A DNA stretch of 63,965 nt, filler included, from Babesia bigemina (taxonomy: Eukaryota): NCBI RefSeq assembly GCF_000981445.1. It is 12 parts of 12 records of this genome, joined end to end, with 100 filler letters (N's around TTAATTAATTAA, not from the genome) between each part and the next. Parts side by side here need not be neighbours in the genome. Positions count along the whole stretch, not along the records: positions 33,177 to 36,652 come from NW_012236948.1; 11 more parts are not named here. The stretch is one strand, 5' to 3'. Within the stretch, counting starts at the first letter, position 1. Every line of letters begins with the position of its first letter. A model generated the notes under the pieces. It made no database searches and was not told where the DNA came from. It saw only the letters and a program-made list of their open reading frames with translations. Shown one piece after another: positions 1 through 63,965 of the stretch. Both the position numbers and the translations under genes were made by a program.

Positions 1-404
1 AGAGTGGGTTAGGGAGCGATGTAGAGTGGGTTGAGGGCCTATGTGGAGTGGGTTAAGGGGCGATGTAGAGTGGATAAAGGGGCGATGTAGAGTGGGTTAA
101 GGGGCGATGTGGAGTGGGTAAAGGGGCGATGTAGAGTGGTTAAAGGAGCGATGTAGAGTGGGTAAAGGAGCGATGTAGGGTGGGTTAAGGAGCGATGTGG
201 AGTGGGTTAAGGGGCGATGTAGAGTGGGTTAGGGAGCGATGTGGAGTGGGTTAGGGAGCGATGAAGAGTGGATAAAGGGGCGATGTAGAGTGGGTAAGGG
301 GCGAAGTGGAGTGGATAAAGGGGCGATGTGGAGTGGGTTAAGGGGCGATGTGGAGTGGGTTAGGGAGCGATGTAGAGTGGGTAAAGGGGCGATGAGGAGT
401 GGAT
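1..404. repeat. 22-bp degenerate G-rich tandem array (repeat A)
   Basis: Unit ~GGGGCGATGTAGAGTGG(A/G)T(A/T)A(A/G), period 22 (CGATG at 61, 83, 105). Confidence 0.97.
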
Positions 405-427
405 AATAATCACCACTTAGGTCACCA

Positions 428-828
428 CTGTCATCGCTGCCGTCACCATGACATCGCTGCCGTCACCATGTCATCGCTGCCGTAACCATGTCATCGCTGC
501 CGTGACCATGTCATCGCTGCCGTGACCATGTCACCGCTGCCGTAACCATGTCATCGCTACTGTGTCCATGTCATCGCTGCCGTAACCATGTCATCGCTGC
601 CGTAACCATGTCATCGCTACTGTGTCCATGTCATCGCTGCCGTAACCATGTCATCGCTGCCGTAACCATGTCATCGCTGCCGTGACCAAGATATCGTTGC
701 CGTAACCGTGTCATCGCTGCCGTGACCATGTCATCGCTGCCGTGACCATGTCATCGCTGCCGTGACCATGTCATCGCTGCCTAACCATGTCATCGCTGCC
801 GTGACCATGTCATCGCTGCCGTGACCAT
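428..828. repeat. 20-bp tandem array (repeat B)
   Basis: Unit CATGTCATCGCTGCCGT(G/A)AC, period 20. Confidence 0.97.
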
Positions 829-962
829 CAACTTGGTCACCTCACTGCTCATGTGAATAGTCATCAACGCGATCATTACTGTCTACCACATTAGATGCCA
901 GTTGCCAGTTAGGTCATAAGTGGGATTTGGATTACGATGTTTGCTCTACGAAATTGTCGAGT

Positions 963-1532
963 TCAGCTGTAAAACGCGATGCAGAAGGGTATCTTGCGTA
1001 CGAGGAAATCGCGGATGTTGCGGCCCACCGGGAAGCGGAAGATGCACAGGTCGAGCAGGATGATGGCGACGATGATGCCAACGATGACGGCGGCGATGGC
1101 GGAGTACGGAGGGGGGGCAAGTGTGGAAGTGGTGGACTGATCGTCACTGTCGAGACTCTGATCACTGTGGAGAGTGCCGGCAACACCGGGGGGAGCGGAA
1201 GACTCTGCACCGGTGGAAGAATGGGAGGCGGCAACGGTAAGCTGTTGAATGGCGGCAGCAGGGGCTTTACAGGCAGAATCTCCTTCTCTACATTTCTTTT
1301 CACAACATTTACATTTACAGTTATAAACATCATTGCATTTAATCTTACATTTCTCAGTGCCGCAGTCTTCAAATTTCTTGCCCATTTCGCGCATCCAGAC
1401 AATTCCGTAACATCCATCGCAACTTCTATGATTCTTACATTTTTCACAACACCACGGACAACAAATACAATCAGGATACTTACAATGCGTATTACATATA
1501 CATGGAGCACCTGACGTTGACACCCAAACCAT
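963..1532 (-). CDS. Small Cys/Lys-rich protein (CCPWCC motif) with Ser/Pro/Thr linker, C-terminal TM and basic tail, 189 aa
   Basis: ATG in GGGGAAG-ATG context shared with paralog at 32183; TM AIAAVIVGIIVAIILLDLCIF; tail repeated at 38708 and 39192. Confidence 0.8.
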   Translation of the reverse strand: MVWVSTSGAPCICNTHCKYPDCICCPWCCEKCKNHRSCDGCYGIVWMREMGKKFEDCGTEKCKIKCNDVYNCKCKCCEKKCREGDSACKAPAAAIQQLTVAASHSSTGAESSAPPGVAGTLHSDQSLDSDDQSTTSTLAPPPYSAIAAVIVGIIVAIILLDLCIFRFPVGRNIRDFLVRKIPFCIAFYS

Positions 1533-1534
1533 CT

Positions 1535-1860
1535 TCCCCTCCCACTCCCCTCAACCTGCAAACTATCAATCACTCAAGCAGCACTCACCAACTGCAACAC
1601 TACCACTGCCGCTCCCACTCCCCTCAACCTGCGAACATATCAATCATCTAAGCAACGCACTCACCAACTGCAACACTACCACTGCCGCGCCCACTCCCCT
1701 CAACCTGCGAACATATCAATCACCTATGCAAGCACTCACCAACTGCAACACTACCACTGCCGCTCCCAGTCTCCTCAGCCTGCAAACTATCAATCACCTA
1801 GCAAGCACTCACCAACTGCAACACTATCACTGCCGCTTACAGTCCCCTCATCAACACGTA
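1535..1860. repeat. ~75-bp tandem array (repeat D) upstream of small Cys-rich gene
   Basis: About four units of CTCACCAACTGCAACAC(G)TACCACTGCCGCTCCCAGTCCCCTCAACCTGC..ATATCAATCA. Confidence 0.92.
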
Positions 1861-2358
1861 CCCTCATCCCTGTATTCCCCCAGCCCAGGCCACCGACACC
1901 CACGCTGCCCGGGATACCACAGCTGCCCTGACGCGACGCATGTGACCAGCACCAACTGTCACTCTAAATAAATGACAATTCGCAACGCCATAAAAATTGC
2001 AGCGACCCGTGCGCTCAACTCCCACAGTGCAGCAGCACCGTGCTACGAGCCGCGGTATCGGCGCCATACTGGCGGAGTGTGTCGGCTACGTGCCTAAATG
2101 TGATATTAACAATCGCTACCTTGCCGCCTATAAATGCTACTTAACCGAGCCAACGCCGATTACGCCACCCTGCCAACGACTCGCAACACACGACTTAGGT
2201 CACCCGCCGCGGCCCTCACGACCGCCTACGTCAGCGACCAATCACCTAGCCTCACGTGGCACTGACTCTATGGGTAACGCGGACGCCTCTCACAGTCAAC
2301 GCACAACTCAACGCACCAGGCAATCAACGTGCTACAACACCCACCAAATTACGGTTCA
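1861..2358 (-). promoter_or_regulatory. Conserved ~500-bp GC-rich non-coding element between repeats C and D (candidate promoter/5' region of small gene)
   Basis: Near-identical copies at 41550-42045, 45265-45770, 63353-63865 and partial at 32966-33076. Regulatory role is inferred from position only. Confidence 0.5.
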
Positions 2359-2359
2359 T

Positions 2360-2815
2360 GTGCCAGCTTAGCACTTTGCCTGATTGCTAGCTTAGCACTT
2401 TGCCTGGGTGCTAGGTTAGCACTTAGCCTGGTTGCTAGCTAAACACTTTGCCTGGGTGCTATGTTACCACGTTGCCTGGTTGCTAGCTTAGCACTTTGCC
2501 TGGGTGCTAGCTTAGCACTTTGCCTGGGTGCTAGGTTACCACTTTGCCTGGTTGCTAGCTTAGCACTTTGCCTGACTGCTAGGTTACCACGTTGCCTGGG
2601 TGCTAGCTTAGCACGTTGCCTGGGTGCTAGGTCAACACTTTGCCTGGTTGCTAGCTTACCACTTAGCCTGGGTGCTAGCTTAGCACTTTGCCTGGATGCC
2701 AGCTTACCACTTTCCCCGGTTGCCAGCTTATCACTTAGCTTGCGTGCTACCTTATCACTTTGCCTGAGTGCTAGATGAACACGTAGTTTGGTTGCTAGGT
2801 TAGCACTTTGCTTGG
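2360..2815. repeat. 24-bp tandem array (repeat C) downstream of LAKISYLQP-type gene
   Basis: Unit (sense) CCCAGGCAAAGTGCTAAGCTAGCA, period 24. Confidence 0.95.
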
Positions 2816-2953
2816 TCGTTCAGTCATCACCTAATCTCAACGCTATCTAGTTCACAGGTTACCCCTTGAGTAATTCGAGACATTAGACTACGTTCGTCGG
2901 TTAGGTGACTAGGTGATGCTAGGTGAGTGTAGTGATTAGAGACGTGAATACGA

Positions 2954-5900
2954 TTAAGGCTGTAGATACGATATCTTTGCAAGACTTCCGACTTGCGCCG
3001 CAGCCAATAATGACTGCGCCGTTATCCTGTGCGACGACGGTGTTCGCAGATGTGAGCGTATGTGGAGCACATCCAGTCTGCCAACCATTACGCAGATGAG
3101 GTAGAAGAGTGATAGTGACCAAAGTGCGACGTTGAGCCATATAAACGGCTCTCTGATGGTGAAGATGAATTCGTCGCACTTTTCGAACAGCTTTCTGAAG
3201 TAGCTGGAATTTAATACATTGTGAAGTTGTTTGTAGAAATTGTGGCAATACCTTTTCCCCTCTGCAGCTGAAAGCGTTGCTGGATTGCCGAACGTGAATC
3301 CGAAACTATACAACGTGCTTATGACACCGCGGCATTCAACGAGGCCTTTGCACTGGCAATTATAGGCAGCGCCATGCTTACCCCGTTTGCAAGCTGTGCC
3401 ATGCGTACAGCGACGACATCCCCAATCCTGGCAGGATATGTTGGTAAACGCCCTGAACAAAGATTCAAGACACTGCCAGAACGACCACGGTAAGTACACT
3501 GCCCATGACAGGTAGAGACCGGCGTGCTTCTCGGCAGCGTAGTGGTATGCATCGCTGTACAACGTGGACAGGTACGGAGCGCAGTGAACGTCGTCAGTAC
3601 TAGCGTATTTGCAGGACTCTGTTTTCGAGAGACTCGACAAGTCGGCCTCCGTAGGTCTCGGATGATTTCTACCCTCATGACTTTGGCCGTTTTTGTAAGC
3701 GTCACTAAGCGCGCCTGTGAGTTGTGATGGCTCCGCATACAAGTCGATGGACTGCTTCCTTATTGCCTTCACAAACGCAGCATTGACGGCATTTGAGTTG
3801 CCATCTCTGCTAGCATTAAACGCACCAACCAAGGTAAATACAAACTGGAAGTGCTCGGGCAGCGTCGATGGTGGCTTGGGCAGAAGGCACATCAGTGAGG
3901 ATATTAAGCCTGTGCCGAGGAAGGTCTTGATTGCGTCACGCAACTGTCTGCCCGTTTTGGTGCTGCCCGAGAAGCCCTTGAATCCGAGAGGAAGCAGGCA
4001 CGGTTGCCCTGGAGCGCTCTTGGAGCAGGTGCTGCATTTCGCCCTGCATCCAACCGACTGCAGTTGGTGCGGTAAGTGGCCAGGGAGGCTGTCACTCAGA
4101 TATAACATAAGCGGGGACGTTGGTTGGCAGTTTACTTGGCACTTTGCTTGTCCGCTTGCTTCCTCGCTTGAGTGCTCGTTACACTGCGATTTGGTTGTAG
4201 GGATGTCCCTCCCGTAGCGGCAGTGTGACCAGCCGTGGTGTTCGGGCGTGATGTTACACTGCAGTTCCAGGAACCGGAACACGGGCAACAATCGGCGCAG
4301 CAGGTCCAGCAGCATGTCCAGGCAGTCCGACGGATCCGATGGGTAATGGAAATTAAATGAGTTGTTGCAGAAGTCGGAGGCGTAGACGGTCCTGGAGTCG
4401 CCAGTGCCGACGACGGCAGTCAATACGTCATACGACGTTGCACAGATGTGGTCCACGGCTTTACGTACGTAGTTATACGATATGTTTCGGGGGTGCGCTG
4501 TTATGGATTGGGCTGCCATGTCAGTCGATGTGAGCTCAAGTTCGTCGTCGCCGGCCGCCTTCTTATGCGGGTTGTCAAATAGGTCACTGATGGTGATATC
4601 ACGCATCGTAGCATATACGGCAGTGTACGGGAAACCGCTGAGCCAGATCAATATGTCGTACACGGAGCACGGATGCTGCTTCGCTGAGGCCGTGAGCAGG
4701 TGGCACAGTTCGTTGTACTGCTCGAAGTGACTGAATATGCAGTCAACGGCGTCGAACACGTGGAAGTGGTCGGCTTTTCTTCGCTCGTTCGATTTGCACC
4801 ATTTAAGGTGTTGGTTGCCGTCGGCGCCACTAATTGGTAGCAGCAGTCGCTTGGCAACGTTCTCCCCCGCCACTGTCGGTCTGTTTTGCAACTCACCGTT
4901 CTGCAGCGCCGCATCGGAGACCGCGTAGCCGTGGCCGACAAATGATTTTCCCACGTCGGTGGACTTATTAATTTGCTGCCCACGTAGACTCTTGCAATTG
5001 TGCGTCAAGTCGGTCAAAGTGGCCTTTAGGGTGCAAACCACGGTGAGGCATATTTTGGCGAATTTTGTGCCATACGCTGTTAATTTCTGCTTTTCGAACA
5101 TCTCACCGCCAAAGGTCTCACTGTCGTAGACGGAGATGTACGCCTTTCCAAGTTCACCTACCAGACCCCGGAAACCATGGGCAATGGTTTCCAGCAGCGG
5201 AGTGTTCGGCTCAGAAAATGACTCAGGGTGGAGACCATGAACTTCTCTTACTAGAATGTCGAGCATACTGGGAACACGGTAGTCGTACCTATTATGTTCA
5301 CAAAGATGGTTGAGTAAGCGGTTAAGTTCGTTACTTACGGAATCAATTTTGGAAGTGTAGAGCGTTTCGTCGCCGGACGGCTTGGGATTGGTTTTCTCGT
5401 TATTCGCTGCGTGAACGCGTTTGGTCTCTTTTTTGAGGTACGTGTTGAGTGGCTGCCAGAACGACTGGAACTGCTTGGCCAAATCTGTGAAATGCTTGGG
5501 ATCGTACTTAGTCGAGGATATGGTTGTTGCAACACTTTTAAGCTTCTCTATATTGACATCGGAAACTGTTCTGCCATTTTCACCAGCAAACGTTCCCATG
5601 AAACCCTTGAAGCCCGTAATCAGGTCGTCGCTAATTTCCTGCGGAATGCCAGTGAGTTCCTTAGCGACCCTGTCCTCATATTGCAAGAGTAGCATCTTCA
5701 TAGTGGAAACGTAATCTATCCGGGCTCGTGTTGTGAGCTCCTTTTTCGCTTTCGCTACTTCGTCGTCGATTTGCTGTTTAAGTTTTTCGGTGGTTTCGTC
5801 GCGCAATTTATCTGCTTCAGGTTTGAGGAACTGCTCGCCAAAAGTCAAGGCTCGAGTCACCGGACCTGCTCGCAATGTTTCAAGGTCATGCTTGATTTTC

Positions 5901-8365
5901 TTTATGCTATCTTCTGCATCCTTTTTCTTAATGTCGTAATGCTTAAAGTAGGTATTTTTCAACTTTTCCAAGTTTGTCTTAGCGCTATCCTTATCATCTC
6001 TCGCCGCGTTCATGACGGCTTCACAAAGGTTTTGAAAATTTGATGTTAATGTATTGAACTGTGTTTGGACCTTGCCATTAATTACTCCGATTTGCGACAA
6101 CGCCTCCTCCACTCCCCTCTGAATGGCACCGATCGCCTGGGGGAGGGTGCCTGCTTCTCTAATGGTGTTGAAGTCAGCGGAGGTGAGGGCGTTAAGTTTG
6201 CTTTCCGTTTGGTCGACGAAACTATTATATTGATTGAACGTTGTCTTTGAATCAAGTGTGAGCGACTCAGCTGTATCACCTTTCAACCTACCATCAACCG
6301 TAGCCTTCACCTGCTCGATTGCGGAGTCCACGGCTTTGGCGAGGTTAGGCAGGTCGGTGCCGGGTTTGCCATCAGTCTGTTTGCCGGTTGCAATATTAAG
6401 CTTGCCGCAAAAATCGTTGGCTTTTTCGTATGCACTCTGAAGCATGGTTGCGATGTTAGGTGATTTGCCGAGAATGAATTTATCAAGGTCATCGGTTAGG
6501 TTCGAAGCTGCAGTTGATGTTAATATTAAAATTAATCTAACCGCAGATGTTAGATGATCTGTGTCATCGTAATAAATTTTAGTATTACTTTTTATCGTAT
6601 CGATGAACTTTTTAATTTCATGTTGGTCTTGCAGTTTCTCCTTAACTTTGGAAGCAAACGCTGTAAGATACTCCTTGATGCTATCCAAGGTTTCTTTCAC
6701 CGTCTTCTTCGCAGCTGGTACTTTATCTGTAGAACCTGCCGTCTGGGCAATCTCCACAACTCTTTGTTTGATGTTCGTTATGACTGTCTTCCTATCATCG
6801 ATGCCATAATGTTGAAGATACCTTTGTATTGCTCCGCCGACCAAACTTGCATTAATCCACTTATACAACGTACCATCATCTGCATTCTTTTCGAAAATGG
6901 TCTTAAATCCATCGGCATACGCATTCACCTTGTCCACAGCCCCTTTAAGACCACCACTGCTTCTTATGCCTGCCGTACCTTTAATATCGCTAACCTGGCT
7001 TATAATGTAATCGATGAGATTTGCGAATTTTTTTCTTTCTGTCTCTAGTACCCTGCTATATTTGTCTGTATTTATTTGATCATACAGCTTCCCAATCGCA
7101 TTCTTAATCTCCCCTACCTGCCTACTAACAGCATCCTTCACTTTCCACAAATCCTCCTTGAGCTTTCCGTCCATTTCTTTCACCTTCCCAAGCGCTGCTT
7201 TTACGTGCTCGTCAGCTGCTTTGTTGGCCTTGTTCCCAGCATCGAATAACTCGAATGCTCGGTCGTACAGCTCTTGGGCAGCGTCCTTAATCGGCTTGAC
7301 ATTGCTGAAGACAGAGTCTTCGCTAACTGCAGTAATGATTATATGAACCTTTTCTAACGCCGCTTCCACGGCAGCGTCTGCCTGCTTAATCCATTTAGTC
7401 AGATCCTGCACATACTCGAACAAGCTTTTTTCAATTGTTTTCAGCTCATCCAAAATTGCCCGGACCAACATCCGCAATTTCGTGACAAGTTCAGTCACTT
7501 CCTTACATATATGCGCATTAACTTTTTTTCCATGATCCGTACAGACACTCTCGATCCTAGACTTCATAGTATCAAAGTCTCTGCTTTCCTTATCTGACAA
7601 CTTCTTGAATCTCTCACTTTCATCTTTGACGAAGCCTACAGCTTTTATTACTTTGAGTGACAGCGGATGATTCAAATCATTAATATCGTTTTTCATCTCT
7701 GTTTTCGTATTCAGATTGAAAGTCTCATTGAACGTCGCAGCATACTGTTGACACTCTGACGACGCATTTCTAACAGACATTTCTGCCTTCTCGGCTTCTG
7801 AATGAAAACGTGTATCGATTTTTCCATTTATGTCATTTATCTTCATTTTTAGCGTGTTAATTTCTCTTTCGAAATTTTCTATTTGTTTCCTTACTTTCAA
7901 ATTACTTTTTCTAACACCATCATTATACCCCCGCACCCCTTTGACCACCTGCGCAATCGCAACATTAAAACCTTTTTTACCGGCGTGTTTATTGGTGTTA
8001 AGTGACTTAATGGCTTCATTTAAAGTATTGTTATGCTGCCCTAAATGGTCCTTGATGTTACTGAGAACACCACTCAAAAATCCCATCACCCCGTCACACA
8101 GCCTATCCAAGTCGGAGTACACAATGCCACTGCCATCGTAGCCGTTGGAGTCAGAGTTGAAGCCGAAGAAAGTCTCAAGGCCGGAACAGAGGTTAGTAAG
8201 AATGTTAGTAGGGTTGTTATTTGAGGTATTTTTTAGGTTCAAAATTTTACCAAATTTCTTGCCAAGCTCCCTAGGCGGCACATGGTCAGGGCAGTGGCAA
8301 GAGGTGGAAGAAGGGAAGGGAAGGGTGACAGAACACAAGTTATTGCTATGGTTTATAGAGGTCAT
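2954..8365 (-). CDS. ves1/VESA-like variant surface antigen, 1803 aa, class I tail; the only copy with its leader ATG in frame and uninterrupted
   Basis: ATG at 8365; GYDGSGIVYSDLDRLCDGVM; Cys-rich C-half; TM WLNVALWSLSLFYLICVMV; HIRSHL..PSSH tail ending LAKISYLQP. Confidence 0.85.
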   Translation of the reverse strand: MTSINHSNNLCSVTLPFPSSTSCHCPDHVPPRELGKKFGKILNLKNTSNNNPTNILTNLCSGLETFFGFNSDSNGYDGSGIVYSDLDRLCDGVMGFLSGVLSNIKDHLGQHNNTLNEAIKSLNTNKHAGKKGFNVAIAQVVKGVRGYNDGVRKSNLKVRKQIENFEREINTLKMKINDINGKIDTRFHSEAEKAEMSVRNASSECQQYAATFNETFNLNTKTEMKNDINDLNHPLSLKVIKAVGFVKDESERFKKLSDKESRDFDTMKSRIESVCTDHGKKVNAHICKEVTELVTKLRMLVRAILDELKTIEKSLFEYVQDLTKWIKQADAAVEAALEKVHIIITAVSEDSVFSNVKPIKDAAQELYDRAFELFDAGNKANKAADEHVKAALGKVKEMDGKLKEDLWKVKDAVSRQVGEIKNAIGKLYDQINTDKYSRVLETERKKFANLIDYIISQVSDIKGTAGIRSSGGLKGAVDKVNAYADGFKTIFEKNADDGTLYKWINASLVGGAIQRYLQHYGIDDRKTVITNIKQRVVEIAQTAGSTDKVPAAKKTVKETLDSIKEYLTAFASKVKEKLQDQHEIKKFIDTIKSNTKIYYDDTDHLTSAVRLILILTSTAASNLTDDLDKFILGKSPNIATMLQSAYEKANDFCGKLNIATGKQTDGKPGTDLPNLAKAVDSAIEQVKATVDGRLKGDTAESLTLDSKTTFNQYNSFVDQTESKLNALTSADFNTIREAGTLPQAIGAIQRGVEEALSQIGVINGKVQTQFNTLTSNFQNLCEAVMNAARDDKDSAKTNLEKLKNTYFKHYDIKKKDAEDSIKKIKHDLETLRAGPVTRALTFGEQFLKPEADKLRDETTEKLKQQIDDEVAKAKKELTTRARIDYVSTMKMLLLQYEDRVAKELTGIPQEISDDLITGFKGFMGTFAGENGRTVSDVNIEKLKSVATTISSTKYDPKHFTDLAKQFQSFWQPLNTYLKKETKRVHAANNEKTNPKPSGDETLYTSKIDSVSNELNRLLNHLCEHNRYDYRVPSMLDILVREVHGLHPESFSEPNTPLLETIAHGFRGLVGELGKAYISVYDSETFGGEMFEKQKLTAYGTKFAKICLTVVCTLKATLTDLTHNCKSLRGQQINKSTDVGKSFVGHGYAVSDAALQNGELQNRPTVAGENVAKRLLLPISGADGNQHLKWCKSNERRKADHFHVFDAVDCIFSHFEQYNELCHLLTASAKQHPCSVYDILIWLSGFPYTAVYATMRDITISDLFDNPHKKAAGDDELELTSTDMAAQSITAHPRNISYNYVRKAVDHICATSYDVLTAVVGTGDSRTVYASDFCNNSFNFHYPSDPSDCLDMLLDLLRRLLPVFRFLELQCNITPEHHGWSHCRYGRDIPTTKSQCNEHSSEEASGQAKCQVNCQPTSPLMLYLSDSLPGHLPHQLQSVGCRAKCSTCSKSAPGQPCLLPLGFKGFSGSTKTGRQLRDAIKTFLGTGLISSLMCLLPKPPSTLPEHFQFVFTLVGAFNASRDGNSNAVNAAFVKAIRKQSIDLYAEPSQLTGALSDAYKNGQSHEGRNHPRPTEADLSSLSKTESCKYASTDDVHCAPYLSTLYSDAYHYAAEKHAGLYLSWAVYLPWSFWQCLESLFRAFTNISCQDWGCRRCTHGTACKRGKHGAAYNCQCKGLVECRGVISTLYSFGFTFGNPATLSAAEGKRYCHNFYKQLHNVLNSSYFRKLFEKCDEFIFTIREPFIWLNVALWSLSLFYLICVMVGRLDVLHIRSHLRTPSSHRITAQSLLAAAQVGSLAKISYLQP

Positions 8366-8394
8366 AGCGTTAATAAGACGAGGTAATTCGAGGG

Positions 8395-11300
8395 TTGTAG
8401 AGTGGGTTAGGGAGCGATGTAGAGTGGATGAAGGGGCGATGCAGAGTGGATAAAGGGGCGATGTAGACTGGATAAAGGGGCGATGTAGAGTGGGTTAGGG
8501 AGCGATGTAGGGTGGGTTAGGGAGCGATGTGGAGTTGATAAGGGAGCGATGTGGAGTTGATAAGGGAGCGATGTAGAGTGGGTAAAGGGGCGATGTAGAG
8601 TGGGTTAGGGAGCGATGTAGAGTGGTTAAAGGGGCGATGTAGAGTGGTTAAAGGGGCGATGTAGAGTGGATAAAGGGGCGATGTAGAGTGGGTTAGGGAG
8701 CGATGTAAGGTGGATAAAGGGGCGATGTAGAGTGGGTAAAGAGGCGATGTAGAGTGGGTTAGGGAGCGATGTGGAGTGGACAAAGGGGCGATGTGGAGTG
8801 GATAAAGGGGCGATGTAGAGTGGGTAAAGGGGCGATGTAGAGTGGATAAAGGGGCGATGTGGAGTGGATAAAGGGGCGATGTAGGGTGGGTTAAGGAGCG
8901 ATGTAGGGTGGATAAAGGGGCGATGTGGAGTGGATAAAGGGGCGATGTAGAGTGGGTTAAGGGGCGATGTAGAGTGGATAAAGGGGCGATGTGGAGTGGG
9001 TTAAGGGGCGATGTAGAGTGGGTAAAGGGGCGATGTGGAGTGGATTAGGAGCGATGTGGAGTGGGTTAGGGAGCGATGTAGCGTGGAGTAAGGAGCGATG
9101 TAGAGTGGATAAAGGGGCGATGTAGAGTGGGTTAAGGGGCGATGTAGAGTGGATAAAGGGGCGATTAGAGGAGGTTAAGTAGCGATGTAGAGTGGGTTAG
9201 GGAGCGATGTAGAGTGGATAAGGGGCGATGTAGAGTGGGTTAAGGGGCGGTGTAGGGTGGATAAAGGAGCGATGTAGAGTGGATAAAGGGGCGATGTAGA
9301 GTGGATAAAGGGGCGATGTAGAGTGGATAAAGGGGCGATGTGGAGTGGATAAAGGGGCGATGTAGAGTGGGTTAGGGAGCGATGTAGAGTGGATTAGGGA
9401 GCGATGTAGAGTGGATAAAAGGGCGATGTAGAGTGCATAAAGGGGCGACGTAGAGTGGGTTAAGGGGCGATGTAGAGTGGATTGAGGAGCGATGTGGAGT
9501 GGATAAAGGGGCGATGTGGAGTGGATTAGGGGCGATGTAGAGTGGGTTAGGGAGCGATGTGGAGTGGGTAAAGGAGCGATGTAGAGTGGGTTAGGGAGCG
9601 ATGTAGAGTGGATAAGGGGCGATGTAGAGTGGATAAAGGGGCGATGTAGAGTGGGTTAGGGAGCGATGTAGAGTGGATAAAGGGGCGATGTAGAGTGGGT
9701 AAAGGGGCGATGTAGAGTGTGTAAAGGGGCGATGTAGAGTGGGTTAAGGAGCGATGTAGAGTGGATAAAGGAGCGATGTAGAGTGGATAAAGGAGCGATG
9801 AAGAGTGGGTTAGGGAGCGATGTGGAGTAGGTAAAGGGGCGATGTAGAGTGGGTAAGGGAGCGATGTAGAGTGGGTTAGGGAGCGATGTAGAGTGGATAA
9901 GGGGCGATGTGGAGTGGGTTAGGCAGCGATGTAGAGTGGGTTAAGGGGCGATGTAGAGTGGATAAAGGGGCGATGTAGAGTGGACAAAGGGGCGATGTAG
10001 AGTGGGTTAGGGAGCGATGTAGAGTGGGTTAAGGGGCGATGTAGAGTGGATTAGGGAGCGATGTAGAGTGGGTTAGGGAGCGATGTAGAGTGGATTAGGG
10101 AGCGATGTAGAGTGGATAAGGGGCGATGTAGAGTGGGTTAGGGAGCGATGTAGAGTGGGTTAGGGAGCGATGTATAGTGGTTAAAGGGGCGATGTAGAGT
10201 GGGTAAAGGGGCGATGTAGAGTGGGTTAGGGAGCGATGTAGAGTGGATAAAGTGGCGATGTGGAGTGGGTTAAGGAGCGATGTGGAGTGGATCAGAGAGC
10301 GATGTGGAGTGGATAAAGGGGCGATGTGGAGTGGGTAAAGGAGCGATGTAGAGTGGGTTAGGGAGCGATGTGGAGTGGATAAGGGGCGATGTGGAGTGGG
10401 TTAAGGGGCGATGTAGAGTGGATTAGGGAGCGATGTAGAGTGGATAAAGGGGCGATGTAGAGTGGAGTAAGGAGCGATGTGGAGTGGGTAAAGGGGCGGT
10501 GTAGAGTGGATAAAGGAGCGATGTAGAGTGGATAAAGGAGCGATGTAGAGTGGATAAAGGAGCGATGTGGAGTGACTAAAGGGGCGATGTAGAGTGGGTT
10601 AAGGAGCGATGTAAAGTGGGTTAAGGAGCGATGTAGAGTGGGTAAAGGGGCGATGTAGAGTGGATAAAGGGGCGATGTAGAGTGGATAAAGGGGCGATGT
10701 AGGGTGGGTTAAGGGGCGATGTAGGGTGGGTTAAGGGGCGATGTAGAGTGGGTTAAGGAGCGATGTAGAGTGGGTAGAGGAGCGATGTGGAGTGGATAAA
10801 AGGGCGATGTAGAGTGGATTAGGGAGGGATGTGGAGTGGATAAAGGGGCGATGTGGAGTGGACAAAGGGGCGATGTAGAGTGGGTAAGGGAGCGATGTAG
10901 AGTGGGTTAAGGGGCGATGTAACGTGGATAAAGGAGCGATGTAGAGTGGATAAAGGGGCGATGTAGAGTGGGTTAAGGGGCGATGTAGAGTGGGTAAAGG
11001 AGCGATGTGGAGTGGGTTAGGGAGCGATGTAGAGTGGATAAGGGAGCGATGTAGAGTGGAGTAAGGAGCGATGTAGAGTGGGTTAGGGAGCGATGGAGAG
11101 TGGGTAAGGGAGCGATGTAGAGTGGATAAGGGGCGATGTAGAGTGGATAGAGGAGCGATGTAGAGTGGGTAAAGGGGCGATGTAGAGTGGATAGAGGAGC
11201 GATGTAGAGTGGGTAAAGGGGCGATGTAGAGTGGGTTAGGGAGCGATGTAGAGTGGATAGAGGAGCGATGTAGAGTGGGTAAAGGGGCGATGTAGAGTGG

Positions 11301-12656
11301 GTTAGGGAGCGATGGAGAGTGGGTAAGGGAGCGATGTAGAGTGGATAAGGGGCGATGTAGAGTGGATAAAGGGGCGATGTGGAGTGGGTTAAGGAGCGAT
11401 GTGGAGTGGGTTAAGGGGCGATGTAGAGTGGATAAGGAGCGATGTAGAGTGGGTTAGGGAGCGATGTGGAGTGGGTTAAGGGGCGATGTAGAGTGGGTTA
11501 AGGGGCGATGTAGAGTGGGTAAAGGGGCGATGTGGAGTGATTAAGGGAGCGATGTGGAGTGGATAAGGGAGCGATGTAGAGTCCGTCAAGGGGCGATGTA
11601 GAGTGGATAAAGGGGCGATGTAGAGTGGGTTAGGGAGCGATGTGGAGTGGGTTAAGGGGCGATGTGGAGTGGATAAAAGAGCGATGTAGAGTGGATAAGG
11701 GGGCGATGTGGAGTGGATAGGGAGCGATGTAGAGTCCGTCAAGGGGCGATGTAGAGTGGATAAGGGGCGATGAAGAGTGGGTTAAAGGGCGATGTAGAGT
11801 GGATAAGGGAGCGATGTAGAGTGGATAAGGGAGCGATGTAGAGTGGGTTAGGGAGCGATGTGGAGTGGATTAGGGAGCGATGTAGAGTGGATAAAGGGGC
11901 GATGTAGAGTGGGTTAAGGGGCGATGTAGAGTGGATTAGGGAGCGATGTAGAGTGGATAAGGGGCGATGTAGAGTGGATAAAGGGGCGGTGTGAAGTGGA
12001 TAAGGGAGCGATGTAGAGTGGGTTAAGGGGCGGTGTGAAGTGGATTAGGGAGCGATGTAGAGTGGGTAAAGGAGCGATGTGGAGTGGATTAGGGAGCGAT
12101 GTGGAGTGGATTAAGGGGCGATGTAGAGTGGGTTAGGGAGCGATGTAAAGTGGGTTAAGGGGCGATGTAGAGTGGATAAGGAGCGATGTAGAGTGGGTTA
12201 GGGAGCGATGTGGAGTGGGTTAAGGGGCGATGTAGAGTGGGTTAAGGGGCGATGTAGAGTGGGTAAAGGGGCGATGTGGAGTGATTAAGGGAGCGATGTG
12301 GAGTGGATAAGGGAGCGATGTAGAGTCCGTCAAGGGGCGATGTAGAGTGGATAAAGGGGCGATGTAGAGTGGGTTAGGGAGCGATGGAGAGTGGGTAAGG
12401 GAGCGATGTAGAGTGGATAAGGGGCGATGTAGAGTGGATAAAGGGGCGATGTGGAGGGGATTAAGGAGCGATCTGGAGTGGATTAGGGGCCGATTTAGAG
12501 TGGATAAGGAGCGATGTAGAGTGGGTTAGGGAGCGACGTAGAGTGGGTAAAGGATGCGGTGTAGAGTGGGTTAAGGGGCGGTGTAGAGTGGGTAAAGCGG
12601 GCGATTGTAAGTGTGGGTTAAGGGGCGATGAAGAGTGGATAAAGGGGCGATGTGGA
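8395..12656. repeat. 4.3-kb repeat A array
   Basis: Continuous 22-bp units, many containing GGGTTAGGG; ends at linker. Confidence 0.98.
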
Positions 12657-12756
12657 NNNNNNNNNNNNNNNNNNNNNNNNNNNNNNNNNNNNNNNNNNNN
12701 TTAATTAATTAANNNNNNNNNNNNNNNNNNNNNNNNNNNNNNNNNNNNNNNNNNNN
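12657..12756. other. Artificial contig linker (N44-TTAATTAATTAA-N44); also at 28227, 30606, 33077, 36653, 39243, 42274, 46074, 50079, 54215, 60253
   Basis: Identical 100-nt block with six-frame stops seen 11 times. Confidence 0.99.
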
Positions 12757-14126
12757 TCTACATCGCCCCTTTGTCCACTCTACATCGCTCCTTAATCCAC
12801 CCTACATCGCTCCCTAATCCACTCTACATCGCTCCTTAACCCACTCTACATCGCCCCTTTATCCACTCCACATCGCCCCTAAACCACTTTAAATTGGCCC
12901 CTTAACCACTCTAAATCGGCCCCTTATCCACTCTAAATTGGCCCTTAAACCACTCTAAATCGGCCCTTAAACCAATCTACATCGCTCCTTTATCCACTCT
13001 ACATCGCCCCTTTATCCACTCTACATCGCTCCTTATCCACCCTACATCGCCCCTTAACCCACTCTACATCGCTCCCTAACCCACTCTACATCGCTGCCTT
13101 ATCCACTCCACATCGCTCCCTAACCCACTCTACATCGCCCCTTTATCCACTCTACATCGCTCCCTAACCCACTCTACATCGCTCCCTTATCCACTCTACA
13201 TCGCCCCTTACTCCACTTTACATCGCCCCTTAACCCACTCTACATCGCCCCTTAACCCACTCTACATCGCCCCTTAACCCACTCTACATCGCCCCTTAAC
13301 CCACTCTACATCGCTCCCTAACCCACTCCACATCGCTCCCTAACCCACTCCACATCGCCCCTTTATCCACCCTACATCGCCCCTTAACCCACTCTGCATC
13401 GCTCCCTAACCCACTCTACATCGCCCCTTAATCCACTCTACATCGCCCCTTAATCCACTCTACATCGCTCCTTACTCCACCCTACATCGCCCCTTTATCC
13501 ACTCCACATCGCCCCTTAACCCTCTCTTCATCGCTCCCTTATCCACTCTACATCGCCCCTTTATCCACTCTACATCGCTCCCTAACCCACTCTACATCGC
13601 CCCTTAACCCACTCCACATCGCTCCTTAACCCCCTCTACATCGCTCCTTTACCCACTCTACATCGCCCCTTTATCCACTCCACATCGCTCCTTTACCCAC
13701 TCCACATCGCTCCTTTACCCACTCTACATCGCCCCTTTACCCACTCTACATCGCTCCTTTGTCCACTCTACATCGCCCCTTTACCCACTCTACATCGCTC
13801 CTTTATCCACTCTACATCGCTCCTTTATCCACTCTACATCGCCCCTTAACCCACTCTACATCGCCCCTTCATCCACTCTACATCGCTCCCTAACCCACTC
13901 TACATCGCCCCTTTACCCACTCTACATCGCTCCCTTATCCACTCTACATCGCTCCCTAACCCACTCCACATCGCTCCTTTAACCACTCTACATCGCTCCT
14001 TTATCCACTCTACATCGCCCCTTTACCCACCCTTCATCGCCCCTTTACCCACCCTTCATCGCCCCTTAACCCACTCTACATCGCCCCTTTACCCACTCTA
14101 CATCGCCCCTTTATCCACTCTACATC
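12757..14126. repeat. Repeat A array, C-rich strand on +
   Basis: CCACTCTACATCGC(C/T)CC units leading into the gene leader. Confidence 0.97.
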
Positions 14127-14188
14127 CTTCGAATTACCTCGTCTTAATACCGCTATGACCTCTTTAAACCATAGCAATAACTTGTGCC

Positions 14189-17100
14189 TTGTCATCCTTC
14201 CCTACCCTTCTGGCTGAGTCCATCGACTGGTTGATCCAGGTTAGGCATGGGAATGGTGAGGGTGACAATGGTCTTGGTGAGTTGGCCAAAGCTTTGAAAA
14301 AGTTGATTGATGAGGCTATAACTAACGCTACTAACTCCCTCCAAGCCGAAAAATCTAAACTGGAATGCCCTGTTAAGTATAAGGGAAATGAGTCCACTTG
14401 CCAGTATTATGATAGGCTGATTAAGGAAGCCAAGGACGCTAAAAATTCTGTTCATCCTAAAACTCAAATTCCAATAACTGAACTTGAAAAACAAAAACAA
14501 CGCTGCCAAAATAACCACACTTATTACCGTGACGGTTCCAAGCAGAAAGCCTATGATGAAATTACTGAGCGTCAGAAACAACTTGATGATCTTAAAGATA
14601 AGCTTGAAACATTTACTAAAAGTCTCGAAACTAAAGATAATAATCTTTTAACGCATTTATGTGACGGCCTTCAGACTTTTCTTGGCTTCAACTCTGACTC
14701 CAAAGGCTACGACGGCACTGGGATTGTGTACTCTGACTTGGACAGGCTGTGTGACGGGGTGATGGGATTTCTGAGTGGTGTTCTCAGTAACATCCACAAG
14801 CATTTAGGGCAGCATAAAGGAGAAATAAACAATGCAATTACGTCACTTGAGACCAATAAACACGCCGGTAAAAAAGGTTTTAGTGTTGCGATTGTGAAGG
14901 TGGTCGAAGGGGTGGGGGGGTATAATGATAAGGTGAGGGAGAGTAATGAGAGAATTAGGAAAACGATAGAAACGTTAACTGATGCTATCGTAAAAATGGA
15001 AAAAGTTCTTTCCGGGATCATCAATCATGATCACGTTAGTAAGATTGAGTCCACTGTTAGTGATGTAATCAAAGATGCCAAGGAGTATGCTGTAGGCATC
15101 TTGCAAATAAATCGAGATATAGAAGATCTCCAACCTGATCTAAAAGGGAAAATAAACAACGCAGCGGATAACATAAATTATCAGCGCTGGATTCTCAGTC
15201 AAGCGTATGAGACGCAAAAGAGTCAGTGGACAACAATCACAGGTTTGGTCAGTCAACAACTTAATGCTGCTGTAGAACGGATTAATGAAGAAACATCAGG
15301 AAAAATTAGTGTTGTTAAAAGTCGATTAATTTTAAAAATGGACGATCTTAGAAACAAAATTTGGGATGTCAATAATACACTTAAAGGCCATATTTCCCAG
15401 CTGAGTTCCTGGATAGAAAAGGCTCAAATCGCAGTTGATGAAGCATTGCGAAAAGTCACGCAAATTGTAAACGAAGCTAGTGGTAACTCCAGCACAGCTC
15501 ATAAGTGCAAACTCGTTGAAGCTGCTGTAAAGTTACAAGATAAGGCTTTGACACTACACGGAGCTTACGAGGCTGCGAAATCGGCGTTGCCGAAATTGGC
15601 AAATAAGATTAGTAATGCTGTTAAAGGGTTAGACGATGCAATTATGAAGGATCTAGAAGGATTGGAAAAGAGTATTAACATGGAGTTGGCTGCCTATGTC
15701 AAGGAGCAGATTGAAACTGTATTGAAGGCCATTCAGGCATCTGATGCTTCCAAAGGAGGTGGTCTTATTAATGCCGGCAGTGGTGTTGAAGCTTTGAAAA
15801 ACGTGAGCGCATTGAAAGAGGCCCTTGACTCAACGCAAGAAGAATTGAGCAAAAACATAGAATTCGCGTTAGACGTGCTCAAAGATACCGCTGGCTCAAA
15901 AACCTGGAAAGCTGACGAATCTAATCCCGTTCTGAAGAACCTCACAGCTGATCTTGAGAGTGCAGTTGGATCCGCGATGACTGCGTATGTCAAAGGTAGC
16001 GATGAGTTACGAAATAAAATGGTAGATTACCAAAAACATATAACGTCTGCGCTTACTCCGGCAATAGGCGAAATCACACAAAAAGCCCTGGAACCTATTA
16101 CGAGCGCAATATCTAGTAAGAGTGCTACTGACAGTGATATCACTAAAACTGCAACTGAATTAACAGGAACTCATCTCAAACAACTCTGCGTTAGTATTAT
16201 CAATGCCGCATCTATAGACTCAGGTAGTGTCAGAGGAAAATTGGAAAAGCTGACTGAATATATTGCAAAAGATAAGCATAATATGGATGACACTCTACAG
16301 AAACTCCAAAATGATTTTAACACATTGCAATCCGGTAAGCTGAATTCGCTTATTGAAGAAGCTCAGCAAATCATTCAATATGCATCTGAACAAAGCAATG
16401 CGATTATAAAACGCCTTAACGCTCACGTCGCATTCCAAATTAATAACGCTCGAGATACTATCACAAACACTATCACAACGAATTATGTCCTATCGCTGAA
16501 ATCACTGGTTCAAGAGGTAGCAACAAAAATAAACGTTGAACTTCATCACCTCCCTGAGATGATAATTGCGGATGCGACCAAAAAATACAAAGGTTTCATG
16601 AAGCTGCTACATAGAAAAATTAACGAAAATCAATTAGATGTTGCCATTCCCGACGACTCAAACCTATATCATTTGTCCTTCAATGCTCAACAGTTTTTCG
16701 CTGCTCTACTGTACTCGGTGAACAATGATAGAAGCATTTTACCCTCTCCGAGAAACATTTTGGAGTTGAAAAGCAAAGTTCATAACCTTGTCACCTCCCT
16801 CTCCACCTTCAACCGCCACTTCCGTTCCAACCTCTCCTCCCTTTCCTCCCTCCTCGGTTCCATCCGCCCCGCATCCTACGCCGACGACAGCAACCCCCTG
16901 CTCGAGTGTCTCAAAAAGGGCGTGCAGAGGATGTGCGATGAGCTCGACAAGGCGTACGTGAGCGTGTATGATAGTGAGACTTTCGGTGCTGAGCTCGTCG
17001 AAAAGAATAAAGTAACGCCGTATGGCACTCAGTTGTCCAAGGTGTTCCTGTCCATCTTGGAGATATACAACGAAGATTTGAGGTACTTGAAAAATCGTAC

Positions 17101-19069
17101 CATCCACAAGTGGTCAACAAGTAGAATATATGCTGGTAGCAGTTTAGGCACATTTTTGCAAAATAGCGGCTACGGCGTGTCCAACAATGAGACCGAGCAG
17201 AATGGTCACTTGGACAAGAATGCCAACGGTACAAAGATCATGAGTCTACTTGTAGGCGAAAATTACGGTCACGTTTACCACAAGAATAAGAATTACAAAT
17301 TCCAGCTTGAGAACCTATACGACTGCCTTACGACTTATTACCGCATTCGTCACATCTCCACTGCAGGGTCGAAGAAGTCGCCGTGTAATATCTACGAAAT
17401 GCTCTGCTGGCTTACGAGTCTGCAATACAGTTCAGTATATCTCAACTTTATATCCGATGAGTTTAGTGACTTGTTCGATAAGCGGGAAAATAAAATCGCC
17501 GGAACCAATGAGGTCGACGGTATCTCATTCGAGGACCAAACTGCTAACAAGTTGGCAGCATACCCACAGAATATCACGTATACAGAAGTACATAATGCTA
17601 TCGTACATGTAACTTCGCTGGCACCCGTTCTTCTCACCAGCATCGTCGGGTATGGAAACGAGTATACTACGTACGCCGTTGACTTCTATTGTAATACGCA
17701 TAATTTCGCATACCCTTCATCGAGCGTTGACTGCCTGAACACGTTAATTGAACATCTCCGTAGAATTGTACCAGTTTTCCAATTCTTGCTTACCCGATGT
17801 GGCTTTGCCGCTAAGTACCACGGTTGGTCGGACTGTACGTATGGCAGAGATGTGAAATCATCAACGTGGCCATGTAATGAGCACTCAAAGACTGAAGTTG
17901 AGTGCCAATCGACATCGCCTCTTCAATCCTTCCTACGTGACTGCCTACCCGGTCACTTGCCTCATGAGCTCACTTCCACTGGCTGCAAATCGGAATGTAA
18001 GACGTGTCCCAAAAGCCTACCCGGTGCGCCATGTATAACACCACTTGGGTTCAGAGGCTTCACTGGAAGCAAGAAGACAGGCAAAGAGCTATGTAAAGTG
18101 CTGACCAAATTCCTCGGTAACGGGGTCGCTTCGTGCCTCTTTGGCCTTATTCCTAAACCGCCCTCAACATTGTCGCAACACTTTGCTTTTACGATGTCAC
18201 TTGTCAGGAATTGGCAATCAAACGGCACGCATTCTCTTAAAACAAATATTGAAGCCGCCGTCACGGAGCAATCTATTCGTCTTTTTGAACAACCCAGCGA
18301 TCTCACAGCTGCGCTACGTAACGCGTACGGTGACGTACGGAGCAGCCATAAGCGTGAAAGCCATCCAGAGGCAAAAAATGCAGACCTCTGTACGCTGTCT
18401 ACGTCAACGTCATGTACATATGCTAGTAGCGATAAGCTGCACTGCGGTCCATATCTTTCAACTCTGTGCTTGGAAGAATATCGTTACTTCGCCGATAAAC
18501 ATTGTAACTTATACCTCTCATGGGCAGTGTACCTCCCATGGACATTCTACGGTTATCTTAAAGCCCTGCTACAAGCCTTTTGCAGCATATCTTGCCAAGA
18601 CTGGGGATGTTCGAAATGCATCCATGGAGTCAAATGTAAGAAAGGACAGCACGGTGTCGACAACTGCCAGTGCCGTGGACTTGTTGAATGCCGTGGCGTA
18701 CAAAGCACTTTCTACAATTACGGATTCACGTTTGGCAATCCTGAAACACTTCTAGCAAAAGAAGGTAAAAAATATTGCCATCATTTCCATCAACAGCTGA
18801 AGTCGGTGCTTGAATCGCAGTATTTCGCAAAACTATTTGAGGAGTGCGATAATTTCCTCTGGATCATCAGGCAGCCGTTCATATGGATGAACGTCGCACT
18901 CTGGTCGCTGTCCCTCTTCTACCTCATCTGCGTGATGGTTGGCAGACTGGACGTGCTCCACATACGCTCACACCTGAGGATACCGTCGTCGCACAGCATA
19001 ACGGCGCAATCATTGTTGGCTGCAGCGCAAGTCGGAAGGCTTGCCAAGATATCGTATCTACAACCGTAA
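14189..19069 (+). CDS. ves1/VESA-like antigen ORF, class I tail; no in-frame ATG until 14762 (5'-defective or silent cassette)
   Basis: Open frame from TTG; ESIDWLIQV resembles the ves N-terminal EAIDW motif; leader ATG at 14155 is out of frame; ends LAKISYLQP. Confidence 0.8.
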   Translation: MSSFPTLLAESIDWLIQVRHGNGEGDNGLGELAKALKKLIDEAITNATNSLQAEKSKLECPVKYKGNESTCQYYDRLIKEAKDAKNSVHPKTQIPITELEKQKQRCQNNHTYYRDGSKQKAYDEITERQKQLDDLKDKLETFTKSLETKDNNLLTHLCDGLQTFLGFNSDSKGYDGTGIVYSDLDRLCDGVMGFLSGVLSNIHKHLGQHKGEINNAITSLETNKHAGKKGFSVAIVKVVEGVGGYNDKVRESNERIRKTIETLTDAIVKMEKVLSGIINHDHVSKIESTVSDVIKDAKEYAVGILQINRDIEDLQPDLKGKINNAADNINYQRWILSQAYETQKSQWTTITGLVSQQLNAAVERINEETSGKISVVKSRLILKMDDLRNKIWDVNNTLKGHISQLSSWIEKAQIAVDEALRKVTQIVNEASGNSSTAHKCKLVEAAVKLQDKALTLHGAYEAAKSALPKLANKISNAVKGLDDAIMKDLEGLEKSINMELAAYVKEQIETVLKAIQASDASKGGGLINAGSGVEALKNVSALKEALDSTQEELSKNIEFALDVLKDTAGSKTWKADESNPVLKNLTADLESAVGSAMTAYVKGSDELRNKMVDYQKHITSALTPAIGEITQKALEPITSAISSKSATDSDITKTATELTGTHLKQLCVSIINAASIDSGSVRGKLEKLTEYIAKDKHNMDDTLQKLQNDFNTLQSGKLNSLIEEAQQIIQYASEQSNAIIKRLNAHVAFQINNARDTITNTITTNYVLSLKSLVQEVATKINVELHHLPEMIIADATKKYKGFMKLLHRKINENQLDVAIPDDSNLYHLSFNAQQFFAALLYSVNNDRSILPSPRNILELKSKVHNLVTSLSTFNRHFRSNLSSLSSLLGSIRPASYADDSNPLLECLKKGVQRMCDELDKAYVSVYDSETFGAELVEKNKVTPYGTQLSKVFLSILEIYNEDLRYLKNRTIHKWSTSRIYAGSSLGTFLQNSGYGVSNNETEQNGHLDKNANGTKIMSLLVGENYGHVYHKNKNYKFQLENLYDCLTTYYRIRHISTAGSKKSPCNIYEMLCWLTSLQYSSVYLNFISDEFSDLFDKRENKIAGTNEVDGISFEDQTANKLAAYPQNITYTEVHNAIVHVTSLAPVLLTSIVGYGNEYTTYAVDFYCNTHNFAYPSSSVDCLNTLIEHLRRIVPVFQFLLTRCGFAAKYHGWSDCTYGRDVKSSTWPCNEHSKTEVECQSTSPLQSFLRDCLPGHLPHELTSTGCKSECKTCPKSLPGAPCITPLGFRGFTGSKKTGKELCKVLTKFLGNGVASCLFGLIPKPPSTLSQHFAFTMSLVRNWQSNGTHSLKTNIEAAVTEQSIRLFEQPSDLTAALRNAYGDVRSSHKRESHPEAKNADLCTLSTSTSCTYASSDKLHCGPYLSTLCLEEYRYFADKHCNLYLSWAVYLPWTFYGYLKALLQAFCSISCQDWGCSKCIHGVKCKKGQHGVDNCQCRGLVECRGVQSTFYNYGFTFGNPETLLAKEGKKYCHHFHQQLKSVLESQYFAKLFEECDNFLWIIRQPFIWMNVALWSLSLFYLICVMVGRLDVLHIRSHLRIPSSHSITAQSLLAAAQVGRLAKISYLQP

Positions 19070-19214
19070 TTGTATTCACGTTTGTAATTCACATAAACTC
19101 ACGTAATAACTCACCTACTCACCTAACCGACAAACGTAGTCTAATGTCTCGAATTACTCTAGCAGTAACCTGTGAACTAAATAGCGTTGAGATTAAGTGA
19201 TGAGTGATAGACGA

Positions 19215-19510
19215 AGCAACGTGTTGACCTAGCAACCAGGTGAAGTGCTAACCTAGCACCCAGGCAACGTGTTGAGCTAGCACCCAGGCAACGTGCTAAG
19301 CTGGCACCCAGGCAAAGTGCTAAGCTAGCACCCAGGCAACGTGCTAAGCTGGCACCCAGGCAAAGTGCTAAGCTAGCAACCAGGCAAAGTGTTAACCTAG
19401 CACCCAGGCAACGTGTCAACCTAGCAACCAGGCAAAGTGCTAAGCTAGCACACAGGCTACGTGCTAAGCTAGCACCCAGGCAAAGTGCTAACCTAGCAAA
19501 CAGGCTAAGT
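19215..19510. repeat. Repeat C array
   Basis: 24-bp units. Confidence 0.94.
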
Positions 19511-19522
19511 TGATGCTTACTG

Positions 19523-19700
19523 TAGCGATGACATGGTCACGGCAGCGATGACATGGTCACGGCAGCGATGACATGGTCACGGCAGCGATGACATGGTCAC
19601 GGCAGCGATGACATGGTCACGGCAGCGATGACATGGTTAAGGCAGCGATGACATGGACACGGCAGCGATGACATGGTCACGGCAGCGATGACATGGTGAC
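19523..19700. repeat. Repeat B array
   Basis: GGCAGCGATGACATGGTCAC units. Confidence 0.95.
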
Positions 19701-19716
19701 CTAAGTGGTGATTATT

Positions 19717-20016
19717 ATCCACTCTACATCGCCCCTTAACCCACTCTACATCGCCCCTTAACCCACTCTACATCGCTCCTTTACCCACTCTACATCGCTC
19801 CTTAACCCACTCTACACCGCCCCTTTATCCACTCTACATCGCCCCTTTACCCACCCTTCATCGCCCCTTTACCCACTCTACATCGCCCCTTTACCCACTC
19901 TGCATCGCTCCTTAACCCACTCTACATCGCCCCTTATCCACTCTACATCGCCCCTTATCCACTCTACATCGCTCCCTTATCCACTCCACATCGCTCCCTT
20001 ATCCACTCTACATCGC
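19717..20016. repeat. Short repeat A array
   Basis: About 14 units of 22 bp between junction motif and leader. Confidence 0.95.
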
Positions 20017-20076
20017 TTGAATTACCTCGCCATAATACCGCTATGACCTCTCTAAACCATCGTAATCACTTGTGCC

Positions 20077-23000
20077 TTGACACCCTTCCCTACCCTTCTG
20101 ACTGAGTCCATCGACTGGTTGATCCAGGTTAGGTATGGGAATGGTGAGAATGGTAAGGGTCTTGGTGAGTTGTCTCAAGCTTTGAAAAAGTTGATTGAGG
20201 AGGCTATTGAGAAGGCTGAGAAGTCCCTTAATGCCGAAAAATCTAAGCTTTCTTGCCCCTTCAAATACTCTGATAAAGAGACTTACTGTCAGTACTACGA
20301 GAAGCAGATTAAGCACTGTGATGAAGAACTTAATAAACTTCAATCTCAACAACCTAAAAAACCTAATAATGATTACGATAAAAACATTCTAACAACCACC
20401 AAAAAACGTTGCGATGATGCTAAAAAAGCCTGTATTAATGCTCACAAAAAACATCCTCCATCTGCTGCCATAAAGGACATTGAGTCCAAGTTGGAGCAGG
20501 TTAAAAAGCTTGGAGAGAGTCTTAAAGGATTGACTGAAAATGACAATTGTAAAAATCTCCTTGTTAATTTATGTGACGGCCTTCAGACTTTCCTCGGCTT
20601 CAACTCTGAGACCAAAGGCTACGACGGCAGTGGGATTGTGTACTCCGACCTTGACAGGCTGTGCGACGGGGTGATGGCGTTTTTGCTTAGCTGCCTGGAG
20701 GGAAGTATAGACCTATTAAAACATTACAATCCTGATATAGTAAATACAATTCACGCTTTAAAATCTTCAATAGGCAAGGGGCTTGGCGTTTCGGGATTTG
20801 CGCAGGCCATTGGGAAGGTTAAGAGCGGACTGCAGGGGTATGAGGAGGGGATGACGGCAAGAACTGAGGGAGTTAAATCTGAATTAAGTTCACTTAGCAG
20901 CACTATTAACAGACAAAAAACTGAATTTAATAATATGCATAATAGTAAATTAGTTCAGCAGTTGTCCGTTGTGTCCACTAAGGCCTCTGAGTACTGGAAT
21001 AAGGTCATCGGTGTTGAGCTGGCGAATTCAGACTTAGATGAGAGCCTCGGACATAAGTTATTGCCAGCGATTAATTTGGTGAAACAGGCGGTAAAAACCC
21101 TGAAAGATGTTTCCGAAGATAAAGCCGTTACGTCACAAGCTGGGATTGTCGACACTACGTTGGAAGCGAAGAAAAGAGAGATAGTTGCACTTGTTGGAAG
21201 TCATTCAGATAATGTGCAGAAAGCATTGAAAGCTGAGTTCATAAAGGTAGGTGACAATATAAGCCGCTTGTGTCACGTGAGAGATGAGAATTTCGCGTTA
21301 ATGAAAGCGGCTATTGAGTTCACCCAACAAGAAGTAAGGGTCTCCATAGAGAGCTTCACCGATGAATACAGAAAAGAGATCACGAAGTCCTTCGACAATT
21401 TAAGAATTCAAATGATGTCCATTGATCCATTGAAGGATTCGGGTTCAACGCTTAAATGTCTTCTTGAACAGGATGTTCTGACTATTAAATCCAAAGTGCT
21501 CGAGATAGGTAATCAGCTCAGTAGACACGTATCGAATTTAGAAGCTAGAATTGGCAAAGCTGATAGTTTCGTTGATACTGCGTTGGAGAGGGTGAACGAG
21601 ATTCTTAGGGAGGTTGAAGAGGATACTGGACCAAATGCTAAACCGATTAAAGATGCATCCAAGGACATCACAGACCATGCTGAAACGTTACATGGGAGGT
21701 TTGAAGCAATGAAAGGCAAATATGAGACTATTTATAAAATCATCCATGGTGACAATACTGGTACAGAAAGCGTGTTGATGAAACTCAAGACGCTCAAAAA
21801 GCAGATTAGTGTGCCTCATTCGATGGACGCATTCACTGGAGGTGGTGACTGGGGTGTGAACCACGAAATCAAAGAGCTAACAAGCAGAATAAGTAACAAT
21901 GTTAAGGGGTATGTTAGCACATTGGTTGAAGCCCTTGAGGTGGGCGTGAATGAGGCAGCGACGAGTGATCCTCTTGGTGATGGACTTGGTATAAAAGGCA
22001 TTGAAGCTCTGAGTAGACACGTTGCCGAACATTTGGATGAGCTGGGAATGTTTGGCAGACGGCTAAATGAGGCTCTCCCAGCGGTGGTTGCCAAAGGCCC
22101 AAGTAGTGAACTTGCTACCGATCTGGAAACATTCCTCTATGTGTTCAAAGACGCGAAAGCGAATTGGAGTACAACGAAACCGCCACTCTCTGATATGTTT
22201 AGAGATCTCCAAGAAGAGTTTAGCACTAAGGCGATTGCCGGCGTCAATGACAATCAAGTAAAAGATCTTATAGTGGCTGCGGTCAACAAAGGTATCGAAA
22301 GGCTTCAATCGGCGTTGGAAATTCCAGTCATCAAAGAGATGGAGAAGGTTCATAAGATTTCGGACATGCATAAATATTTCGCAAATTCAGCTGTGCAAAA
22401 CTTGAAAGAAAAGGCTACTGTAGTTTCCTCCTCCCTCAATGCTATGTGCGCAGCTGTTAAGAAAATGGCAGGACAGGAGGCTAAGGGTTTGCAAAACGTT
22501 TTAAACACGCTGAAAAACGAGGCGATTAGTAAGCAGAGAAAACATTCCGAAAGCCTTGGCGAACTGCAACAACAACTTAGCAGATTTCAGAAGGAACAAT
22601 TGTCCGATCAAGAAAGCGGTCAAATTCAGAATGCTATTGCTAACGTCGTAAAAACAATTAATGAAGATCTTGAAAAGTTACCAGGCGCTGTGGACAATGC
22701 GCAAAAAGAGGCAGAGAAGTTAATGACTCAATTGCAAGACGATATAAATGTCATTCGAAATGAGATAAATACGATAAATGATAAGGTGAACGCTGCGGAA
22801 AAGGTTCTAACTTCATCGATCGATGCTCTGAGCAGGGCTTATATACATGCCGAAAACACATCGATGAGAGCCGTGCTATCACTTCGAAAGACCCTCATCC
22901 AAATGGTTAACTCCGCCTTCTCCGCCCTCACCCACCAAGTCCAATCCCTCTTCGCGAAGCAGAAGCAGGCCGACCTGTCCGCGCTGGAGGGCGTTGTCAC

Positions 23001-25764
23001 GGCGCAGTTGCAGGAGATTGAGAGGGTTATTCAGGCGGATAGGGGGAGCGGGGTGAAGGGGTATTTGGGGAAGATGAAGGAGAGTATCACAGACATCTTA
23101 GACAATCCCGCTCCTGCTCCTTTAGTACATAGCGATACATCTATTCTGTCTGTTAAATTGAAGTCTAACTTCGAACCTCTTCTTGAGTACGTAATAGAGC
23201 AAATATCTTCCGCCTCCCCCTCTGCAGTTTCAAAAGTTTATACGGTTGAAGGCCTGAAAAGTAAGCTCACCACTCTCTTGGAGAAACTTGCCGAGTCCAA
23301 GCATTTCGACGATAGATTCTCCAGCAATTTGCACTCCCTTAATGATGCTCTGGATACATTCAAACCGCCGAAATACGATAATGGAAAGAACCCATTGCTG
23401 CTAGACATCCTGAGAGATAGTATGAGGGCTCTGTCCGAGCAGCTTGGTTATGCCTACATCAACACGTACGACGGGCATCCGAAAATGGACCTTACGAAAC
23501 TGGTGTTAACTAAAACAGCCCCTCCGCCTAAAGTGAATGAATCAAGTAAAGCGGGCGAACAAGTGTTAACTCCGGCTGGTGAAAAGCTGTCTAAGGTGTG
23601 CCTTACTGCACTTGATATCTTGTTTCATGATCTGGAAGAATTAAGACAAGCGTTGCGAGCTGACGATGATTGGAAAACAAAGAAAGTATGTCTGATCGAA
23701 TTGTCGAACGGTAAGAAACATATGAGCGCACTTGGACTCTGGCTCAGTAACAATGGCTTCGTGGTGTCGGATAATTCCAACAAGCAAAACGGCGAGTTGG
23801 ACAAGAGATGTGATGGTAAGAAACTCATGCAAGTATTGACCGGAAGTAAGACACACGTATTCGCTGGAGAGAACAATACAACTGGTGCACTTGAAACGCT
23901 GCATTACTATCTCATTACATATTACAAAGCGAACCACTTCCGCCATATTCCGTCGCCCAAAGCCCCGTGCAGCATTTACCAGATGTTAGAGTGGCTGTGC
24001 GGATTATACTACAATCCGATGTTCGGGAAGCTTGTAGACGGCTTTGAGGCACTGTTTGATCGGAAGACGCACAAGTTAGATGTCGCATTGCCAGAGGAAA
24101 TGAATGACGTCGTTCAATCGCCTCTCAAAGCGAATCACCTAACCACTACGCTCCGTTCTGTCTGCTTCCAATCCGAAACGGTATTAGTCGGCATCCTTGG
24201 GCACGGTCACGCTGACGGTGTATACTCCACTGACTTTCATATAAACACGGATGACTTGCTGTATCCGACGGACTTTAACACTTTAGTCTGCCTCTTATTC
24301 GACATCTTGAAATGCCTACAGCAACAACTGTACTTCCTATATGAACAGTGTTGTCATCCAACAGACGTCAGCGGTTGGTCGGAGTGCTGGTATGGCCAGG
24401 GTATTGCCGGCTCAGGCTGGCAGTGCAATGACCTTCAGTGTCATAACCAAAAATGCAACCAAACAGCTGACCAAAAGCGTGACCAAATACATAACCAAAG
24501 CGGTGATCAACATCCTGAATGCGGCTTAAAATCGCCTCTTCAGTCTTTCCTCGAAGACGGTTTGCAAGGCTTCTTACCGCATAATGTGTCAGCCAGGGGG
24601 CCTAAAATGTCATGCTCAAGTTGTTCTAGAGCACCACCTGGTACTCCATGTAAGACACCGATGGGATTCCCAGCAATAGGCATCGCAGCATCCCATCGGA
24701 AAACTGGTCATCATTTGAGCGATGTGCTTGTTGACTTTTGTGGCGGCGCAGGGTCTCCTCTCACGAAGCTGTGCAGCCTATTTAACTGTATTCTCCCCAG
24801 CGCTCCCAAAACGCTTGGTGACATGTTCTCATTTTACTACTATCTCCTACACGACTGGGACGACGCCAATGGAAATGGTAACAAGCATAAGAAAATCGCA
24901 TTTGATGAACAAGTTAGCAAAGCCTACTTCAACGACGAATACAATCTCGGCGACATATCTCTGCTGTTTAAATACACGAAGCACGCAGCTTTTGTTCATG
25001 TACCAACCAACGAAGTGGAGAGTTTATATCATTACAGCGGCAACCTCTGTAGTATATACAACCCTGCCGATGAGTGTTACGTCACCGGCAGAACATGTGG
25101 CGCCTATATGACACCGTTGTCTTTGGAGGTATATTCCACATTGACCTCTAAAAATGCGGGTGGCTACCTGTCGTGGATTCTCTACCTTACCGAAACGTTC
25201 TACAACTTACTATGCCAGCTCTACAAAAGATGCGAAGATAGTTGCGCCGGTAGGAGTAGGAAATGCCGTGTCGCCGGTTGTGTCCAAGGCGGTTGCAAAG
25301 TTGCCGCGGTTGATACTCTGGACACTAAAAAGCATGGTGAGTCGTGCAACTCAATCGTTCAATGCCAAAATACATTACCGACATTATTCACGTACGGCTT
25401 CACATATGGCGACAGGATATCACTAAACGGAAATGTTGATGACAAATGCGTTCCTAAGAGGAGATGCAAGGATTTCATCGAACAACTCGGCAGAGTATGC
25501 TCCGACAAATCGGTACTTGCTAAGCTAATACATGAGACCATTCCCAATTTCATGTGGGCCATCAGAAGCAAATTCTTCTGGACCACCGTCGCCCTCTGGC
25601 TCCTCTCTTTATTGTACCTCATCCACATCATGGTCATCCGCCTAGACCTGCTCCACATCAAATCGCATCTACATAGTCCATCATCACATCGCATAGCTGC
25701 GCAATCGCTGTTAGCTGCTGCACGCGTTAACAAGCTTAACAGGGTGTTTTATCTGCAACCATAA
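20077..25764 (+). CDS. ves1/VESA-like antigen ORF, class II tail; no in-frame ATG until 20674
   Basis: ESIDWLIQV, GYDGSGIVYSDLDRLCD, CGLKSPLQSFLEDGL, TM, ends LNRVFYLQP; leader ATG at 20043 is out of frame. Confidence 0.8.
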   Translation: MTPFPTLLTESIDWLIQVRYGNGENGKGLGELSQALKKLIEEAIEKAEKSLNAEKSKLSCPFKYSDKETYCQYYEKQIKHCDEELNKLQSQQPKKPNNDYDKNILTTTKKRCDDAKKACINAHKKHPPSAAIKDIESKLEQVKKLGESLKGLTENDNCKNLLVNLCDGLQTFLGFNSETKGYDGSGIVYSDLDRLCDGVMAFLLSCLEGSIDLLKHYNPDIVNTIHALKSSIGKGLGVSGFAQAIGKVKSGLQGYEEGMTARTEGVKSELSSLSSTINRQKTEFNNMHNSKLVQQLSVVSTKASEYWNKVIGVELANSDLDESLGHKLLPAINLVKQAVKTLKDVSEDKAVTSQAGIVDTTLEAKKREIVALVGSHSDNVQKALKAEFIKVGDNISRLCHVRDENFALMKAAIEFTQQEVRVSIESFTDEYRKEITKSFDNLRIQMMSIDPLKDSGSTLKCLLEQDVLTIKSKVLEIGNQLSRHVSNLEARIGKADSFVDTALERVNEILREVEEDTGPNAKPIKDASKDITDHAETLHGRFEAMKGKYETIYKIIHGDNTGTESVLMKLKTLKKQISVPHSMDAFTGGGDWGVNHEIKELTSRISNNVKGYVSTLVEALEVGVNEAATSDPLGDGLGIKGIEALSRHVAEHLDELGMFGRRLNEALPAVVAKGPSSELATDLETFLYVFKDAKANWSTTKPPLSDMFRDLQEEFSTKAIAGVNDNQVKDLIVAAVNKGIERLQSALEIPVIKEMEKVHKISDMHKYFANSAVQNLKEKATVVSSSLNAMCAAVKKMAGQEAKGLQNVLNTLKNEAISKQRKHSESLGELQQQLSRFQKEQLSDQESGQIQNAIANVVKTINEDLEKLPGAVDNAQKEAEKLMTQLQDDINVIRNEINTINDKVNAAEKVLTSSIDALSRAYIHAENTSMRAVLSLRKTLIQMVNSAFSALTHQVQSLFAKQKQADLSALEGVVTAQLQEIERVIQADRGSGVKGYLGKMKESITDILDNPAPAPLVHSDTSILSVKLKSNFEPLLEYVIEQISSASPSAVSKVYTVEGLKSKLTTLLEKLAESKHFDDRFSSNLHSLNDALDTFKPPKYDNGKNPLLLDILRDSMRALSEQLGYAYINTYDGHPKMDLTKLVLTKTAPPPKVNESSKAGEQVLTPAGEKLSKVCLTALDILFHDLEELRQALRADDDWKTKKVCLIELSNGKKHMSALGLWLSNNGFVVSDNSNKQNGELDKRCDGKKLMQVLTGSKTHVFAGENNTTGALETLHYYLITYYKANHFRHIPSPKAPCSIYQMLEWLCGLYYNPMFGKLVDGFEALFDRKTHKLDVALPEEMNDVVQSPLKANHLTTTLRSVCFQSETVLVGILGHGHADGVYSTDFHINTDDLLYPTDFNTLVCLLFDILKCLQQQLYFLYEQCCHPTDVSGWSECWYGQGIAGSGWQCNDLQCHNQKCNQTADQKRDQIHNQSGDQHPECGLKSPLQSFLEDGLQGFLPHNVSARGPKMSCSSCSRAPPGTPCKTPMGFPAIGIAASHRKTGHHLSDVLVDFCGGAGSPLTKLCSLFNCILPSAPKTLGDMFSFYYYLLHDWDDANGNGNKHKKIAFDEQVSKAYFNDEYNLGDISLLFKYTKHAAFVHVPTNEVESLYHYSGNLCSIYNPADECYVTGRTCGAYMTPLSLEVYSTLTSKNAGGYLSWILYLTETFYNLLCQLYKRCEDSCAGRSRKCRVAGCVQGGCKVAAVDTLDTKKHGESCNSIVQCQNTLPTLFTYGFTYGDRISLNGNVDDKCVPKRRCKDFIEQLGRVCSDKSVLAKLIHETIPNFMWAIRSKFFWTTVALWLLSLLYLIHIMVIRLDLLHIKSHLHSPSSHRIAAQSLLAAARVNKLNRVFYLQP

Positions 25765-25889
25765 TCGTACTCACGTGTTTACTATCCACACTCACCTAGC
25801 ATCACCTACTCACCTAACAAATGAATTGTGCTTTAATCTGTTGTATCACTCATTAATCGTTGTATGTGATTGTGTAGTAGTTAACTAAA

Positions 25890-26055
25890 GTGCTGACCAA
25901 TGCCATGACCAAAGTGCTGACCAAGGTGCTGACCAAAGTGGTGACCTATGTGCTGACCAAAGCCATGACCAAAGTGCTGACCAATGCCATGCCCAACCTG
26001 GTGACCAATGTGCTGACCAAGGTGCTGACCTATGTGCTGACCAAGCACCTGACCA
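25890..26055. repeat. 12-bp tandem array (repeat E) downstream of class II gene
   Basis: Unit GTGCTGACCAA(A/G/T) with GCCATGACCAA variants. Confidence 0.92.
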
Positions 26056-26059
26056 AGTT

Positions 26060-27380
26060 GATGTTCACGGCAGCGATGAAATGGTCACGGCAGCGATGAC
26101 ATGGTCACGGCAGCGATGACATGGTCACGGCAGCGATGACATGGTCACGGCAGCGATGACATGGTCACGGCAGCGATGACATGGTTACAGCAGCGATGAC
26201 ATGGTTACCAAGTTAGTGGTCACGGCAGCGGTGACATGGTTAGGCAGCGATGTCATGGTTACGGCAGCGATGACATGGTCACGGCAGCGATGAGATGGTC
26301 ACGGCAGCGATGACATGGTTATGGTTACGGCAGCGATGACATGGTTATGGTTACGGCAGCGATGACATGGTTATGGTCACGGCAGCGATGAGATGGTCAC
26401 GGCAGCGATGATGAGGTCACGGCAGCGATTACATGGTCACGGCAGCGATGACATGGTCACGGCAGCGATGACATGGTCACGGCAGCGATGACATGGTTAC
26501 GGCAGCGATGACATGGTCACGGCAGCGATGAGATGGTCACGGCAGCGATGATGAGGTCACGGCAGCGATTACATGGTCACGGCAGCGATGACATGGTCAC
26601 GGCAGCGATGACATGGTTACGGCAGCGATGACATGGTCACGGCAGCGATGAGATGGTCACGGCAGCGATGACATGGTCACGGCAGCGATGATGAGGTCAC
26701 GGCAGCGATTACATGGTCACGGCAGCGATGACATGGTTATGGCAGCGATGACATGGTCACGGCAGCGATGAGATGGTCACGGCAGCGATGACATGGTCAC
26801 GGCAGCGATGACATGGTCACGGCAGCGATGACATGGTTATGGTTACGGCAGCGATGACATGGTTATGGTCACGGCAGCGATGACATGGTAACGGCAGCGA
26901 TGACATGGTCACGGCAGCGATGACATGGTTACGGCAGCGGTGACATGGTTAGGCAGCGGTGACATGGTCACGGCAGCGATGACAAGGTCACGGCAGCGAT
27001 GTCATGGTTACGGCAGCGATGACAAGGTCACGGCAGCGATGACATGGTTACAGCAGCGATGACATGGTTACAGCAGCGATGACATGGTTACCAAGTTAGT
27101 GGTCACGGCAGCGATGACATGGTCACGGCAGCGATGACATGGTCACGGCAGCGATGACATGGTTACAGCAGCGATGACATGGTTACCAAGTTAGTGGTCA
27201 CGGCAGCGGTGACATGGTCACGGCAGCGATGACTTGGTCACGGCAGCGATGACATGGTCACGGCAGCGATGACATGGTTACGGCAGCGATGACATGGTCA
27301 CGGCAGCGATGAGATGGTCACGGCAGCGATGACATGGTTATGGTCACGGCAGCGATGAGATGGTCACGGCAGCGATGACA
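26060..27380. repeat. 1.3-kb repeat B array
   Basis: 20-bp units with occasional insertions. Confidence 0.97.
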
Positions 27381-27404
27381 GTGGTGACCAAAGTGGTGAT
27401 TATT

Positions 27405-27877
27405 ACCCACTCTACATCGCCCCTTTAACCACTCTACATCGCCCCTTTAACCACTCCACATCGCTCCTTTATCCACTCTACATCGCTCCCTAACCCACTC
27501 TACATCGCCCCTTTATCCACTCTACATCGCCCCTTTACCCACTCTACATCGCTCCCTAACCCACTCTACATCGCCCCTTAACTTCCTCTAATCGCTCCCT
27601 AACCCACTCTACATCGCCCCTTTACCCACTCCACATCGCTCCCTAATCCACTCTTCATCGCTCCCTAACTCACTCCACATCGCTCCCTAACTCACTCCAC
27701 ATCGCTCCTTAACCCACTCCACATCGCTCCTTACCCACTCTACATCGCTCCCTAACCCACTCCACATCGCTCCCTAACCCACTCTACGTCGCCCCTTTAC
27801 CCACTCTACATCGCTCCCTAACCCACTCTACATCGCCCCTTTATCCACTCCACATCGCTCCTTATCCACTCCACATC
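27405..27877. repeat. Repeat A array
   Basis: 22-bp units. Confidence 0.96.
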
Positions 27878-28067
27878 CGCCGAATCACCTCGCCATATTA
27901 CCGCTATGACCTCTATTAACCATCCTAATAACTTGTGCCTTGTCACCCTTCACTTCCCTTCTTCCACCTCTTGCCACTGCCATGTCCCATCATGTTCACC
28001 TTAACTCCAAATCTCTCGAATTACTTCGCCTTATTAATGCTATGACCTCTGTAAACCTTAATAATAA

Positions 28068-28226
28068 CTTGTTGATGCCGACCATTCTCTTACTGATGAT
28101 GCTACTAAGAAAGCCTTGAAGGACATTGAGTCCAAGCTCATTAGCCTTGGTCACCTTGCTGGTCAACTTGGAGGATTTGTTGGTGAGAGTGAGAGTGTTA
28201 AGAAAGCCGTTAAGAAGGCTATATCG
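28068..28226 (+). pseudogene. 5' fragment of a ves-like gene, no in-frame ATG, cut by contig end
   Basis: My translation LVDADHSLTDDATKKALKDIESKLISLGHLAGQLGGFVGESESVKKAV matches ORFs 46951 and 36064; TAA at 28065 directly upstream. Confidence 0.75.
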
Positions 28227-28326
28227 NNNNNNNNNNNNNNNNNNNNNNNNNNNNNNNNNNNNNNNNNNNNTTAATTAATTAANNNNNNNNNNNNNNNNNN
28301 NNNNNNNNNNNNNNNNNNNNNNNNNN

Positions 28327-31046
28327 AGCGATGTAGAGTGGGTAAAGGGGCGATGTGGAGTGGATAAAGGGGCGATGTAGAGTGGGTAAAGGAGCGATGT
28401 AAGGTGGGTTAAGGAGCGATGTAGAGTGGATAAAAGAGCGATGTAGAGTGGGTTAGGGAGCGATGTAGAGTGGGTTAAGGAGCGATGTAGAGTGGGTTAA
28501 GGGGCGATGTAGAGTGGATAAACGGGCGATGTGGAGTGGGTAAAGGAGCGATGTAAGGTGGGTTAAGGAGCGATGTACAGTGGGTTAGGGAGCGATGTAC
28601 AGTGGGTTAGGGAGCGATGTAAAGTGGGTTAACGGGCGATGTAGAGTGGATAAAGGGGCGATGTAGAGTGGATAAGGGAGCGATGTAGAGTGGATAAAGG
28701 GGCGATGTAGAGTGGATAAAGGGGCGATGTAAGGTGGGTTAGGGAGCGATGTAGAGTGGATTAGGGAGCGATGGAGAGTGGATTAAGGGGCGATGTAGAG
28801 TGGATTAGGGAGCGATGTAGAGTGGGTTAAGGAGCGATGTAGAGTGGATTAGGGAGCGATGTAGAGTGGGTTAGGGAGCGATGTAGAGTGGGTTAGGGAG
28901 CGATGTAGAGTGGGTTAGGGAGCGATGTAGAGTGGATAAAGGGGCGATGTGGAGTGGATAAAGGGGCGATGTGGAGTGGGTTAGGGAGCGATGAAGAGTG
29001 GAGTAGGGGCGATGTGGAGTGGGTAAGGGAGCGATGTAGAGTGGGTAAAGGAGCGATGTAGAGTGGGTAAAGGGGCGATGTAGAGTGGATAAAGGGGCGA
29101 TGTAGAGTAAGTTAAGGGGCGATGTAGAGTGGATAAAGGGGCGGTGTAGAGTGGATAAAGGAGCGATGTAGAGTGGGTTAAGGGGCGATGTGGAGTGGGT
29201 TAGGGAGCGATGTAGAGTGGATAAAGGAGCGATGTAGAGTGGATAAAGGAGCGATGTAGAGTGGATAAAGGAGCGATGTAGAGTGGATAAAGGAGCGATG
29301 TGGAGTGGATAAAGGGGCGATGTAGAGTGGATAAAGGGGCGATGTAGAGTGGATAAAGGGGCGATGTAGAGTGGATAAAGGAGCGATGTGGAGTGGATAA
29401 GGGAGCGATGTAAGGTGGGTTAAGGAGCGATGTGGAGTGGATAAAGGGGCGATGTGGAGTGGGTTAGGGAGCGATGTAGAGTGGATAAAGGGGCGATGTA
29501 GAGTGGGTAAAGGGGCGATGTAGAGTGGGTAAAGGAGCGATGTGGAGTGGGTTAGGGAGCGATTTGGAGTGGATTAGGGAGCGATGTAGAGTGGATAAAG
29601 GGGCGATGTAGAGTGGTTAAAGGGGCGATGTAGAGTGTTTTAGGGGCGATGTAGAGTGGGTAAAGGGGCGATGAAGAGTGGGTTAAGGGGCGATGAAGAG
29701 TGGGTTAGGGAGCGATGTAGAGTGGGTTAGGGAGCGATGTGGAGTGGGTTAGGGAGCGATGTAGAGTGGATAAGGGAGCGATGTAGAGTGGATTAGGGTG
29801 CGATGTAGAGTGGATAAAGGAGCGATGTGGAGTGGGTAAAGGGGCGATGTAGAGTGGATAAAGGGGCGATGTAGAGTGGGTAAAGGGGCGATGTAAGGGG
29901 GTTAGGGAGCGATGTAGAGTGGGTTAGGGAGCGATGTGGACTGGGTTAAGGGACGATGTAGAGTGGGTTAAGGGGCGATGTAGAGTGGGTTAGGGAGCGA
30001 TGTAGAGTGGATAAGGGAGCGATGTAGAGTGGGTTAAGGGGCGATGTAGGGTGGGTTAAGGGGCGATGTGGAGTGGATAAAGGAGCGATGTAAGGTGGTT
30101 AAAGGGGCGATGTAGGGTGGGTTAGGGAGCGATGTAGAGTGGGTTAGGGAGCGATGTAGAGTGGGTTAGGGAGCGATGTAGAGTGGATAAAAGGGCGATG
30201 TAGAGTGGGTAAAGGGGCGATGTAGAGTGGGTTAGGGAGCGATGTAGAGTGGGTTAGGGAGCGATGTAGAGTGGATTAGGGAGCGATGTAGAGTGGGTTA
30301 GGGAGCGATGTAGAGTGGGTTAGGGAGCGATGTAGAGTGGGTTAGGGAGCGATGTAGAGTGGATAAAGGGGCGATGTGGAGTGGATAAAGGGGCGATGTG
30401 GAGTGGGTTAGGGAGCGATGAAGAGTGGAGTAGGGGCGATGTGGAGTGGGTAAGGGAGCGATGTAGAGTGGGTAAAGGAGCGATGTAGAGTGGGTAAAGG
30501 GGCGATGTAGAGTGGATAAAGGGGCGATGTAGAGTAAGTTAAGGGGCGATGTAGAGTGGATAAAGGGGCGGTGTAGAGTGGATAAAGGAGCGATGTAGAG
30601 TGGGTNNNNNNNNNNNNNNNNNNNNNNNNNNNNNNNNNNNNNNNNNNNNTTAATTAATTAANNNNNNNNNNNNNNNNNNNNNNNNNNNNNNNNNNNNNNN
30701 NNNNNATGGAGAGTGGGTTAGGGAGCGATGGAGAGTGGATTAGGGAGCGATGTAGAGTGGGTAAAGGGGCGATGTGGAGTGGGTAAAGGGGCGATGTAGA
30801 GAGGGTTAGGGAGCGATGTAGAGTGGGTAAAGGGGCGATGTAGAGTGGGTTAAGGAGCGATGTGGAGTGGGTTAGGGAGCGATGTAGAGTGGGTTAGGGA
30901 GCGATGTAGAGTGGATAAAGGAGCGATGTAGAGTGGATAGAGAAGCGATGTAGAGTGGATAAGGAGCGATGTAGAGTGGATAAAGGGGCGATGTAGAGTG
31001 GCTTAAGGGGCGATGTAGAGTGGGTTAAGGGGCGATGTGGAGTGGA
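28327..31046. repeat. Repeat A arrays (two contigs, split by linker at 30606-30705)
   Basis: 22-bp units, G-rich strand on +. Confidence 0.97.
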
Positions 31047-31069
31047 TGATATATACCACTTACGTCACC

Positions 31070-31585
31070 ACTGTCATCGCTGCCGCAACCGTGTCATCGC
31101 TGCCGTGACCATGTCATCGCTGCCTAACCATGTCACCGCTGCCTAACCATGTCACCGCTGCCGTGACCATGTCATCGCTGCCGTGACCATGTCATCGCTG
31201 CCGTCACCACTGTCATCGCTGCCGTGACCATGTCATCGCTGCCGTGTCCATGTCATCGCTGCCGTGACCATCAACTGTCATCGCAGCTGTAACCATGTCA
31301 TCGCTGCCTAACCATGTCATCGCTGCCGTGACCACTGTCATCGCTGCCGTGACCATGTCATCGCTGCCGTGTCCATGTCATCGCTGCCGTGACCATCAAC
31401 TGTCATCGCAGCTGTAACCATGTCATCGCTGCCTAACCATGTCATCGCTGCCGTGACCATCAACTGTCATCGCAGCTGTAACCATGTCATCGCTGCCGTG
31501 ACCATGTCATCGCTGCCGTGACCATCTCACCACTTAGGTCACCACTGTCTTCGCTGCCGTGACCATGTCATCGCTGCCGTGACCA
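31070..31585. repeat. Repeat B array, followed by a few repeat E units (31590-31650)
   Basis: 20-bp units. Confidence 0.94.
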
Positions 31586-31742
31586 CTAACTTGGTCATGG
31601 CATTGGTCAGCACTTTGGTCATGGCATTGGTCATGGCATTGGTTAGGTGGTTGGTCACCTCGCTGCCCATGCAATTGATCATCAACGCAATCGTTACTCT
31701 GTCGAAAACATTAGATGTCAGTCGCCAGTTAGGTTATTGTGA

Positions 31743-32183
31743 TCAGCTGCGCAGTAGATACCGCACCCTGTGGAAGGGCCGGATGCGGAAGTAGACCATG
31801 GCGCAAATGACGACGACGATGAGGGCGACGGGGACGATGATGTAAGGGGCGGGGTTGGAGGGAGAGGTAGATGGTGGACCGGTGTGAGGATCTGCACGGG
31901 GGGGAGAGGCGGCACGGGAGGAAGAAGAGCCACGCTGTGGACTGGGGGAATCAGGGGAACGATATACTTTTATGCGTTTCGCGACACAACAGTTACATTG
32001 ACACCTGGTGTCACATTGTTTACATCTCACATGATCGCACTGCTCTACTCCACTCATGAGCGAAAGTCGAAACTTAGCGCATCGAAGACAATATTGCTCA
32101 CATCCTCCACAACACCACGGACAACAATAACATTTAGTTAAGGTACAGGTTGTCTTACACTTACACGGCGGAGTATAGCTCAT
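31743..32183 (-). CDS. Small Cys-rich CCPWCC protein with Ser/Pro linker, TM and basic tail, 146 aa
   Basis: ATG in GGGGAAG-ATG context; CYCCPWCC; TM IIVPVALIVVVICAMVYF; same position between repeats D and B as 963-1532. Confidence 0.8.
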   Translation of the reverse strand: MSYTPPCKCKTTCTLTKCYCCPWCCGGCEQYCLRCAKFRLSLMSGVEQCDHVRCKQCDTRCQCNCCVAKRIKVYRSPDSPSPQRGSSSSRAASPPRADPHTGPPSTSPSNPAPYIIVPVALIVVVICAMVYFRIRPFHRVRYLLRS

Positions 32184-32184
32184 C

Positions 32185-32965
32185 TTCCCCTCTCCCTCCC
32201 ACTCCCCTCAACCTGCAGACATATCAATCACCTAGCAACGCACTCACCAACTGCAACACGTACCACTGCCGCTACCACTCCCCTCAACCTGCGAACATGT
32301 CAATCACCTAGCAACGCACTCACCAACTGCAACAATACCACTGCCGCTCCCAGTCCCCTCAACCTGCAGACATATCAATCACTTAGCAAGCACTCACCTA
32401 CTACAACACGCACCACTCCCGCTCCCACTCCCCTCAGCCTGCAAGCATATCAGTCACCTGAGCAACGCACTCACCAACTGCAACACGTACCACTGCCGCT
32501 CCCAGTCCCCTCAACCTGCAAACATATCAATCACTTAAGCAGCACTCACCAACCACAACACGTACCACTGCCGCTCCCAGTTCCCTCAACCTGCAAGCAT
32601 ATCAATCACTCAAGCAAGAACTCACCAATTGCAACACTACCACTGCCGCTCCCACTCCCCTCAACCTGCAAACATATCAATCACTCAAGCAACGCACTCA
32701 ACAACTGCAACACGTACCACTGCCGCGCCCAGTCCCCTCAACCTGCGAACATATCAATCACCTAGCAACGCACTCACCAACTGCAACACGTACCACTGCC
32801 GCGCCCAGTCCCCTCAACCTGCGAACATATCAATCACCTAGCAACGCACTCACCAACTGCAACACGTAACACTCCCACTCCCAGTCCCCTCAACCTGCAG
32901 ACATATCAATCACCTAGCAAGCACTCACCAACTGCAACTCGTACCACTGCCGCTCCCAGTCCCCT
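32185..32965. repeat. Repeat D array (~10 units of ~76 bp)
   Basis: ATATCAATCA-like word recurs at 32221, 32297 and onward. Confidence 0.95.
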
Positions 32966-33176
32966 CATCAACACGTACCCTCACCCCTGTATCCCCCAGC
33001 CCCGGCCACCGACACCCACGCTGCCCGGGATACCACAGCTGCCCTGACGCGACGCATGTGATCAGCACCAACTGTCNNNNNNNNNNNNNNNNNNNNNNNN
33101 NNNNNNNNNNNNNNNNNNNNTTAATTAATTAANNNNNNNNNNNNNNNNNNNNNNNNNNNNNNNNNNNNNNNNNNNN

Positions 33177-36085
33177 TCAAGCAGGGGGGTCGTGGTCCTG
33201 GCAAAGGATTCGGGAGCGAGGGTGGCAGTTGCGGAGGAGAGACTGTCAAGCAAGGCGGGGAGTTCGTGGTTATAGCGGTGGCTTGTATTAATGTGATCAA
33301 GTAGGTTGTTGATCGCGGTATGTGCAGCGTTGAGCCTGGAGGTGTAGAGCTTCTCAAGGTATTTCGATTCAGTGTGTGTTAGCTGGTAATTAAGCGTTTG
33401 TTTGTACTGCTTGTCCAGCCTCGAAATCTCTTCCTTGACGTAGCCGTGGATATTGTTGAAGTAATGCTCGAAGGCATCTACTAAGGCCTTGAAATGTTCC
33501 TTGGTTGGCCTCTCTTCCTCGGGTGGCGGAGGTACAGCGTTCTTAATTGCATCAAACAGCTTAGTACCTCCCGACGTGTAGAACTCAGCTTCCTTTTTGT
33601 GTTCAGCAATAAACTTAACCCCCTGCACAGTCTTCATCAGCCCCTTGTAATCAATGGTCAGATCCTTGTCGATCAGCGTCGTCAGTCCCGTCAAGTGGCC
33701 CTGAACTCTGGCGGTGAAGTTTTGCAGCTCAGTCTTGAGGGTGGAGACGTAGTGCTTTTTGGCCTGGGTGGTGAGTGTTTTAATGGCGTCGGCAACTTGT
33801 TCATCGACATATTTTTCAAGTGCCTTGATTGTAACTTGTCCTGATTCAGTGGCTTTTTGAAGAAAGTCAGTGCATAGGGTGATAGTACCCTGTATCTCCT
33901 TGACACGTAGGTCGTCGATTTGTTTCCTGATCCCAGCCAGTTTCTCATCAATCTGCCCTTTTTTCATCTCCCTCATAAACCAGTTGACCTCGTTGGCTGC
34001 CCATCTCACCGCTGCGCAGAGCTCATTGAGGTTGTGTTTCACATTCTCAATGTTCTTGGTTTGCAGCAGGCCAATATCATTTTTGATCGTCTCGAGGCCT
34101 TTGACGGGGGCGTGACTTTCCAAGCCCTTTGCGGTGAGGTTGACAGTACCTCCACCGGTACGCATTTCATCAAGCGCACCTAAGTATTGTTGGATGCCGT
34201 CGTTTGAATCTTGACCGCCTTGCACTTTCGTGGTTGTTTTTGTAGCGCTGTCAACCAGCCCGGCGATTTCTTTTAGTTTCGTGGTGATTTGGTCGAAGGG
34301 GGATTGGAAAGTGGTCGATTTATCTATTTCTGATGCGAGGTCACCAGCAGTAAGCTTACTCGTCACCTGCCCCTCCACCGCCTCCTTCACCTTCCACAAA
34401 TCCTCTTTCAGCTTCCCGTCCATCTCTTTCACCTGCGTTAGAGCATCTTTAACCCATGTACCAATATTGCCCTTAATATGCTCCGCCGCCTTTCTCAGCT
34501 TCTCAGCCTTCTCTTTCATTGTCTCAGCTAACTTATAAATTTTGTCACTACCTGCACTTTTAGTCTCCACCATATCACCAATTGTCTTACACTTCTCCTT
34601 CGCCGCGCTAACAGCGCTCCCTGCAGCCTTATTCCATGTATCCAACTCTGTGACTCTCTGCTTCAATCCAGCTTCCAGTTCGCTGATTGATGTGTCCAGA
34701 TTTTTCTTGTGGTTCGGCTTTCTATCTTTTGCGGCTTCATCAACTTCTTTTTTTATTGCTCCCACCTGTTTTTCGATTACATTATCAATGAACGTTTTGG
34801 CCGTCTCCATCCACTTATCCAGATCCAGAAGATAATTTTCAAGCGTACGACAAATATGCCTACACTCCTTCAAAATGTTTTTGACCTTCTCATTTAGTAG
34901 ACTGATAAGTCCATTCACCTGGCTCCTAATCTCCTGATTCAACTTATCTTTTACGACTAACAGAACACTTGTAATTTTCGTCTCCATCTCCTCGTACTGT
35001 TCTTTCTCATTCTTCTGCACTCTGCCAAGACGCTGACCTTCACGCTCCACATTGTCTCTGGCTTTATTAATTTGTTCGTTTGCTTCATGGCCTAAATCTT
35101 TGATTTTATCTTTCAGATTAAATAAGTCTGCTTTAAATGTTTTGGCAAGCTTTTTACATTTTTCTACCATCTCAGTCACTTCAATTTTAGATTTCTCAAT
35201 TTTGTCTGCAAGAGGTTCAGCATCTTTTTCCTCTTTGGTAGGATATGTTTTCTTAATTTGATCTTGTATTGTTGTCATTTCATCATCTAAATCTGTTATC
35301 TTTTTTCTGACCTCACTGCTTCTTTCACTTACTGTATCATTATACTCCCGCACCCTCTGCGCCACCGTCTCAATGACCTCAAAACCCTTACGCCCGGTGG
35401 ATAATTTGGATTCAAAGTCAGTAACAATGTTTTCAAGTATATCTTTGCCTACTTTGTAAGGCTGTTTCTCGCTGACATCCTTAAGCACGCCACTCAAAAA
35501 TCCCATCACCGCGTCACACAGCCTGTCAAGGTCAGAGTACACTATCCCACTGCCATCGTAGCCTTTGGTAGCAGAGTTGAAGCCGAGGAATTTCTGAAGA
35601 CCGTCACATAAATTATCTAAGAGATTTTTAGGCTCATTTTGTTGATTATTAGAATTCTCATAAAATCCACAAAGCTTCTCCACTTTCTTCAAAGCCTCCA
35701 ACTTGGACTGCAATTTGGCTGACTCAGCAGAGGCAGAGGGGGAAGAAGGAGAGGGATTAAGAGGGTTATTAAGGCTATTAATACGTTGAGTAATTAGAGT
35801 AATTTCTTTCTTAACTGCTTCACTAAGCTCACTAATTTTCTGGTTGTCATCAGCCTGGCCATCAGACTTGACAGACTCAGAAAGCTTAGTAACATAAGAA
35901 GAGTAAACATCATTTAGGTCTTTTTTAAGGTGTGGATTAGTGTCGAAACAAGCTTTAATAGCTTTCACAACGGCTTTCTTAACACTCTCACTTTGACCAA
36001 CAAATCCTCCAAGCTGGCCAGCAAGGTGACCAAGGCTAATGAGCTTGGAGTCAATGTCCTGCAAGGCTCTTCTAGTAGCATCATG
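33177..36085 (-). pseudogene. ves-like gene, 3' end cut by contig edge, 5' leader replaced by a retroelement 3' end
   Basis: DIDSKLISLGHLAGQLGGFVG, GYDGSGIVYSDLDRLCDAVM; in-frame TAA immediately upstream, in the retroelement UTR. Confidence 0.75.
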
Positions 36086-36652
36086 TTAAATTAAGTTATC
36101 TCATCTTATAGTGTGCTATGTGGCTACGTGCCTAGGGCCGGTTTTCGTGTTTGCGGGGCTAACGCCTCACGCTGAAACCGGTTGCGGGATCCACGCCGGT
36201 CCATTGCCGGACGTCACTGGTGCCATCCATGCGGGCATCCATCCAGTTTGGGCTTGAGGGTCTTCTACGGAATCGTAGTCTTCTTTCGGCTTCATATCCC
36301 TCATCACTATTTTATGTGTTTCTTGGATCACTACCCTTTGTATGTGGGCTTCCATGCGATCCGATATGCCCAGGTCCCGTCTGTACTTGCTGTGCTCCTT
36401 TGTCACTATTCCCTCCCACGTCATAACGTAGGGGATAACCCTGATCTTGGTGTGCTGGTTAAACTGTCGCGCCTTGAGGTCCTCAATAAGGTCTTCATAC
36501 TTCTGCTTCTTGAACTTCTCCGTATCCACTAGGTTGTCTTGATTGGTGATTCCTATCTCCACGATGGTTATGGTGTTCCTCCGCCGATCCGCCAGGATGA
36601 TGTCTGGCCTGTTGTATTCCTTAGTCTTCTGAGTCTTGACCGTCTTGTCGTA
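36085..36652 (-). mobile_element. 3' end of an RLE-type non-LTR retrotransposon (endonuclease domain plus ~80-nt 3' UTR)
   Basis: Frame open from contig edge 36652 to TGA 36167: YNRPDIILADRRRNTITIVEIGITNQDNLVDTEKFKKQKYEDL...VIPYVMTWEGIV fits the RPD-x12-E...K-x2-KY signature of R2/R4/NeSL-like elements. No RT domain is visible because of truncation. Confidence 0.8.
36167..36652 (-). CDS. C-terminal restriction-like endonuclease domain of retrotransposon ORF (5'-partial)
   Basis: 161 open codons with PD-(D/E)xK-type motif. Confidence 0.8.
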   Translation of the reverse strand, partial: YDKTVKTQKTKEYNRPDIILADRRRNTITIVEIGITNQDNLVDTEKFKKQKYEDLIEDLKARQFNQHTKIRVIPYVMTWEGIVTKEHSKYRRDLGISDRMEAHIQRVVIQETHKIVMRDMKPKEDYDSVEDPQAQTGWMPAWMAPVTSGNGPAWIPQPVSA

Positions 36653-36752
36653 NNNNNNNNNNNNNNNNNNNNNNNNNNNNNNNNNNNNNNNNNNNNTTAA
36701 TTAATTAANNNNNNNNNNNNNNNNNNNNNNNNNNNNNNNNNNNNNNNNNNNN

Positions 36753-37387
36753 AAGGGGCGATGTAGAGTGGATAAAGGAGCGATGTAGAGTGGGTTAGGG
36801 AGCGATGTAGAGTGGTTTTAGGGGCGATCTAGAGTGGTTTAAGGGGCGATGTAGAGTGGTTAAAGGGGCGATGTAGAGGGGTTTAGGGGCCGATGTAGAC
36901 TGGGTTAAGGGGCGATGTAGAGTGGACTAAGGGGCGATGTAGAGTGGATAAAGGGCCGATTTAGAGTGGGTAAAGGGCCGATGTAGAGTGGGTTAGGGGC
37001 GATGTGGAGTGGATAGAGGGGCGATGTAGAGTGGGTTAAGGAGCGATGTAGAGTGGATTAGGGAGCGATGAAGGGTGGGTTAAGGAGCGATGTAGAGTGG
37101 ACAAAGGGGCGATGTAGAGTGGATAAAGGGGCGATGTAGAGTGGGTTAAGGAGCGATGTGGAGTGGATAAAGGGGCGATGTAGAGTGGGTTAAGGGGCGA
37201 TGTGGAGTGGTTTAAGGGTCGATGTAGAGTGGATTAGGGAGCGATGTGGAGTGGGTTAGGGAGCGATGTGGAGTGGGTTAAGGAGCGATGTAGAGTGGAC
37301 AAAGGAGCGATGTGGAGTGGATAAAGGGGCGATGTGGAGTGGATAAAGGGGCGATGTGGAGTGGGTTAGGGAGCGATGTAGAGTGGA
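36753..37387. repeat. Repeat A array
   Basis: 22-bp units. Confidence 0.95.
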
Positions 37388-37407
37388 TGATAAAAATCAC
37401 TTAGGTC

Positions 37408-38513
37408 ACCATGCCACCGCTGCCGTAACCATTAACTGTCATCGCTGCCGTAACCATTAACTGTCATCGCTGCCGTAACCATGTCATCGCTGCCGTGTCC
37501 CTGTCATCGCTGCCGTGACCATGTCATCGCTGCCGTGACCATGTCATCGCTGCCGTGACCATGTCATCGCTGCCGTGACCATGTCATCGCTGCCGTGACC
37601 ATGTCATCGCTGCCGTAACCATGTCATCGCTGCCGTGACCATGTCATCGCTGCCGTAACCATGACATCGCTGCTGTGTCCATGTCATCGCTGCCGTAACC
37701 ATGTCATCGCTGCCGTGACTATGACATCGCTGCCGTGACTATGACATCGCTGCCGTGACTATGTCATCGCTGCTGTAACATGTCATCGCTGCCGTAACCA
37801 TGTCATCGCTGCCGTAGCCATGCCACCGCTGCCGTAACCATTAACTGTCATCGCTGCCGTAACCATTAACTGTCATCGCTGCCGTAACCATGTCATCGCT
37901 GCCGTGTCCCTGTCATCGCTGCCGTGACCATGTCATCGCTGCCGTGACCATGTCATCGCTGCCGTGACCATGTCATCGCTGCCGTGACCATGTCATCGCT
38001 GCCGTGACCATGTCATCGCTGCCGTGACCATGTCATCGCTGCCTTAACCATGTCACCGCTGCCTTAACCATGTCATCGCTGCCGTGACCATGTCATCGCT
38101 GCCGTGTCCATGTCATCGCTGCCGTGACCATGTCATCGCTGCTGTGAGCATGCCATCGCTGCCGTGACCATGTCATCTGCTTGGTCACCACTGTCATCGC
38201 TGCCGTGTCCATTTCATCGCTGCCGTGTCCATGTCATCGCTGCTGAGTCACTGTCATCGCTGCCGTGACCATGTCATCGCTGCCGTGACCATGTCATCGC
38301 TGCCGTGTCAATGTCATCGCTGCCGTGACCATGTCATCGCTGCCGTGACCATGTCATCGCTGCCGTGTCAATGTCATCGCTGCCGTGACCATGTCATCGC
38401 TGCTGAATCCCCTGTCACCGCTGCCGTGACCATGTCATCGCTGCCGTAACCAAGACATCGCTGCCGTAACCAAGACATCGCTGCCGTAACCAAGACATCG
38501 CTGCCGTGACCAT
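37408..38513. repeat. Repeat B array, followed by repeat E units (38515-38585)
   Basis: 20-bp units. Confidence 0.96.
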
Positions 38514-38707
38514 CAACTTGGTCATGGCATTGGTCAGCACATTGGTCAGCACTTTGGTCATGGCATTGGTCAGGTGCTTGGTCACCTCACTGCTCATGTG
38601 ATTGGTCATCAGTGCAATCATTACTGTCTACAACATTAGGTGTCAGTTGTCAGTTAGGTGATCAGTGGGATTTGGATTACGATGTTGGCGCTAACAGATT
38701 GCGGAGA

Positions 38708-38887
38708 TCAGCTGTAAAACGCGATGCAGAAGGGTATCTTGCGTACGAGGAAATCGCGGATGTTGCGGCCCACCGGAAAGCGGAAGATGCACAGGTCGAG
38801 CAGGATGATGGCGACGATGATGGCAACGATGACGGCGGCGATGACCGAGTAGGGAGTGGTCACCTCACTGCTCATGTGCTTGGTCAT
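38708..38887 (-). pseudogene. Isolated TM-plus-tail segment of the 963-1532 gene type (59-aa mini-ORF)
   Basis: MTKHMSSEVTTPYSVIAAVIVAIIVAIILLDLCIFRFPVGRNIRDFLVRKIPFCIAFYS; no Cys domain. Confidence 0.65.
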
Positions 38888-38947
38888 CAACGCGATCACT
38901 ATTTTGTCTATAACATTAGATGTCAGTTGCCAGTTAGGTTAACGTGA

Positions 38948-39094
38948 TCAGCTGCGCAGTAGATACCGCACCCTGTGGAACGGCCGGATGCGGAAGTAGA
39001 CCATGACGCAGATGACGACGATGATGAGGGCGACGGGGATGATGATGTAAGGGGCGGCAGTTATGGTCACCGCACTGCTCATGTAATTTGCCAT
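38948..39094 (-). pseudogene. Isolated TM-plus-tail segment of the 31743-32183 gene type (48-aa mini-ORF)
   Basis: My translation MANYMSSAVTITAAPYIIIPVALIIVVICVMVYFRIRPFHRVRYLLRS. Confidence 0.65.
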
Positions 39095-39191
39095 CAAGCA
39101 ATCATTACTGTCTACAACATTAGATGTGAGTTGCCAGTTAGGTGATCAATGGGATTATGATTAACAAAGTTTGCGCTAACAATCGCTGAGT

Positions 39192-39242
39192 TTAGCTGTA
39201 AAACGCGATGCAGAACGGTACTTTGCGTACGAGGAAATCGCG
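39192..39242 (-). CDS. 3' end of another 963-type gene or tail segment (cut by contig edge)
   Basis: RDFLVRKVPFCIAFYS-TAA. Confidence 0.6.
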   Translation of the reverse strand, partial: RDFLVRKVPFCIAFYS

Positions 39243-39344
39243 NNNNNNNNNNNNNNNNNNNNNNNNNNNNNNNNNNNNNNNNNNNNTTAATTAATTAANN
39301 NNNNNNNNNNNNNNNNNNNNNNNNNNNNNNNNNNNNNNNNNNAC

Positions 39345-41087
39345 ATATATCAGATGCTTCAATGGTGTTGTGGGCTTCGATATAATCCTATGTATGAAGG
39401 CGTATGCGAATACATCCGAGAATTATTCCCCAAAGTCGAAAAAGGTAAAAATGAACAGTATTCCAACGTTCATCCTGTTCTGCTGAAGCAACCTGCCACC
39501 CAGGACTTTAATGCTCAAGACGTATACTACAACCTTCAAGACGTCTGCAAACAAACTGAAACTGTGTTGATCGCCATACAGGGCCACGGCCACGCGGCTG
39601 GCCGGTACGCGGTTGACTTCAGCACTAATGAGGACAAGCTATTATATCCAAACAAGCCATCGCAGTGCTTCGATCAGCTCTTCGCAATATTATGTAGGCT
39701 TCACCAGCAACTGTACTTCTTATGTTCACAGGTCCACAACGGCACTGAAAGCAGCGGATGGCGTGACTGCTGGTATGGCAGATACGTTGGTGGTTCGGCA
39801 TGGGACTGCAATACCCATCAATGTGCTGACCAAAAGTGCAACCAAACACGTAACCAAATACATGACCAAAACGGTGACCAACACCCTAGTTGCGGTTTGA
39901 AATCGCCGCTTCAGTCCTTCCTCGAAGATGGTCTGCCAGCGTTCCTGCCTCATTCAATTGGCAATATTGGTTGTAGAATAACCTGTAACATGAGTAACCA
40001 CTTCGGCAAACCATGCAAAACGCCGATGGGCTTTACCGATATTACCACCGTCGCATCGCATACCATGAAAGGTGAGCATCTCAAAGCCGTTCTACGACAT
40101 TTCTGCGGCTATCAAGTTTCCGCCCTCAGCAAGCTGTGCGCTCAACTTAATTGTCTTCTTGCCACCACACCGAAGACTTTGGATGATTTGTTCAGTTTCT
40201 TCTTCAATTTCCTGTATCACTGGAATCACAGAGGGCAAGAGCACAAGAAAGAAGCATTTAATAAAGCAATCAACAAGGCATATTTCGAGAATCCCTATGA
40301 CCTTAATCCCACTACCATTCTTAACAGTAGCCATCATCACGACAGATCCGGAAATAATAATCATCTTACTGGCGATCTATTTAGCCTTGTCTATTGCAAT
40401 TATGCAACCGATGCATCAGTGCGACCGTGTGGTTACTATTTGAAACCACTTAGTGAGGACATCAGCTGTATATTTTCCTATAGAAATGCCGACAAATATC
40501 TTTCTTGGGTTGTATACCTTACCGAAACCTTCTATAATCTTCTTCACCAATTGTGGAAGGAATGTTGCGACAACTGTACGTCGCCTGGATCCAAATGCCA
40601 TGGTAAAGTTTGTATCGAGAATTGTCCATTAAGCAATGAGAAGCCACAAAGCAGCGACAACCATGACCCAGGCTGCAAATCCATAGTGCAGTGCCCTGCT
40701 ACTCGTCCTACATTATCGAAATATGGATTTACATTATATAGTCCACACAAGCTTACTGGCGCGGGGACGTTTGCAAATCAGAAAAGAACATGCAAAGATT
40801 TCTGCGACGCACTGAAAATCATAGTTGGCGAAAATTCAGTACTCATCGATTTACGACAGCGGATCGACAACTTCATTTGGACCATCAGAGAACCGTTCAC
40901 CTATCTCGTCCTGGCACTTTGGTCGCTATCTCTCTTCTACCTCCTCTGCGTAATGGTTGGCAGACTGGATGTGCTCCACATACGCTCACACCTGAGGATA
41001 CCGTCGTCGCACAAGATAACAGCGCAATCATTGTTGGCAGCAGCGCAAGTCGGAAGGCTTGCCAAGATATCGTACCTGCAACCGTGA
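39345..41087 (+). CDS. ves-like gene, 5'-partial; class II Cys-rich region with class I tail
   Basis: CGLKSPLQSFLEDGL and YLSWVVYLTETFY, but ends LAKISYLQP. Confidence 0.82.
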   Translation: MYQMLQWCCGLRYNPMYEGVCEYIRELFPKVEKGKNEQYSNVHPVLLKQPATQDFNAQDVYYNLQDVCKQTETVLIAIQGHGHAAGRYAVDFSTNEDKLLYPNKPSQCFDQLFAILCRLHQQLYFLCSQVHNGTESSGWRDCWYGRYVGGSAWDCNTHQCADQKCNQTRNQIHDQNGDQHPSCGLKSPLQSFLEDGLPAFLPHSIGNIGCRITCNMSNHFGKPCKTPMGFTDITTVASHTMKGEHLKAVLRHFCGYQVSALSKLCAQLNCLLATTPKTLDDLFSFFFNFLYHWNHRGQEHKKEAFNKAINKAYFENPYDLNPTTILNSSHHHDRSGNNNHLTGDLFSLVYCNYATDASVRPCGYYLKPLSEDISCIFSYRNADKYLSWVVYLTETFYNLLHQLWKECCDNCTSPGSKCHGKVCIENCPLSNEKPQSSDNHDPGCKSIVQCPATRPTLSKYGFTLYSPHKLTGAGTFANQKRTCKDFCDALKIIVGENSVLIDLRQRIDNFIWTIREPFTYLVLALWSLSLFYLLCVMVGRLDVLHIRSHLRIPSSHKITAQSLLAAAQVGRLAKISYLQP

Positions 41088-41239
41088 TCGTACTCACGTC
41101 TGTAATTCACATCAACTCACGTAACTACTCACTTAGAGAATCACCTACTCACCTAAAAAACAAACGTAGTCTAATGTTTTGAATTACTCTAGCGGCAACC
41201 TGTGAACTAAATAGCGTTAAGATTAAGTGATGAGTAAAC

Positions 41240-41552
41240 GACCAAGCTAAGTGCTAAGCTGGCACACAGGCAAAGTGCTGAGCAAGCAACCAGGCTAAGT
41301 GTTGACCTAGCGACCAGGCAAAGTGCTAAGCTGGCACCCAGGCAAAGTGGTAAGCTAGCAATCAGGCAAAGTGGTAAGCTGGCATCCAGGCAAAGTGGTA
41401 AGCAAGCACCCGGGTAAAGTGCTAAGCAAGCAACCAGGCAAAGTGGTAAGCTAGCACACAAGCAAAGTGGTAAGCTGGCACACAGGCAAAGTGGTAAGCT
41501 AGCACACAGGCAAAGTGCTAAGCTAGCAACCAGGCAAAGTGGTAAGCTGGCG
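41240..41552. repeat. Repeat C array
   Basis: 24-bp units. Confidence 0.94.
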
Positions 41553-42045
41553 GATGAAACGTAATATGGCAAGTTGGTTGTTGCGTTGAGCTGTGCGTTG
41601 ACTGTGAGAGGTGTCTGCGTTGCCTATTGAGTCAGTGTCACGTGAGGCTGGGTGATTGGTTTCTAACGTAGGCGGTCGTGAAGGCCGCGGCGGGTGACCT
41701 AAGTCGTGTGTTGCGAGTCGCTGGCACGGTGGCGTAATCGGCGTTGGCCTCGTTAAGTAGCGTTTATAGGCAGCGATGTAGCGATTGTTAATATCACATT
41801 TAGGCACGTAGCCGACACGCTCCGCCAGTATGGCGCCGATACCGCGGCTCGTAGCACGGTGCTGCTGCACTGTGGGAGTTGAGCGCACGGGGTTCGCTGC
41901 AATTTTAATGGCGTTGCGAATAGTGAGTAATTTAGAGTGACAGTTGGTGCCGATAACATGCGTCGCGTCAGGCGTAACCGTGGTATCCTGGGCAGCGTGG
42001 GTGTCGGTGGCCTGGGCTGGGTGGATACAGGGGTGAGGGTTAAGT
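41550..42045 (+). promoter_or_regulatory. Copy of the conserved ~500-bp element
   Basis: Reverse-complement match to 1861-2358. Confidence 0.5.
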
Positions 42046-42120
42046 AAGTCATGTTGCAGTTGGTGAGTGCGTTGCTAGGTGATTGACATGTCTGCAGGGT
42101 GAGGGGACTGGGAGCGGCAT

Positions 42121-42273
42121 CAGTCCAGTTACGCTGGAGTCTGAGGCTCGTCCTGAATGATATCAAGCTTGAATTCGTTTCAGCATTCACGAGGCTGCAT
42201 ATGTGGCATGAATGCGCACATATGCAGCCTCGTGAATGCTGAATTGACACCGATTTGAAAGCGACTAAACCGT
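42121..42273. other. Cloning vector/adapter contamination
   Basis: CAGTCCAGTTACGCTGGAGTC is the pSMART SL1 primer site as I recall it, followed by EcoRV/HindIII/EcoRI sites and a perfect 27-bp inverted repeat at the contig end. Confidence 0.88.
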
Positions 42274-42375
42274 NNNNNNNNNNNNNNNNNNNNNNNNNNN
42301 NNNNNNNNNNNNNNNNNTTAATTAATTAANNNNNNNNNNNNNNNNNNNNNNNNNNNNNNNNNNNNNNNNNNNNGC

Positions 42376-44022
42376 TGGATGTCCGGGCTACCGTGCAATA
42401 ACGTGTTTGACGAAATGTTACATGAGACTGTCAGTGAACTGTTCGTCGATCCCACTAAACAGCCCGAAGACGCCGATGGCATCCCCGTCACATATATCAG
42501 CGACAAACCCCTGGCAGCGTATCCACAAAACATAGCGATGGATGATACTCAGCGAGCAGTGAAACGCCTATGTTCAAGATCTCATGATATTCTCACAACA
42601 ATAGCTGGAACCGGGGATGCGTACTCCATGTACGCCGTCGACTACTCCACCAATTCGCTGAACTTTCACTACCCATCCAAGGGCGAAGATTGCCTCCAGA
42701 TGCTATTGGAGATTCTTCGCAGACTGCTACCCTCACTTAAATTTTTGCATACTCAATGCGGCCTAAGCTCTGCATACCACGGCTGGTCCGGCTGTCAGTA
42801 CGGCAGAGGAGTCAAACACTCCAATTGGCAATGCGGTGAACATCCCGCCGACGAGTCAACCGATTGCCTACCCAGATCACCGCTGATGTCGTATCTTCGC
42901 GACTGCCTACCCGGGTGCCTGCCTCACCAGTTGGTCTCAGTGGGATGCAAGTCCGAGTGTAAAACGTGTCCCAAAAGCCTACCCGGTGCGCCATGTATAA
43001 CACCACTTGGGTTCAGAGGTTTCTCCGGAAGCACGAAGACAGGGAAGGACATATGTAACGTGCTGACCAAATTCTTCGACAATTCTAATATTAACACGCT
43101 GTTCGGTCTGCTGCCCAAGCCGCCATCTACATTGCCCGAACACTTCCAATTTGCGTTGACGTTAAGTAATATGTTAGATCATGGCAAGTCCGCCAGTGAT
43201 GATGTCAGCTTAGCTTTTGAAATGAAAACGAAAGCGCTGTCCATCGAGCTATACAAGGAGACCAGCAAACTCACAGGTGCGCTGCAGAATGCATATCGCA
43301 ACCAAACGGGTCACAACACCCCGGCCCATTCCAAATCTACGGAGGCTGATTTGTGGAGCTTGTCGAAGGAAGCTTCGTGCGATTTACCTCATGAGAGGGA
43401 TATTCACTGCGCTCCCTACCTCTGCTCCACATCCTCCGATGCGTACACGTACCTCGCCAAAAAGCACGCCGATCTCTACCTGTCATGGGCTGTATATCTG
43501 CCGTGGACATTCTACAGTTACCTGAAATCGTTGCTCGATGCGTTCCAGCAGATTGATTGTGGAGGCTCCGGTTGTACGAAATGTTCGTGCAAGCCGGGAA
43601 AGCATGGTGTCGAATACAACTGCAAGTGCAAGGCATTGATAAGCTGTCGTGGAGTGATGACTACGTTCTACCAATACGGGTTCACTTTTGGCGACGCAAA
43701 AACGCTGTATGGAACTAACAGAAAATTCTGCCTTAGTTTCCATACACAACTGAGTAATCTGCTGAAATCGCAACCCTTCGCCACATTATTTGAAGAATGT
43801 GACAACTTCATTTGGACCATCAGAGAACCGTTCACCTATCTAGTGCTCGCACTTTGGTCGCTGTCCCTCTTCTACCTCATCTGCGTGATGGTTGGCAGGC
43901 TGGATGTGCTCCACATACGCTCGCACCTGAGGATACCGTCGTCGCACAAGATAACGGCGCAATCGCTGTTGGCTGCAGCGCAAGTCGGAAGGCTTGCCAA
44001 GATATCGTACCTGCAACCGTAA
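42376..44022 (+). CDS. ves-like gene, 5'-partial, class I
   Basis: SPLMSYLRDCLPG, YLSWAVYLPW, TM, LAKISYLQP. Confidence 0.82.
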   Translation, partial: WMSGLPCNNVFDEMLHETVSELFVDPTKQPEDADGIPVTYISDKPLAAYPQNIAMDDTQRAVKRLCSRSHDILTTIAGTGDAYSMYAVDYSTNSLNFHYPSKGEDCLQMLLEILRRLLPSLKFLHTQCGLSSAYHGWSGCQYGRGVKHSNWQCGEHPADESTDCLPRSPLMSYLRDCLPGCLPHQLVSVGCKSECKTCPKSLPGAPCITPLGFRGFSGSTKTGKDICNVLTKFFDNSNINTLFGLLPKPPSTLPEHFQFALTLSNMLDHGKSASDDVSLAFEMKTKALSIELYKETSKLTGALQNAYRNQTGHNTPAHSKSTEADLWSLSKEASCDLPHERDIHCAPYLCSTSSDAYTYLAKKHADLYLSWAVYLPWTFYSYLKSLLDAFQQIDCGGSGCTKCSCKPGKHGVEYNCKCKALISCRGVMTTFYQYGFTFGDAKTLYGTNRKFCLSFHTQLSNLLKSQPFATLFEECDNFIWTIREPFTYLVLALWSLSLFYLICVMVGRLDVLHIRSHLRIPSSHKITAQSLLAAAQVGRLAKISYLQP

Positions 44023-44159
44023 TTGTATTCACACTTCTAATTCACACCACTCACCTAACAATTCACCTACTCACCTAACCGACAAACGTAGTCTAATGTC
44101 TCGAATTACTCTAGCGGCAACGTGTGAACTAGGTAGCACCTCAAGTAGGTGATGAGTAA

Positions 44160-45265
44160 ACGACCGAGCAAAGTGTTAACCTAGCACCCAGGCAAAGTGC
44201 TAAGCTAGCACCCAGGCTAAGTGCTAAGCTAGCACCCAGGCAAAGTGCTAATCTAGCACCCAGGCTAAGTGCTAAGCTGGCACGCAGGCAACGTGCTAAC
44301 CTAGCAGACAAGCAAAGTGCTGAGCTAGCAAGCAGGCAAAGTGCTAAGCTAGCAACCAGGCAACGTGTTAAGCTGGCACACAAGCAACGTGTTAACCTAG
44401 CACACAGGCAAAGTGCTAACCTAGCATCCAGGCAACGTGCTATGCTAGCAACGAGGCTAAGTGCTAAGCTGGCGCCCAGGCAAAGTGGTAAGCTAGCACC
44501 CAGGCAACGTGCTAAGCTAGCAACCAGGCAAAGTGCTGAGCTAGCATCCAGGCAACGTGCTAAGCTAGCACCCAGGCGAAGTGCTAAGCTAGCAACCAGG
44601 CAAAGTGGTAACCTAGCAACCAGGCAACGTGCTAAGCTAGCACACAGGCAATGTGCTGATCTAGCACCCAGGCAAAGTGGTAAGCTAGTACCCAGGCTAA
44701 GTGCTAACGTAGCACGCTAGCTAAGTGCTAAGCTAGCACCCAGGCAACGTGGTAAGCTAGCACTCAGGCTAAGTGGTAACCTAGCACACAGGCTAAGTGG
44801 TAACCTAGCACCCAGGCAAAGTGCTAACCTAGCACACAGGCAAGGTGTTGACCTAGCAAGCAGGCAAAGTGCTAACCTAGCACTCAGGCAACGTGGTAAC
44901 CTAGCACCCAGGCAACGTGCTAAGCAAGCAACCAGGCAAAGTGCTAAGCTAGCAACCAGGCAAAGTGCTAAGCTGGCAACCAGGCTAAGTGCTAAGCTAG
45001 CATCCAGGCAAAGTGGTAAGCTGGCAACCAGGCTAAGTGGTAAGCTGGCAACCAGGCAAAGTGGTAAGCTTGCACTCAGGCAAAGTGCTAAGCTAGCACA
45101 CAAGCTAAGTGTTAACCTAGCACCCAGGCAACGTGGTAAGCTAGCAGCCAAGTAACGTGGTAAGCTAGCATCGAAGTTAAGTGCTACGCTAGCACACAAG
45201 CAACGTGCTAAGCTGGCACCCAGGCAAAGTGGTAACCTAGCAACCAGGCAAAGTGCTAAGCTAGC
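44160..45265. repeat. 1.1-kb repeat C array
   Basis: 24-bp units. Confidence 0.96.
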
Positions 45266-45770
45266 GGATGAACCGTAATTTGGTGGGTGTTGTAGCACGT
45301 TGATTAGTTGTTGCGTTGAGTTACGCGTTGACTGTGAGAGGTGTCCGCGTTGGCCATTGAGTCAGTGTCACGTGAGGCTGGGTGATTGGTCGCTAACGTA
45401 GGCGGTCGTGAGGGCCGCGGCGGGTGACCTAAGCCGTGTGTTGCGAGTCACTGGCAGGGTGGCGTAATCGGCGTTGGCCCGGTTAAGTAGCGTTTATGGG
45501 CAGCGATTTAGCGATCGTTAATATCACATTTAGGCACGTAGCGGACACGCTCCCCCAGCATGGCGCCGATACCGCGGCTCGTAGCACGGTGCTGCTGCAC
45601 TGTGGGAGTTGAGCGCACGTGGCTCGCTGCAATTTTTATGGCGTTGCGAATAGTGAATAATTTAAAGTGACAGTTGGTGCTGATGACATGCGTCGCGTCA
45701 GGGCAGCTGTGGTATCCCGGGCAGTGCGGGTGTCGGTGGCCCGGGCTGGGGGGATACAGCGGTGAGTGCG
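45265..45770 (+). promoter_or_regulatory. Copy of the conserved ~500-bp element
   Basis: Matches 41550-42045 and 63353-63865. Confidence 0.5.
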
Positions 45771-46073
45771 TTGGTGAGGGGACTGGGAGCGGCAGTGGTA
45801 CGTGTTGCAGTTGGTGAGTGCTGCTTGAGTGACTGATATGTCTGCAGGTTGAGGGGACTGGGAGCGGCAGTGGTACGTGTTGCAGTTGGTGAGTGCTGCT
45901 TGAGTGACTGATATGTCTGCAGGTTGAGGGGACTGGGAGCGGCAGTGGAACGTGTTAGTTGGTGAGTGCGTTGCTTGAGTGATTGATATATTCGCCGGTT
46001 GAGGGGACTGGGAGCGGCAGTGGTAGTGTTGCAGTTGGTGAGTGCTTGCTAGGTGATTGATATGCTTGCAGGT
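45770..46073. repeat. Repeat D array
   Basis: About four ~75-bp units; cut by linker. Confidence 0.92.
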
Positions 46074-46173
46074 NNNNNNNNNNNNNNNNNNNNNNNNNNN
46101 NNNNNNNNNNNNNNNNNTTAATTAATTAANNNNNNNNNNNNNNNNNNNNNNNNNNNNNNNNNNNNNNNNNNNN

Positions 46174-46716
46174 CCACTCTACATCGCCCCTTTATCCACT
46201 CTACATCGCTCCTTAACCCACTCCACATCGCTCCTTTATCCACTCTACATCGCCCCTTTATCCACTCTACATCGCTCCCTTACCCACTCTACATCGCTCC
46301 CTAATCCACCCTACATCGCTCCTTAACCCACTCCACATCGCTCCTTAACCCACTCTACATCGCTCCTTAACCCACTCCACATCGCTCCTTTATCCACTCT
46401 ACATCGCTCCTTATCCACTCTACATCGCCCCTTTGTCCACTCTACATCGCTCCCTAACCCACTCCACATCGCCCCTTTACCCACTCTACATCGCCCCTTT
46501 ATCCACACTACATCGCTCCTTTACCCACTCTACATCGCTCCTTTATCCACTCTACATCGCTCCCTAACCCACTCTACATCGCCCCTTTATCCACTCTACA
46601 TCGCTCCTTTACCCACTCTACATCGCTCCTTTACCGACTCTGCATCGCTCCCTAACCCACTCTACATCGCCCCTTAACCCACTCTACATCGCTCCGTAAC
46701 CCACTCTACATCGCTC
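46174..46716. repeat. Repeat A array
   Basis: 22-bp units. Confidence 0.96.
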
Positions 46717-46902
46717 TAATTACCTCGCCATATTACCTTTATGACCTCCTTAAACCATCCTAATAACTTGTGCCTTGTCACCCTTCCCTTCCCTTCTTCC
46801 ACCTCTTGCCACTGCCAAGTCCCATCATGTTCACCCTAAGTCCAAATCTCTCGAATTACTTCGTCTTATTAACGCTATGACCTCCGTAAACCATTATAAT
46901 AA

Positions 46903-49900
46903 CTTGCTGATACTGACCATTCTCTTGCTGATGATGCTACTAAAAAAGCCTTGAAGGACATTGACTCCAAGCTCATTAGCCTTGGTCACCTTGCTGGTCA
47001 ACTTGGAGGATTTGTTGGTGAAAGTGAGAGTGTTAAGAAAGCCGTTCAAAAAGCTATTATCGCTGTAATTAACAGTAATGAAGAGCTTAAAAATGATTAC
47101 TCTTCTCATGTTACTACCCTTTCTGTGTCTGTCAACTCTGCTGACCAGGCTGTTGGCACCGGTGAAATTAGTGAGCTTAAGCAGAAAGTTGCTGATCAAA
47201 TTAAGCTTCTTAAAGAACGTGAATTGCAACTTCAAAATCAATTAAAAGATCCTTCTTCTTCCCCCTCTCCCTCTGCTGACTCAGCCGAATTGCACTCCAA
47301 GTTGGAGGCTTTGAGGAAAGTGGAGAAGCTTTGTGAATTTTATGAGAAACTTAAAACTATGCCAAATGAGCCAAAAAAGCTCTTAGAGAATCTTTGTGAC
47401 GGCCTTCAGACTTTCCTCGGCTTCGACTCTGCTTCCAAAGGCTACGATGGCAGTGGTATTGTGTACTCTGACCTAGATAGGCTGTGTGACGGGGTGATGG
47501 GATTTTTGAGTGGTGTGCTTGGTGCGGTGAAAGATGATGATGCGGTTAAAACGTATGATAAAGATACCACAAAAAACATTAATACAGTTATTAAGACTTT
47601 GAATGATAATATTGGCTCCGGGCGTGCTGGGCTTGTGGAGTCTGTCGCGGAGGTGAAGGGGTGGTTGGAGGGGTATGAATTAGAATACAGCAAAAAAGCA
47701 AGCAACGTCACAGAGTTTTTAGGTGAGTTGAAAAGCAACATAGCAGGTAAATATACATCTCAAATTCGTGCAGGTGAGAAATTGACTAGACAGCTGGAGG
47801 AGTGGAGGCGCATCGTGGAGAACATCCAGAGTGACATAAAAACTATTGAAACTAATTATGTAATTTATTTAGACGATGAATTGAGATGTAAAATACGTAG
47901 TGAAATAATATTAGTTAAAAAATCCGTAGAGGTTTTACGTGATTCAGCTTGCAACATTAGTGTCAACGAACAGGCCAAGCACGTAGATACGCATTTAGAT
48001 GAGCAAAAACGAAATCTGGAAAAAGCAGTCACAGATGGGAGTGAAAACGTTAAACGCACTTTACAAATAAATTTTACAAAAATACTCGACGCAATGTATG
48101 ACTTACGTGAACAAAGAAAACACCACTTTGAAAAGTGCTATGAGAGGTTAAGGGAGGCGAATAAACACTTGAAAAGTCGTTTAGACAAATATAGCGGCAC
48201 TACTCGAGATGAGATATTTAGGTTATTTGATGAGATAATAAAAGAAGTAAAGAAGATTTACGGTGATATGAACTACAAAAAAGGGGAACTGGAAATGTTA
48301 GTCGAGGGGGCTGAGAAGACGCTGTCTGAATTATCTAAGAATTTTGAGAAAGATGTGAAAGCGGGTGTGAAGCAGGATTTGACGGCATTGAATGGTAACG
48401 TAAATGCACTAAAAAATGGTATGAGATCAATTTCCAACGGTCATGAGATTGTAGGAAAGGCGTTGACTCAGCTTAGTGCGTCTAAGCAACAGCTGCTGAG
48501 AACGACAGATCCAATTACGCAGAATTCAGAAGCACTGGTAGGTAAGTATAATGAAGACTTGAAGAAAAAATTCTACACCTTTGCGGAGGCACTAAAGGCG
48601 GCGAAATTGGATACTTTTCAAACAGAATTGCAGGCTGAATCCCGAAAACTTCGTAATTATTTTGAAAATCTGATGAAGATAAGTACTATACAAAAAGTGT
48701 CAACATCGGGCAGAAGTGAGGTCAAGGATCTTGTAGAGGAACTAAATGGTGCCATCGGTACCATTAATCAGAGGTATGACTCTCTTTCGACAGCATCATT
48801 AGTAGTTACTACAAATGCATTCGCCTCTGCTGTTAACACTGCAGCAGGGGCCATCAATAGACTCGGCACAATAATAAAACAGGAGTTCACTCAGGCGAAG
48901 CAAACGATCGATGACACCAAAGACAACAAAGAGTTGTTAACAGCTGTCGACGAACTCAAAAATCTTCAGTTGCTGCAAAACTCTATATACGGCGAGAGAG
49001 GAACAGCCGATGCACCTAAAACAGGATCGCTCGCCAAACTGATCGAGGAGTTGAGTACTGCAATCGGCACTACTTCAGGTGACGATGGCGGCAAACTTAA
49101 CAAAGCGATTGGCGCATTTGAGACGTCTGCTAAACAACAAATCATTGATGCTGCGACCAGCGCAATAGAAAAGGCTGCAGCTCAAGTGACTGCAGAAATG
49201 CAGAAATTTAGGGAAGAAGACGGTGGCGTATTTAGTAAGACTGAGTTGGGCAAAAAAGTTGCAGTTTTAAAAACACATATCAAAACACTCGAGGGATTCA
49301 TAAAGGAGAAAACACAAGGTACGCTTCACTTAAAGCTGAATGAAATTCAAAAAGATCTTGATATGCTCGATAAGCTAAAAATAGAAGACACAAACGAAGA
49401 ACATGATGGTGGAATTAACAAAATGAAAAAAGCAGCAGATAAGAAAATGCAAGAGTTGTATAATGAGATATTTGATAAAGTAAATGCTGTTTTTAACACG
49501 CTAAATGACGCCGATAGAAATCTAACACATACCATCGATATTGTCAGTGAAGGAGTTCACAGTGCGTATGCGGCGTCAACTAAATCTGTAGAAAATATAA
49601 AGGAATACTTGCTTAGTGTCACAAGTCAAGCTTTCGACACCGTAACGTCTGCCGTCCGAATATTGTTCTCCGAACAACACGTCGCCGACCTTGGAGGTCT
49701 TAAGACGTTGGTGGATGGTCAATTAAGAAAAATGGAACAAATAATTCAGAAAGATAGAAGAACAGCAATTAAAGGCCTGTTGCAAAATCTAAATGGCCGC
49801 ACGTATATTGTTAAAGCAGGTAAATATCCGAGGTTTGAGATGCCTTCCGGTACGTCTATGCTGGATGCAATCATACAGGTCGCGCAGTCCTCGACGTCGA

Positions 49901-50078
49901 CGCTAAATGGCGAAGCATATCTTCAGCAATTCCGACAATTATCGGAGAAATTCCACGCCTACTATAATAACGTTGACATTTATGTCGACAACCAAGTTAA
50001 AGATCCAACCTCCCCCCCGCCCACCGACCAAACCACCGACCCAGCCACCCAGCTAACCAAAATCAAAACTGACTTCGA
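46903..50078 (+). CDS. ves-like gene, 3'-partial; leader ATG not in frame
   Basis: Frame opens after TAA at 46900; DIDSKLISLGHLAGQLGGFVG; GYDGSGIVYSDLDRLCD; coiled-coil middle. Confidence 0.78.
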
Positions 50079-50178
50079 NNNNNNNNNNNNNNNNNNNNNN
50101 NNNNNNNNNNNNNNNNNNNNNNTTAATTAATTAANNNNNNNNNNNNNNNNNNNNNNNNNNNNNNNNNNNNNNNNNNNN

Positions 50179-51576
50179 CTTCAACTCCGCGACTAGCGAA
50201 CTCACATCATTCTTAACTTTTTGGTTTACCACTTTTTTCAAGTTTTCTGCGGAATCTTCGAGCAGCTTTATAACCGCGTCGTAGTTCTCGCGTTCCTTTT
50301 TGGACATCGCCTCAACACGTGCAGTCTCAAGCTGAATACGCTCACGCGTAGTTTTTACACTGTCACGCAATTTATAATTAAGATCATTAATATGCTTAGT
50401 TAACTTAGTAAGTTTGGTGTCAAATGACTTTGCGCTGCTTATGCACGCATCTCTCAACTTATCAACGGGCGAGACAATCTTGCCGATTTCTTCTGGAGTC
50501 ATGATTTTCAAGTCCGTTTTATCTGGAATGCTAGTAATTGACTTGGTATACTCGTCTCTCACCTTACCTAATAGTTCATTAATCGGTTCACTTACCTTGT
50601 CATTTGAGTCTACAACTTTCTCATTGTACTGCTTCACCCTGCTGATGACACGGTCTACGACGCTCTTGAAGCCTTCAACACCTGAACATAATTTGGCATA
50701 TATTTCACGAATTAAACGGTCTAAAAACATTCGCTTACCTGATTCATAAGGCTGTTTCTCGCTGACATCCTTAAGCACCTGATACAAAAATCCCATCACC
50801 CCGTCACACAGCCTATCTAGGTCAGAGTACACAATACCACTGCCATCGTAGCCTTTGGAAGCAGAGTCGAAGCCGAGGAAAGTCTGAAGGCCGTCACAAA
50901 GATTCTCTAAGAGCTTTTTTGGCTCATTTGGCATAGTTTTAAGTTTCTCATAAAATTCACAAAGCTTCTCCACTTTCCTCAAAGCCTCCAACTTGGAGTG
51001 CAATTCGGCTGAGTCAGCAGAGGGAGAGGGGGAAGAAGAAGGATCTTTTAATTGATTTTGAAGTTGCAATTCACGTTCTTTAAGAAGCTTAATTTGATCA
51101 GCAACTTTCTGCTTAAGCTCACTAATTTCATCGGTGCCAACAGCCTGGCCAGCAGACTTGACAGACTCAGAAAGGGTAGTAACATGAGAAGAGTAATCAT
51201 TTTTAAGCTCTTCATTACTCTCAATTTCAGCGATAATAGCATTCTTAACGGCTTTCTTAACACTCTCACTTTCACCAACAAATCCTCCAAGCTTAACAAC
51301 AAGATCACCAAGCTGGACAATCTTCTCTTCAACAGACTTCAAGGCAGGAGATGGAGGATGTTTTTGGTGAGCCTTTATACAATCTTCTAGACATTTTTTA
51401 TTAAACTTTATATTGTGATTTTCAGCGATTTTTTCATCAGTGATTTCTGAGTTAGATTCTTTAAGCTTCTTAGTAGCATCACTAATCTGCTTCTCGTAGT
51501 ACTGACAGTAAGTCTCCTTATCAGAGTATTTGAAGGGGCAAGAAAGTTTCTTTTTTTCGGCTTCGAGGGACTTAAT
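50179..51576 (-). pseudogene. ves-like mosaic gene fused directly to repeat A (no leader, no start), 3'-partial
   Basis: Frame extends upstream of listed ORF as IKSLEAEKKKLSCPFKYSDKETYCQYYEKQI...HPPSPAL up to the first repeat unit. Confidence 0.78.
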
Positions 51577-51577
51577 T

Positions 51578-54500
51578 AGCGATGTAGAGTGGGATAAGGG
51601 GCGATGTGGAGTGGGTTAAGGGGCGATGTAGAGTGGATAAGGGGCGATGAGGAGTGGATAAAGGGGCGATGTATAGTGGGTTAAGGGGCGATGTAGAGTG
51701 GACAAAGGAGCGATGTAGAGTGGATAAAGGAGCGATGTAGAGTGGGTTAAGGGGCGATGTAGAGTGGGTTAGGGAGCGATGTAAGGTGGATAAGGGGCGA
51801 TGTAGAGTGGGTAAAGCGGCGATGTAGAGTGGGTTAGGGAGCGATGTAGAGTGGATAAAGGGGCGATGTAGAGTGGATAAAGGAGCGATGTAGAGTGGAT
51901 AAAGGGGCGATGTAGAGTGGGTTAAGGGGCGATGTGGAGTGGATAAAGGGGCGATGTAGAGTGGGTTAGGGAGCGATGTAGAGTGGGTTAGGGAGCGATG
52001 TAGAGTGGGTTAAGGGGCGATGTGGAGTGGAGTAAGGGGCGATGTAGAGTGGATAAAGGAGCGATGTAGGGTGGATTAAGGGGCGATGTAAGGTGAGTTA
52101 GGGAGCGATGGAGAGTGGATAAGGGAGCGATGTGGAGTGGGTTAAGGAGCGATGTAGAGTGGGTAAAGGAGCGATGTAGAGTGGATAGAGGAGCGATGTA
52201 GAGTGGGTTAGGGAGCGATGTGGAGTGGGTTAGGGAGCGATGTGGAGTGGGTAAAGGGGCGATGTAGAGTGGATAAAGGGGCGATGTAGAGTGGGTAAGG
52301 GGCGATGTAGAGTGGATAAAGGGGCGATGTAGGGTGGGTAAAGGGGTGATGAAGGGTGGTTAAAGGAGCGATGTAGAGTGGATTAAGGGGCGATGTAGAG
52401 TGGGTAAGGAGCGATGTAGAGTGGATTAAGGGGCGATGTAGAGTGGGTAAGGAGCGATGTAGAGTGGAAAAAGGGGCGATGTAGAGTGGGTTAGGGAGCG
52501 ATGTAGAGTGGATTAGGGAGCGATGTGGAGTGGGTAAAGGGGCGATGTAGAGTGGGTTAGGGAGCGATGTAGAGTGGATAAAGGGCGATGTAGAGTGGGT
52601 TAAGGGGCGATGTAGAGTGGATAAAGGGGTGATGAAGGGTGGTTAAAGGAGCGATGTAGAGTGGATTAAGGGGCGATGTAGAGTGGGTAAGGAGCGATGT
52701 AGAGTGGATTAAGGGGCGATGTAGAGTGGATAAAGGAGCGATGTAGAGTGGGTTAAGGGGCGATGTAGAGTGGATAAAGGAGCGATGTAGAGTGGATAAA
52801 GGGGCGATGTAAGGTGGGTTAGGGAGCGATGTAGAGTGGATTAGGGAGCGATGTAGAGTGGATTAGGGAGCGATGTAGAGTGGATAAAGGGGCGATGTAG
52901 AGTGGATAAGAAGCGATGTAGAGTGGGTTAAGGAGCGATGAAGAGTGGATAAGGGAGCGATGTAGGGTGGCTAAAGGAGCGATGTAGAGTGGATAAAGGG
53001 GCGATGTAGAGTGGGTTAGGGAGCGATGTAGAGTGGGTAAAGGGGCGATGTAGAGTGGATTAAGGGGCGATGTAGAGTGGATAAAGGGGCGATGTAGAGT
53101 GGGTAAAGGAGCGATGTGGAGTGGATAAGGGAGCGATGTAGAGTGGGTAAAGGGGCGATGTAGAGTGGATTAAGGGGCGATGTAGAGTGGATAAAGGGGC
53201 GATGTAGAGTGGGTAAAGGAGCGATGTGGAGTGGATAAGGGAGCGATGTGGAGTGGATAAAGGAGCGATGTAGAGTGGGTAAAGGGGCGATGTAGAGTGG
53301 ATTAGGGAGCGATGTAGAGTGGATTAGGGAGCGATGTATAGTGGATAGAGGAGCGATGTAAGGTGGGTAAAGGAGCGATGTGGAGTGGGTAAAGGAGCGA
53401 TGAAGAGTGGGTAAAGGGGCGATGTAGAGTGGATTAGGGAGCGATGAGGAGTGGGTAGAGGAGCGATGTAGAGTGGTTAAAGGGGCGATGTGGAGTGGGT
53501 AAAGGGGCGATGTAGAGTGGGTAAAGGGGCGATGTAGAGTGGATAGAGGAGCGATGTGGAGTGGGTAAGGGGCGATGTAGAGTGGGTTAGGTAGCGATGT
53601 AGAGTGGGTAAAGGGGCGATGTAGAGTGGTTAAAGGGGCGATGTAGAGTGGGTTAGGGGGCGATGTAGAGTGGGTTAAGGGGCGATGTGGAGTGGGTTAG
53701 GGGCGATGTAGAGTGGGTAAAGGGGCGATGTAGAGTGGATAAAGGAGCGATTAGAGGAGGTTAAGGGGCGATGTAGAGTGGATAAAGGGGCGATGTAGGG
53801 TGGGTAAAGGGGCGATGGGGAGTGGGTTAAGGAGCGATGTAGAGTGGGTTAGGGAGCGATGTAGAGTGGGTAAAGGAGCGATGTAAAGTGGGTAAAGGGG
53901 CGATGAAGGGTGGGTTAAGGGGCGATGTGGAGTGGATAAAGGGGCGATGTAGAGTGGATAAAGGGGCGATGTAGAGTGGATAAAGGGGCGATGTAGAGTG
54001 GGTAAAGGGGCGATGTAGAGTGGGTAAAGGGGCGATGTAGAGTGGGTAAAGGGGCGATGTAGAGTGGGTAAAGGGGCGATGTAGAGTGGGTAAAGGGGCG
54101 ATGTGGAGTGGGTTAGGGAGCGATGTGGAGTGGGTTAAGGAGCGATGTAGAGTGGGTTAAGGGGCGATGTAGAGTGGATTAGGGAGCGATGTAGAGTGGA
54201 TAAAGCGGCGATGTNNNNNNNNNNNNNNNNNNNNNNNNNNNNNNNNNNNNNNNNNNNNTTAATTAATTAANNNNNNNNNNNNNNNNNNNNNNNNNNNNNN
54301 NNNNNNNNNNNNNNCGCTCCTTAACCCACTCTGCATCGCCCCTTAATCCACTCTACATCGCTCCTTTATCCACTCCACATCGCTCCCTAACCCACTCCAC
54401 ACCGCCCCTTAACCCACTCTACATCGCCCCTTAACCCACTCTACATCGCCCCTTAACCCACTCTACATCGCCCCTTTATCCACTCTACATCGCCCCTTTA

Positions 54501-54623
54501 ACCACTCTACATCGCCCCTTAACCCACTCTACGTCGCCCCTTAATCCACTCTACATCGCCCCTTTGTCCACTCTACATCGCCCCTTTGTCCACTCTACAT
54601 CGCCCCTTTATCCACTCTACATC
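51578..54623. repeat. Repeat A arrays (two contigs, opposite orientation across linker 54215-54314)
   Basis: 22-bp units. Confidence 0.97.
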
Positions 54624-54651
54624 CCTTCAATTACCTCGCCATAATACCTCT

Positions 54652-57600
54652 ATGACCTCTATTAACCATAGCAATAACTTGTGCCTTGTCACCCTTCACT
54701 TCCCCTCTTCCACCTCTTGCCACTGCCCTGACCATGTGTCGCCTAGGGAGCTTGACAAGAAATTTGACTAAATTTTGAACCTTAAAATTACCTCAAATAA
54801 TAACCCTACTAACATCCTTAATAACCTCTGCACTGGCCTCGAAAAGTTTCTCGGCTTCAATCCTTCTTCCAAAGGCTACGACGGCAGTGGCATTGTCTAC
54901 TCCGACTTGGATAGGCTGTGTGACGCGGTGATGGGATTTTTGAGTGGTGTGCTTGATGCGGTGAAAGATGATGATGCGGTTAAAACGTATGATAAAGATG
55001 ATGATAATAACATTAATACAGTTATTAAGAAATTACAATCTCAAATTGGCTCCGGGCGTGCTGGGCTTGCGGTGTCTGTCGACGCGGTGAAGGGGTGGTT
55101 GGAGGGGTATGGAAAGAGTGTTAAAAATCTAACCGGTAATATAATTCAAAAATTTAGTGAGTTAGATGTTAATACAATACGCAATAAAATAAGCGACATA
55201 AAAAAAGATCGCAGTCTACGACTTCAACTGGAGGCATGGACATCTACCTTAGATAGTCTCGGCTTAGAGGTTGAGAACATAAATAAAAACGTCGACAAGT
55301 TAGATAGCGCATTAAAAAATAAATTGAAACATGAAACACATGTTGTAAAAAATGCTGTAGAGGTATTGAAAAATTCGGCAGAGAGCAGTGAACTGGTCAA
55401 GCAGGTAAGGAAGGTGGATGAGACGTTGGTGGAGCAGCAGAGAAATATTCAGCAAACATTCTTTACGCAAACAAAGCACATATATGATGAGATATATCGC
55501 TTGATGCGGTACAAGGGAGATCAATTTAAGGTATTGAAAAAAAGATTAATGAATGCGCAGGCATTGCTCGGCAGATTTGACGGCGAGTATGATGTATTGA
55601 TGTCGTCGTATTTTGATGAGATCAAACAGTCTGTTAGAGATGTGCACAGAAATATAGAGGCAAATAAAATGGTTCTCGACAGTTTGATCAAACATGCATG
55701 GACTGAGTTTAGAGAACTCAAGCTGAAAAGTCTTATAAATGGCGGCGATGAGAACAACAGTGTCGAACAGAATTGGAATTGTGTGAAGAAGGAGGTAACA
55801 AAGCTTGTAAAAAAAATAAGTAACGTAACGGTACGCGATCCTGGAGCGGTTCAGAACATCATAAAAGGAGTGACCACTTACGCTTGGAAGTTTAATAAAA
55901 CCGCATTTGCGGATAAGGTGAAAGAGTGGATAAAACATATTTTTCAAAGTCACGCCGTTGTTCAACATTGGATTGGTGAATACGTAGGCTACATTAAGAA
56001 AAACTTCCCAAGTTATAGTCTGGATAGCAAATGGGAAGGCATCAAACAACGATTCAATGATGAAATAACCAAGGGAATTGCAGACGCCATTGCTGATGCA
56101 ATCAGCGGACATATCCGTGACGCCTTTAACGGGTACGATGAAGTCGTAAATGATGGGATTGAAAAAATCGAGCAGGTCACGAAGGCTTGTGAACATTTGG
56201 CCGCAAAGCTTAACAGTAAAATTAAAGAAGCTGAAGTAGATGGGAGTCTTACGCTCCTAGCTGATATAGCTACAGCAGTTGAGACTGAGGTCCTACAAAT
56301 TAAAGATTCCGATGATGGCAATTATTTTCTTCAATATGCAGTGAAAACCGTGTTATATGCGCTGTATGGCATGACTCAGCAATTTGCCGCCGAGCTGCGG
56401 TGCTTCCTCGCAACATCGTCCATCAAAGCCAATCTGGAGTCGGCTATAAGCAGTGCCGCGTCAATCGACCAGGAATTTAAGAACGGCGGCCGAAACAGTC
56501 ATGGAGAAAAAATTGACGACGCACTTCTAACAGTGAATGAAAAAGTTAAGAAGCTCGGTGCAGTGTTAGACGAGGCCACTGGCAGCCTTATGCACGAGGT
56601 TAAAAACATTCAGTCCGGTGTTTTGACGAAACTCCATGACCTTCAAAAGGACGACAATGATGAACAAGATGGTACAATTAACAAAAAGCGAAAGGCGGCG
56701 TTGAATCAAATGGACCAGTTAAAAAAAGAAATCGACAGCAAGCTCAATGACATTCTTGAATCGATAAACGATGCAGATAGGTATTTAGACATTCATATAG
56801 AAGATGCAGAAAACAGCGTGCAATCGGCAGAGCGCAACGTAAACGAGGCCGTCACCTCCGCTTTTGAAAAAGTTGAACAATCCGTCCGCTCCCTTTTCGC
56901 CCAGCAGCACAAAGCCGACCTGGAAGCCCTGCACAAATGCGTAGAGACGCAGCTGCAGGCGGTGAAGGAGATCATTGATGTTGATTCGAGAAGCGGAATT
57001 AAATGTCTTTTAAAGGTGATGAATAACAAATCTACATTGGAGTCTTGGAGAGAATCATTGCCTCAGCCCGCACCTACGGGGGAAGCGCACCGTAATAAGT
57101 TAGCCAACACTGCAGAAAAGTTTAAACAATACGTTGACAATATACAGGTTAACGTCCAGTATCAACTTGTATGCCCCGGTAAGCCCATTGACGAAATGTC
57201 AAAATTATCCGATATTGAAAAAGCTTTTGATAAATTGCTTGATTACCTAACAGATGATGAAACGACGAAACATGCTCGAAAATACCTCTATGATAACGAA
57301 TTCACCTCCCTCCTCACCACCCTCACCTCCTCCCTCACCTCCCTATCCCCCTCTCACTTCGCCAACCCCCGGCACCCGGAGCTGCTCGATGCGGTCAAAA
57401 AGGGGCTGCAGGGGTTTGTCGGAGAGCTGGAGCGGGTGTATGTGAACGGGTATGATGGGCATAAGGAGAGTATTAATTTTGATGAATTAGTTATAGATGG
57501 AAGTAATAACGACAAAAAATTGACGGATGACGGCAGAAATTTGTCGAAAGTATTTTTGACGATTTCCGAGATATTGGTTAGTGATTTCGAAAAGCTACGC

Positions 57601-59727
57601 ACAGCGTGTAATAATAACCAAAATGCGCAAATTAATCTAGATCAAGGTAATAGGCTTGGTTCTCTGTTTTATACCCGAGGATACGGAGTAGCCACCGGTA
57701 AGAGCAAGCAGGACGGTGAATTGCAGAACAAGAGCGTTATGAATGGAAAGAAAATCAAAGAGTTCTGTGAAAATACAATTCATGTGCGCGGTGGTGGTGA
57801 ATATAATCCTGCTACAGGCAAAGTTGAACCAATCAAAGGTGGCATCACAACTCTTGATAGATTCTTCGGTTACCTCTACGACGTGCTGACCAAGTACCGT
57901 ACCGTCTGCCACATCAAGCACATCGGTAGGCCAAGAACGCCGACGACGATTAACCAAATGCTACACTGGGTCAACGGGCTTCCGTATACTACCGTCTACA
58001 ACGAACTTACAATTCAAGGTTTCGGTGAGCTGTTCGAGAAGCCGGAGGAAGAGGAGTCTGTCGGAGGTGAGATCGTTCTAAAAACCGAGGATGATGACAA
58101 GCTGCTGGCGTATCCAGAGGATATCACTGCCGAAAAAATGAGAGACACGCTCACAGATGTATGCCGCTTTACGGATAGAGTGCTGGTCTGCATCCTCGGT
58201 CATGGACACGCCGAAGGCAGATATGCGTGCGATTTCAGCACTAACCCAGATGGTTTATTGTATCCCAGCAACGCGAGTGCCTGCTTGGACATGCTGGTGG
58301 ATATACTGAAACGACTCTATGAGCAGTTTTATTTCCTATTTATTCAGTGCTCACGTGAGAAAGATAACGTCAGCTGGAGAGACTGCTGGTACGGTCGGCA
58401 CGTCGGTGGCTCAGACTGGAGGTGCAATGAGAAGCAATGCATAAACCAAATGGTCAACCAAAGTGCTGACCAAAAGGCCAACCAAAGCTGTGGCCAAACG
58501 TGTGATCGGCACCCTAGTTGCGGTTTGAAGTCACCCCTCCAATCCTTCCTCGAAGATGGGCTTCCGGGTTTCCTTCCTCATTCAATTAAGAAGCCCGGGT
58601 GTAAATTAGACTGCACTGTTTCCAACCATAGGGGATTGCCTTGTAAGACGCCAATGGGCTTCGGGGATATTAGTCTAACAGCTTCACGTGCATCCAGAGG
58701 CGAACGTATGATGAAATTACTCGATATGTTCTGTGGGCAGCAGACTAGTCCACTGACGAAGCTATGTGGTTACTTCAACTGTCTGCTGCAAATGCCTCCG
58801 CAAACGCTGGGAGATATGTTTGCGTTCTACTACAACTTCATCGTTGGCTGGGGGAAGAGCGGTCAAGATCATAGAAGTTATGCGTTCGAAGGCGCTGTCA
58901 ACAAAGCCATCTTCGGCCAGCAGTATGGTGAATTAAATGTCAAATCTATTATCACAGACGACCATTCATACAACGGCGCTACAGGGGATTTGATGTGCCT
59001 CGTTAGTTGCAAGAATGCATCTTCCAGTCACACCTGCGGCCGTTATCTGCAGCCTATCAGCTTCACCACGTGGGCAACATTTTCCGAGAAGCACGCCGAT
59101 AAGTACCTGTCGTGGATTGTGTATCTCACTGAGACTTTCTACAACCTTCTGGAGCAACTCTACAAAGAATGCTGTGAAAAGTGCGGCAAGCAAGGCACAA
59201 AATGCTACGATAAAAGCTGTCGTAATGGTTGCCCAGTAAAGGCTTCTCGTGAAATTAAGGATGTTTCCAAGAAGCAAAATGATGTTACCCACACCAACGA
59301 CTGCGCATCCATCGCACAGTGTCCCTTCACCCGTCCTACATTATGTAGATATGGATTTGTGCTAAAGAGTCTAACCAATCTCCGCGGTGCAACCGACTCC
59401 TCAACAAAACGCACTTGTGGAGATTTCTGCAGCACAATGAAAAAAGTACTTAACAATGTTGAGGCAGATGCAGCGCCACTTGCTAAACTGATATACGTTA
59501 CAATTCCCAAATTCCTATTCGAAATCAGGAAACCGTTTATGCTATTAACTCTCGCCCTCTGGCTCCTCTCTCTATTGTACCTCACCCACATCATGGTCAT
59601 CCGCCTCGACCTCCTCCACATCAAATCGCATTTACATAGTCCCTCGAGTCATAGGATTGCTGCTCAGTCGCTACTCGCCGCTGGACGCGTTAACAAACTG
59701 GGCAGGGTGTTTTACCTGCAACCGTAA
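54652..59727 (+). pseudogene. Full-length ves-like gene, class II tail, with one premature TAA at 54769-54771
   Basis: MTSINHSNNLC...KKFD*ILNLK aligns to KKFGKILNLK of the 8365 gene; the rest is open to LGRVFYLQP. Confidence 0.78.
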
Positions 59728-59852
59728 TCGTACTCACGTGTTTACTATCTACACTCACCTAGCATCACCTACTCACCTAACTTATGAATTGTGCTTTAAT
59801 CTGTTGTATCACTCATTAATCGTTGTATGTGATTGTGTAGTAGTTAACTGAA

Positions 59853-60252
59853 GTGCTGACCAAAGGGGTGACCAATGCCATGACCAACGTGGTGACCAAC
59901 GTGCTGACCAAGGTGCTGACCAAGGTGCTGACCAATGTGCTGACCAATGCCATGACCAACGTGGTGACCAACGTGCTGACCAAGGTGCTGACCAAGGTGC
60001 TGACCAATGCCATGACCAACGTGGTGACCAACGTGCTGACCAAGGTGCTGACCAAGGTGCTGACCAATGTGCTGACCAATGCCATGACCAACGTGGTGAC
60101 CAACGTGCTGACCAAGGTGCTGACCAAGGTGCTGACCAATGCCATGACCAACGTGGTGACCAACGTGCTGACCAAGGTGCTGACCAATGTGCTGACCAAT
60201 GTGCTGACCAATGCCATGACCAACGTGGTGACCAAGGTGGTGACCAAAGTGC
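59853..60252. repeat. Repeat E array with higher-order periodicity
   Basis: 12-bp units in recurring 60/72-bp blocks. Confidence 0.95.
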
Positions 60253-60353
60253 NNNNNNNNNNNNNNNNNNNNNNNNNNNNNNNNNNNNNNNNNNNNTTAA
60301 TTAATTAANNNNNNNNNNNNNNNNNNNNNNNNNNNNNNNNNNNNNNNNNNNNC

Positions 60354-62879
60354 AAAACAGAATCTCCCCTGAGCAACGCTGCGACAACGTTCGAAAGCTC
60401 TTTCAGAGCTTTCTTCAAAGTGTTCAAAGACCTGACGGACTTTAAGTCTGACTACAGGGTTATTAGGCCAATACATAAAGTGCTGACCAAACTGCTGGAA
60501 GACATCAAAAGCTCTCGATATTTCAATCACGACTTTAACATGAATTTAAATGATCTTAATAGCTCTCTCGCTACCTTCACCCCGTGTAAATCCCCAAATT
60601 GCAAAAACCCTGTGATCCTAGAAACGCTCAAGAATGGTCTATTGTCCACGTGCGAACAACTTGGTTACGCCTACATCAATACGTATGATAGCATGAGTAT
60701 AACATGGGTTAGCGAAAGCGACCCGGACAGAAAACACTGCGCAAAAATATGTATGACTACGTTTCCTGTCCTATATAACGCATTGGCTGAGCTGAAACAG
60801 GGACTTGAAAAATCTGAGAAATCATGGCAATTGTACACAATGTATAATTCTGGAAATATGGATTCTAGCCTACGTAAGTTATTCTTCGGTGAAAACGGGT
60901 ACGATGTTGGCCGTCCGGCTACAAGCCCATATGGAGAGCTAAATCACAAGTCAACATTTGACGGCAGCAACGTCCTAGCTAATCTAAGCAACAAAACGCA
61001 TAACTTGTTCAGTCCTGGTCACGCTCGACTTGCCGGTGCTCTCAGCTCAGGAGCACATATCATACCTGTGGAATACGCCGACGAGGACGGATTGATCCCG
61101 GACCTCTACGCGTTGCTTAAACCATATGCTCAAGTCTGTCACCTATCCACCTTCTCATCGACTAAGTCGCCGTGCAGTGTCTTCGAAATGCTTCTCTGGT
61201 GTTCCGGTTTACAGTTCAACGGAGTATACGATAAGTTGTGTGATTATTGCGATTCACTCTTTGACAAGGTAGCGGATAACGCTGACCCTGAGCACAAAAT
61301 TCTAGCGCCAATTGCTGCGTATCCGAAGGCGATTTCGGCGTTTGACGTATCTGCTGCAATTGAACATATCGTGTCGCGCTCATACCAACTGCTGACTGCT
61401 GTCCTCGGCACGGGAAACGCATACACCATGTACGCCTGTGACTTCCCTATCAACACTCTCGGGCTGAAATATCCTACCTCTGGCGCAGATTGTCTTGACA
61501 TGCTGCTTGACGTACTTCGTAGATTGTGTCCCGTACTCCATTATCTGTATAGGCAGTGCAATATCACTGCGAATTACGGTGGATGGCGTGACTGCTGGTA
61601 CGGCAAGGACATAAAGACATCCAAGTGGCCATGCAAAGTTCATCCCACCGACGTGTCAAATAATGAACGAATGTGCCAGGCAAATTACCAACCAAATTGT
61701 CAATCAAATTGCCAAGCAACATCCCCCTTAATGAGCTATCTTCACGACTCTCTTCCTGGTCACCTGCCTCACGATATATCATCCATCGGCTGCAGGGCTG
61801 TGTGTTCTACGTGCCCTAAGGTTAAGAAAGGCATGCCGTGTCTGACACCTCTCGGTTTCAGGGGGTTTACTGGTAGTGTGAAGACGGGTAGAGAGCTGTG
61901 TGAGATACTACGTGATTTCTTTGCAAACTCATATATAACGACGCTGTTCGGCTTAATGCCCAGACCGCCTACGTCACTACCCGAGCACTTCGAGTTCGCA
62001 TTGCAATTAGCAAACGTGTTGAATAACGATGGTTCTGGTAGAGAGGCTGTTAGTGCAGCTTTCGTCAAATCAACGAAGGATCAATCCATCGACCTTTATA
62101 ATGAACCATCGAAGCTTACCATTGCGCTTTGTAATGCTTATAACAGCAACAAAAGGCACGACGGTATGGAGCATCCTAACGTTTCAGACGCCGATTTGTC
62201 AACTTTGTCGAAAGAAACGACATGTAATTATCCAAACAAAAACATTCATTGCGCACCATATCTGTCGACCTTATACAGCGATTACTACTACTATGCTGCC
62301 GAAAAGCACACTGCTCTCTACCTGTCCTGGGCACTGTATTCAGCGTGGACGTTATACGAATATCTGAAATCGTTGCTAGATGCCTTCGGTAACATTTCCT
62401 GTCAGGATTGGGGATGTGACAAATGCCAACATGGAGGCAAATGTAAACCAGGCAGACATGGCCTTAACTACAACTGCCGATGCAAAGGGCTTGTTGAGTG
62501 CCGCGGTGTAAGGAGCATCTTTTACGCCTACGGGTTCACATTTGGTAATGCTGAAGTCTTATCTGACTTTGAGAATAAAAGATACTGTCACAATTTCTAC
62601 AAACAACTGCAGAACGTATTAAATTCCAAATGTTTCATTGACCTCTTCCAAAAATGTGACGAATTCATATTCACCATCAGGCAGCCGTTTATATGGCTGA
62701 ACATCGCACTCTGGTCACTGTCCCTCTTCTACCTCATCTGCGTGATGGTTGGTCGCCTGGACGTTTTCCACATCCGATCCCATCTCAGATCACCCTCATC
62801 GCACACCATCACTGCGCAATCACTGTTGGCTGCAGCGCAAGTCGGAAGGCTTGCCAAGATAACTTATCTACAACCGTAA
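60354..62879 (+). CDS. ves-like gene, 5'-partial, class I
   Basis: QLGYAYINTYD, SPLMSYLHDSLPGHLPH, TM, LAKITYLQP. Confidence 0.82.
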   Translation, partial: KTESPLSNAATTFESSFRAFFKVFKDLTDFKSDYRVIRPIHKVLTKLLEDIKSSRYFNHDFNMNLNDLNSSLATFTPCKSPNCKNPVILETLKNGLLSTCEQLGYAYINTYDSMSITWVSESDPDRKHCAKICMTTFPVLYNALAELKQGLEKSEKSWQLYTMYNSGNMDSSLRKLFFGENGYDVGRPATSPYGELNHKSTFDGSNVLANLSNKTHNLFSPGHARLAGALSSGAHIIPVEYADEDGLIPDLYALLKPYAQVCHLSTFSSTKSPCSVFEMLLWCSGLQFNGVYDKLCDYCDSLFDKVADNADPEHKILAPIAAYPKAISAFDVSAAIEHIVSRSYQLLTAVLGTGNAYTMYACDFPINTLGLKYPTSGADCLDMLLDVLRRLCPVLHYLYRQCNITANYGGWRDCWYGKDIKTSKWPCKVHPTDVSNNERMCQANYQPNCQSNCQATSPLMSYLHDSLPGHLPHDISSIGCRAVCSTCPKVKKGMPCLTPLGFRGFTGSVKTGRELCEILRDFFANSYITTLFGLMPRPPTSLPEHFEFALQLANVLNNDGSGREAVSAAFVKSTKDQSIDLYNEPSKLTIALCNAYNSNKRHDGMEHPNVSDADLSTLSKETTCNYPNKNIHCAPYLSTLYSDYYYYAAEKHTALYLSWALYSAWTLYEYLKSLLDAFGNISCQDWGCDKCQHGGKCKPGRHGLNYNCRCKGLVECRGVRSIFYAYGFTFGNAEVLSDFENKRYCHNFYKQLQNVLNSKCFIDLFQKCDEFIFTIRQPFIWLNIALWSLSLFYLICVMVGRLDVFHIRSHLRSPSSHTITAQSLLAAAQVGRLAKITYLQP

Positions 62880-63019
62880 TTGTATTCACATTTGTAATTC
62901 ACAGTAACTCACGTAACTACTCACCTACTCACCTAACAAACAAACGTAGTCTAATGTCTCGAATTACTCGAGCGGCAACCTGTGAACTGGATAGCACCTA
63001 GATGAGGTGATGAGTGAAC

Positions 63020-63355
63020 GACAATGCAACGTGTCTACCTAACAACCAGGCAAAGTGTTAACCTAGCACACAGGCAAAGTGCTAAGCTAGCATCCAGGCA
63101 AAGTGGTAAGCAAGCAACCAGGCAACGTGCTAAGCAAGCAACCAGGCAACGTGCTAAGCAAGCACCCAGGCAAAGTGTTAACCTAGCACCCAGGCAAAGT
63201 GCTAAGCTAGCACCCAGGCACAGTGCTAAGCTAGCACTCAGGCAACGTGATAAGCTGGCACACAGGCAAAGTGCTAAGCTGGCACCCAGGCGAAGTGCTA
63301 ACCTAGCACCCAGGCAAAGTGTTGGCCTAGCAACCGGGCAACGTGGTAAGCTGGC
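63020..63355. repeat. Repeat C array
   Basis: 24-bp units. Confidence 0.94.
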
Positions 63356-63865
63356 GGATGAACCGTAATTTGGTGGGTGCGTTAAGACGTTGATTGCCTG
63401 TTGCGTTGAGTTGCGCGTTGACTGTGAGAGGCGTCCGCGTTGCCTATTGAGTCAGTGTCACGTGAGGCTAGGTGATTGATCGCTGACGTAGGCGGTCGTG
63501 ATGGCCGCGGCGGGTGACCTAAGTCGTGTGTTGCGAGTCACTGGCAGGGTGGCGTAATCCGCGTTGGCCTGGTTGAGTAGCATTTATAGGCGGCAATGTA
63601 GCGATTGTTAATATGATATTTAGGCACGTAGCCGACACGCTCCGCCAGTATGGCGCCGATACCGCGGCTCGTAGCAGGGTTCTGCTGCACTGTGGGAGTT
63701 GAGCGCACGGGTCGCTGCAATTTTAATGGCGTTGCGAATAGTGAATAATTTAGAGTGACAGTTGGTGCTGATCACATGCGTCGCGTCAGGGCAGCTGTGG
63801 TATCCCGGGCAGCGTGGGTGTCGGTGGCCAGGGCTGGGGGATACAGGGGTGAGGGTGCGTGTTGA
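63353..63865 (+). promoter_or_regulatory. Copy of the conserved ~500-bp element, followed by the start of repeat D (63865-63965)
   Basis: Reverse-complement match to 1861-2358. Confidence 0.5.
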
Positions 63866-63965
63866 TGAGGGGACTGGAAGCGGCAGTGGTACGTGTTGCA
63901 GTTGGTGAGTGCTGCTTGAGTGATTGATATGTTTGCAGGTTGAGGGGACTGGGAGCGGCAGTGGT

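What the first reader, a model, noticed from the sequence alone, without database searches (positions are those of the whole stretch)
12757..28226. Ordered repeat-punctuated cassette array: candidate silent archive for antigenic variation
Seen within one contig: A > leader > gene > C > B > junction > A > leader > gene > E > B > junction > A > leader > gene, head to tail. The other contigs fit the same order, apart from the retroelement-fused copy. Of eight visible 5' ends only 8365 has an uninterrupted in-frame ATG. The others are out of frame (14155, 20043, 28042, 46877), stopped (54769), repeat-fused (51576) or retroelement-fused (36085), yet kilobases of downstream frame stay open. Established: B. 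bovis varies ves genes by segmental gene conversion, and trypanosome VSG donors are bounded by upstream repeats and a conserved 3' end. Inference: start-less donor cassettes bounded by repeat A and conserved 3' ends, copied into an expression site elsewhere. I know of no description of this five-repeat grammar. Alternative: translation starts at the Met of DRLCD(G/A)VM.
Basis: partly seen in the sequence, partly recalled or inferred. Interest (0 to 1): 0.85.

Follow-up and report, generated by a model that had tools for sequence, protein, structure and literature searches.

The report
Headless surface-antigen gene archive in Babesia
In a cattle blood parasite (likely Babesia bigemina), surface-antigen genes stacked head to tail between ordered satellite repeats have lost their normal start yet keep their reading frames open, and they likely serve as a silent store that is recombined onto a few intact gene heads to change the parasite's coat.

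Summary
The order of repeats and the eight broken or odd 5' ends are real. The genes are ves1b-type antigens, and the window is 12 unplaced contigs, inferred to be Babesia bigemina BOND.

Of 110 B. bigemina relatives, 75 lack the conserved N-terminal motif. Twenty-nine chromosome-internal genes keep it, two carry it behind an odd start, and four unplaced genes share their own intact start (MRH[V/T]PKK). Three of these four carry exact tracts from headless copies in the N-terminal module; 0 of 29 canonical genes do. Near-identical partners separate at the conserved GIVYSDLDRLCD core (1 of 7 stay together, against 38 of 43 elsewhere). The bodies hold no stop in 11,451 codons.

Best reading (0.55): a silent archive whose bodies are joined to a few intact heads, mainly at the core, much like Pneumocystis msg-I.

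Against: no RNA evidence; tract direction unknown; head bodies have no identical donor; 14 copies keep an in-frame leader ATG; published peptides map to array genes.

Verdict: new variant of a known kind.

The parts
12757..14126 (+). Repeat A (22-bp degenerate satellite, 62 copies, cut by the contig start); C-rich on the gene strand
14131..14184 (+). Leader/cap (54-bp conserved block; its ATG at 14155 is out of frame)
14168..19069 (+). Headless ves1b copy, open 1633 codons; homology to intact genes begins at ESIDWL; QVG-type tail
14638..14784 (+). Conserved core (FLGFN..GIVYSDLDRLCD..M), the inferred recombination junction; present in each copy whose 5' part reaches it
19216..19510 (+). Repeat C (24 bp), follows QVG-type tails
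19524..19697 (+). Repeat B (20 bp)
19698..19714 (+). Fixed B>A junction
   Evidence: seen at 5 of 5 B>A joins
19715..20017 (+). Repeat A (14 copies)
20019..20072 (+). Leader/cap (ATG 20043 out of frame)
20056..25764 (+). Headless ves1b copy, open 1902 codons; RV-type tail
25887..26045 (+). Repeat E (12 bp), follows RV-type tails
26061..27385 (+). Repeat B (65 copies)
27403..27877 (+). Repeat A (22 copies)
27882..28226 (+). Double leader (ATGs 27906 and 28042, both out of frame) and the start of a third headless copy, cut by the contig end
8396..12656 (-). Repeat A (194 copies)
2954..8365 (-). ves1b copy with in-frame leader ATG (84-residue start class), lacking the conserved N-terminal motif; QVG tail
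2360..2815 (-). Repeat C
1863..2359 (-). ~500-bp spacer S1, 89-93% alike in four copies (also 41552-42037, 45266-45759, 63353-63853); possible promoter of the small gene (inference)
1539..1862 (-). Repeat D (75 bp; GTGAGT...CAG intron-like part of 33-36 nt plus a 40-41 nt part); also 32196-32979, 42052-42119, 45761-46073, 63854-63965
963..1532 (-). Small gene X: ATG right after D, 189 aa, Cys-rich variable domain, S/P/T stalk, one TM helix, fixed tail
31743..32183 (-). Second gene X copy, 146 aa, same Cys pattern, other tail type
38610..39242 (-). Three tandem gene-X tail pieces (two tail types), each followed by the same 3' block
424..828 (-). Repeat B, then junction and repeat A (1-406)
33177..36085 (-). 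Headless copy fused to a LINE 3' end; residues 32-164 identical to intact head P0007, most of the rest identical to headless P0006
36086..36652 (-). 3' end of a LINE-like element (161-codon frame to 36167, then untranslated end)
39343..41087 (+). 3' part of a copy (QVG tail) > C > S1 > D
42374..44022 (+). 3' part of a copy (QVG tail) > C > S1 > D
46717..50078 (+). Double leader (ATGs 46741, 46877) and headless copy 46903-50078, after repeat A 46174-46716
50179..51577 (-). Headless copy fused directly to repeat A (51578-54214); 528 bp 97% alike to the 46903 copy, ending at the core
54628..59727 (+). Leader (ATG 54652), stop at 54769, open frame 54772-59727, RV tail, then repeat E 59851-60252
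60353..62879 (+). 3' part of a copy (QVG tail) > C > S1 > D

Best explanation
These contigs are head-to-tail arrays of ves1b antigen genes that lack the family's conserved start but keep open bodies, and they likely act as a silent archive whose bodies and N-terminal modules are recombined, mainly at the conserved core, onto a few intact MRH[V/T]PKK heads that would be the expressed sites. SHOWN: anatomy; loss of the motif; open frames; four intact heads in the same exchange pool; partner change at the core. INFERRED: that the arrays lie at chromosome ends with 5' ends pointing outward; that headless copies are silent; that heads are transcribed; that whole bodies move by crossover at the core, leaving no donor behind, while N-terminal modules are patched by short conversion; that the ordered satellites give the flanking homology for array-to-array exchange.
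For: (1) Census of 110 B. bigemina proteins: 29 intact canonical starts, all on chromosome scaffolds away from the end arrays; 2 with the motif behind an odd start; 4 intact MRH starts, all on unplaced 8-12 kb contigs; 75 without the motif (64 unplaced, 10 in scaffold-end arrays, 1 elsewhere on chr3). 37 of the 75 begin in the same cap as the window's copies (2 of the 37 look like chance); 0 of the 35 motif-bearing ones do. (2) N-terminal module covered by exact tracts of 20 aa or more from headless copies: 3 of 4 MRH heads (79, 52, 27, 0%), 0 of 29 canonical genes, 23 of 40 headless copies. P0007 residues 62-310 are largely a patchwork of headless copies, including 133 aa identical to the window's 36085 copy. 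The fourth head, P0155, shares 127 aa with a degenerate-start gene. (3) Pairs near-identical before the core stay so after it in 1 of 7 cases, against 38 of 43 over equal gaps further on (Fisher p 2e-4; 3 of 13 against 46 of 70 at a looser cut, p 0.006; pairs not independent). (4) 0 stops in 11,451 codons, while the caps differ by 15.5% on average; dN/dS 0.11-0.33 in the C-terminal 450 codons for the 10 of 21 pairs that are not saturated. (5) BOND is a clone with Illumina-corrected sequence (PMC4066756), so identical tracts between loci are not alleles. (6) The 17 scaffold-end array genes listed are all on the reverse strand, and the last ones end 756 and 899 bp from the inferred ends of chr2 and chr3 (coordinates; lengths). 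(7) Leader, core and 3' end are held at 95% identity or more in run X1.
Against: No expression data for any copy. Direction of every shared tract is unknown, and headless copies exchange with each other as much as with heads (median body cover 12% against 10% and 2% for the two long heads). Those two bodies have no near-identical donor among 85 headless sequences; the sample is incomplete (best 120 of 147 hits listed, length limits). 14 copies (13 annotated plus 8365) can be read from the leader ATG. In the published proteome of strain PR, 17 scaffold-end array genes received 1-12 peptides (1-7 unique, scores 22-202); I checked 7 of the 17 and all lack the motif. That fits expression in place as well as mosaics. 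No BBBOND_00 entry is in that table, so the heads were probably not in the searched set. 29 intact canonical ves1b genes exist and include the dominant detected protein, so the parasite does not depend on the archive. I could not read DNA around the four heads. The N-terminal module may simply exchange faster overall; my within-module control had 0 pairs.
Confidence: 0.55

Rival explanations
1. The copies are expressed in place as N-terminally shortened antigens, from the leader ATG (84-residue class), by splicing, or from an internal ATG; the arrays are simply a second class of active ves1b genes.
For: 13 annotated copies plus 8365 keep the same 84-residue in-frame start; peptides assigned to 17 array genes; open bodies under past purifying selection; small gene X inside the arrays has its own ATG.
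Against: The same start class is broken at 54769 and apparently in three annotated models (P0004, P0062, P0094). The cap is joined to at least four different coding positions, in different frames. Two copies have no cap at all. None of the possible GT-AG joins from the 7 leader ATGs tested has a consensus-like donor (consensus recalled, and matching the intron-like part of repeat D). The core Met lies behind 2-12 upstream ATGs and is internal in intact genes.
Confidence: 0.2
2. The arrays are by-products of unequal crossing-over at chromosome ends: bodies recently copied from working genes, cut at the 5' end, and on their way to decay, with no role as donors.
For: Headless copies do not form one clade: the label needs 21 changes on a 113-row tree of the C-terminal region and is mixed with intact and B. 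ovata genes. Very long identical tracts between array copies (702 aa, 598 aa). A LINE insertion and 5' lesions show tolerance of damage. Cap divergence is not a clock if caps are swapped.
Against: Array copies share no exact N-module tract with the 29 canonical genes (0 of 40), and most have long terminal branches (median 0.42), so they are not fresh copies of known intact genes. Lesions are confined to the 5' end in all 8 visible 5' ends (7 broken, 1 lacking the motif); none was found in 34 kb of body.
Confidence: 0.2
3. The pattern is an assembly or annotation artefact of an 8x capillary assembly broken at satellites.
For: Most of the 12 contigs begin or end in a repeat or inside a gene; contig 7 ends in sequence that looks like adaptor or vector (identification recalled).
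Against: Two whole units lie inside one contig; the same cap precedes dozens of copies; the A>leader join is in 11 contigs of a separate run; the sequence was Illumina-corrected.
Confidence: 0.03

Closest known systems
BbigVes1b family of Babesia bigemina (Jackson et al. 2014, PMC4066756)
   Same: Same protein family: long body, conserved core, C-terminal TM helix and tail. Scaffold-end array genes are labelled ves1b in the Sanger annotation as tabulated in PMC5660447.
   Different: The passages read do not mention loss of the start, the satellites, the cap, the MRH heads or gene X. The three unplaced-contig genes looked up carry no VESA label in that table.
Pneumocystis jirovecii msg-I system, UCS/CRJE (PMC10622565, passages)
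   Same: About 80 subtelomeric, promoter-less, mostly open, mosaic genes; a conserved element in each is the likely site of joining to an intact upstream part.
   Different: One UCS there; here at least 4 candidate heads plus 29 intact genes. The junction here lies inside the coding region, behind a variable N-terminal module. Ordered satellites and a second gene family lie between the genes. Nothing suggests common descent.
Babesia bovis ves1 LAT and segmental gene conversion (PMC6630957, PMC7485966, PMC2034396; passages)
   Same: Same superfamily; mosaics of short tracts (mean 109 bp there; 25-133 aa tracts in P0007); truncated ves1 genes were proposed as donors.
   Different: B. bovis ves1 genes are mostly divergent pairs and mostly interstitial; here head-to-tail arrays with a shared cap and an ordered satellite spacer.
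Trypanosoma brucei VSG archive (recalled, not read here)
   Same: Silent subtelomeric arrays, upstream repeats, conserved 3' ends, several expression sites.
   Different: Many VSG pseudogenes are broken inside (recalled); here bodies are open and only the 5' end is lost. The measured boundary is an internal core, not the upstream repeat.

Membership tests
BbigVes1b | Homology to annotated ves1b genes over body and conserved C-terminus | tested here: met
   (E 0 to 1e-110; 24-49% identity); relatives CDR97490, CDR97311 and CDR94851 labelled ves1b
BbigVes1b | Single TM helix near the C-terminus | tested here: met
   one hydropathy peak about 60 aa from the end in 4 of 4 complete window copies and in P0007 and P0024
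BbigVes1b | Conserved start M..KKLTDCPENLRE[SA]IDWL (taken from the intact members seen here, not a published definition) | tested here: not met
   absent from 8 of 8 visible 5' ends (two keep only ESIDWL) and from 75 of 110 relatives; so: ves1b bodies, not complete ves1b genes
B. bovis LAT / segmental gene conversion | Divergent ves pair with a bidirectional promoter | tested here: not met
   head-to-tail in the window. One of 4 heads (CDR71705) has accession neighbours in the ves1a cluster; same contig and orientation not verified
B. bovis LAT / segmental gene conversion | One-way copying of short tracts from untranscribed donors into the active gene | tested here: inconclusive
   exact tracts shared between heads and headless copies; direction and transcription not testable
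Pneumocystis msg-I (UCS/CRJE) | Single-copy upstream part with the promoter | tested here: not met
   4 MRH heads and 29 other intact starts
Pneumocystis msg-I (UCS/CRJE) | Conserved element in every gene at which partners change | tested here: met
   core: 1 of 7 pairs kept against 38 of 43 elsewhere; works alike, not shown to be homologous
Pneumocystis msg-I (UCS/CRJE) | Silent copies mostly with open frames, in subtelomeric tandem arrays | tested here: inconclusive
   open: met; arrays reach scaffold ends, telomeres not seen; silence not testable
T. brucei VSG archive (features recalled) | Upstream repeat forms the 5' boundary of conversion into the expression site | not testable with these tools
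   no DNA for the heads; whether they lie next to repeat A is unknown
T. brucei VSG archive (features recalled) | Conserved 3' end shared by donors and expression site | tested here: met
   two tail types with conserved 3' flanks. The QVG tail is in 30 headless relatives and in head P0007, and in 0 of 29 canonical genes
LINE-like retroelement (36086-36652) | Reverse-transcriptase domain upstream of the C-terminal region | tested here: inconclusive
   only the last 161 codons are on the contig; Atlas hit 'Reverse transcriptase (Fragment)' at 0.95; no Pfam hit above cut-off; LINE-like elements are reported in B. bigemina (PMC9141347)

The most novel reading that the evidence does not exclude
B. 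bigemina runs a second antigenic-variation system beside its intact ves1b genes: a few telomere-side heads (promoter plus intact N-terminus) are moved onto any of some 75 or more open, headless bodies by crossover at a conserved coding core, a Pneumocystis-like switch not described in Apicomplexa in the papers I found. The ordered satellites also carry a second, undescribed family of small variable Cys-rich membrane antigens.
Probability: 0.3. Interest if true: 0.88.

Novelty: new variant of a known kind. Interest (0 to 1): 0.7.

Why it matters
How B. bigemina varies its surface and persists in cattle is open; Jackson et al. noted that the B. bovis LAT model may not carry over. This gives a concrete, testable model with named candidates: four intact heads (XP_012770709, XP_012770739, XP_012770651, XP_012770902), a junction, and an archive that makes up most of the ves1b-type sequences sampled here. 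It implies that gene counts and expression calls for ves1b mix working genes with headless ones, and that peptides or reads mapped to array genes may come from mosaic sites. It also places the long-used SpeI-AvaI diagnostic PCR on this variable multicopy core.

Tried and rejected
Whole genome: none held, so relatives were studied as annotated proteins only; gene-model starts are predictions.

RNA: no RNA holder listed; this says nothing on expression.

Run X1 left the body of the 14168 copy uncovered at 95%; holes in contigs prove nothing. No contig end showed the DNA of an intact head (6 of 40 loose ends displayed).

Array copies as one clade: rejected (FastTree on 113 rows, rows without a C-terminus left out; the IQ-TREE run did not finish).

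P0007/P0123 as complete mosaics of known donors: rejected for the bodies.

Repeat D as coding exons: its 40-41 nt parts shift frame and meet stops, so it is at most untranslated.

G-quadruplex enrichment in repeat A: not found (25 against a mean of 33 in base shuffles). It holds 31 GGGTTAGGG in 194 units, a telomere-like hint only.

Coding constraint on the cap: changes fall at all codon positions; no sign of it in 8 sequences.

Pfam: no family above cut-off for the ves copies, gene X or the LINE piece. PDB by sequence: one chance-level hit. Fold of an intact N-terminal domain: all helical, mean pLDDT 65, pTM 0.42, first 12 residues under 50; not informative, no fold search run. Atlas search for gene X did not complete.

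ves1a next to heads: 1 of 4 by accession order, unverified. B. ovata: no gene model among 53 starts in the cap; DNA not seen. Earlier findings: none.

Literature searches found no description of these arrays or of gene X. Subscription papers are not covered, figures are not held (including the ves1b gene models in Fig. 3 of PMC4066756), and supplements of the bioRxiv paper could not be seen.
Full report
WHAT THE WINDOW IS. The window is 12 contigs joined by a fixed linker. The long frames are relatives of Babesia bigemina BOND and B. ovata proteins (best 120 of 147 hits listed). They share identical tracts of up to 337 aa with BOND proteins, so the source is inferred to be that assembly. Relatives in the chr3-end array are labelled ves1b in the Sanger annotation tabulated in PMC5660447; the three unplaced-contig genes looked up have no label. 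BOND is a clone, Illumina-corrected.

OBSERVATION. The full unit is longer: A > cap > ves body > tail. An RV-type tail is followed by E > B (2 of 2 for E). A QVG-type tail is followed by C (5 of 5), which leads straight to B once and to spacer S1 > repeat D four times. After D, where visible, comes small gene X, then B or E > B. B joins A through a fixed junction (5 of 5). The 54-bp cap differs by 15.5% between its 8 copies. It is joined to the coding region at different places: at ESIDWL, at SSTSCHC, at D(A/T)DHSL, and at further places in relatives. Repeat A joined to the cap is present in 11 contigs of run X1; one contig joins A directly to the end of the cap.

WHAT IS MISSING. Intact ves1b genes begin M..KKLTDCPENLRE[SA]IDWL. 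Among 110 B. bigemina proteins gathered have this start and all lie on chromosome scaffolds outside the end arrays. Two have the motif behind an odd start. Seventy-five lack it: 64 unplaced, 10 in scaffold-end arrays, 1 elsewhere. Thirty-seven of the 75 models start inside the cap (2 probably by chance); the others start at internal ATGs, and some may be cut by contig ends. The bodies in the window are open: 0 stops in 11,451 codons, where 0.5% random change leaves all ten open in 1 of 200 runs and 1% in 0 of 200.

CANDIDATE RECIPIENTS. Four genes on unplaced contigs of 8.4-12.1 kb have an intact start of their own, MRH[V/T]PKKLTDCPENLRESIDWLIQVR: P0007, P0123, P0153, P0155. Their N-terminal modules are covered by exact tracts from headless copies at 79, 52, 27 and 0%; none of 29 canonical genes has such a tract, and 23 of 40 headless copies do. 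P0007 shares 55 aa with P0152, 133 aa with the window's 36085 copy, and 32 aa each with P0120 and P0030. It is also the only intact gene with the QVG tail. So the heads belong to the arrays' exchange pool and, for this module, the canonical genes do not. Against a simple copy-in model, the bodies of P0007 and P0123 are only 10% and 2% covered; P0153 and P0155 are too short to test.

WHERE EXCHANGE HAPPENS. Pairs that are near-identical just before the core remain so just after it in 1 of 7 cases, against 38 of 43 over the same gap at eight later positions; at a looser cut, 3 of 13 against 46 of 70 (directed version). Pairs are not independent, and duplicates inflate the control. In DNA, the 46903 and 51576 copies are 97% alike for 528 bp up to the core and unalike after it. 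The 36085 copy matches P0007 before the core and P0006 after it. Array-to-array tracts further down also occur, up to 702 aa. On a tree of the C-terminal region the headless copies are mixed with intact and B. ovata genes (21 changes), so headlessness is a state of the locus and not a lineage.

POSITION. In the supplementary table of PMC4066756, 14 chr3 array genes span 147 kb on the reverse strand, at gaps of 1.2-5.8 kb where listed neighbours are close (two larger gaps of 20 and 23 kb). With scaffold lengths, the last listed genes end 899 bp (chr3) and 756 bp (chr2) from the right ends. A merged table entry led by array gene 0200070 has forward-strand coordinates 37 kb from the left end of chr2. 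So 5' ends point to scaffold ends, and an intact head would lie in the unassembled outer part. This is inference; telomeres were not seen.

MECHANISM. Most likely (0.55) the arrays are a silent archive. A head supplies promoter and conserved start. Crossover at the core would put a new body behind it without leaving a donor copy, which explains unique head bodies. Short conversions would patch the N-terminal module. Open bodies would be kept because each can be called up whole. The satellites likely serve exchange between arrays; their role is untested. Expression in place (0.2) rests on 14 copies readable from the cap ATG and on peptides assigned to 17 array genes in strain PR (low scores, another strain, heads probably not in the searched set). 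It is weakened by broken members of the same start class, the absence of consensus-like splice donors, and 2-12 upstream ATGs before the core Met. Neutral duplication (0.2) must explain why damage is confined to the 5' end.

SECOND FAMILY. Gene X begins at an ATG right after repeat D (189 and 146 aa). It has 16 Cys invariant in 8 aligned members, a S/P/T stalk, one TM helix and one of two fixed tails. Twenty clusters at 50% identity match at E up to 1e-10 (the library has no names; several carry D-derived sequence). It has no Pfam family. Jackson et al. found no Cys/Lys-rich domain in B. bigemina VESA; whether X is related to that domain was not tested.

COMPARISON AND NOVELTY. The family is known. 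Segmental conversion is shown for B. bovis, and truncated ves1 donors were proposed there. The closest working analogue is Pneumocystis msg-I, but the single-upstream-site test fails, so this works like it and is not a member. Seven searches found no account of the arrays, cap, heads or gene X. Verdict: new variant of a known kind; interest 0.70.

PAPERS, AS SEEN. PMC4066756: outline, passages, sections 4 (part 1), 21, 22 (part 1), 23, supplementary legends, searched rows of the proteome table. PMC5660447: passages and searched rows of one supplementary table. PMC10463595: passages and section 14. PMC6630957, PMC7485966, PMC2034396, PMC9141347, PMC7909277, PMC10622565 and 10.1101/2024.01.17.575932: passages only. 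VSG features and the splice-donor consensus are recalled.

Noticed in passing
window 963-1532 (-), 31743-32183 (-), 38610-39242 (-): Multigene family X not found in the papers searched: small, variable Cys-rich membrane proteins with two alternative fixed tails and tandem spare tails; 20 clusters at 50% identity, no Pfam family. May be a variant antigen family of its own.
   Followed up: partly
window 14680-14756, 20592-20668 and the other cores: The published B. bigemina SpeI-AvaI diagnostic primers BiIB and BiIBN (PMC7909277) match the ves1b core in 7 window copies with 2-6 mismatches; BiIAN matches downstream in two copies with 4-5; BiIA has no match within 6. The 'restriction fragment' target is likely a ves1b segment.
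   Followed up: partly
window 36086-36652 (-): 3' end of a LINE-like element joined to a ves1b copy at nearly the same coding position as the double-leader copies (before DATRRAL / DDATKKAL).
   Followed up: partly
window 1539-1862, 32196-32979, 45761-46073: Repeat D looks like a tandem of 33-36 nt introns (GTGAGT...CAG) with 40-41 nt spacers, lying in front of gene X's ATG; possibly a 5' untranslated region with many introns.
   Followed up: partly
window 8396-12653 and other A arrays: Repeat A is G-rich on the strand pointing away from the gene and holds telomere-like GGGTTAGGG in 31 of 194 units; in size and place it recalls Plasmodium Rep20 (recalled).
   Followed up: partly
window ~19150-19165 and ~28012-28026: The 12-mer TCTCGAATTACT occurs in the 3' flank of most QVG-type genes and at the start of the second cap.
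   Followed up: no
window 46981-47508 against 50785-51312: The recently shared tract differs by 13.5 non-synonymous and 1.5 synonymous changes over 167 codons, a hint of patching or diversifying selection.
   Followed up: no
window ~42120-42273: The end of contig 7 leaves repeat D for sequence that looks like adaptor or vector with an inverted repeat (identification recalled).
   Followed up: no
proteins P0012 (BBBOND_0312140) and P0126 (BBBOND_0310230): Two chr3 genes with array-like N-terminal modules and a worn motif; P0126 shares 127 identical residues with head P0155. They may be displaced or retired heads.
   Followed up: partly
B. ovata proteins P0156-P0168: B. ovata has many short (200-340 aa) gene models holding mainly the N-terminal module; those printed begin MVRQ[P/S]KK, close to the MRHVPKK head start.
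   Followed up: no

Follow-up and report, generated by a model that had tools for sequence, protein, structure and literature searches.

A conserved block within the ves1b-like genes of Babesia bigemina is a real, well-supported breakpoint of a familiar sort. We consider that it is probably an island of identity of about 140 bases in genes that otherwise diverge strongly, constrained at the protein level, whose flanks are paired at random through homology-guided recombination that joins unrelated types only there. Such recombination is likely a common way of generating antigen diversity, and these genes present it in an unusually clean form.

The window, by which we mean the whole 63,965-nt stretch of DNA that was analysed, is not one chromosomal stretch but 12 contigs (about 2.3–15.5 kb) with eleven 100-nt spacers, and the seven genes bearing the motif at the core of the block are spread over six of these contigs. 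The preliminary description had sorted the sequence upstream of the motif into modules N1–N3 and that downstream into D1–D4, labels that we retain. Four of the seven genes run through to their own stop, and their C-termini show a hydrophobic segment, identified by eye, and a conserved tail, both common to the homologues. Gene 14189 (14216–19069, + strand; N2 start ESIDWLIQV, D1), with a transmembrane segment and conserved tail at its end, is without the family's first ~16 codons, its earliest in-frame ATG being the block's own Met, and it stands in tandem with gene 20077 (20104–25764, +; N2 start, D4), which has the same 5' truncation. Gene 8365 (2954–8365, −; N1 stub, D1) is open from the leader ATG for 1803 aa, and gene 54652 (54652–59727, +; D2) begins with an N1 stub that is interrupted, ahead of the block, by an in-frame stop. 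The other three genes run into contig ends that cut them: gene 46903 (46903–50078, +; N3, D2), gene 51576 (50179–51615, −; N2-like plus N3, D3), which a 22-bp array directly adjoins, and gene 36064 (33177–36085, −; N3, D3), which has the 3' end of a retroelement at its head and no repeats. We also observe three further ves1b-like 3' halves cut by contig starts (39343–41087, 42374–44022 and 60353–62879, +), a further ves1b-like 5' start at 27906–28226, and two types of cytoplasmic tail (…ISYLQP and …VFYLQP) at the gene ends 2954, 19069, 25764 and 59727 whose linkage to the Cys-rich region before them is weak. At 963–1550 (−) and 31743–32207 (−), next to 20-bp arrays, lie short Cys-rich ORFs whose C-terminus carries a hydrophobic segment; they have no Pfam match above cut-off and are possibly the last exons of ves1a-type genes.

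Two protein searches with the motif region (120 of 146 and 120 of 135 matches listed, the first skewed to D1, copies >90% identical collapsed) returned at least 165 distinct proteins; three are the window's own, and B. bigemina and B. ovata account for all of them. These homologues are mostly 1,400–2,100 residues long with a C-terminal transmembrane segment and conserved tail, and many copies lie on a 3.5-Mb contig, which agrees with the ves1b insertions reported on chromosome 3 (PMC4066756). From their sequences, we infer that the seven genes are putative ves1b-like variant erythrocyte surface antigen copies, the label ves1b being chosen over ves1a because of protein length, the species range (B. 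bigemina and B. ovata) and the copies on the 3.5-Mb contig. No list with ves1a/ves1b family labels was found in the accessible supplements of PMC4066756, whose proteomics table does list some of the chromosome-placed homologues. The Pfam family VESA1_N (PF12785) matches none of the 12 window proteins, for which Pfam gives coiled-coil-type matches only, all below cut-off; it is above cut-off in one of nine homologues tested (P0004, 25.4 bits), and the B. caballi VESA1_N protein P0168 carries a degenerate version of the block's first half. Four annotated B. ovata proteins (P0028, P0121, P0125 and P0133) carry the block twice and are probably tandem genes fused in annotation.

The motif lies at 14705–14764 (+), where the preliminary description had placed it, and recurs in the six other genes at 20617+, 47440+, 54874+, 8143−, 35563− and 50853−; its degenerate DNA pattern has seven matches in the window and none in 100 shuffles. 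Although the motif is conserved as described, the conserved unit is wider, extending from about −21 to +27 aa. In gene 14189, this block of ~47–49 codons (14642–14788, +) reads LL.NLCDGL.TFLGFN..SKGYDG.GIVYSDLDRLCDGVMGFLSGVL, with the motif as its core, and its counterparts lie at 20554–20700 (+, gene 20077), 47377–47523 (+, gene 46903), 54811–54957 (+, gene 54652), 8060–8206 (−, gene 8365), 35480–35626 (−, gene 36064) and 50770–50916 (−, gene 51576). Since the block spans ~140 nt, a switch may sit anywhere inside it; the point right after the motif, at which the earlier wording had types switch, is only where the change becomes visible. The motif is found in 103 of the first 120 homologues, the remaining 17 being annotated from the motif's own methionine, and in the homologue alignment the block has the highest conservation of the ectodomain: across 143 anchored proteins, 11 positions are 100% conserved and 28 of 56 reach at least 90%. 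Among the window copies, block DNA identity is 75–100% (median 85%), with 14/7/26 variable columns by codon position. It is very unlikely that the block sequence is a dedicated recombination signal at which a site-specific enzyme or a DNA structure cuts: the seven window copies agree fully at several codons, but third positions vary (9 of the 13 variable columns of the motif core), which argues that the block is held by protein constraint and is not a special DNA site.

We compared ancestry across the block using pairwise protein identities in 45-residue windows on each side (gap of 49) in three sets: 54 B. bigemina genes from short contigs (six window genes included), 24 from megabase contigs and 50 B. 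ovata proteins. One assembly may underlie both B. bigemina sets, and B. ovata alone is surely independent. All tests on homologues are at the protein level; from 169 sequences, these 54 + 24 + 50 entered the linkage and quartet tests and 106 the whole-protein boundary scan. The linkage tests leave out proteins with <66 residues before the motif (including those annotated from the block's Met and gene 54652), anchors beyond residue 420, P0050 (a duplicate of gene 51576) and P0121 (a near duplicate). Across the block, the rank correlation (rho) of identities is 0.03, −0.06 and 0.03 in the three sets, whereas a gap of this size immediately downstream gives 0.22, 0.25 and 0.21, and upstream the values are 0.72, 0.61 and 0.43. 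Likewise, quartet agreement across the block is 0.32/0.28/0.35, where chance is 0.33, versus 0.68/0.65/0.70 at an equal gap just downstream. The segments on either side of the motif are therefore incongruent in all three protein sets, and the homologues bear out the earlier claim that N and D modules assort independently, for which the seven window genes alone are insufficient. Among 33 boundaries along the protein, the block is the only one with |z|<1 in all three sets (106 sequences); the boundaries 451/545 and 498/592 are also near chance in two of the three, at low power. The transmembrane boundary is weakly linked too (quartet agreement 0.44/0.62/0.36), and the transmembrane segment is likely a second exchange point.

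The large flank types also assort freely (n = 34, mutual information 0.088 against 0.146 on permutation, p = 0.82). A first test, which pooled short-contig and chromosome genes and used BLAST-derived identities, gave a residual association (Mantel 0.31, mutual information p = 0.022) because the sets were mixed and BLAST coverage had gaps. Identity vectors from BLAST HSPs failed to pick up a known 100% tract, and these coverage gaps inflated the correlations; exact-seed tracts and window-wise global alignment were used instead. The 22 genes with long N-termini show a weak, non-significant trend across the block (rho 0.15, p = 0.07). Flanks might in principle look unlinked with no exchange at the block, through saturation or through independent 5' decay after truncation: windows in the middle of the protein are near saturation and weakly linked as well, and the short-contig copies are mostly 5'-truncated. 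We regard this as extremely unlikely, as type structure in the N-terminal half is strongest in the two flanks (90th percentile identity 0.71 and 0.69), the mostly intact chromosome genes break at the block too, and near-identical tracts (98–100%) that stop in the block largely exclude it.

Recent exchange was traced in 106 B. bigemina sequences as tracts of at least 50 residues and at least 95% identity, shorter ones not being sought. We find 61 such tracts of 50–950 aa with 110 closed ends, and ves1b-like genes are mosaic along their whole length. Six of the 110 ends fall inside the block (hazard ratio 2.3, p = 0.05); against a uniform rate, the block ends give p = 0.10, 0.04 and 0.11 at three thresholds, and tract ends are not independent events. 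With the other 104 ends elsewhere, a borderline enrichment of ~2-fold, and other weak boundaries in existence, the block is no exclusive crossover hub, and the earlier proposal that it is the hub is not supported. What stands of the proposed "recombination anchor" is that flank linkage is lost exactly across the block in all three sets. The special trait of the block ends is that they join unrelated types: identity past these six ends is 16–29% (median 26%), whereas 38 other ends located before +800 have a median of 47% (p = 0.001). None of the eight recent tracts that touch the block runs through it (two of the eight are open at their 5' end), as a dedicated signal would lead one to expect, but such a signal is at odds with the many tract ends elsewhere and with the inferred switches, which are scattered over −1 to +27 with no fixed crossover point.

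Individual mosaics place the switch within the block, and in pairwise comparison of window DNA identity switches there. The upstream part of gene 36064 is 98% identical to P0012 from −150 to +15 (165 aa) and its downstream part is 100% identical to P0009 from +5 to +342 (337 aa), with the switch from P0012-like to P0009 at codons +5 to +15, inside GIVYSDLDRL. The 47440 and 50853 copies, in genes 46903 and 51576, are identical over 346 nt (47163–47508, +) up to +68 and about 20–45% identical beyond +90. The 14705 and 8143 copies are 23–43% alike upstream and 63–97% alike from +60 to +270, and for the 54874 and 8143 copies this is reversed. The common tract of genes 46903 and 51576 (46981–47508 versus 50785–51312) has its start near a second conserved mini-block, LGGFVGESESVKKAV, some 150 aa before the motif (about −150), and its end in the main block; the tract shared by P0012 and gene 36064 likewise starts near the LGGFVGESESVKKAV mini-block and stops in the main block. 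With these two sites as anchors, the N3 segment may be mobile as a cassette.

An abrupt end of identity at the block edge, as in the 346 shared bases, is also what might be produced if an assembler had merged the reads of paralogues at their common block. The window contigs are short, and single mosaics, notably those of genes 46903 and 36064, are known from assembled contigs alone. Yet the same uncoupling is present in the 24 megabase-contig genes and in the 50 B. ovata proteins, whose assembly was built with MinION and PacBio reads (PMC5660447). For most mosaic flanks, moreover, identity to any other copy is only 60–90%, and merging does not yield such flanks; the N3/D3 junction of gene 51576 recurs on two other public contigs (P0050 and P0185). 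An assembly artefact is hence scarcely credible. As types D1–D4 also occur in B. ovata, at 47–67% identity, the uncoupling in that long-read assembly indicates that the pattern is old and not an effect of assembly.

The D1–D4 labels and the six N-by-D combinations among the seven genes were correctly described. The N modules are combined as stated but were partly mislabelled, as they are not three alternatives at one position. N2, (E/A)S/IDWLIQV, is the family's common N-terminus, and an N2 start is what is left of it; the N3 segment (LGGFVG...) is optional and comes after N2-type sequence, both being present in gene 51576, P0012 and P0114. In N1, a short stub, leader makes up the first ~19 codons, with variable columns flat by codon position (8/10/9 in eight copies). 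Genes 14189 and 20077, both labelled N2, belong to different types just upstream of the block. The full family N-terminus (M..KKLTDCPENLRE(S/A)IDWLIQV) is found in none of the seven window genes, and no LTDCP-like peptide occurs in any frame of the window. Among the homologues, the full N-terminus is present in 17 of 24 chromosome-placed and 2 of 60 short-contig proteins of B. bigemina, and in 14 of 54 from B. ovata, counts that depend on the annotators' starts. On this sequence evidence, the "combinatorial N-termini" of the preliminary description appear to be in part truncation classes, of putative coding status, behind repeat arrays.

Directly upstream of gene 14189 lies a 22-bp tandem array (12757–14126, +), and similar arrays head genes 8365, 20077, 46903, 51576 and 54652 and the gene start at 27906, so that six of the seven window genes and one other gene start have such an array. 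A leader of ~85–90 nt, at 14127–14215 (+) for gene 14189, separates the array from the coding sequence; it is present in eight window copies with non-coding-like variation. The homologues P0016 and P0082 are publicly annotated with starts in the leader that read on in the coding frame, so the leader may support expression. The kilobase between the tandem genes 14189 and 20077 contains no family-type first exon and holds repeat arrays (a stack of 24-bp, 20-bp and 22-bp arrays at 19229–20016, +) and the leader only. Ordered stacks of 24- or 12-bp, 20-bp and 22-bp arrays are seen between or before antigen genes at this and other places, among them 25887–27877, 8396–12653 and 51579–54214; the 22-bp arrays reach 4.2 kb, are strongly G/C-skewed and lie at many contig ends.

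The exception, gene 36064, is preceded by the 3' end of a non-LTR retroelement (36167–36652, −) with an endonuclease-like C-terminus that is 100% identical to the 1347-aa reverse-transcriptase protein P0166. The P0166 cluster has 10 members, the full-length ones 99.7–99.9% identical. The element joins ~100 nt before the gene, within 1–2 nt of the leader end in other N3 copies. In B. ovata P0181, a reverse transcriptase is flanked by ves1b-like sequence, and the B. caballi protein P0168 is a gene model that fuses reverse transcriptase and VESA1. LINE-like elements have already been published in these species (PMC9141347).

We propose that the block would be kept for a structural role. An AlphaFold model (49 sequences, 400 residues; pLDDT 81, pTM 0.41) predicts it as helix, short hairpin, loop and helix, set between long helices (H143–156, hairpin, H172–194; pLDDT 65–90), whereas a single-sequence model of the region (pLDDT 46) is unusable. 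Exchange among close relatives would resolve anywhere along the gene and leave type linkage intact, while exchange between types would resolve in the block, as the sole place where all copies match. Summed since before the split of B. bigemina and B. ovata, between-type exchange would erase linkage at the block. In repeat-headed arrays, the block's upstream partner would be the 20/22-bp array plus leader, and a few young 5' ends (N1 and N3) could thereby be copied onto many downstream types.

The loss of linkage at the block fits a higher exchange rate or selection on the products alike. Under selection, exchanges between types would occur at many places, and only those at the block, which likely marks the fold boundary where an N-terminal helical hairpin gives way to downstream helices, would yield a working protein and persist. 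Such selection, the chief rival reading, is compatible with the homology-guided exchange that we favour and may add to it. The conservation of the block as protein and its modelled place between helix groups are in keeping with selection, as are fold matches that fall separately on model residues 19–141 and 228–343; a hotspot in the var genes has, too, been put down to selection rather than rate (PMC4270465). With the 400-residue model, however, Foldseek gives no significant match (best E = 1.0) and VIA-align no known fold (best Z 10.7, to generic helical bundles), and at a pTM of just 0.41 the contacts are unreadable. Moreover, uncoupling is equally complete in 5'-truncated copies, some with a stop before the block, where selection on an N-terminal product should be weak. 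As the main explanation, we therefore find selection rather unlikely and retain homology-guided recombination within the block.

The block is a precise and testable address for type-switching recombination in a variant-antigen family of an important cattle parasite, whose antigenic variation has received very little sequence-level study. Mosaicism here has two layers, exchange between near relatives anywhere and exchange between types at one block. Being nearly invariant, the block also lends itself naturally to universal priming when transcribed copies are to be profiled.

In Trypanosoma brucei, silent VSG cassettes are incomplete tandem antigen genes headed by 70-bp repeats. The genes described here resemble them in being incomplete tandem genes behind a repeat array, a candidate 5' homology anchor: six of seven window genes stand behind a 22-bp array and all seven are without the family start. 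The sequences are unrelated, and the likeness is one of layout only, known here from gene sequence alone. It is a tentative possibility, which we hold to be the less likely case, that B. bigemina has a putative VSG-style archive of tandem, start-less ves1b cassettes with a 20/22-bp array upstream and a universal block inside. In such an archive, whole N-terminal ends would be swapped as units between archive and expressed copies, making up an N-by-D combinatorial library unlike the short-patch microhomology conversion of B. bovis.

Crossovers in conserved blocks are already known from var genes, and mosaicism of the ves1 family has been published. Jackson et al. 2014 (PMC4066756) report that the ves1 families recombine and that BbigVes1b genes hardly ever have orthologues in another strain. 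The genes described here share with the BbigVes1b genes of B. bigemina and B. ovata their long proteins, C-terminal transmembrane segment, conserved tail and many copies on a contig the size of chromosome 3. That source describes a dominant breakpoint near low-complexity tracts for BbigVes1a and B. bovis ves1-alpha, and the text gives none for ves1b; truncated copies and 20/22-bp arrays are unmentioned in its passages searched. Within the accessible parts of PMC4066756, PMC9141347, PMC5660447, PMC6630957, PMC7485966, PMC10463595 and PMC4270465, we found no published account of the block as a breakpoint or of repeat-headed truncated copies, while the breakpoint plot in Figure S6 of PMC4066756, a picture, may show the block. 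In Plasmodium falciparum, var crossovers lie in 4–48-bp identity blocks within ~80-bp homologous stretches (Claessens et al. 2014, PMC4270465). The present genes are alike in the in-frame ectopic exchange of divergent paralogues at high-identity stretches with domain order kept; they differ in that the proteins are unrelated and that var crossovers were seen de novo at many blocks, whereas here one universal block is inferred from extant sequences. A further comparison is with B. bovis ves1 genes at the locus of active transcription, which are patch mosaics drawn from multiple loci, and many tract ends observed here agree with this (PMC7485966, PMC6630957). Breakpoints of segmental gene conversion in B. 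bovis fall in 2–35-bp patches unrelated to highly conserved regions (PMC7485966), and its tracts average ~100 bp with breaks at microhomology, while ours, sought from 50 residues upward, are 50–950 aa long and the type-switching ones end in the block. The pattern in the ves1b-like genes therefore reflects either a slower, longer-tract process or a difference between species.

Follow-up and report, generated by a model that had tools for sequence, protein, structure and literature searches.

Why does the end of a retrotransposon lie against a variant antigen gene in Babesia bigemina, and was the site chosen, tolerated, or created by misassembly? The window, by which we mean the whole 63,965-nt stretch of DNA that was analyzed, consists of 12 short contigs binned together, with N-TTAATTAATTAA-N stop-codon linkers between them. 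One small, unplaced contig of 3,476 bp (33177–36652) holds both the element and a ves gene, in the same orientation. On the minus strand, the 3′ part of the retrotransposon ORF (161 aa; 36167–36652) encodes an RLE domain, a C-terminal tail, and a stop codon, and is followed by a 3′ UTR of 82 nt (36085–36166) that ends TTAATTTAAC at 36085 and gives way directly to ATGATGCTACT. This layout agrees with an earlier note on this DNA, which had described an RLE-type ORF, a 3′ UTR of ∼80 nt, and a co-oriented gene inside a single contig. The contig ends inside the element and cuts its ORF, so the 5′ end, any target duplication, and any replacement of the leader, as the earlier note had it, lie outside; the assembly linker at 36653–36752, which separates unordered contigs, hides the remainder. 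No second piece of the element, 5′ UTR included, was found elsewhere in the window. The window copy has no poly(A) at its 3′ end, that end does not fold better than shuffled versions (z 0.25), and an Rfam search of 33000–39300 gave no match.

The full-length form of the element is supplied by P0001, a B. bigemina protein of 1,347 aa with an RT domain, whose aa 1187–1347 are 100% identical to the window peptide. In this ORF, RVT_1 covers aa 640–881 (E 5e-30) with YIDD at 818, and the best PDB matches are L1 and R2. The RT is followed by a CCHC knuckle (C1119, C1122, H1130, and C1135, with RHN at 1146) and a PD-(D/E)xK nuclease (PD 1202, E1218, and K1234). The window ORF carries the RLE residues (PD 1202–1203, E1218, K1234, and KY 1237–1238 in P0001 numbering), and the RT, knuckle, and RLE motifs are kept across an alignment of 68 homologs. 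A profile of 68 relatives aligns continuously with R2Tg over RT, knuckle, and RLE (E 2.9e-59), and the top seven fold matches of the predicted structure (pLDDT 85.8) are all R2 proteins. Full-length protein, profile, and fold matches thus bear out the RLE/RT homology proposed earlier for the peptide. The RLE identity rests on the full-length protein and the profile: the 161-aa piece by itself hits no RLE family in Pfam (best Cas9_C, E 0.008, below the cut-off) and, as a single sequence against the PDB, finds chance matches only (E > 0.6). Elements of the R2 clade have one or more N-terminal zinc fingers and a Myb domain. Pfam calls no N-terminal zinc finger in the full-length Babesia ORF. A three-helix domain in the ORF gave a Myb-like lead at 0.81, but fold searches did not confirm it: no Foldseek match fell under E 0.001, and the best VIA match (Z 6.5) was an unrelated protein.

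Four full-length sequences of 1,347 aa differ by one to four residues, and two of the four are each represented by at least three accessions, some with different gene contexts; identical proteins adjoin 6-Cys, ves1b, and ves1a genes. Given these near-identical copies and the relatives in other piroplasms, and judged from sequence, the 3′ end in the window is that of a genuine, native RT/CCHC/RLE non-LTR retrotransposon of B. bigemina, and the element appears to be young and recently active. Its architecture and the near identity of its copies suggest mobility by target-primed reverse transcription. A contaminant was also considered and was rejected, since identical or near-identical proteins are annotated on contigs of 2.8 and 3.5 Mb and relatives occur in three other piroplasms. 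In the available rows of a published B. ovata table, the RT gene models form cluster 12, in which the B. bigemina rows comprise 24 RT gene models and one Myb gene (PMC5660447 Table S2).

The element meets the ves gene at 36084/36085 on the minus strand. Beyond this junction, a ves1b-type variant antigen ORF is open for ∼970 aa (33177–36084, minus strand); the insertion parts it from its upstream spacer, and the other contig end cuts it at 33177, whereas the C-terminal VESA1 motif is present in other ves ORFs of the window. The ORF has 49 Babesia homologs, and P0042 (E 1e-21) and P0058 (E 1e-16) correspond, by accession arithmetic, to rows labelled ves1b. Two uninterrupted paralogs lie on the plus strand: one at 46717–50078, with a spacer (46717–46930) after a 22-bp array and then a ves ORF, and the start of another at 27878–28226, with a spacer and then ves coding sequence up to the contig end. 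DNA 3′ of the junction is identical to these paralogs at 91 of 100 and 94 of 100 positions, whereas DNA 5′ of it matches at 14 of 51, against 44 of 51 between the paralogs themselves, which makes for a sharp junction. As had been noted, CTCTT(A/G)CTG precedes the paralogs at 28096 and 46931.

The further claim that the element is joined precisely to the 5′ end of the gene does not hold. The ATG at the junction opens a frame of 39 codons, which is not the frame of the 970-aa ves ORF (GAT-GCT-ACT). B. ovata P0034 has a complete N-terminus, with LAGQL at residue 128; by homology with this protein, the junction falls near residue 112–113, at about codon 112–113 of canonical VESA1b. Only in a 5′-truncated cassette subfamily is the junction near the start of ves homology; the window paralogs are 5′-truncated cassettes that follow the 22-bp array and a conserved spacer. 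An annotated model, P0019, joins MTS to residues just past the junction site, and given this model the junction bases could be intronic in some alleles. Empty-site alleles in three other runs (X1, X2, and X5, the last of these perhaps an RNA run) read GAC GAT at the site, without ATG, and X4 has an empty allele that is identical at 54 of 54 positions over 36031–36084 with non-element DNA upstream. The window insertion is probably polymorphic between isolates.

Copies of the element in other runs end within a base of the window copy, at 36084 (X3), 36085 (X1), and 36086 (X4 and X6), in a count that leaves out looser-ended junctions at 36090–36111 (X2, X4, X5, and X6), some of them mixed consensuses or divergent UTR variants. 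All four terminal junctions have flanks unlike that of the window and unlike each other; with the window included, five terminal junctions have five flanks and share no single conserved target sequence. In the X3 copy the terminal motif is repeated, and the 3′ flank of this copy matches a KKLSC-coding motif of another ves cassette in the window (51537–51552, minus strand; 15 of 16 positions, 0.01 expected by chance). This copy is probably an antisense ves insertion ∼80 codons upstream of the LAGQL motif. A 4,608-nt X1 contig from the same sample has the element 3′ end at its start and ves on the opposite strand at its end, a layout that fits antisense insertion. Probes of 18–21 nt from the X1, X4, and X6 flanks had no match in the window and gave no ves assignment.

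Gene models record further insertion points. P0183 contains the whole element and then a ves1ba gene. P0063 is a ves protein that gives way at about aa 811 to a tail with 67% identity to the read-through immediately preceding the element ORF in B. ovata. In B. ovata P0016 the element is mid-gene within a ves1 gene, and in B. caballi P0003 an element of 44% identity is fused to VESA1_N. Three other fusions, P0011, P0082, and P0135 (whose partner is a Myb-annotated gene), had no match to the ves set. Flanks, positions, and probably orientation vary among copies, contrary to the idea of site-specific insertion at one ves target; site choice is likely loose, with no fixed target sequence.

The association with the variant antigen family, in contrast, is borne out, and by a genome-wide bias that is stronger than one junction could show. 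We used the ten chromosomal B. bigemina RT gene models in the available rows of Table S2 (PMC5660447); accession order tracks locus order, and distances were counted in accessions. A labelled or ves1-cluster gene is within one accession of seven of the ten models and within two accessions of all ten, five neighbors having no row in the table; if the window derives from the same assembly as the annotation, these ten loci represent further insertions in one strain rather than a second, independent strain. Counting Sanger-labelled ves1 only, five of ten models are adjacent to a ves1 gene and seven of ten are within two accessions. Controls were ten positions drawn at random (72 of 75 rows present), each with a span of two accessions on either side of the center: a ves1 gene is at or within two of the center in one of ten, and any ves gene, ves2 included, in four of ten. 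By Fisher tests, the two-gene comparison gives p = 6e-5 for ves1 (10/10 vs. 1/10) and p = 0.005 against the any-ves control (10/10 vs. 4/10), and adjacency including ves1-cluster genes gives p = 0.01 (7/10 vs. 1/10). Adjacency to labelled ves1 by itself is not significant (5/10 vs. 1/10; p = 0.07).

Relatives of the element are found in B. ovata (75–78% identity), B. caballi (44–53%), and T. equi (34–41%), which has a 13-member cluster. The closest named relatives outside piroplasms are microsporidian, with identity reaching 44% among matches that cover almost all of the RT–RLE region; many metagenome proteins are at 42–45%, and insect elements are at only 26–29%. A scan of JGI metagenomes gave 80 loci, one at 45% and the others at 24–37%. 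Among the named matches there were no tick-labelled proteins and no named R4, Dong, or EhRLE reference sequences. The element may be of R4/Dong type, a candidate label drawn in part from a published table with a class entry for Nosema bombycis. That entry reads Dong-R4, in the available part of PMC3614468.

Trees were built from subsets of 36 and 37 rows after 22 of 121 rows with short coverage were dropped. Babesia elements form one clade (100/100 support) and, with those of T. equi, fall inside a 100/99 clade with Enteropsectra, Vairimorpha, and Hamiltosporidium, with Dictyocoela outside; a mixture-model tree agrees on the clade (91 SH-aLRT). Babesia and T. equi elements may or may not be monophyletic. 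An AU test rejected microsporidian monophyly (p 0.013), a weak result since the group was named post hoc and the test was run without the mixture model. The LINEs of these four microsporidian genera are kin to the Babesia element, and their hosts are unrelated eukaryotes. Nesting of piroplasm elements among microsporidian ones suggests horizontal exchange of the lineage with microsporidia, which we take as the simplest reading. Transfers of microsporidian elements are documented, and the available text of that report does not mention Apicomplexa (PMC4202319). Proteins labelled as mite, octopus, and wasp also fall in or near the piroplasm/microsporidian clade; our guess is that these come from contaminated assemblies.

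At a probability of roughly 0.6, we favor the reading that a young RLE element has loose site choice and that its copies are kept in ves1 islands because insertions are tolerated there. In R2-type retrotransposition, the target is nicked by the RLE, and the nick then primes reverse transcription by the RT at the element 3′ UTR. By analogy, the ORF protein would bind its own RNA and nick DNA with its RLE at loosely defined sites, and reverse transcription would start from the 3′ UTR at the nick, target primed as for R2. Insertions in essential genes of the gene-dense core of this compact, blood-stage haploid would be purged, and those in redundant ves1 cassettes may persist under weak selection. 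Tolerance is favored by B. ovata: in eight loci among the rows listed (the first five per block of ten accessions), ves/ebh genes are within two genes of the element at only three, and three others adjoin multicopy genes (MFS at two and 6-Cys at one), with a Myb gene at one and core kinases at one. One B. bigemina copy is flanked on both sides by 6-Cys genes. What element loci have in common appears to be a setting in variable multigene islands, not ves sequence as such. In the available part of Jackson 2014 (PMC4066756), ves islands are described as breakpoints at which multicopy genes gather, and it is proposed that purifying selection may be weak there.

Standing copies alone cannot separate selection from targeting, and it is possible, if doubtful in our view, that the element is steered to ves1 regions by silent chromatin, flanking minisatellite arrays, or a bound protein and cuts varied sequences there. 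As a counterpoint to pure tolerance, ten of ten is high, and no ves2 neighbor is present among the rows listed although the table labels 94 ves2 and 136 ves1 genes; both fit active targeting of ves1. At least four copies break ves1 ORFs at different positions, and the B. caballi element of 44% identity is fused to VESA1_N. Against steering, ves1 genes are probably longer targets than ves2 genes, the B. ovata element (75–78% identical) has ves/ebh genes near only three of eight loci and has one locus among core kinases, and the Myb-like lead for a targeting domain was not confirmed by fold searches. Relatives are also present in microsporidia and in T. equi, which to our knowledge has no ves genes.

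A broader version of steering, in which a microsporidia-derived element directed to ves1 islands would also aid ves1 truncation, relocation, and intron-poor copies through its nicks, its dispersed 4 kb of homology, and its RT, seems to us unlikely. Earlier work ascribed the intron-poor copies to reverse transcription. We found no support for the earlier suggestion that the RT and nuclease help generate truncated, shuffled cassettes; recombination is suggested instead by the repeat array and spacer that the cassettes have in common upstream.

Improbable, too, is that the element is real and its junction in the window arose by chimeric cloning or misassembly. In favor of this are a small, unplaced contig and the absence of any contig bridging 36085 among the pieces listed in six other runs (eight of 11 pieces for X1 and five of five for X3); by depth tables, X2, X5, and X6 contain no bridge, and X4 has no room left for one. 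But the break is within one base of the terminus of four other copies, which would be rare by chance in an element of more than 4 kb, element end and target share no overlap prone to misjoining (14/51), and other ves1 insertions exist. Slightly less credible again is that gene conversion or segmental duplication produced the ves association by copying a few insertions among ves loci: ves1 sequences are described as moving routinely between loci (PMC4066756, available part) and element copies are nearly identical, but junction positions and flanks vary and identical proteins occur beside 6-Cys as well as ves1b and ves1a genes. Sequence-specific insertion at a ves start, as for R2 or the trypanosome RHS hot spot, can be dismissed, for although most RLE clades are target specific (PMC4640811, available part), the junction ATG is out of frame and the site is used by none of the four other terminal junctions and none of the four ves-containing fusions (P0183, P0063, P0016, and P0003).

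The nearest models share some features with the B. bigemina element and differ in others. R2 (PDB 9nl3, 9dou, 9nl2, and 8gh6) has the same plan of a single ORF with RT, CCHC knuckle, and C-terminal PD-(D/E)xK nuclease, and gives the best profile and fold matches, yet identity is only 14–16% and R2 has a fixed rDNA site whereas the Babesia element has none. Trypanosome ingi and L1Tc have a nuclease of APE type. Like the Babesia element, ingi/RIME and L1Tc are non-LTR elements that interrupt members of a blood-parasite multigene family, here the RHS genes, in their 5′ coding region (PMC7563717, available part). In RHS there is one hot-spot site, in contrast to varied positions in Babesia, and RHS proteins are nuclear whereas ves1 products are surface antigens.

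Apicomplexans are transposon-poor. As a premise for piroplasms, however, this is out of date: LINE-like elements are reported in B. bigemina (133,787 nt, 0.97% of the genome), B. ovata, B. divergens, where copies are classed as R2-like, and T. equi (PMC9141347, available part), and RT gene expansions are reported in B. caballi (PMC10463595, available part). The window element is very likely of the same family as these published elements. In the available text, PMC9141347 has no mention of ves, insertion, target, or horizontal, and left the locations of the LINEs that it surveyed unexamined; we found no account of RLE anatomy, junctions, enrichment beside ves1, or kinship with microsporidia in the available parts of PMC9141347, PMC10463595, or PMC5660447. 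A search that had subscription journals and Repbase outside its scope found no paper linking the element to ves genes or to microsporidia. LINE-like status is already known; the bias toward ves1 and the kinship with microsporidia did not turn up in this search.

With a young element that has nearly all of its chromosomal copies in or beside ves1 genes, two questions become testable: does mobile DNA disrupt or remodel the antigen repertoire of a pathogen of cattle, and can RLE elements trade sequence specificity for regional preference? The nesting of its lineage among microsporidian elements suggests that a transfer took place horizontally between two intracellular parasites that are unrelated, and polymorphic insertions could act as strain markers. 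The element is also a candidate enzyme source for the hypothesis that ves1-alpha of B. bovis arose by reverse transcription (PMC4066756, in whose available text the term "reverse transcriptase" is absent). No element was detected in B. bovis, and the earlier-branching B. divergens has one (PMC9141347, available part). Nine peptides are recorded for BBBOND_0308820, which has an RT part. Two RT-like genes of B. bigemina, known by tag only, are raised 1,931- and 128-fold in blood stages (PMC9806345, available part).

A 22-bp minisatellite array precedes all seven ves cassettes in the window whose 5' side is present, the interrupted cassette excluded (window positions 8396-12653, 12757-14126, 19715-20016, 27403-27877, 46174-46716, 51579-54214, and 54315-54623), and six of the seven also have a conserved spacer of 80-100 nt (86-91% identity). 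The codon at which ves homology begins differs among these seven cassettes, and a six-frame search of them found no canonical first exon. VSG silent donor cassettes sit behind 70-bp repeats. The array-preceded ves cassettes resemble silent donors of this kind, the likeness being in the placement of cassettes behind repeats. Minisatellites with units of 12, 20, 24, and 75 bp also recur between ves cassettes in the window (19229-19697, 25887-27385, 31063-32967, 37462-38611, 41242-41551, 44168-46073, and 59853-60252).

Babesia has at least two lineages of the retrotransposon, because B. ovata carries a divergent second family, represented by P0068 (BOVATA_006670; 47% identity to P0001, the full-length B. 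bigemina ORF). Across window positions 36090-36175, sequencing runs X2, X4, X5, and X6 contain divergent variants of the 3' UTR and one AATAAC-like repeat tail, which suggests that related subfamilies or species are present in these runs. A Myb-annotated gene adjoins an element in both B. bigemina (CDR94894/CDR94896) and B. ovata (BOVATA_048210-048230), possibly reflecting an old insertion common to both. Five close relatives (P0104, P0107, P0199, P0202, and P0129) have source labels of bacterial MAG, octopus, wasp, or mite. Four of them cluster with microsporidian elements and may represent contamination of the labelled assemblies.

In P0183 (BBBOND_0308820), element and ves1ba are combined in a single gene model of 4,034 aa. 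A published proteome (supplement of PMC4066756) lists nine peptides for BBBOND_0308820, a count taken over the whole element-plus-ves1ba model.
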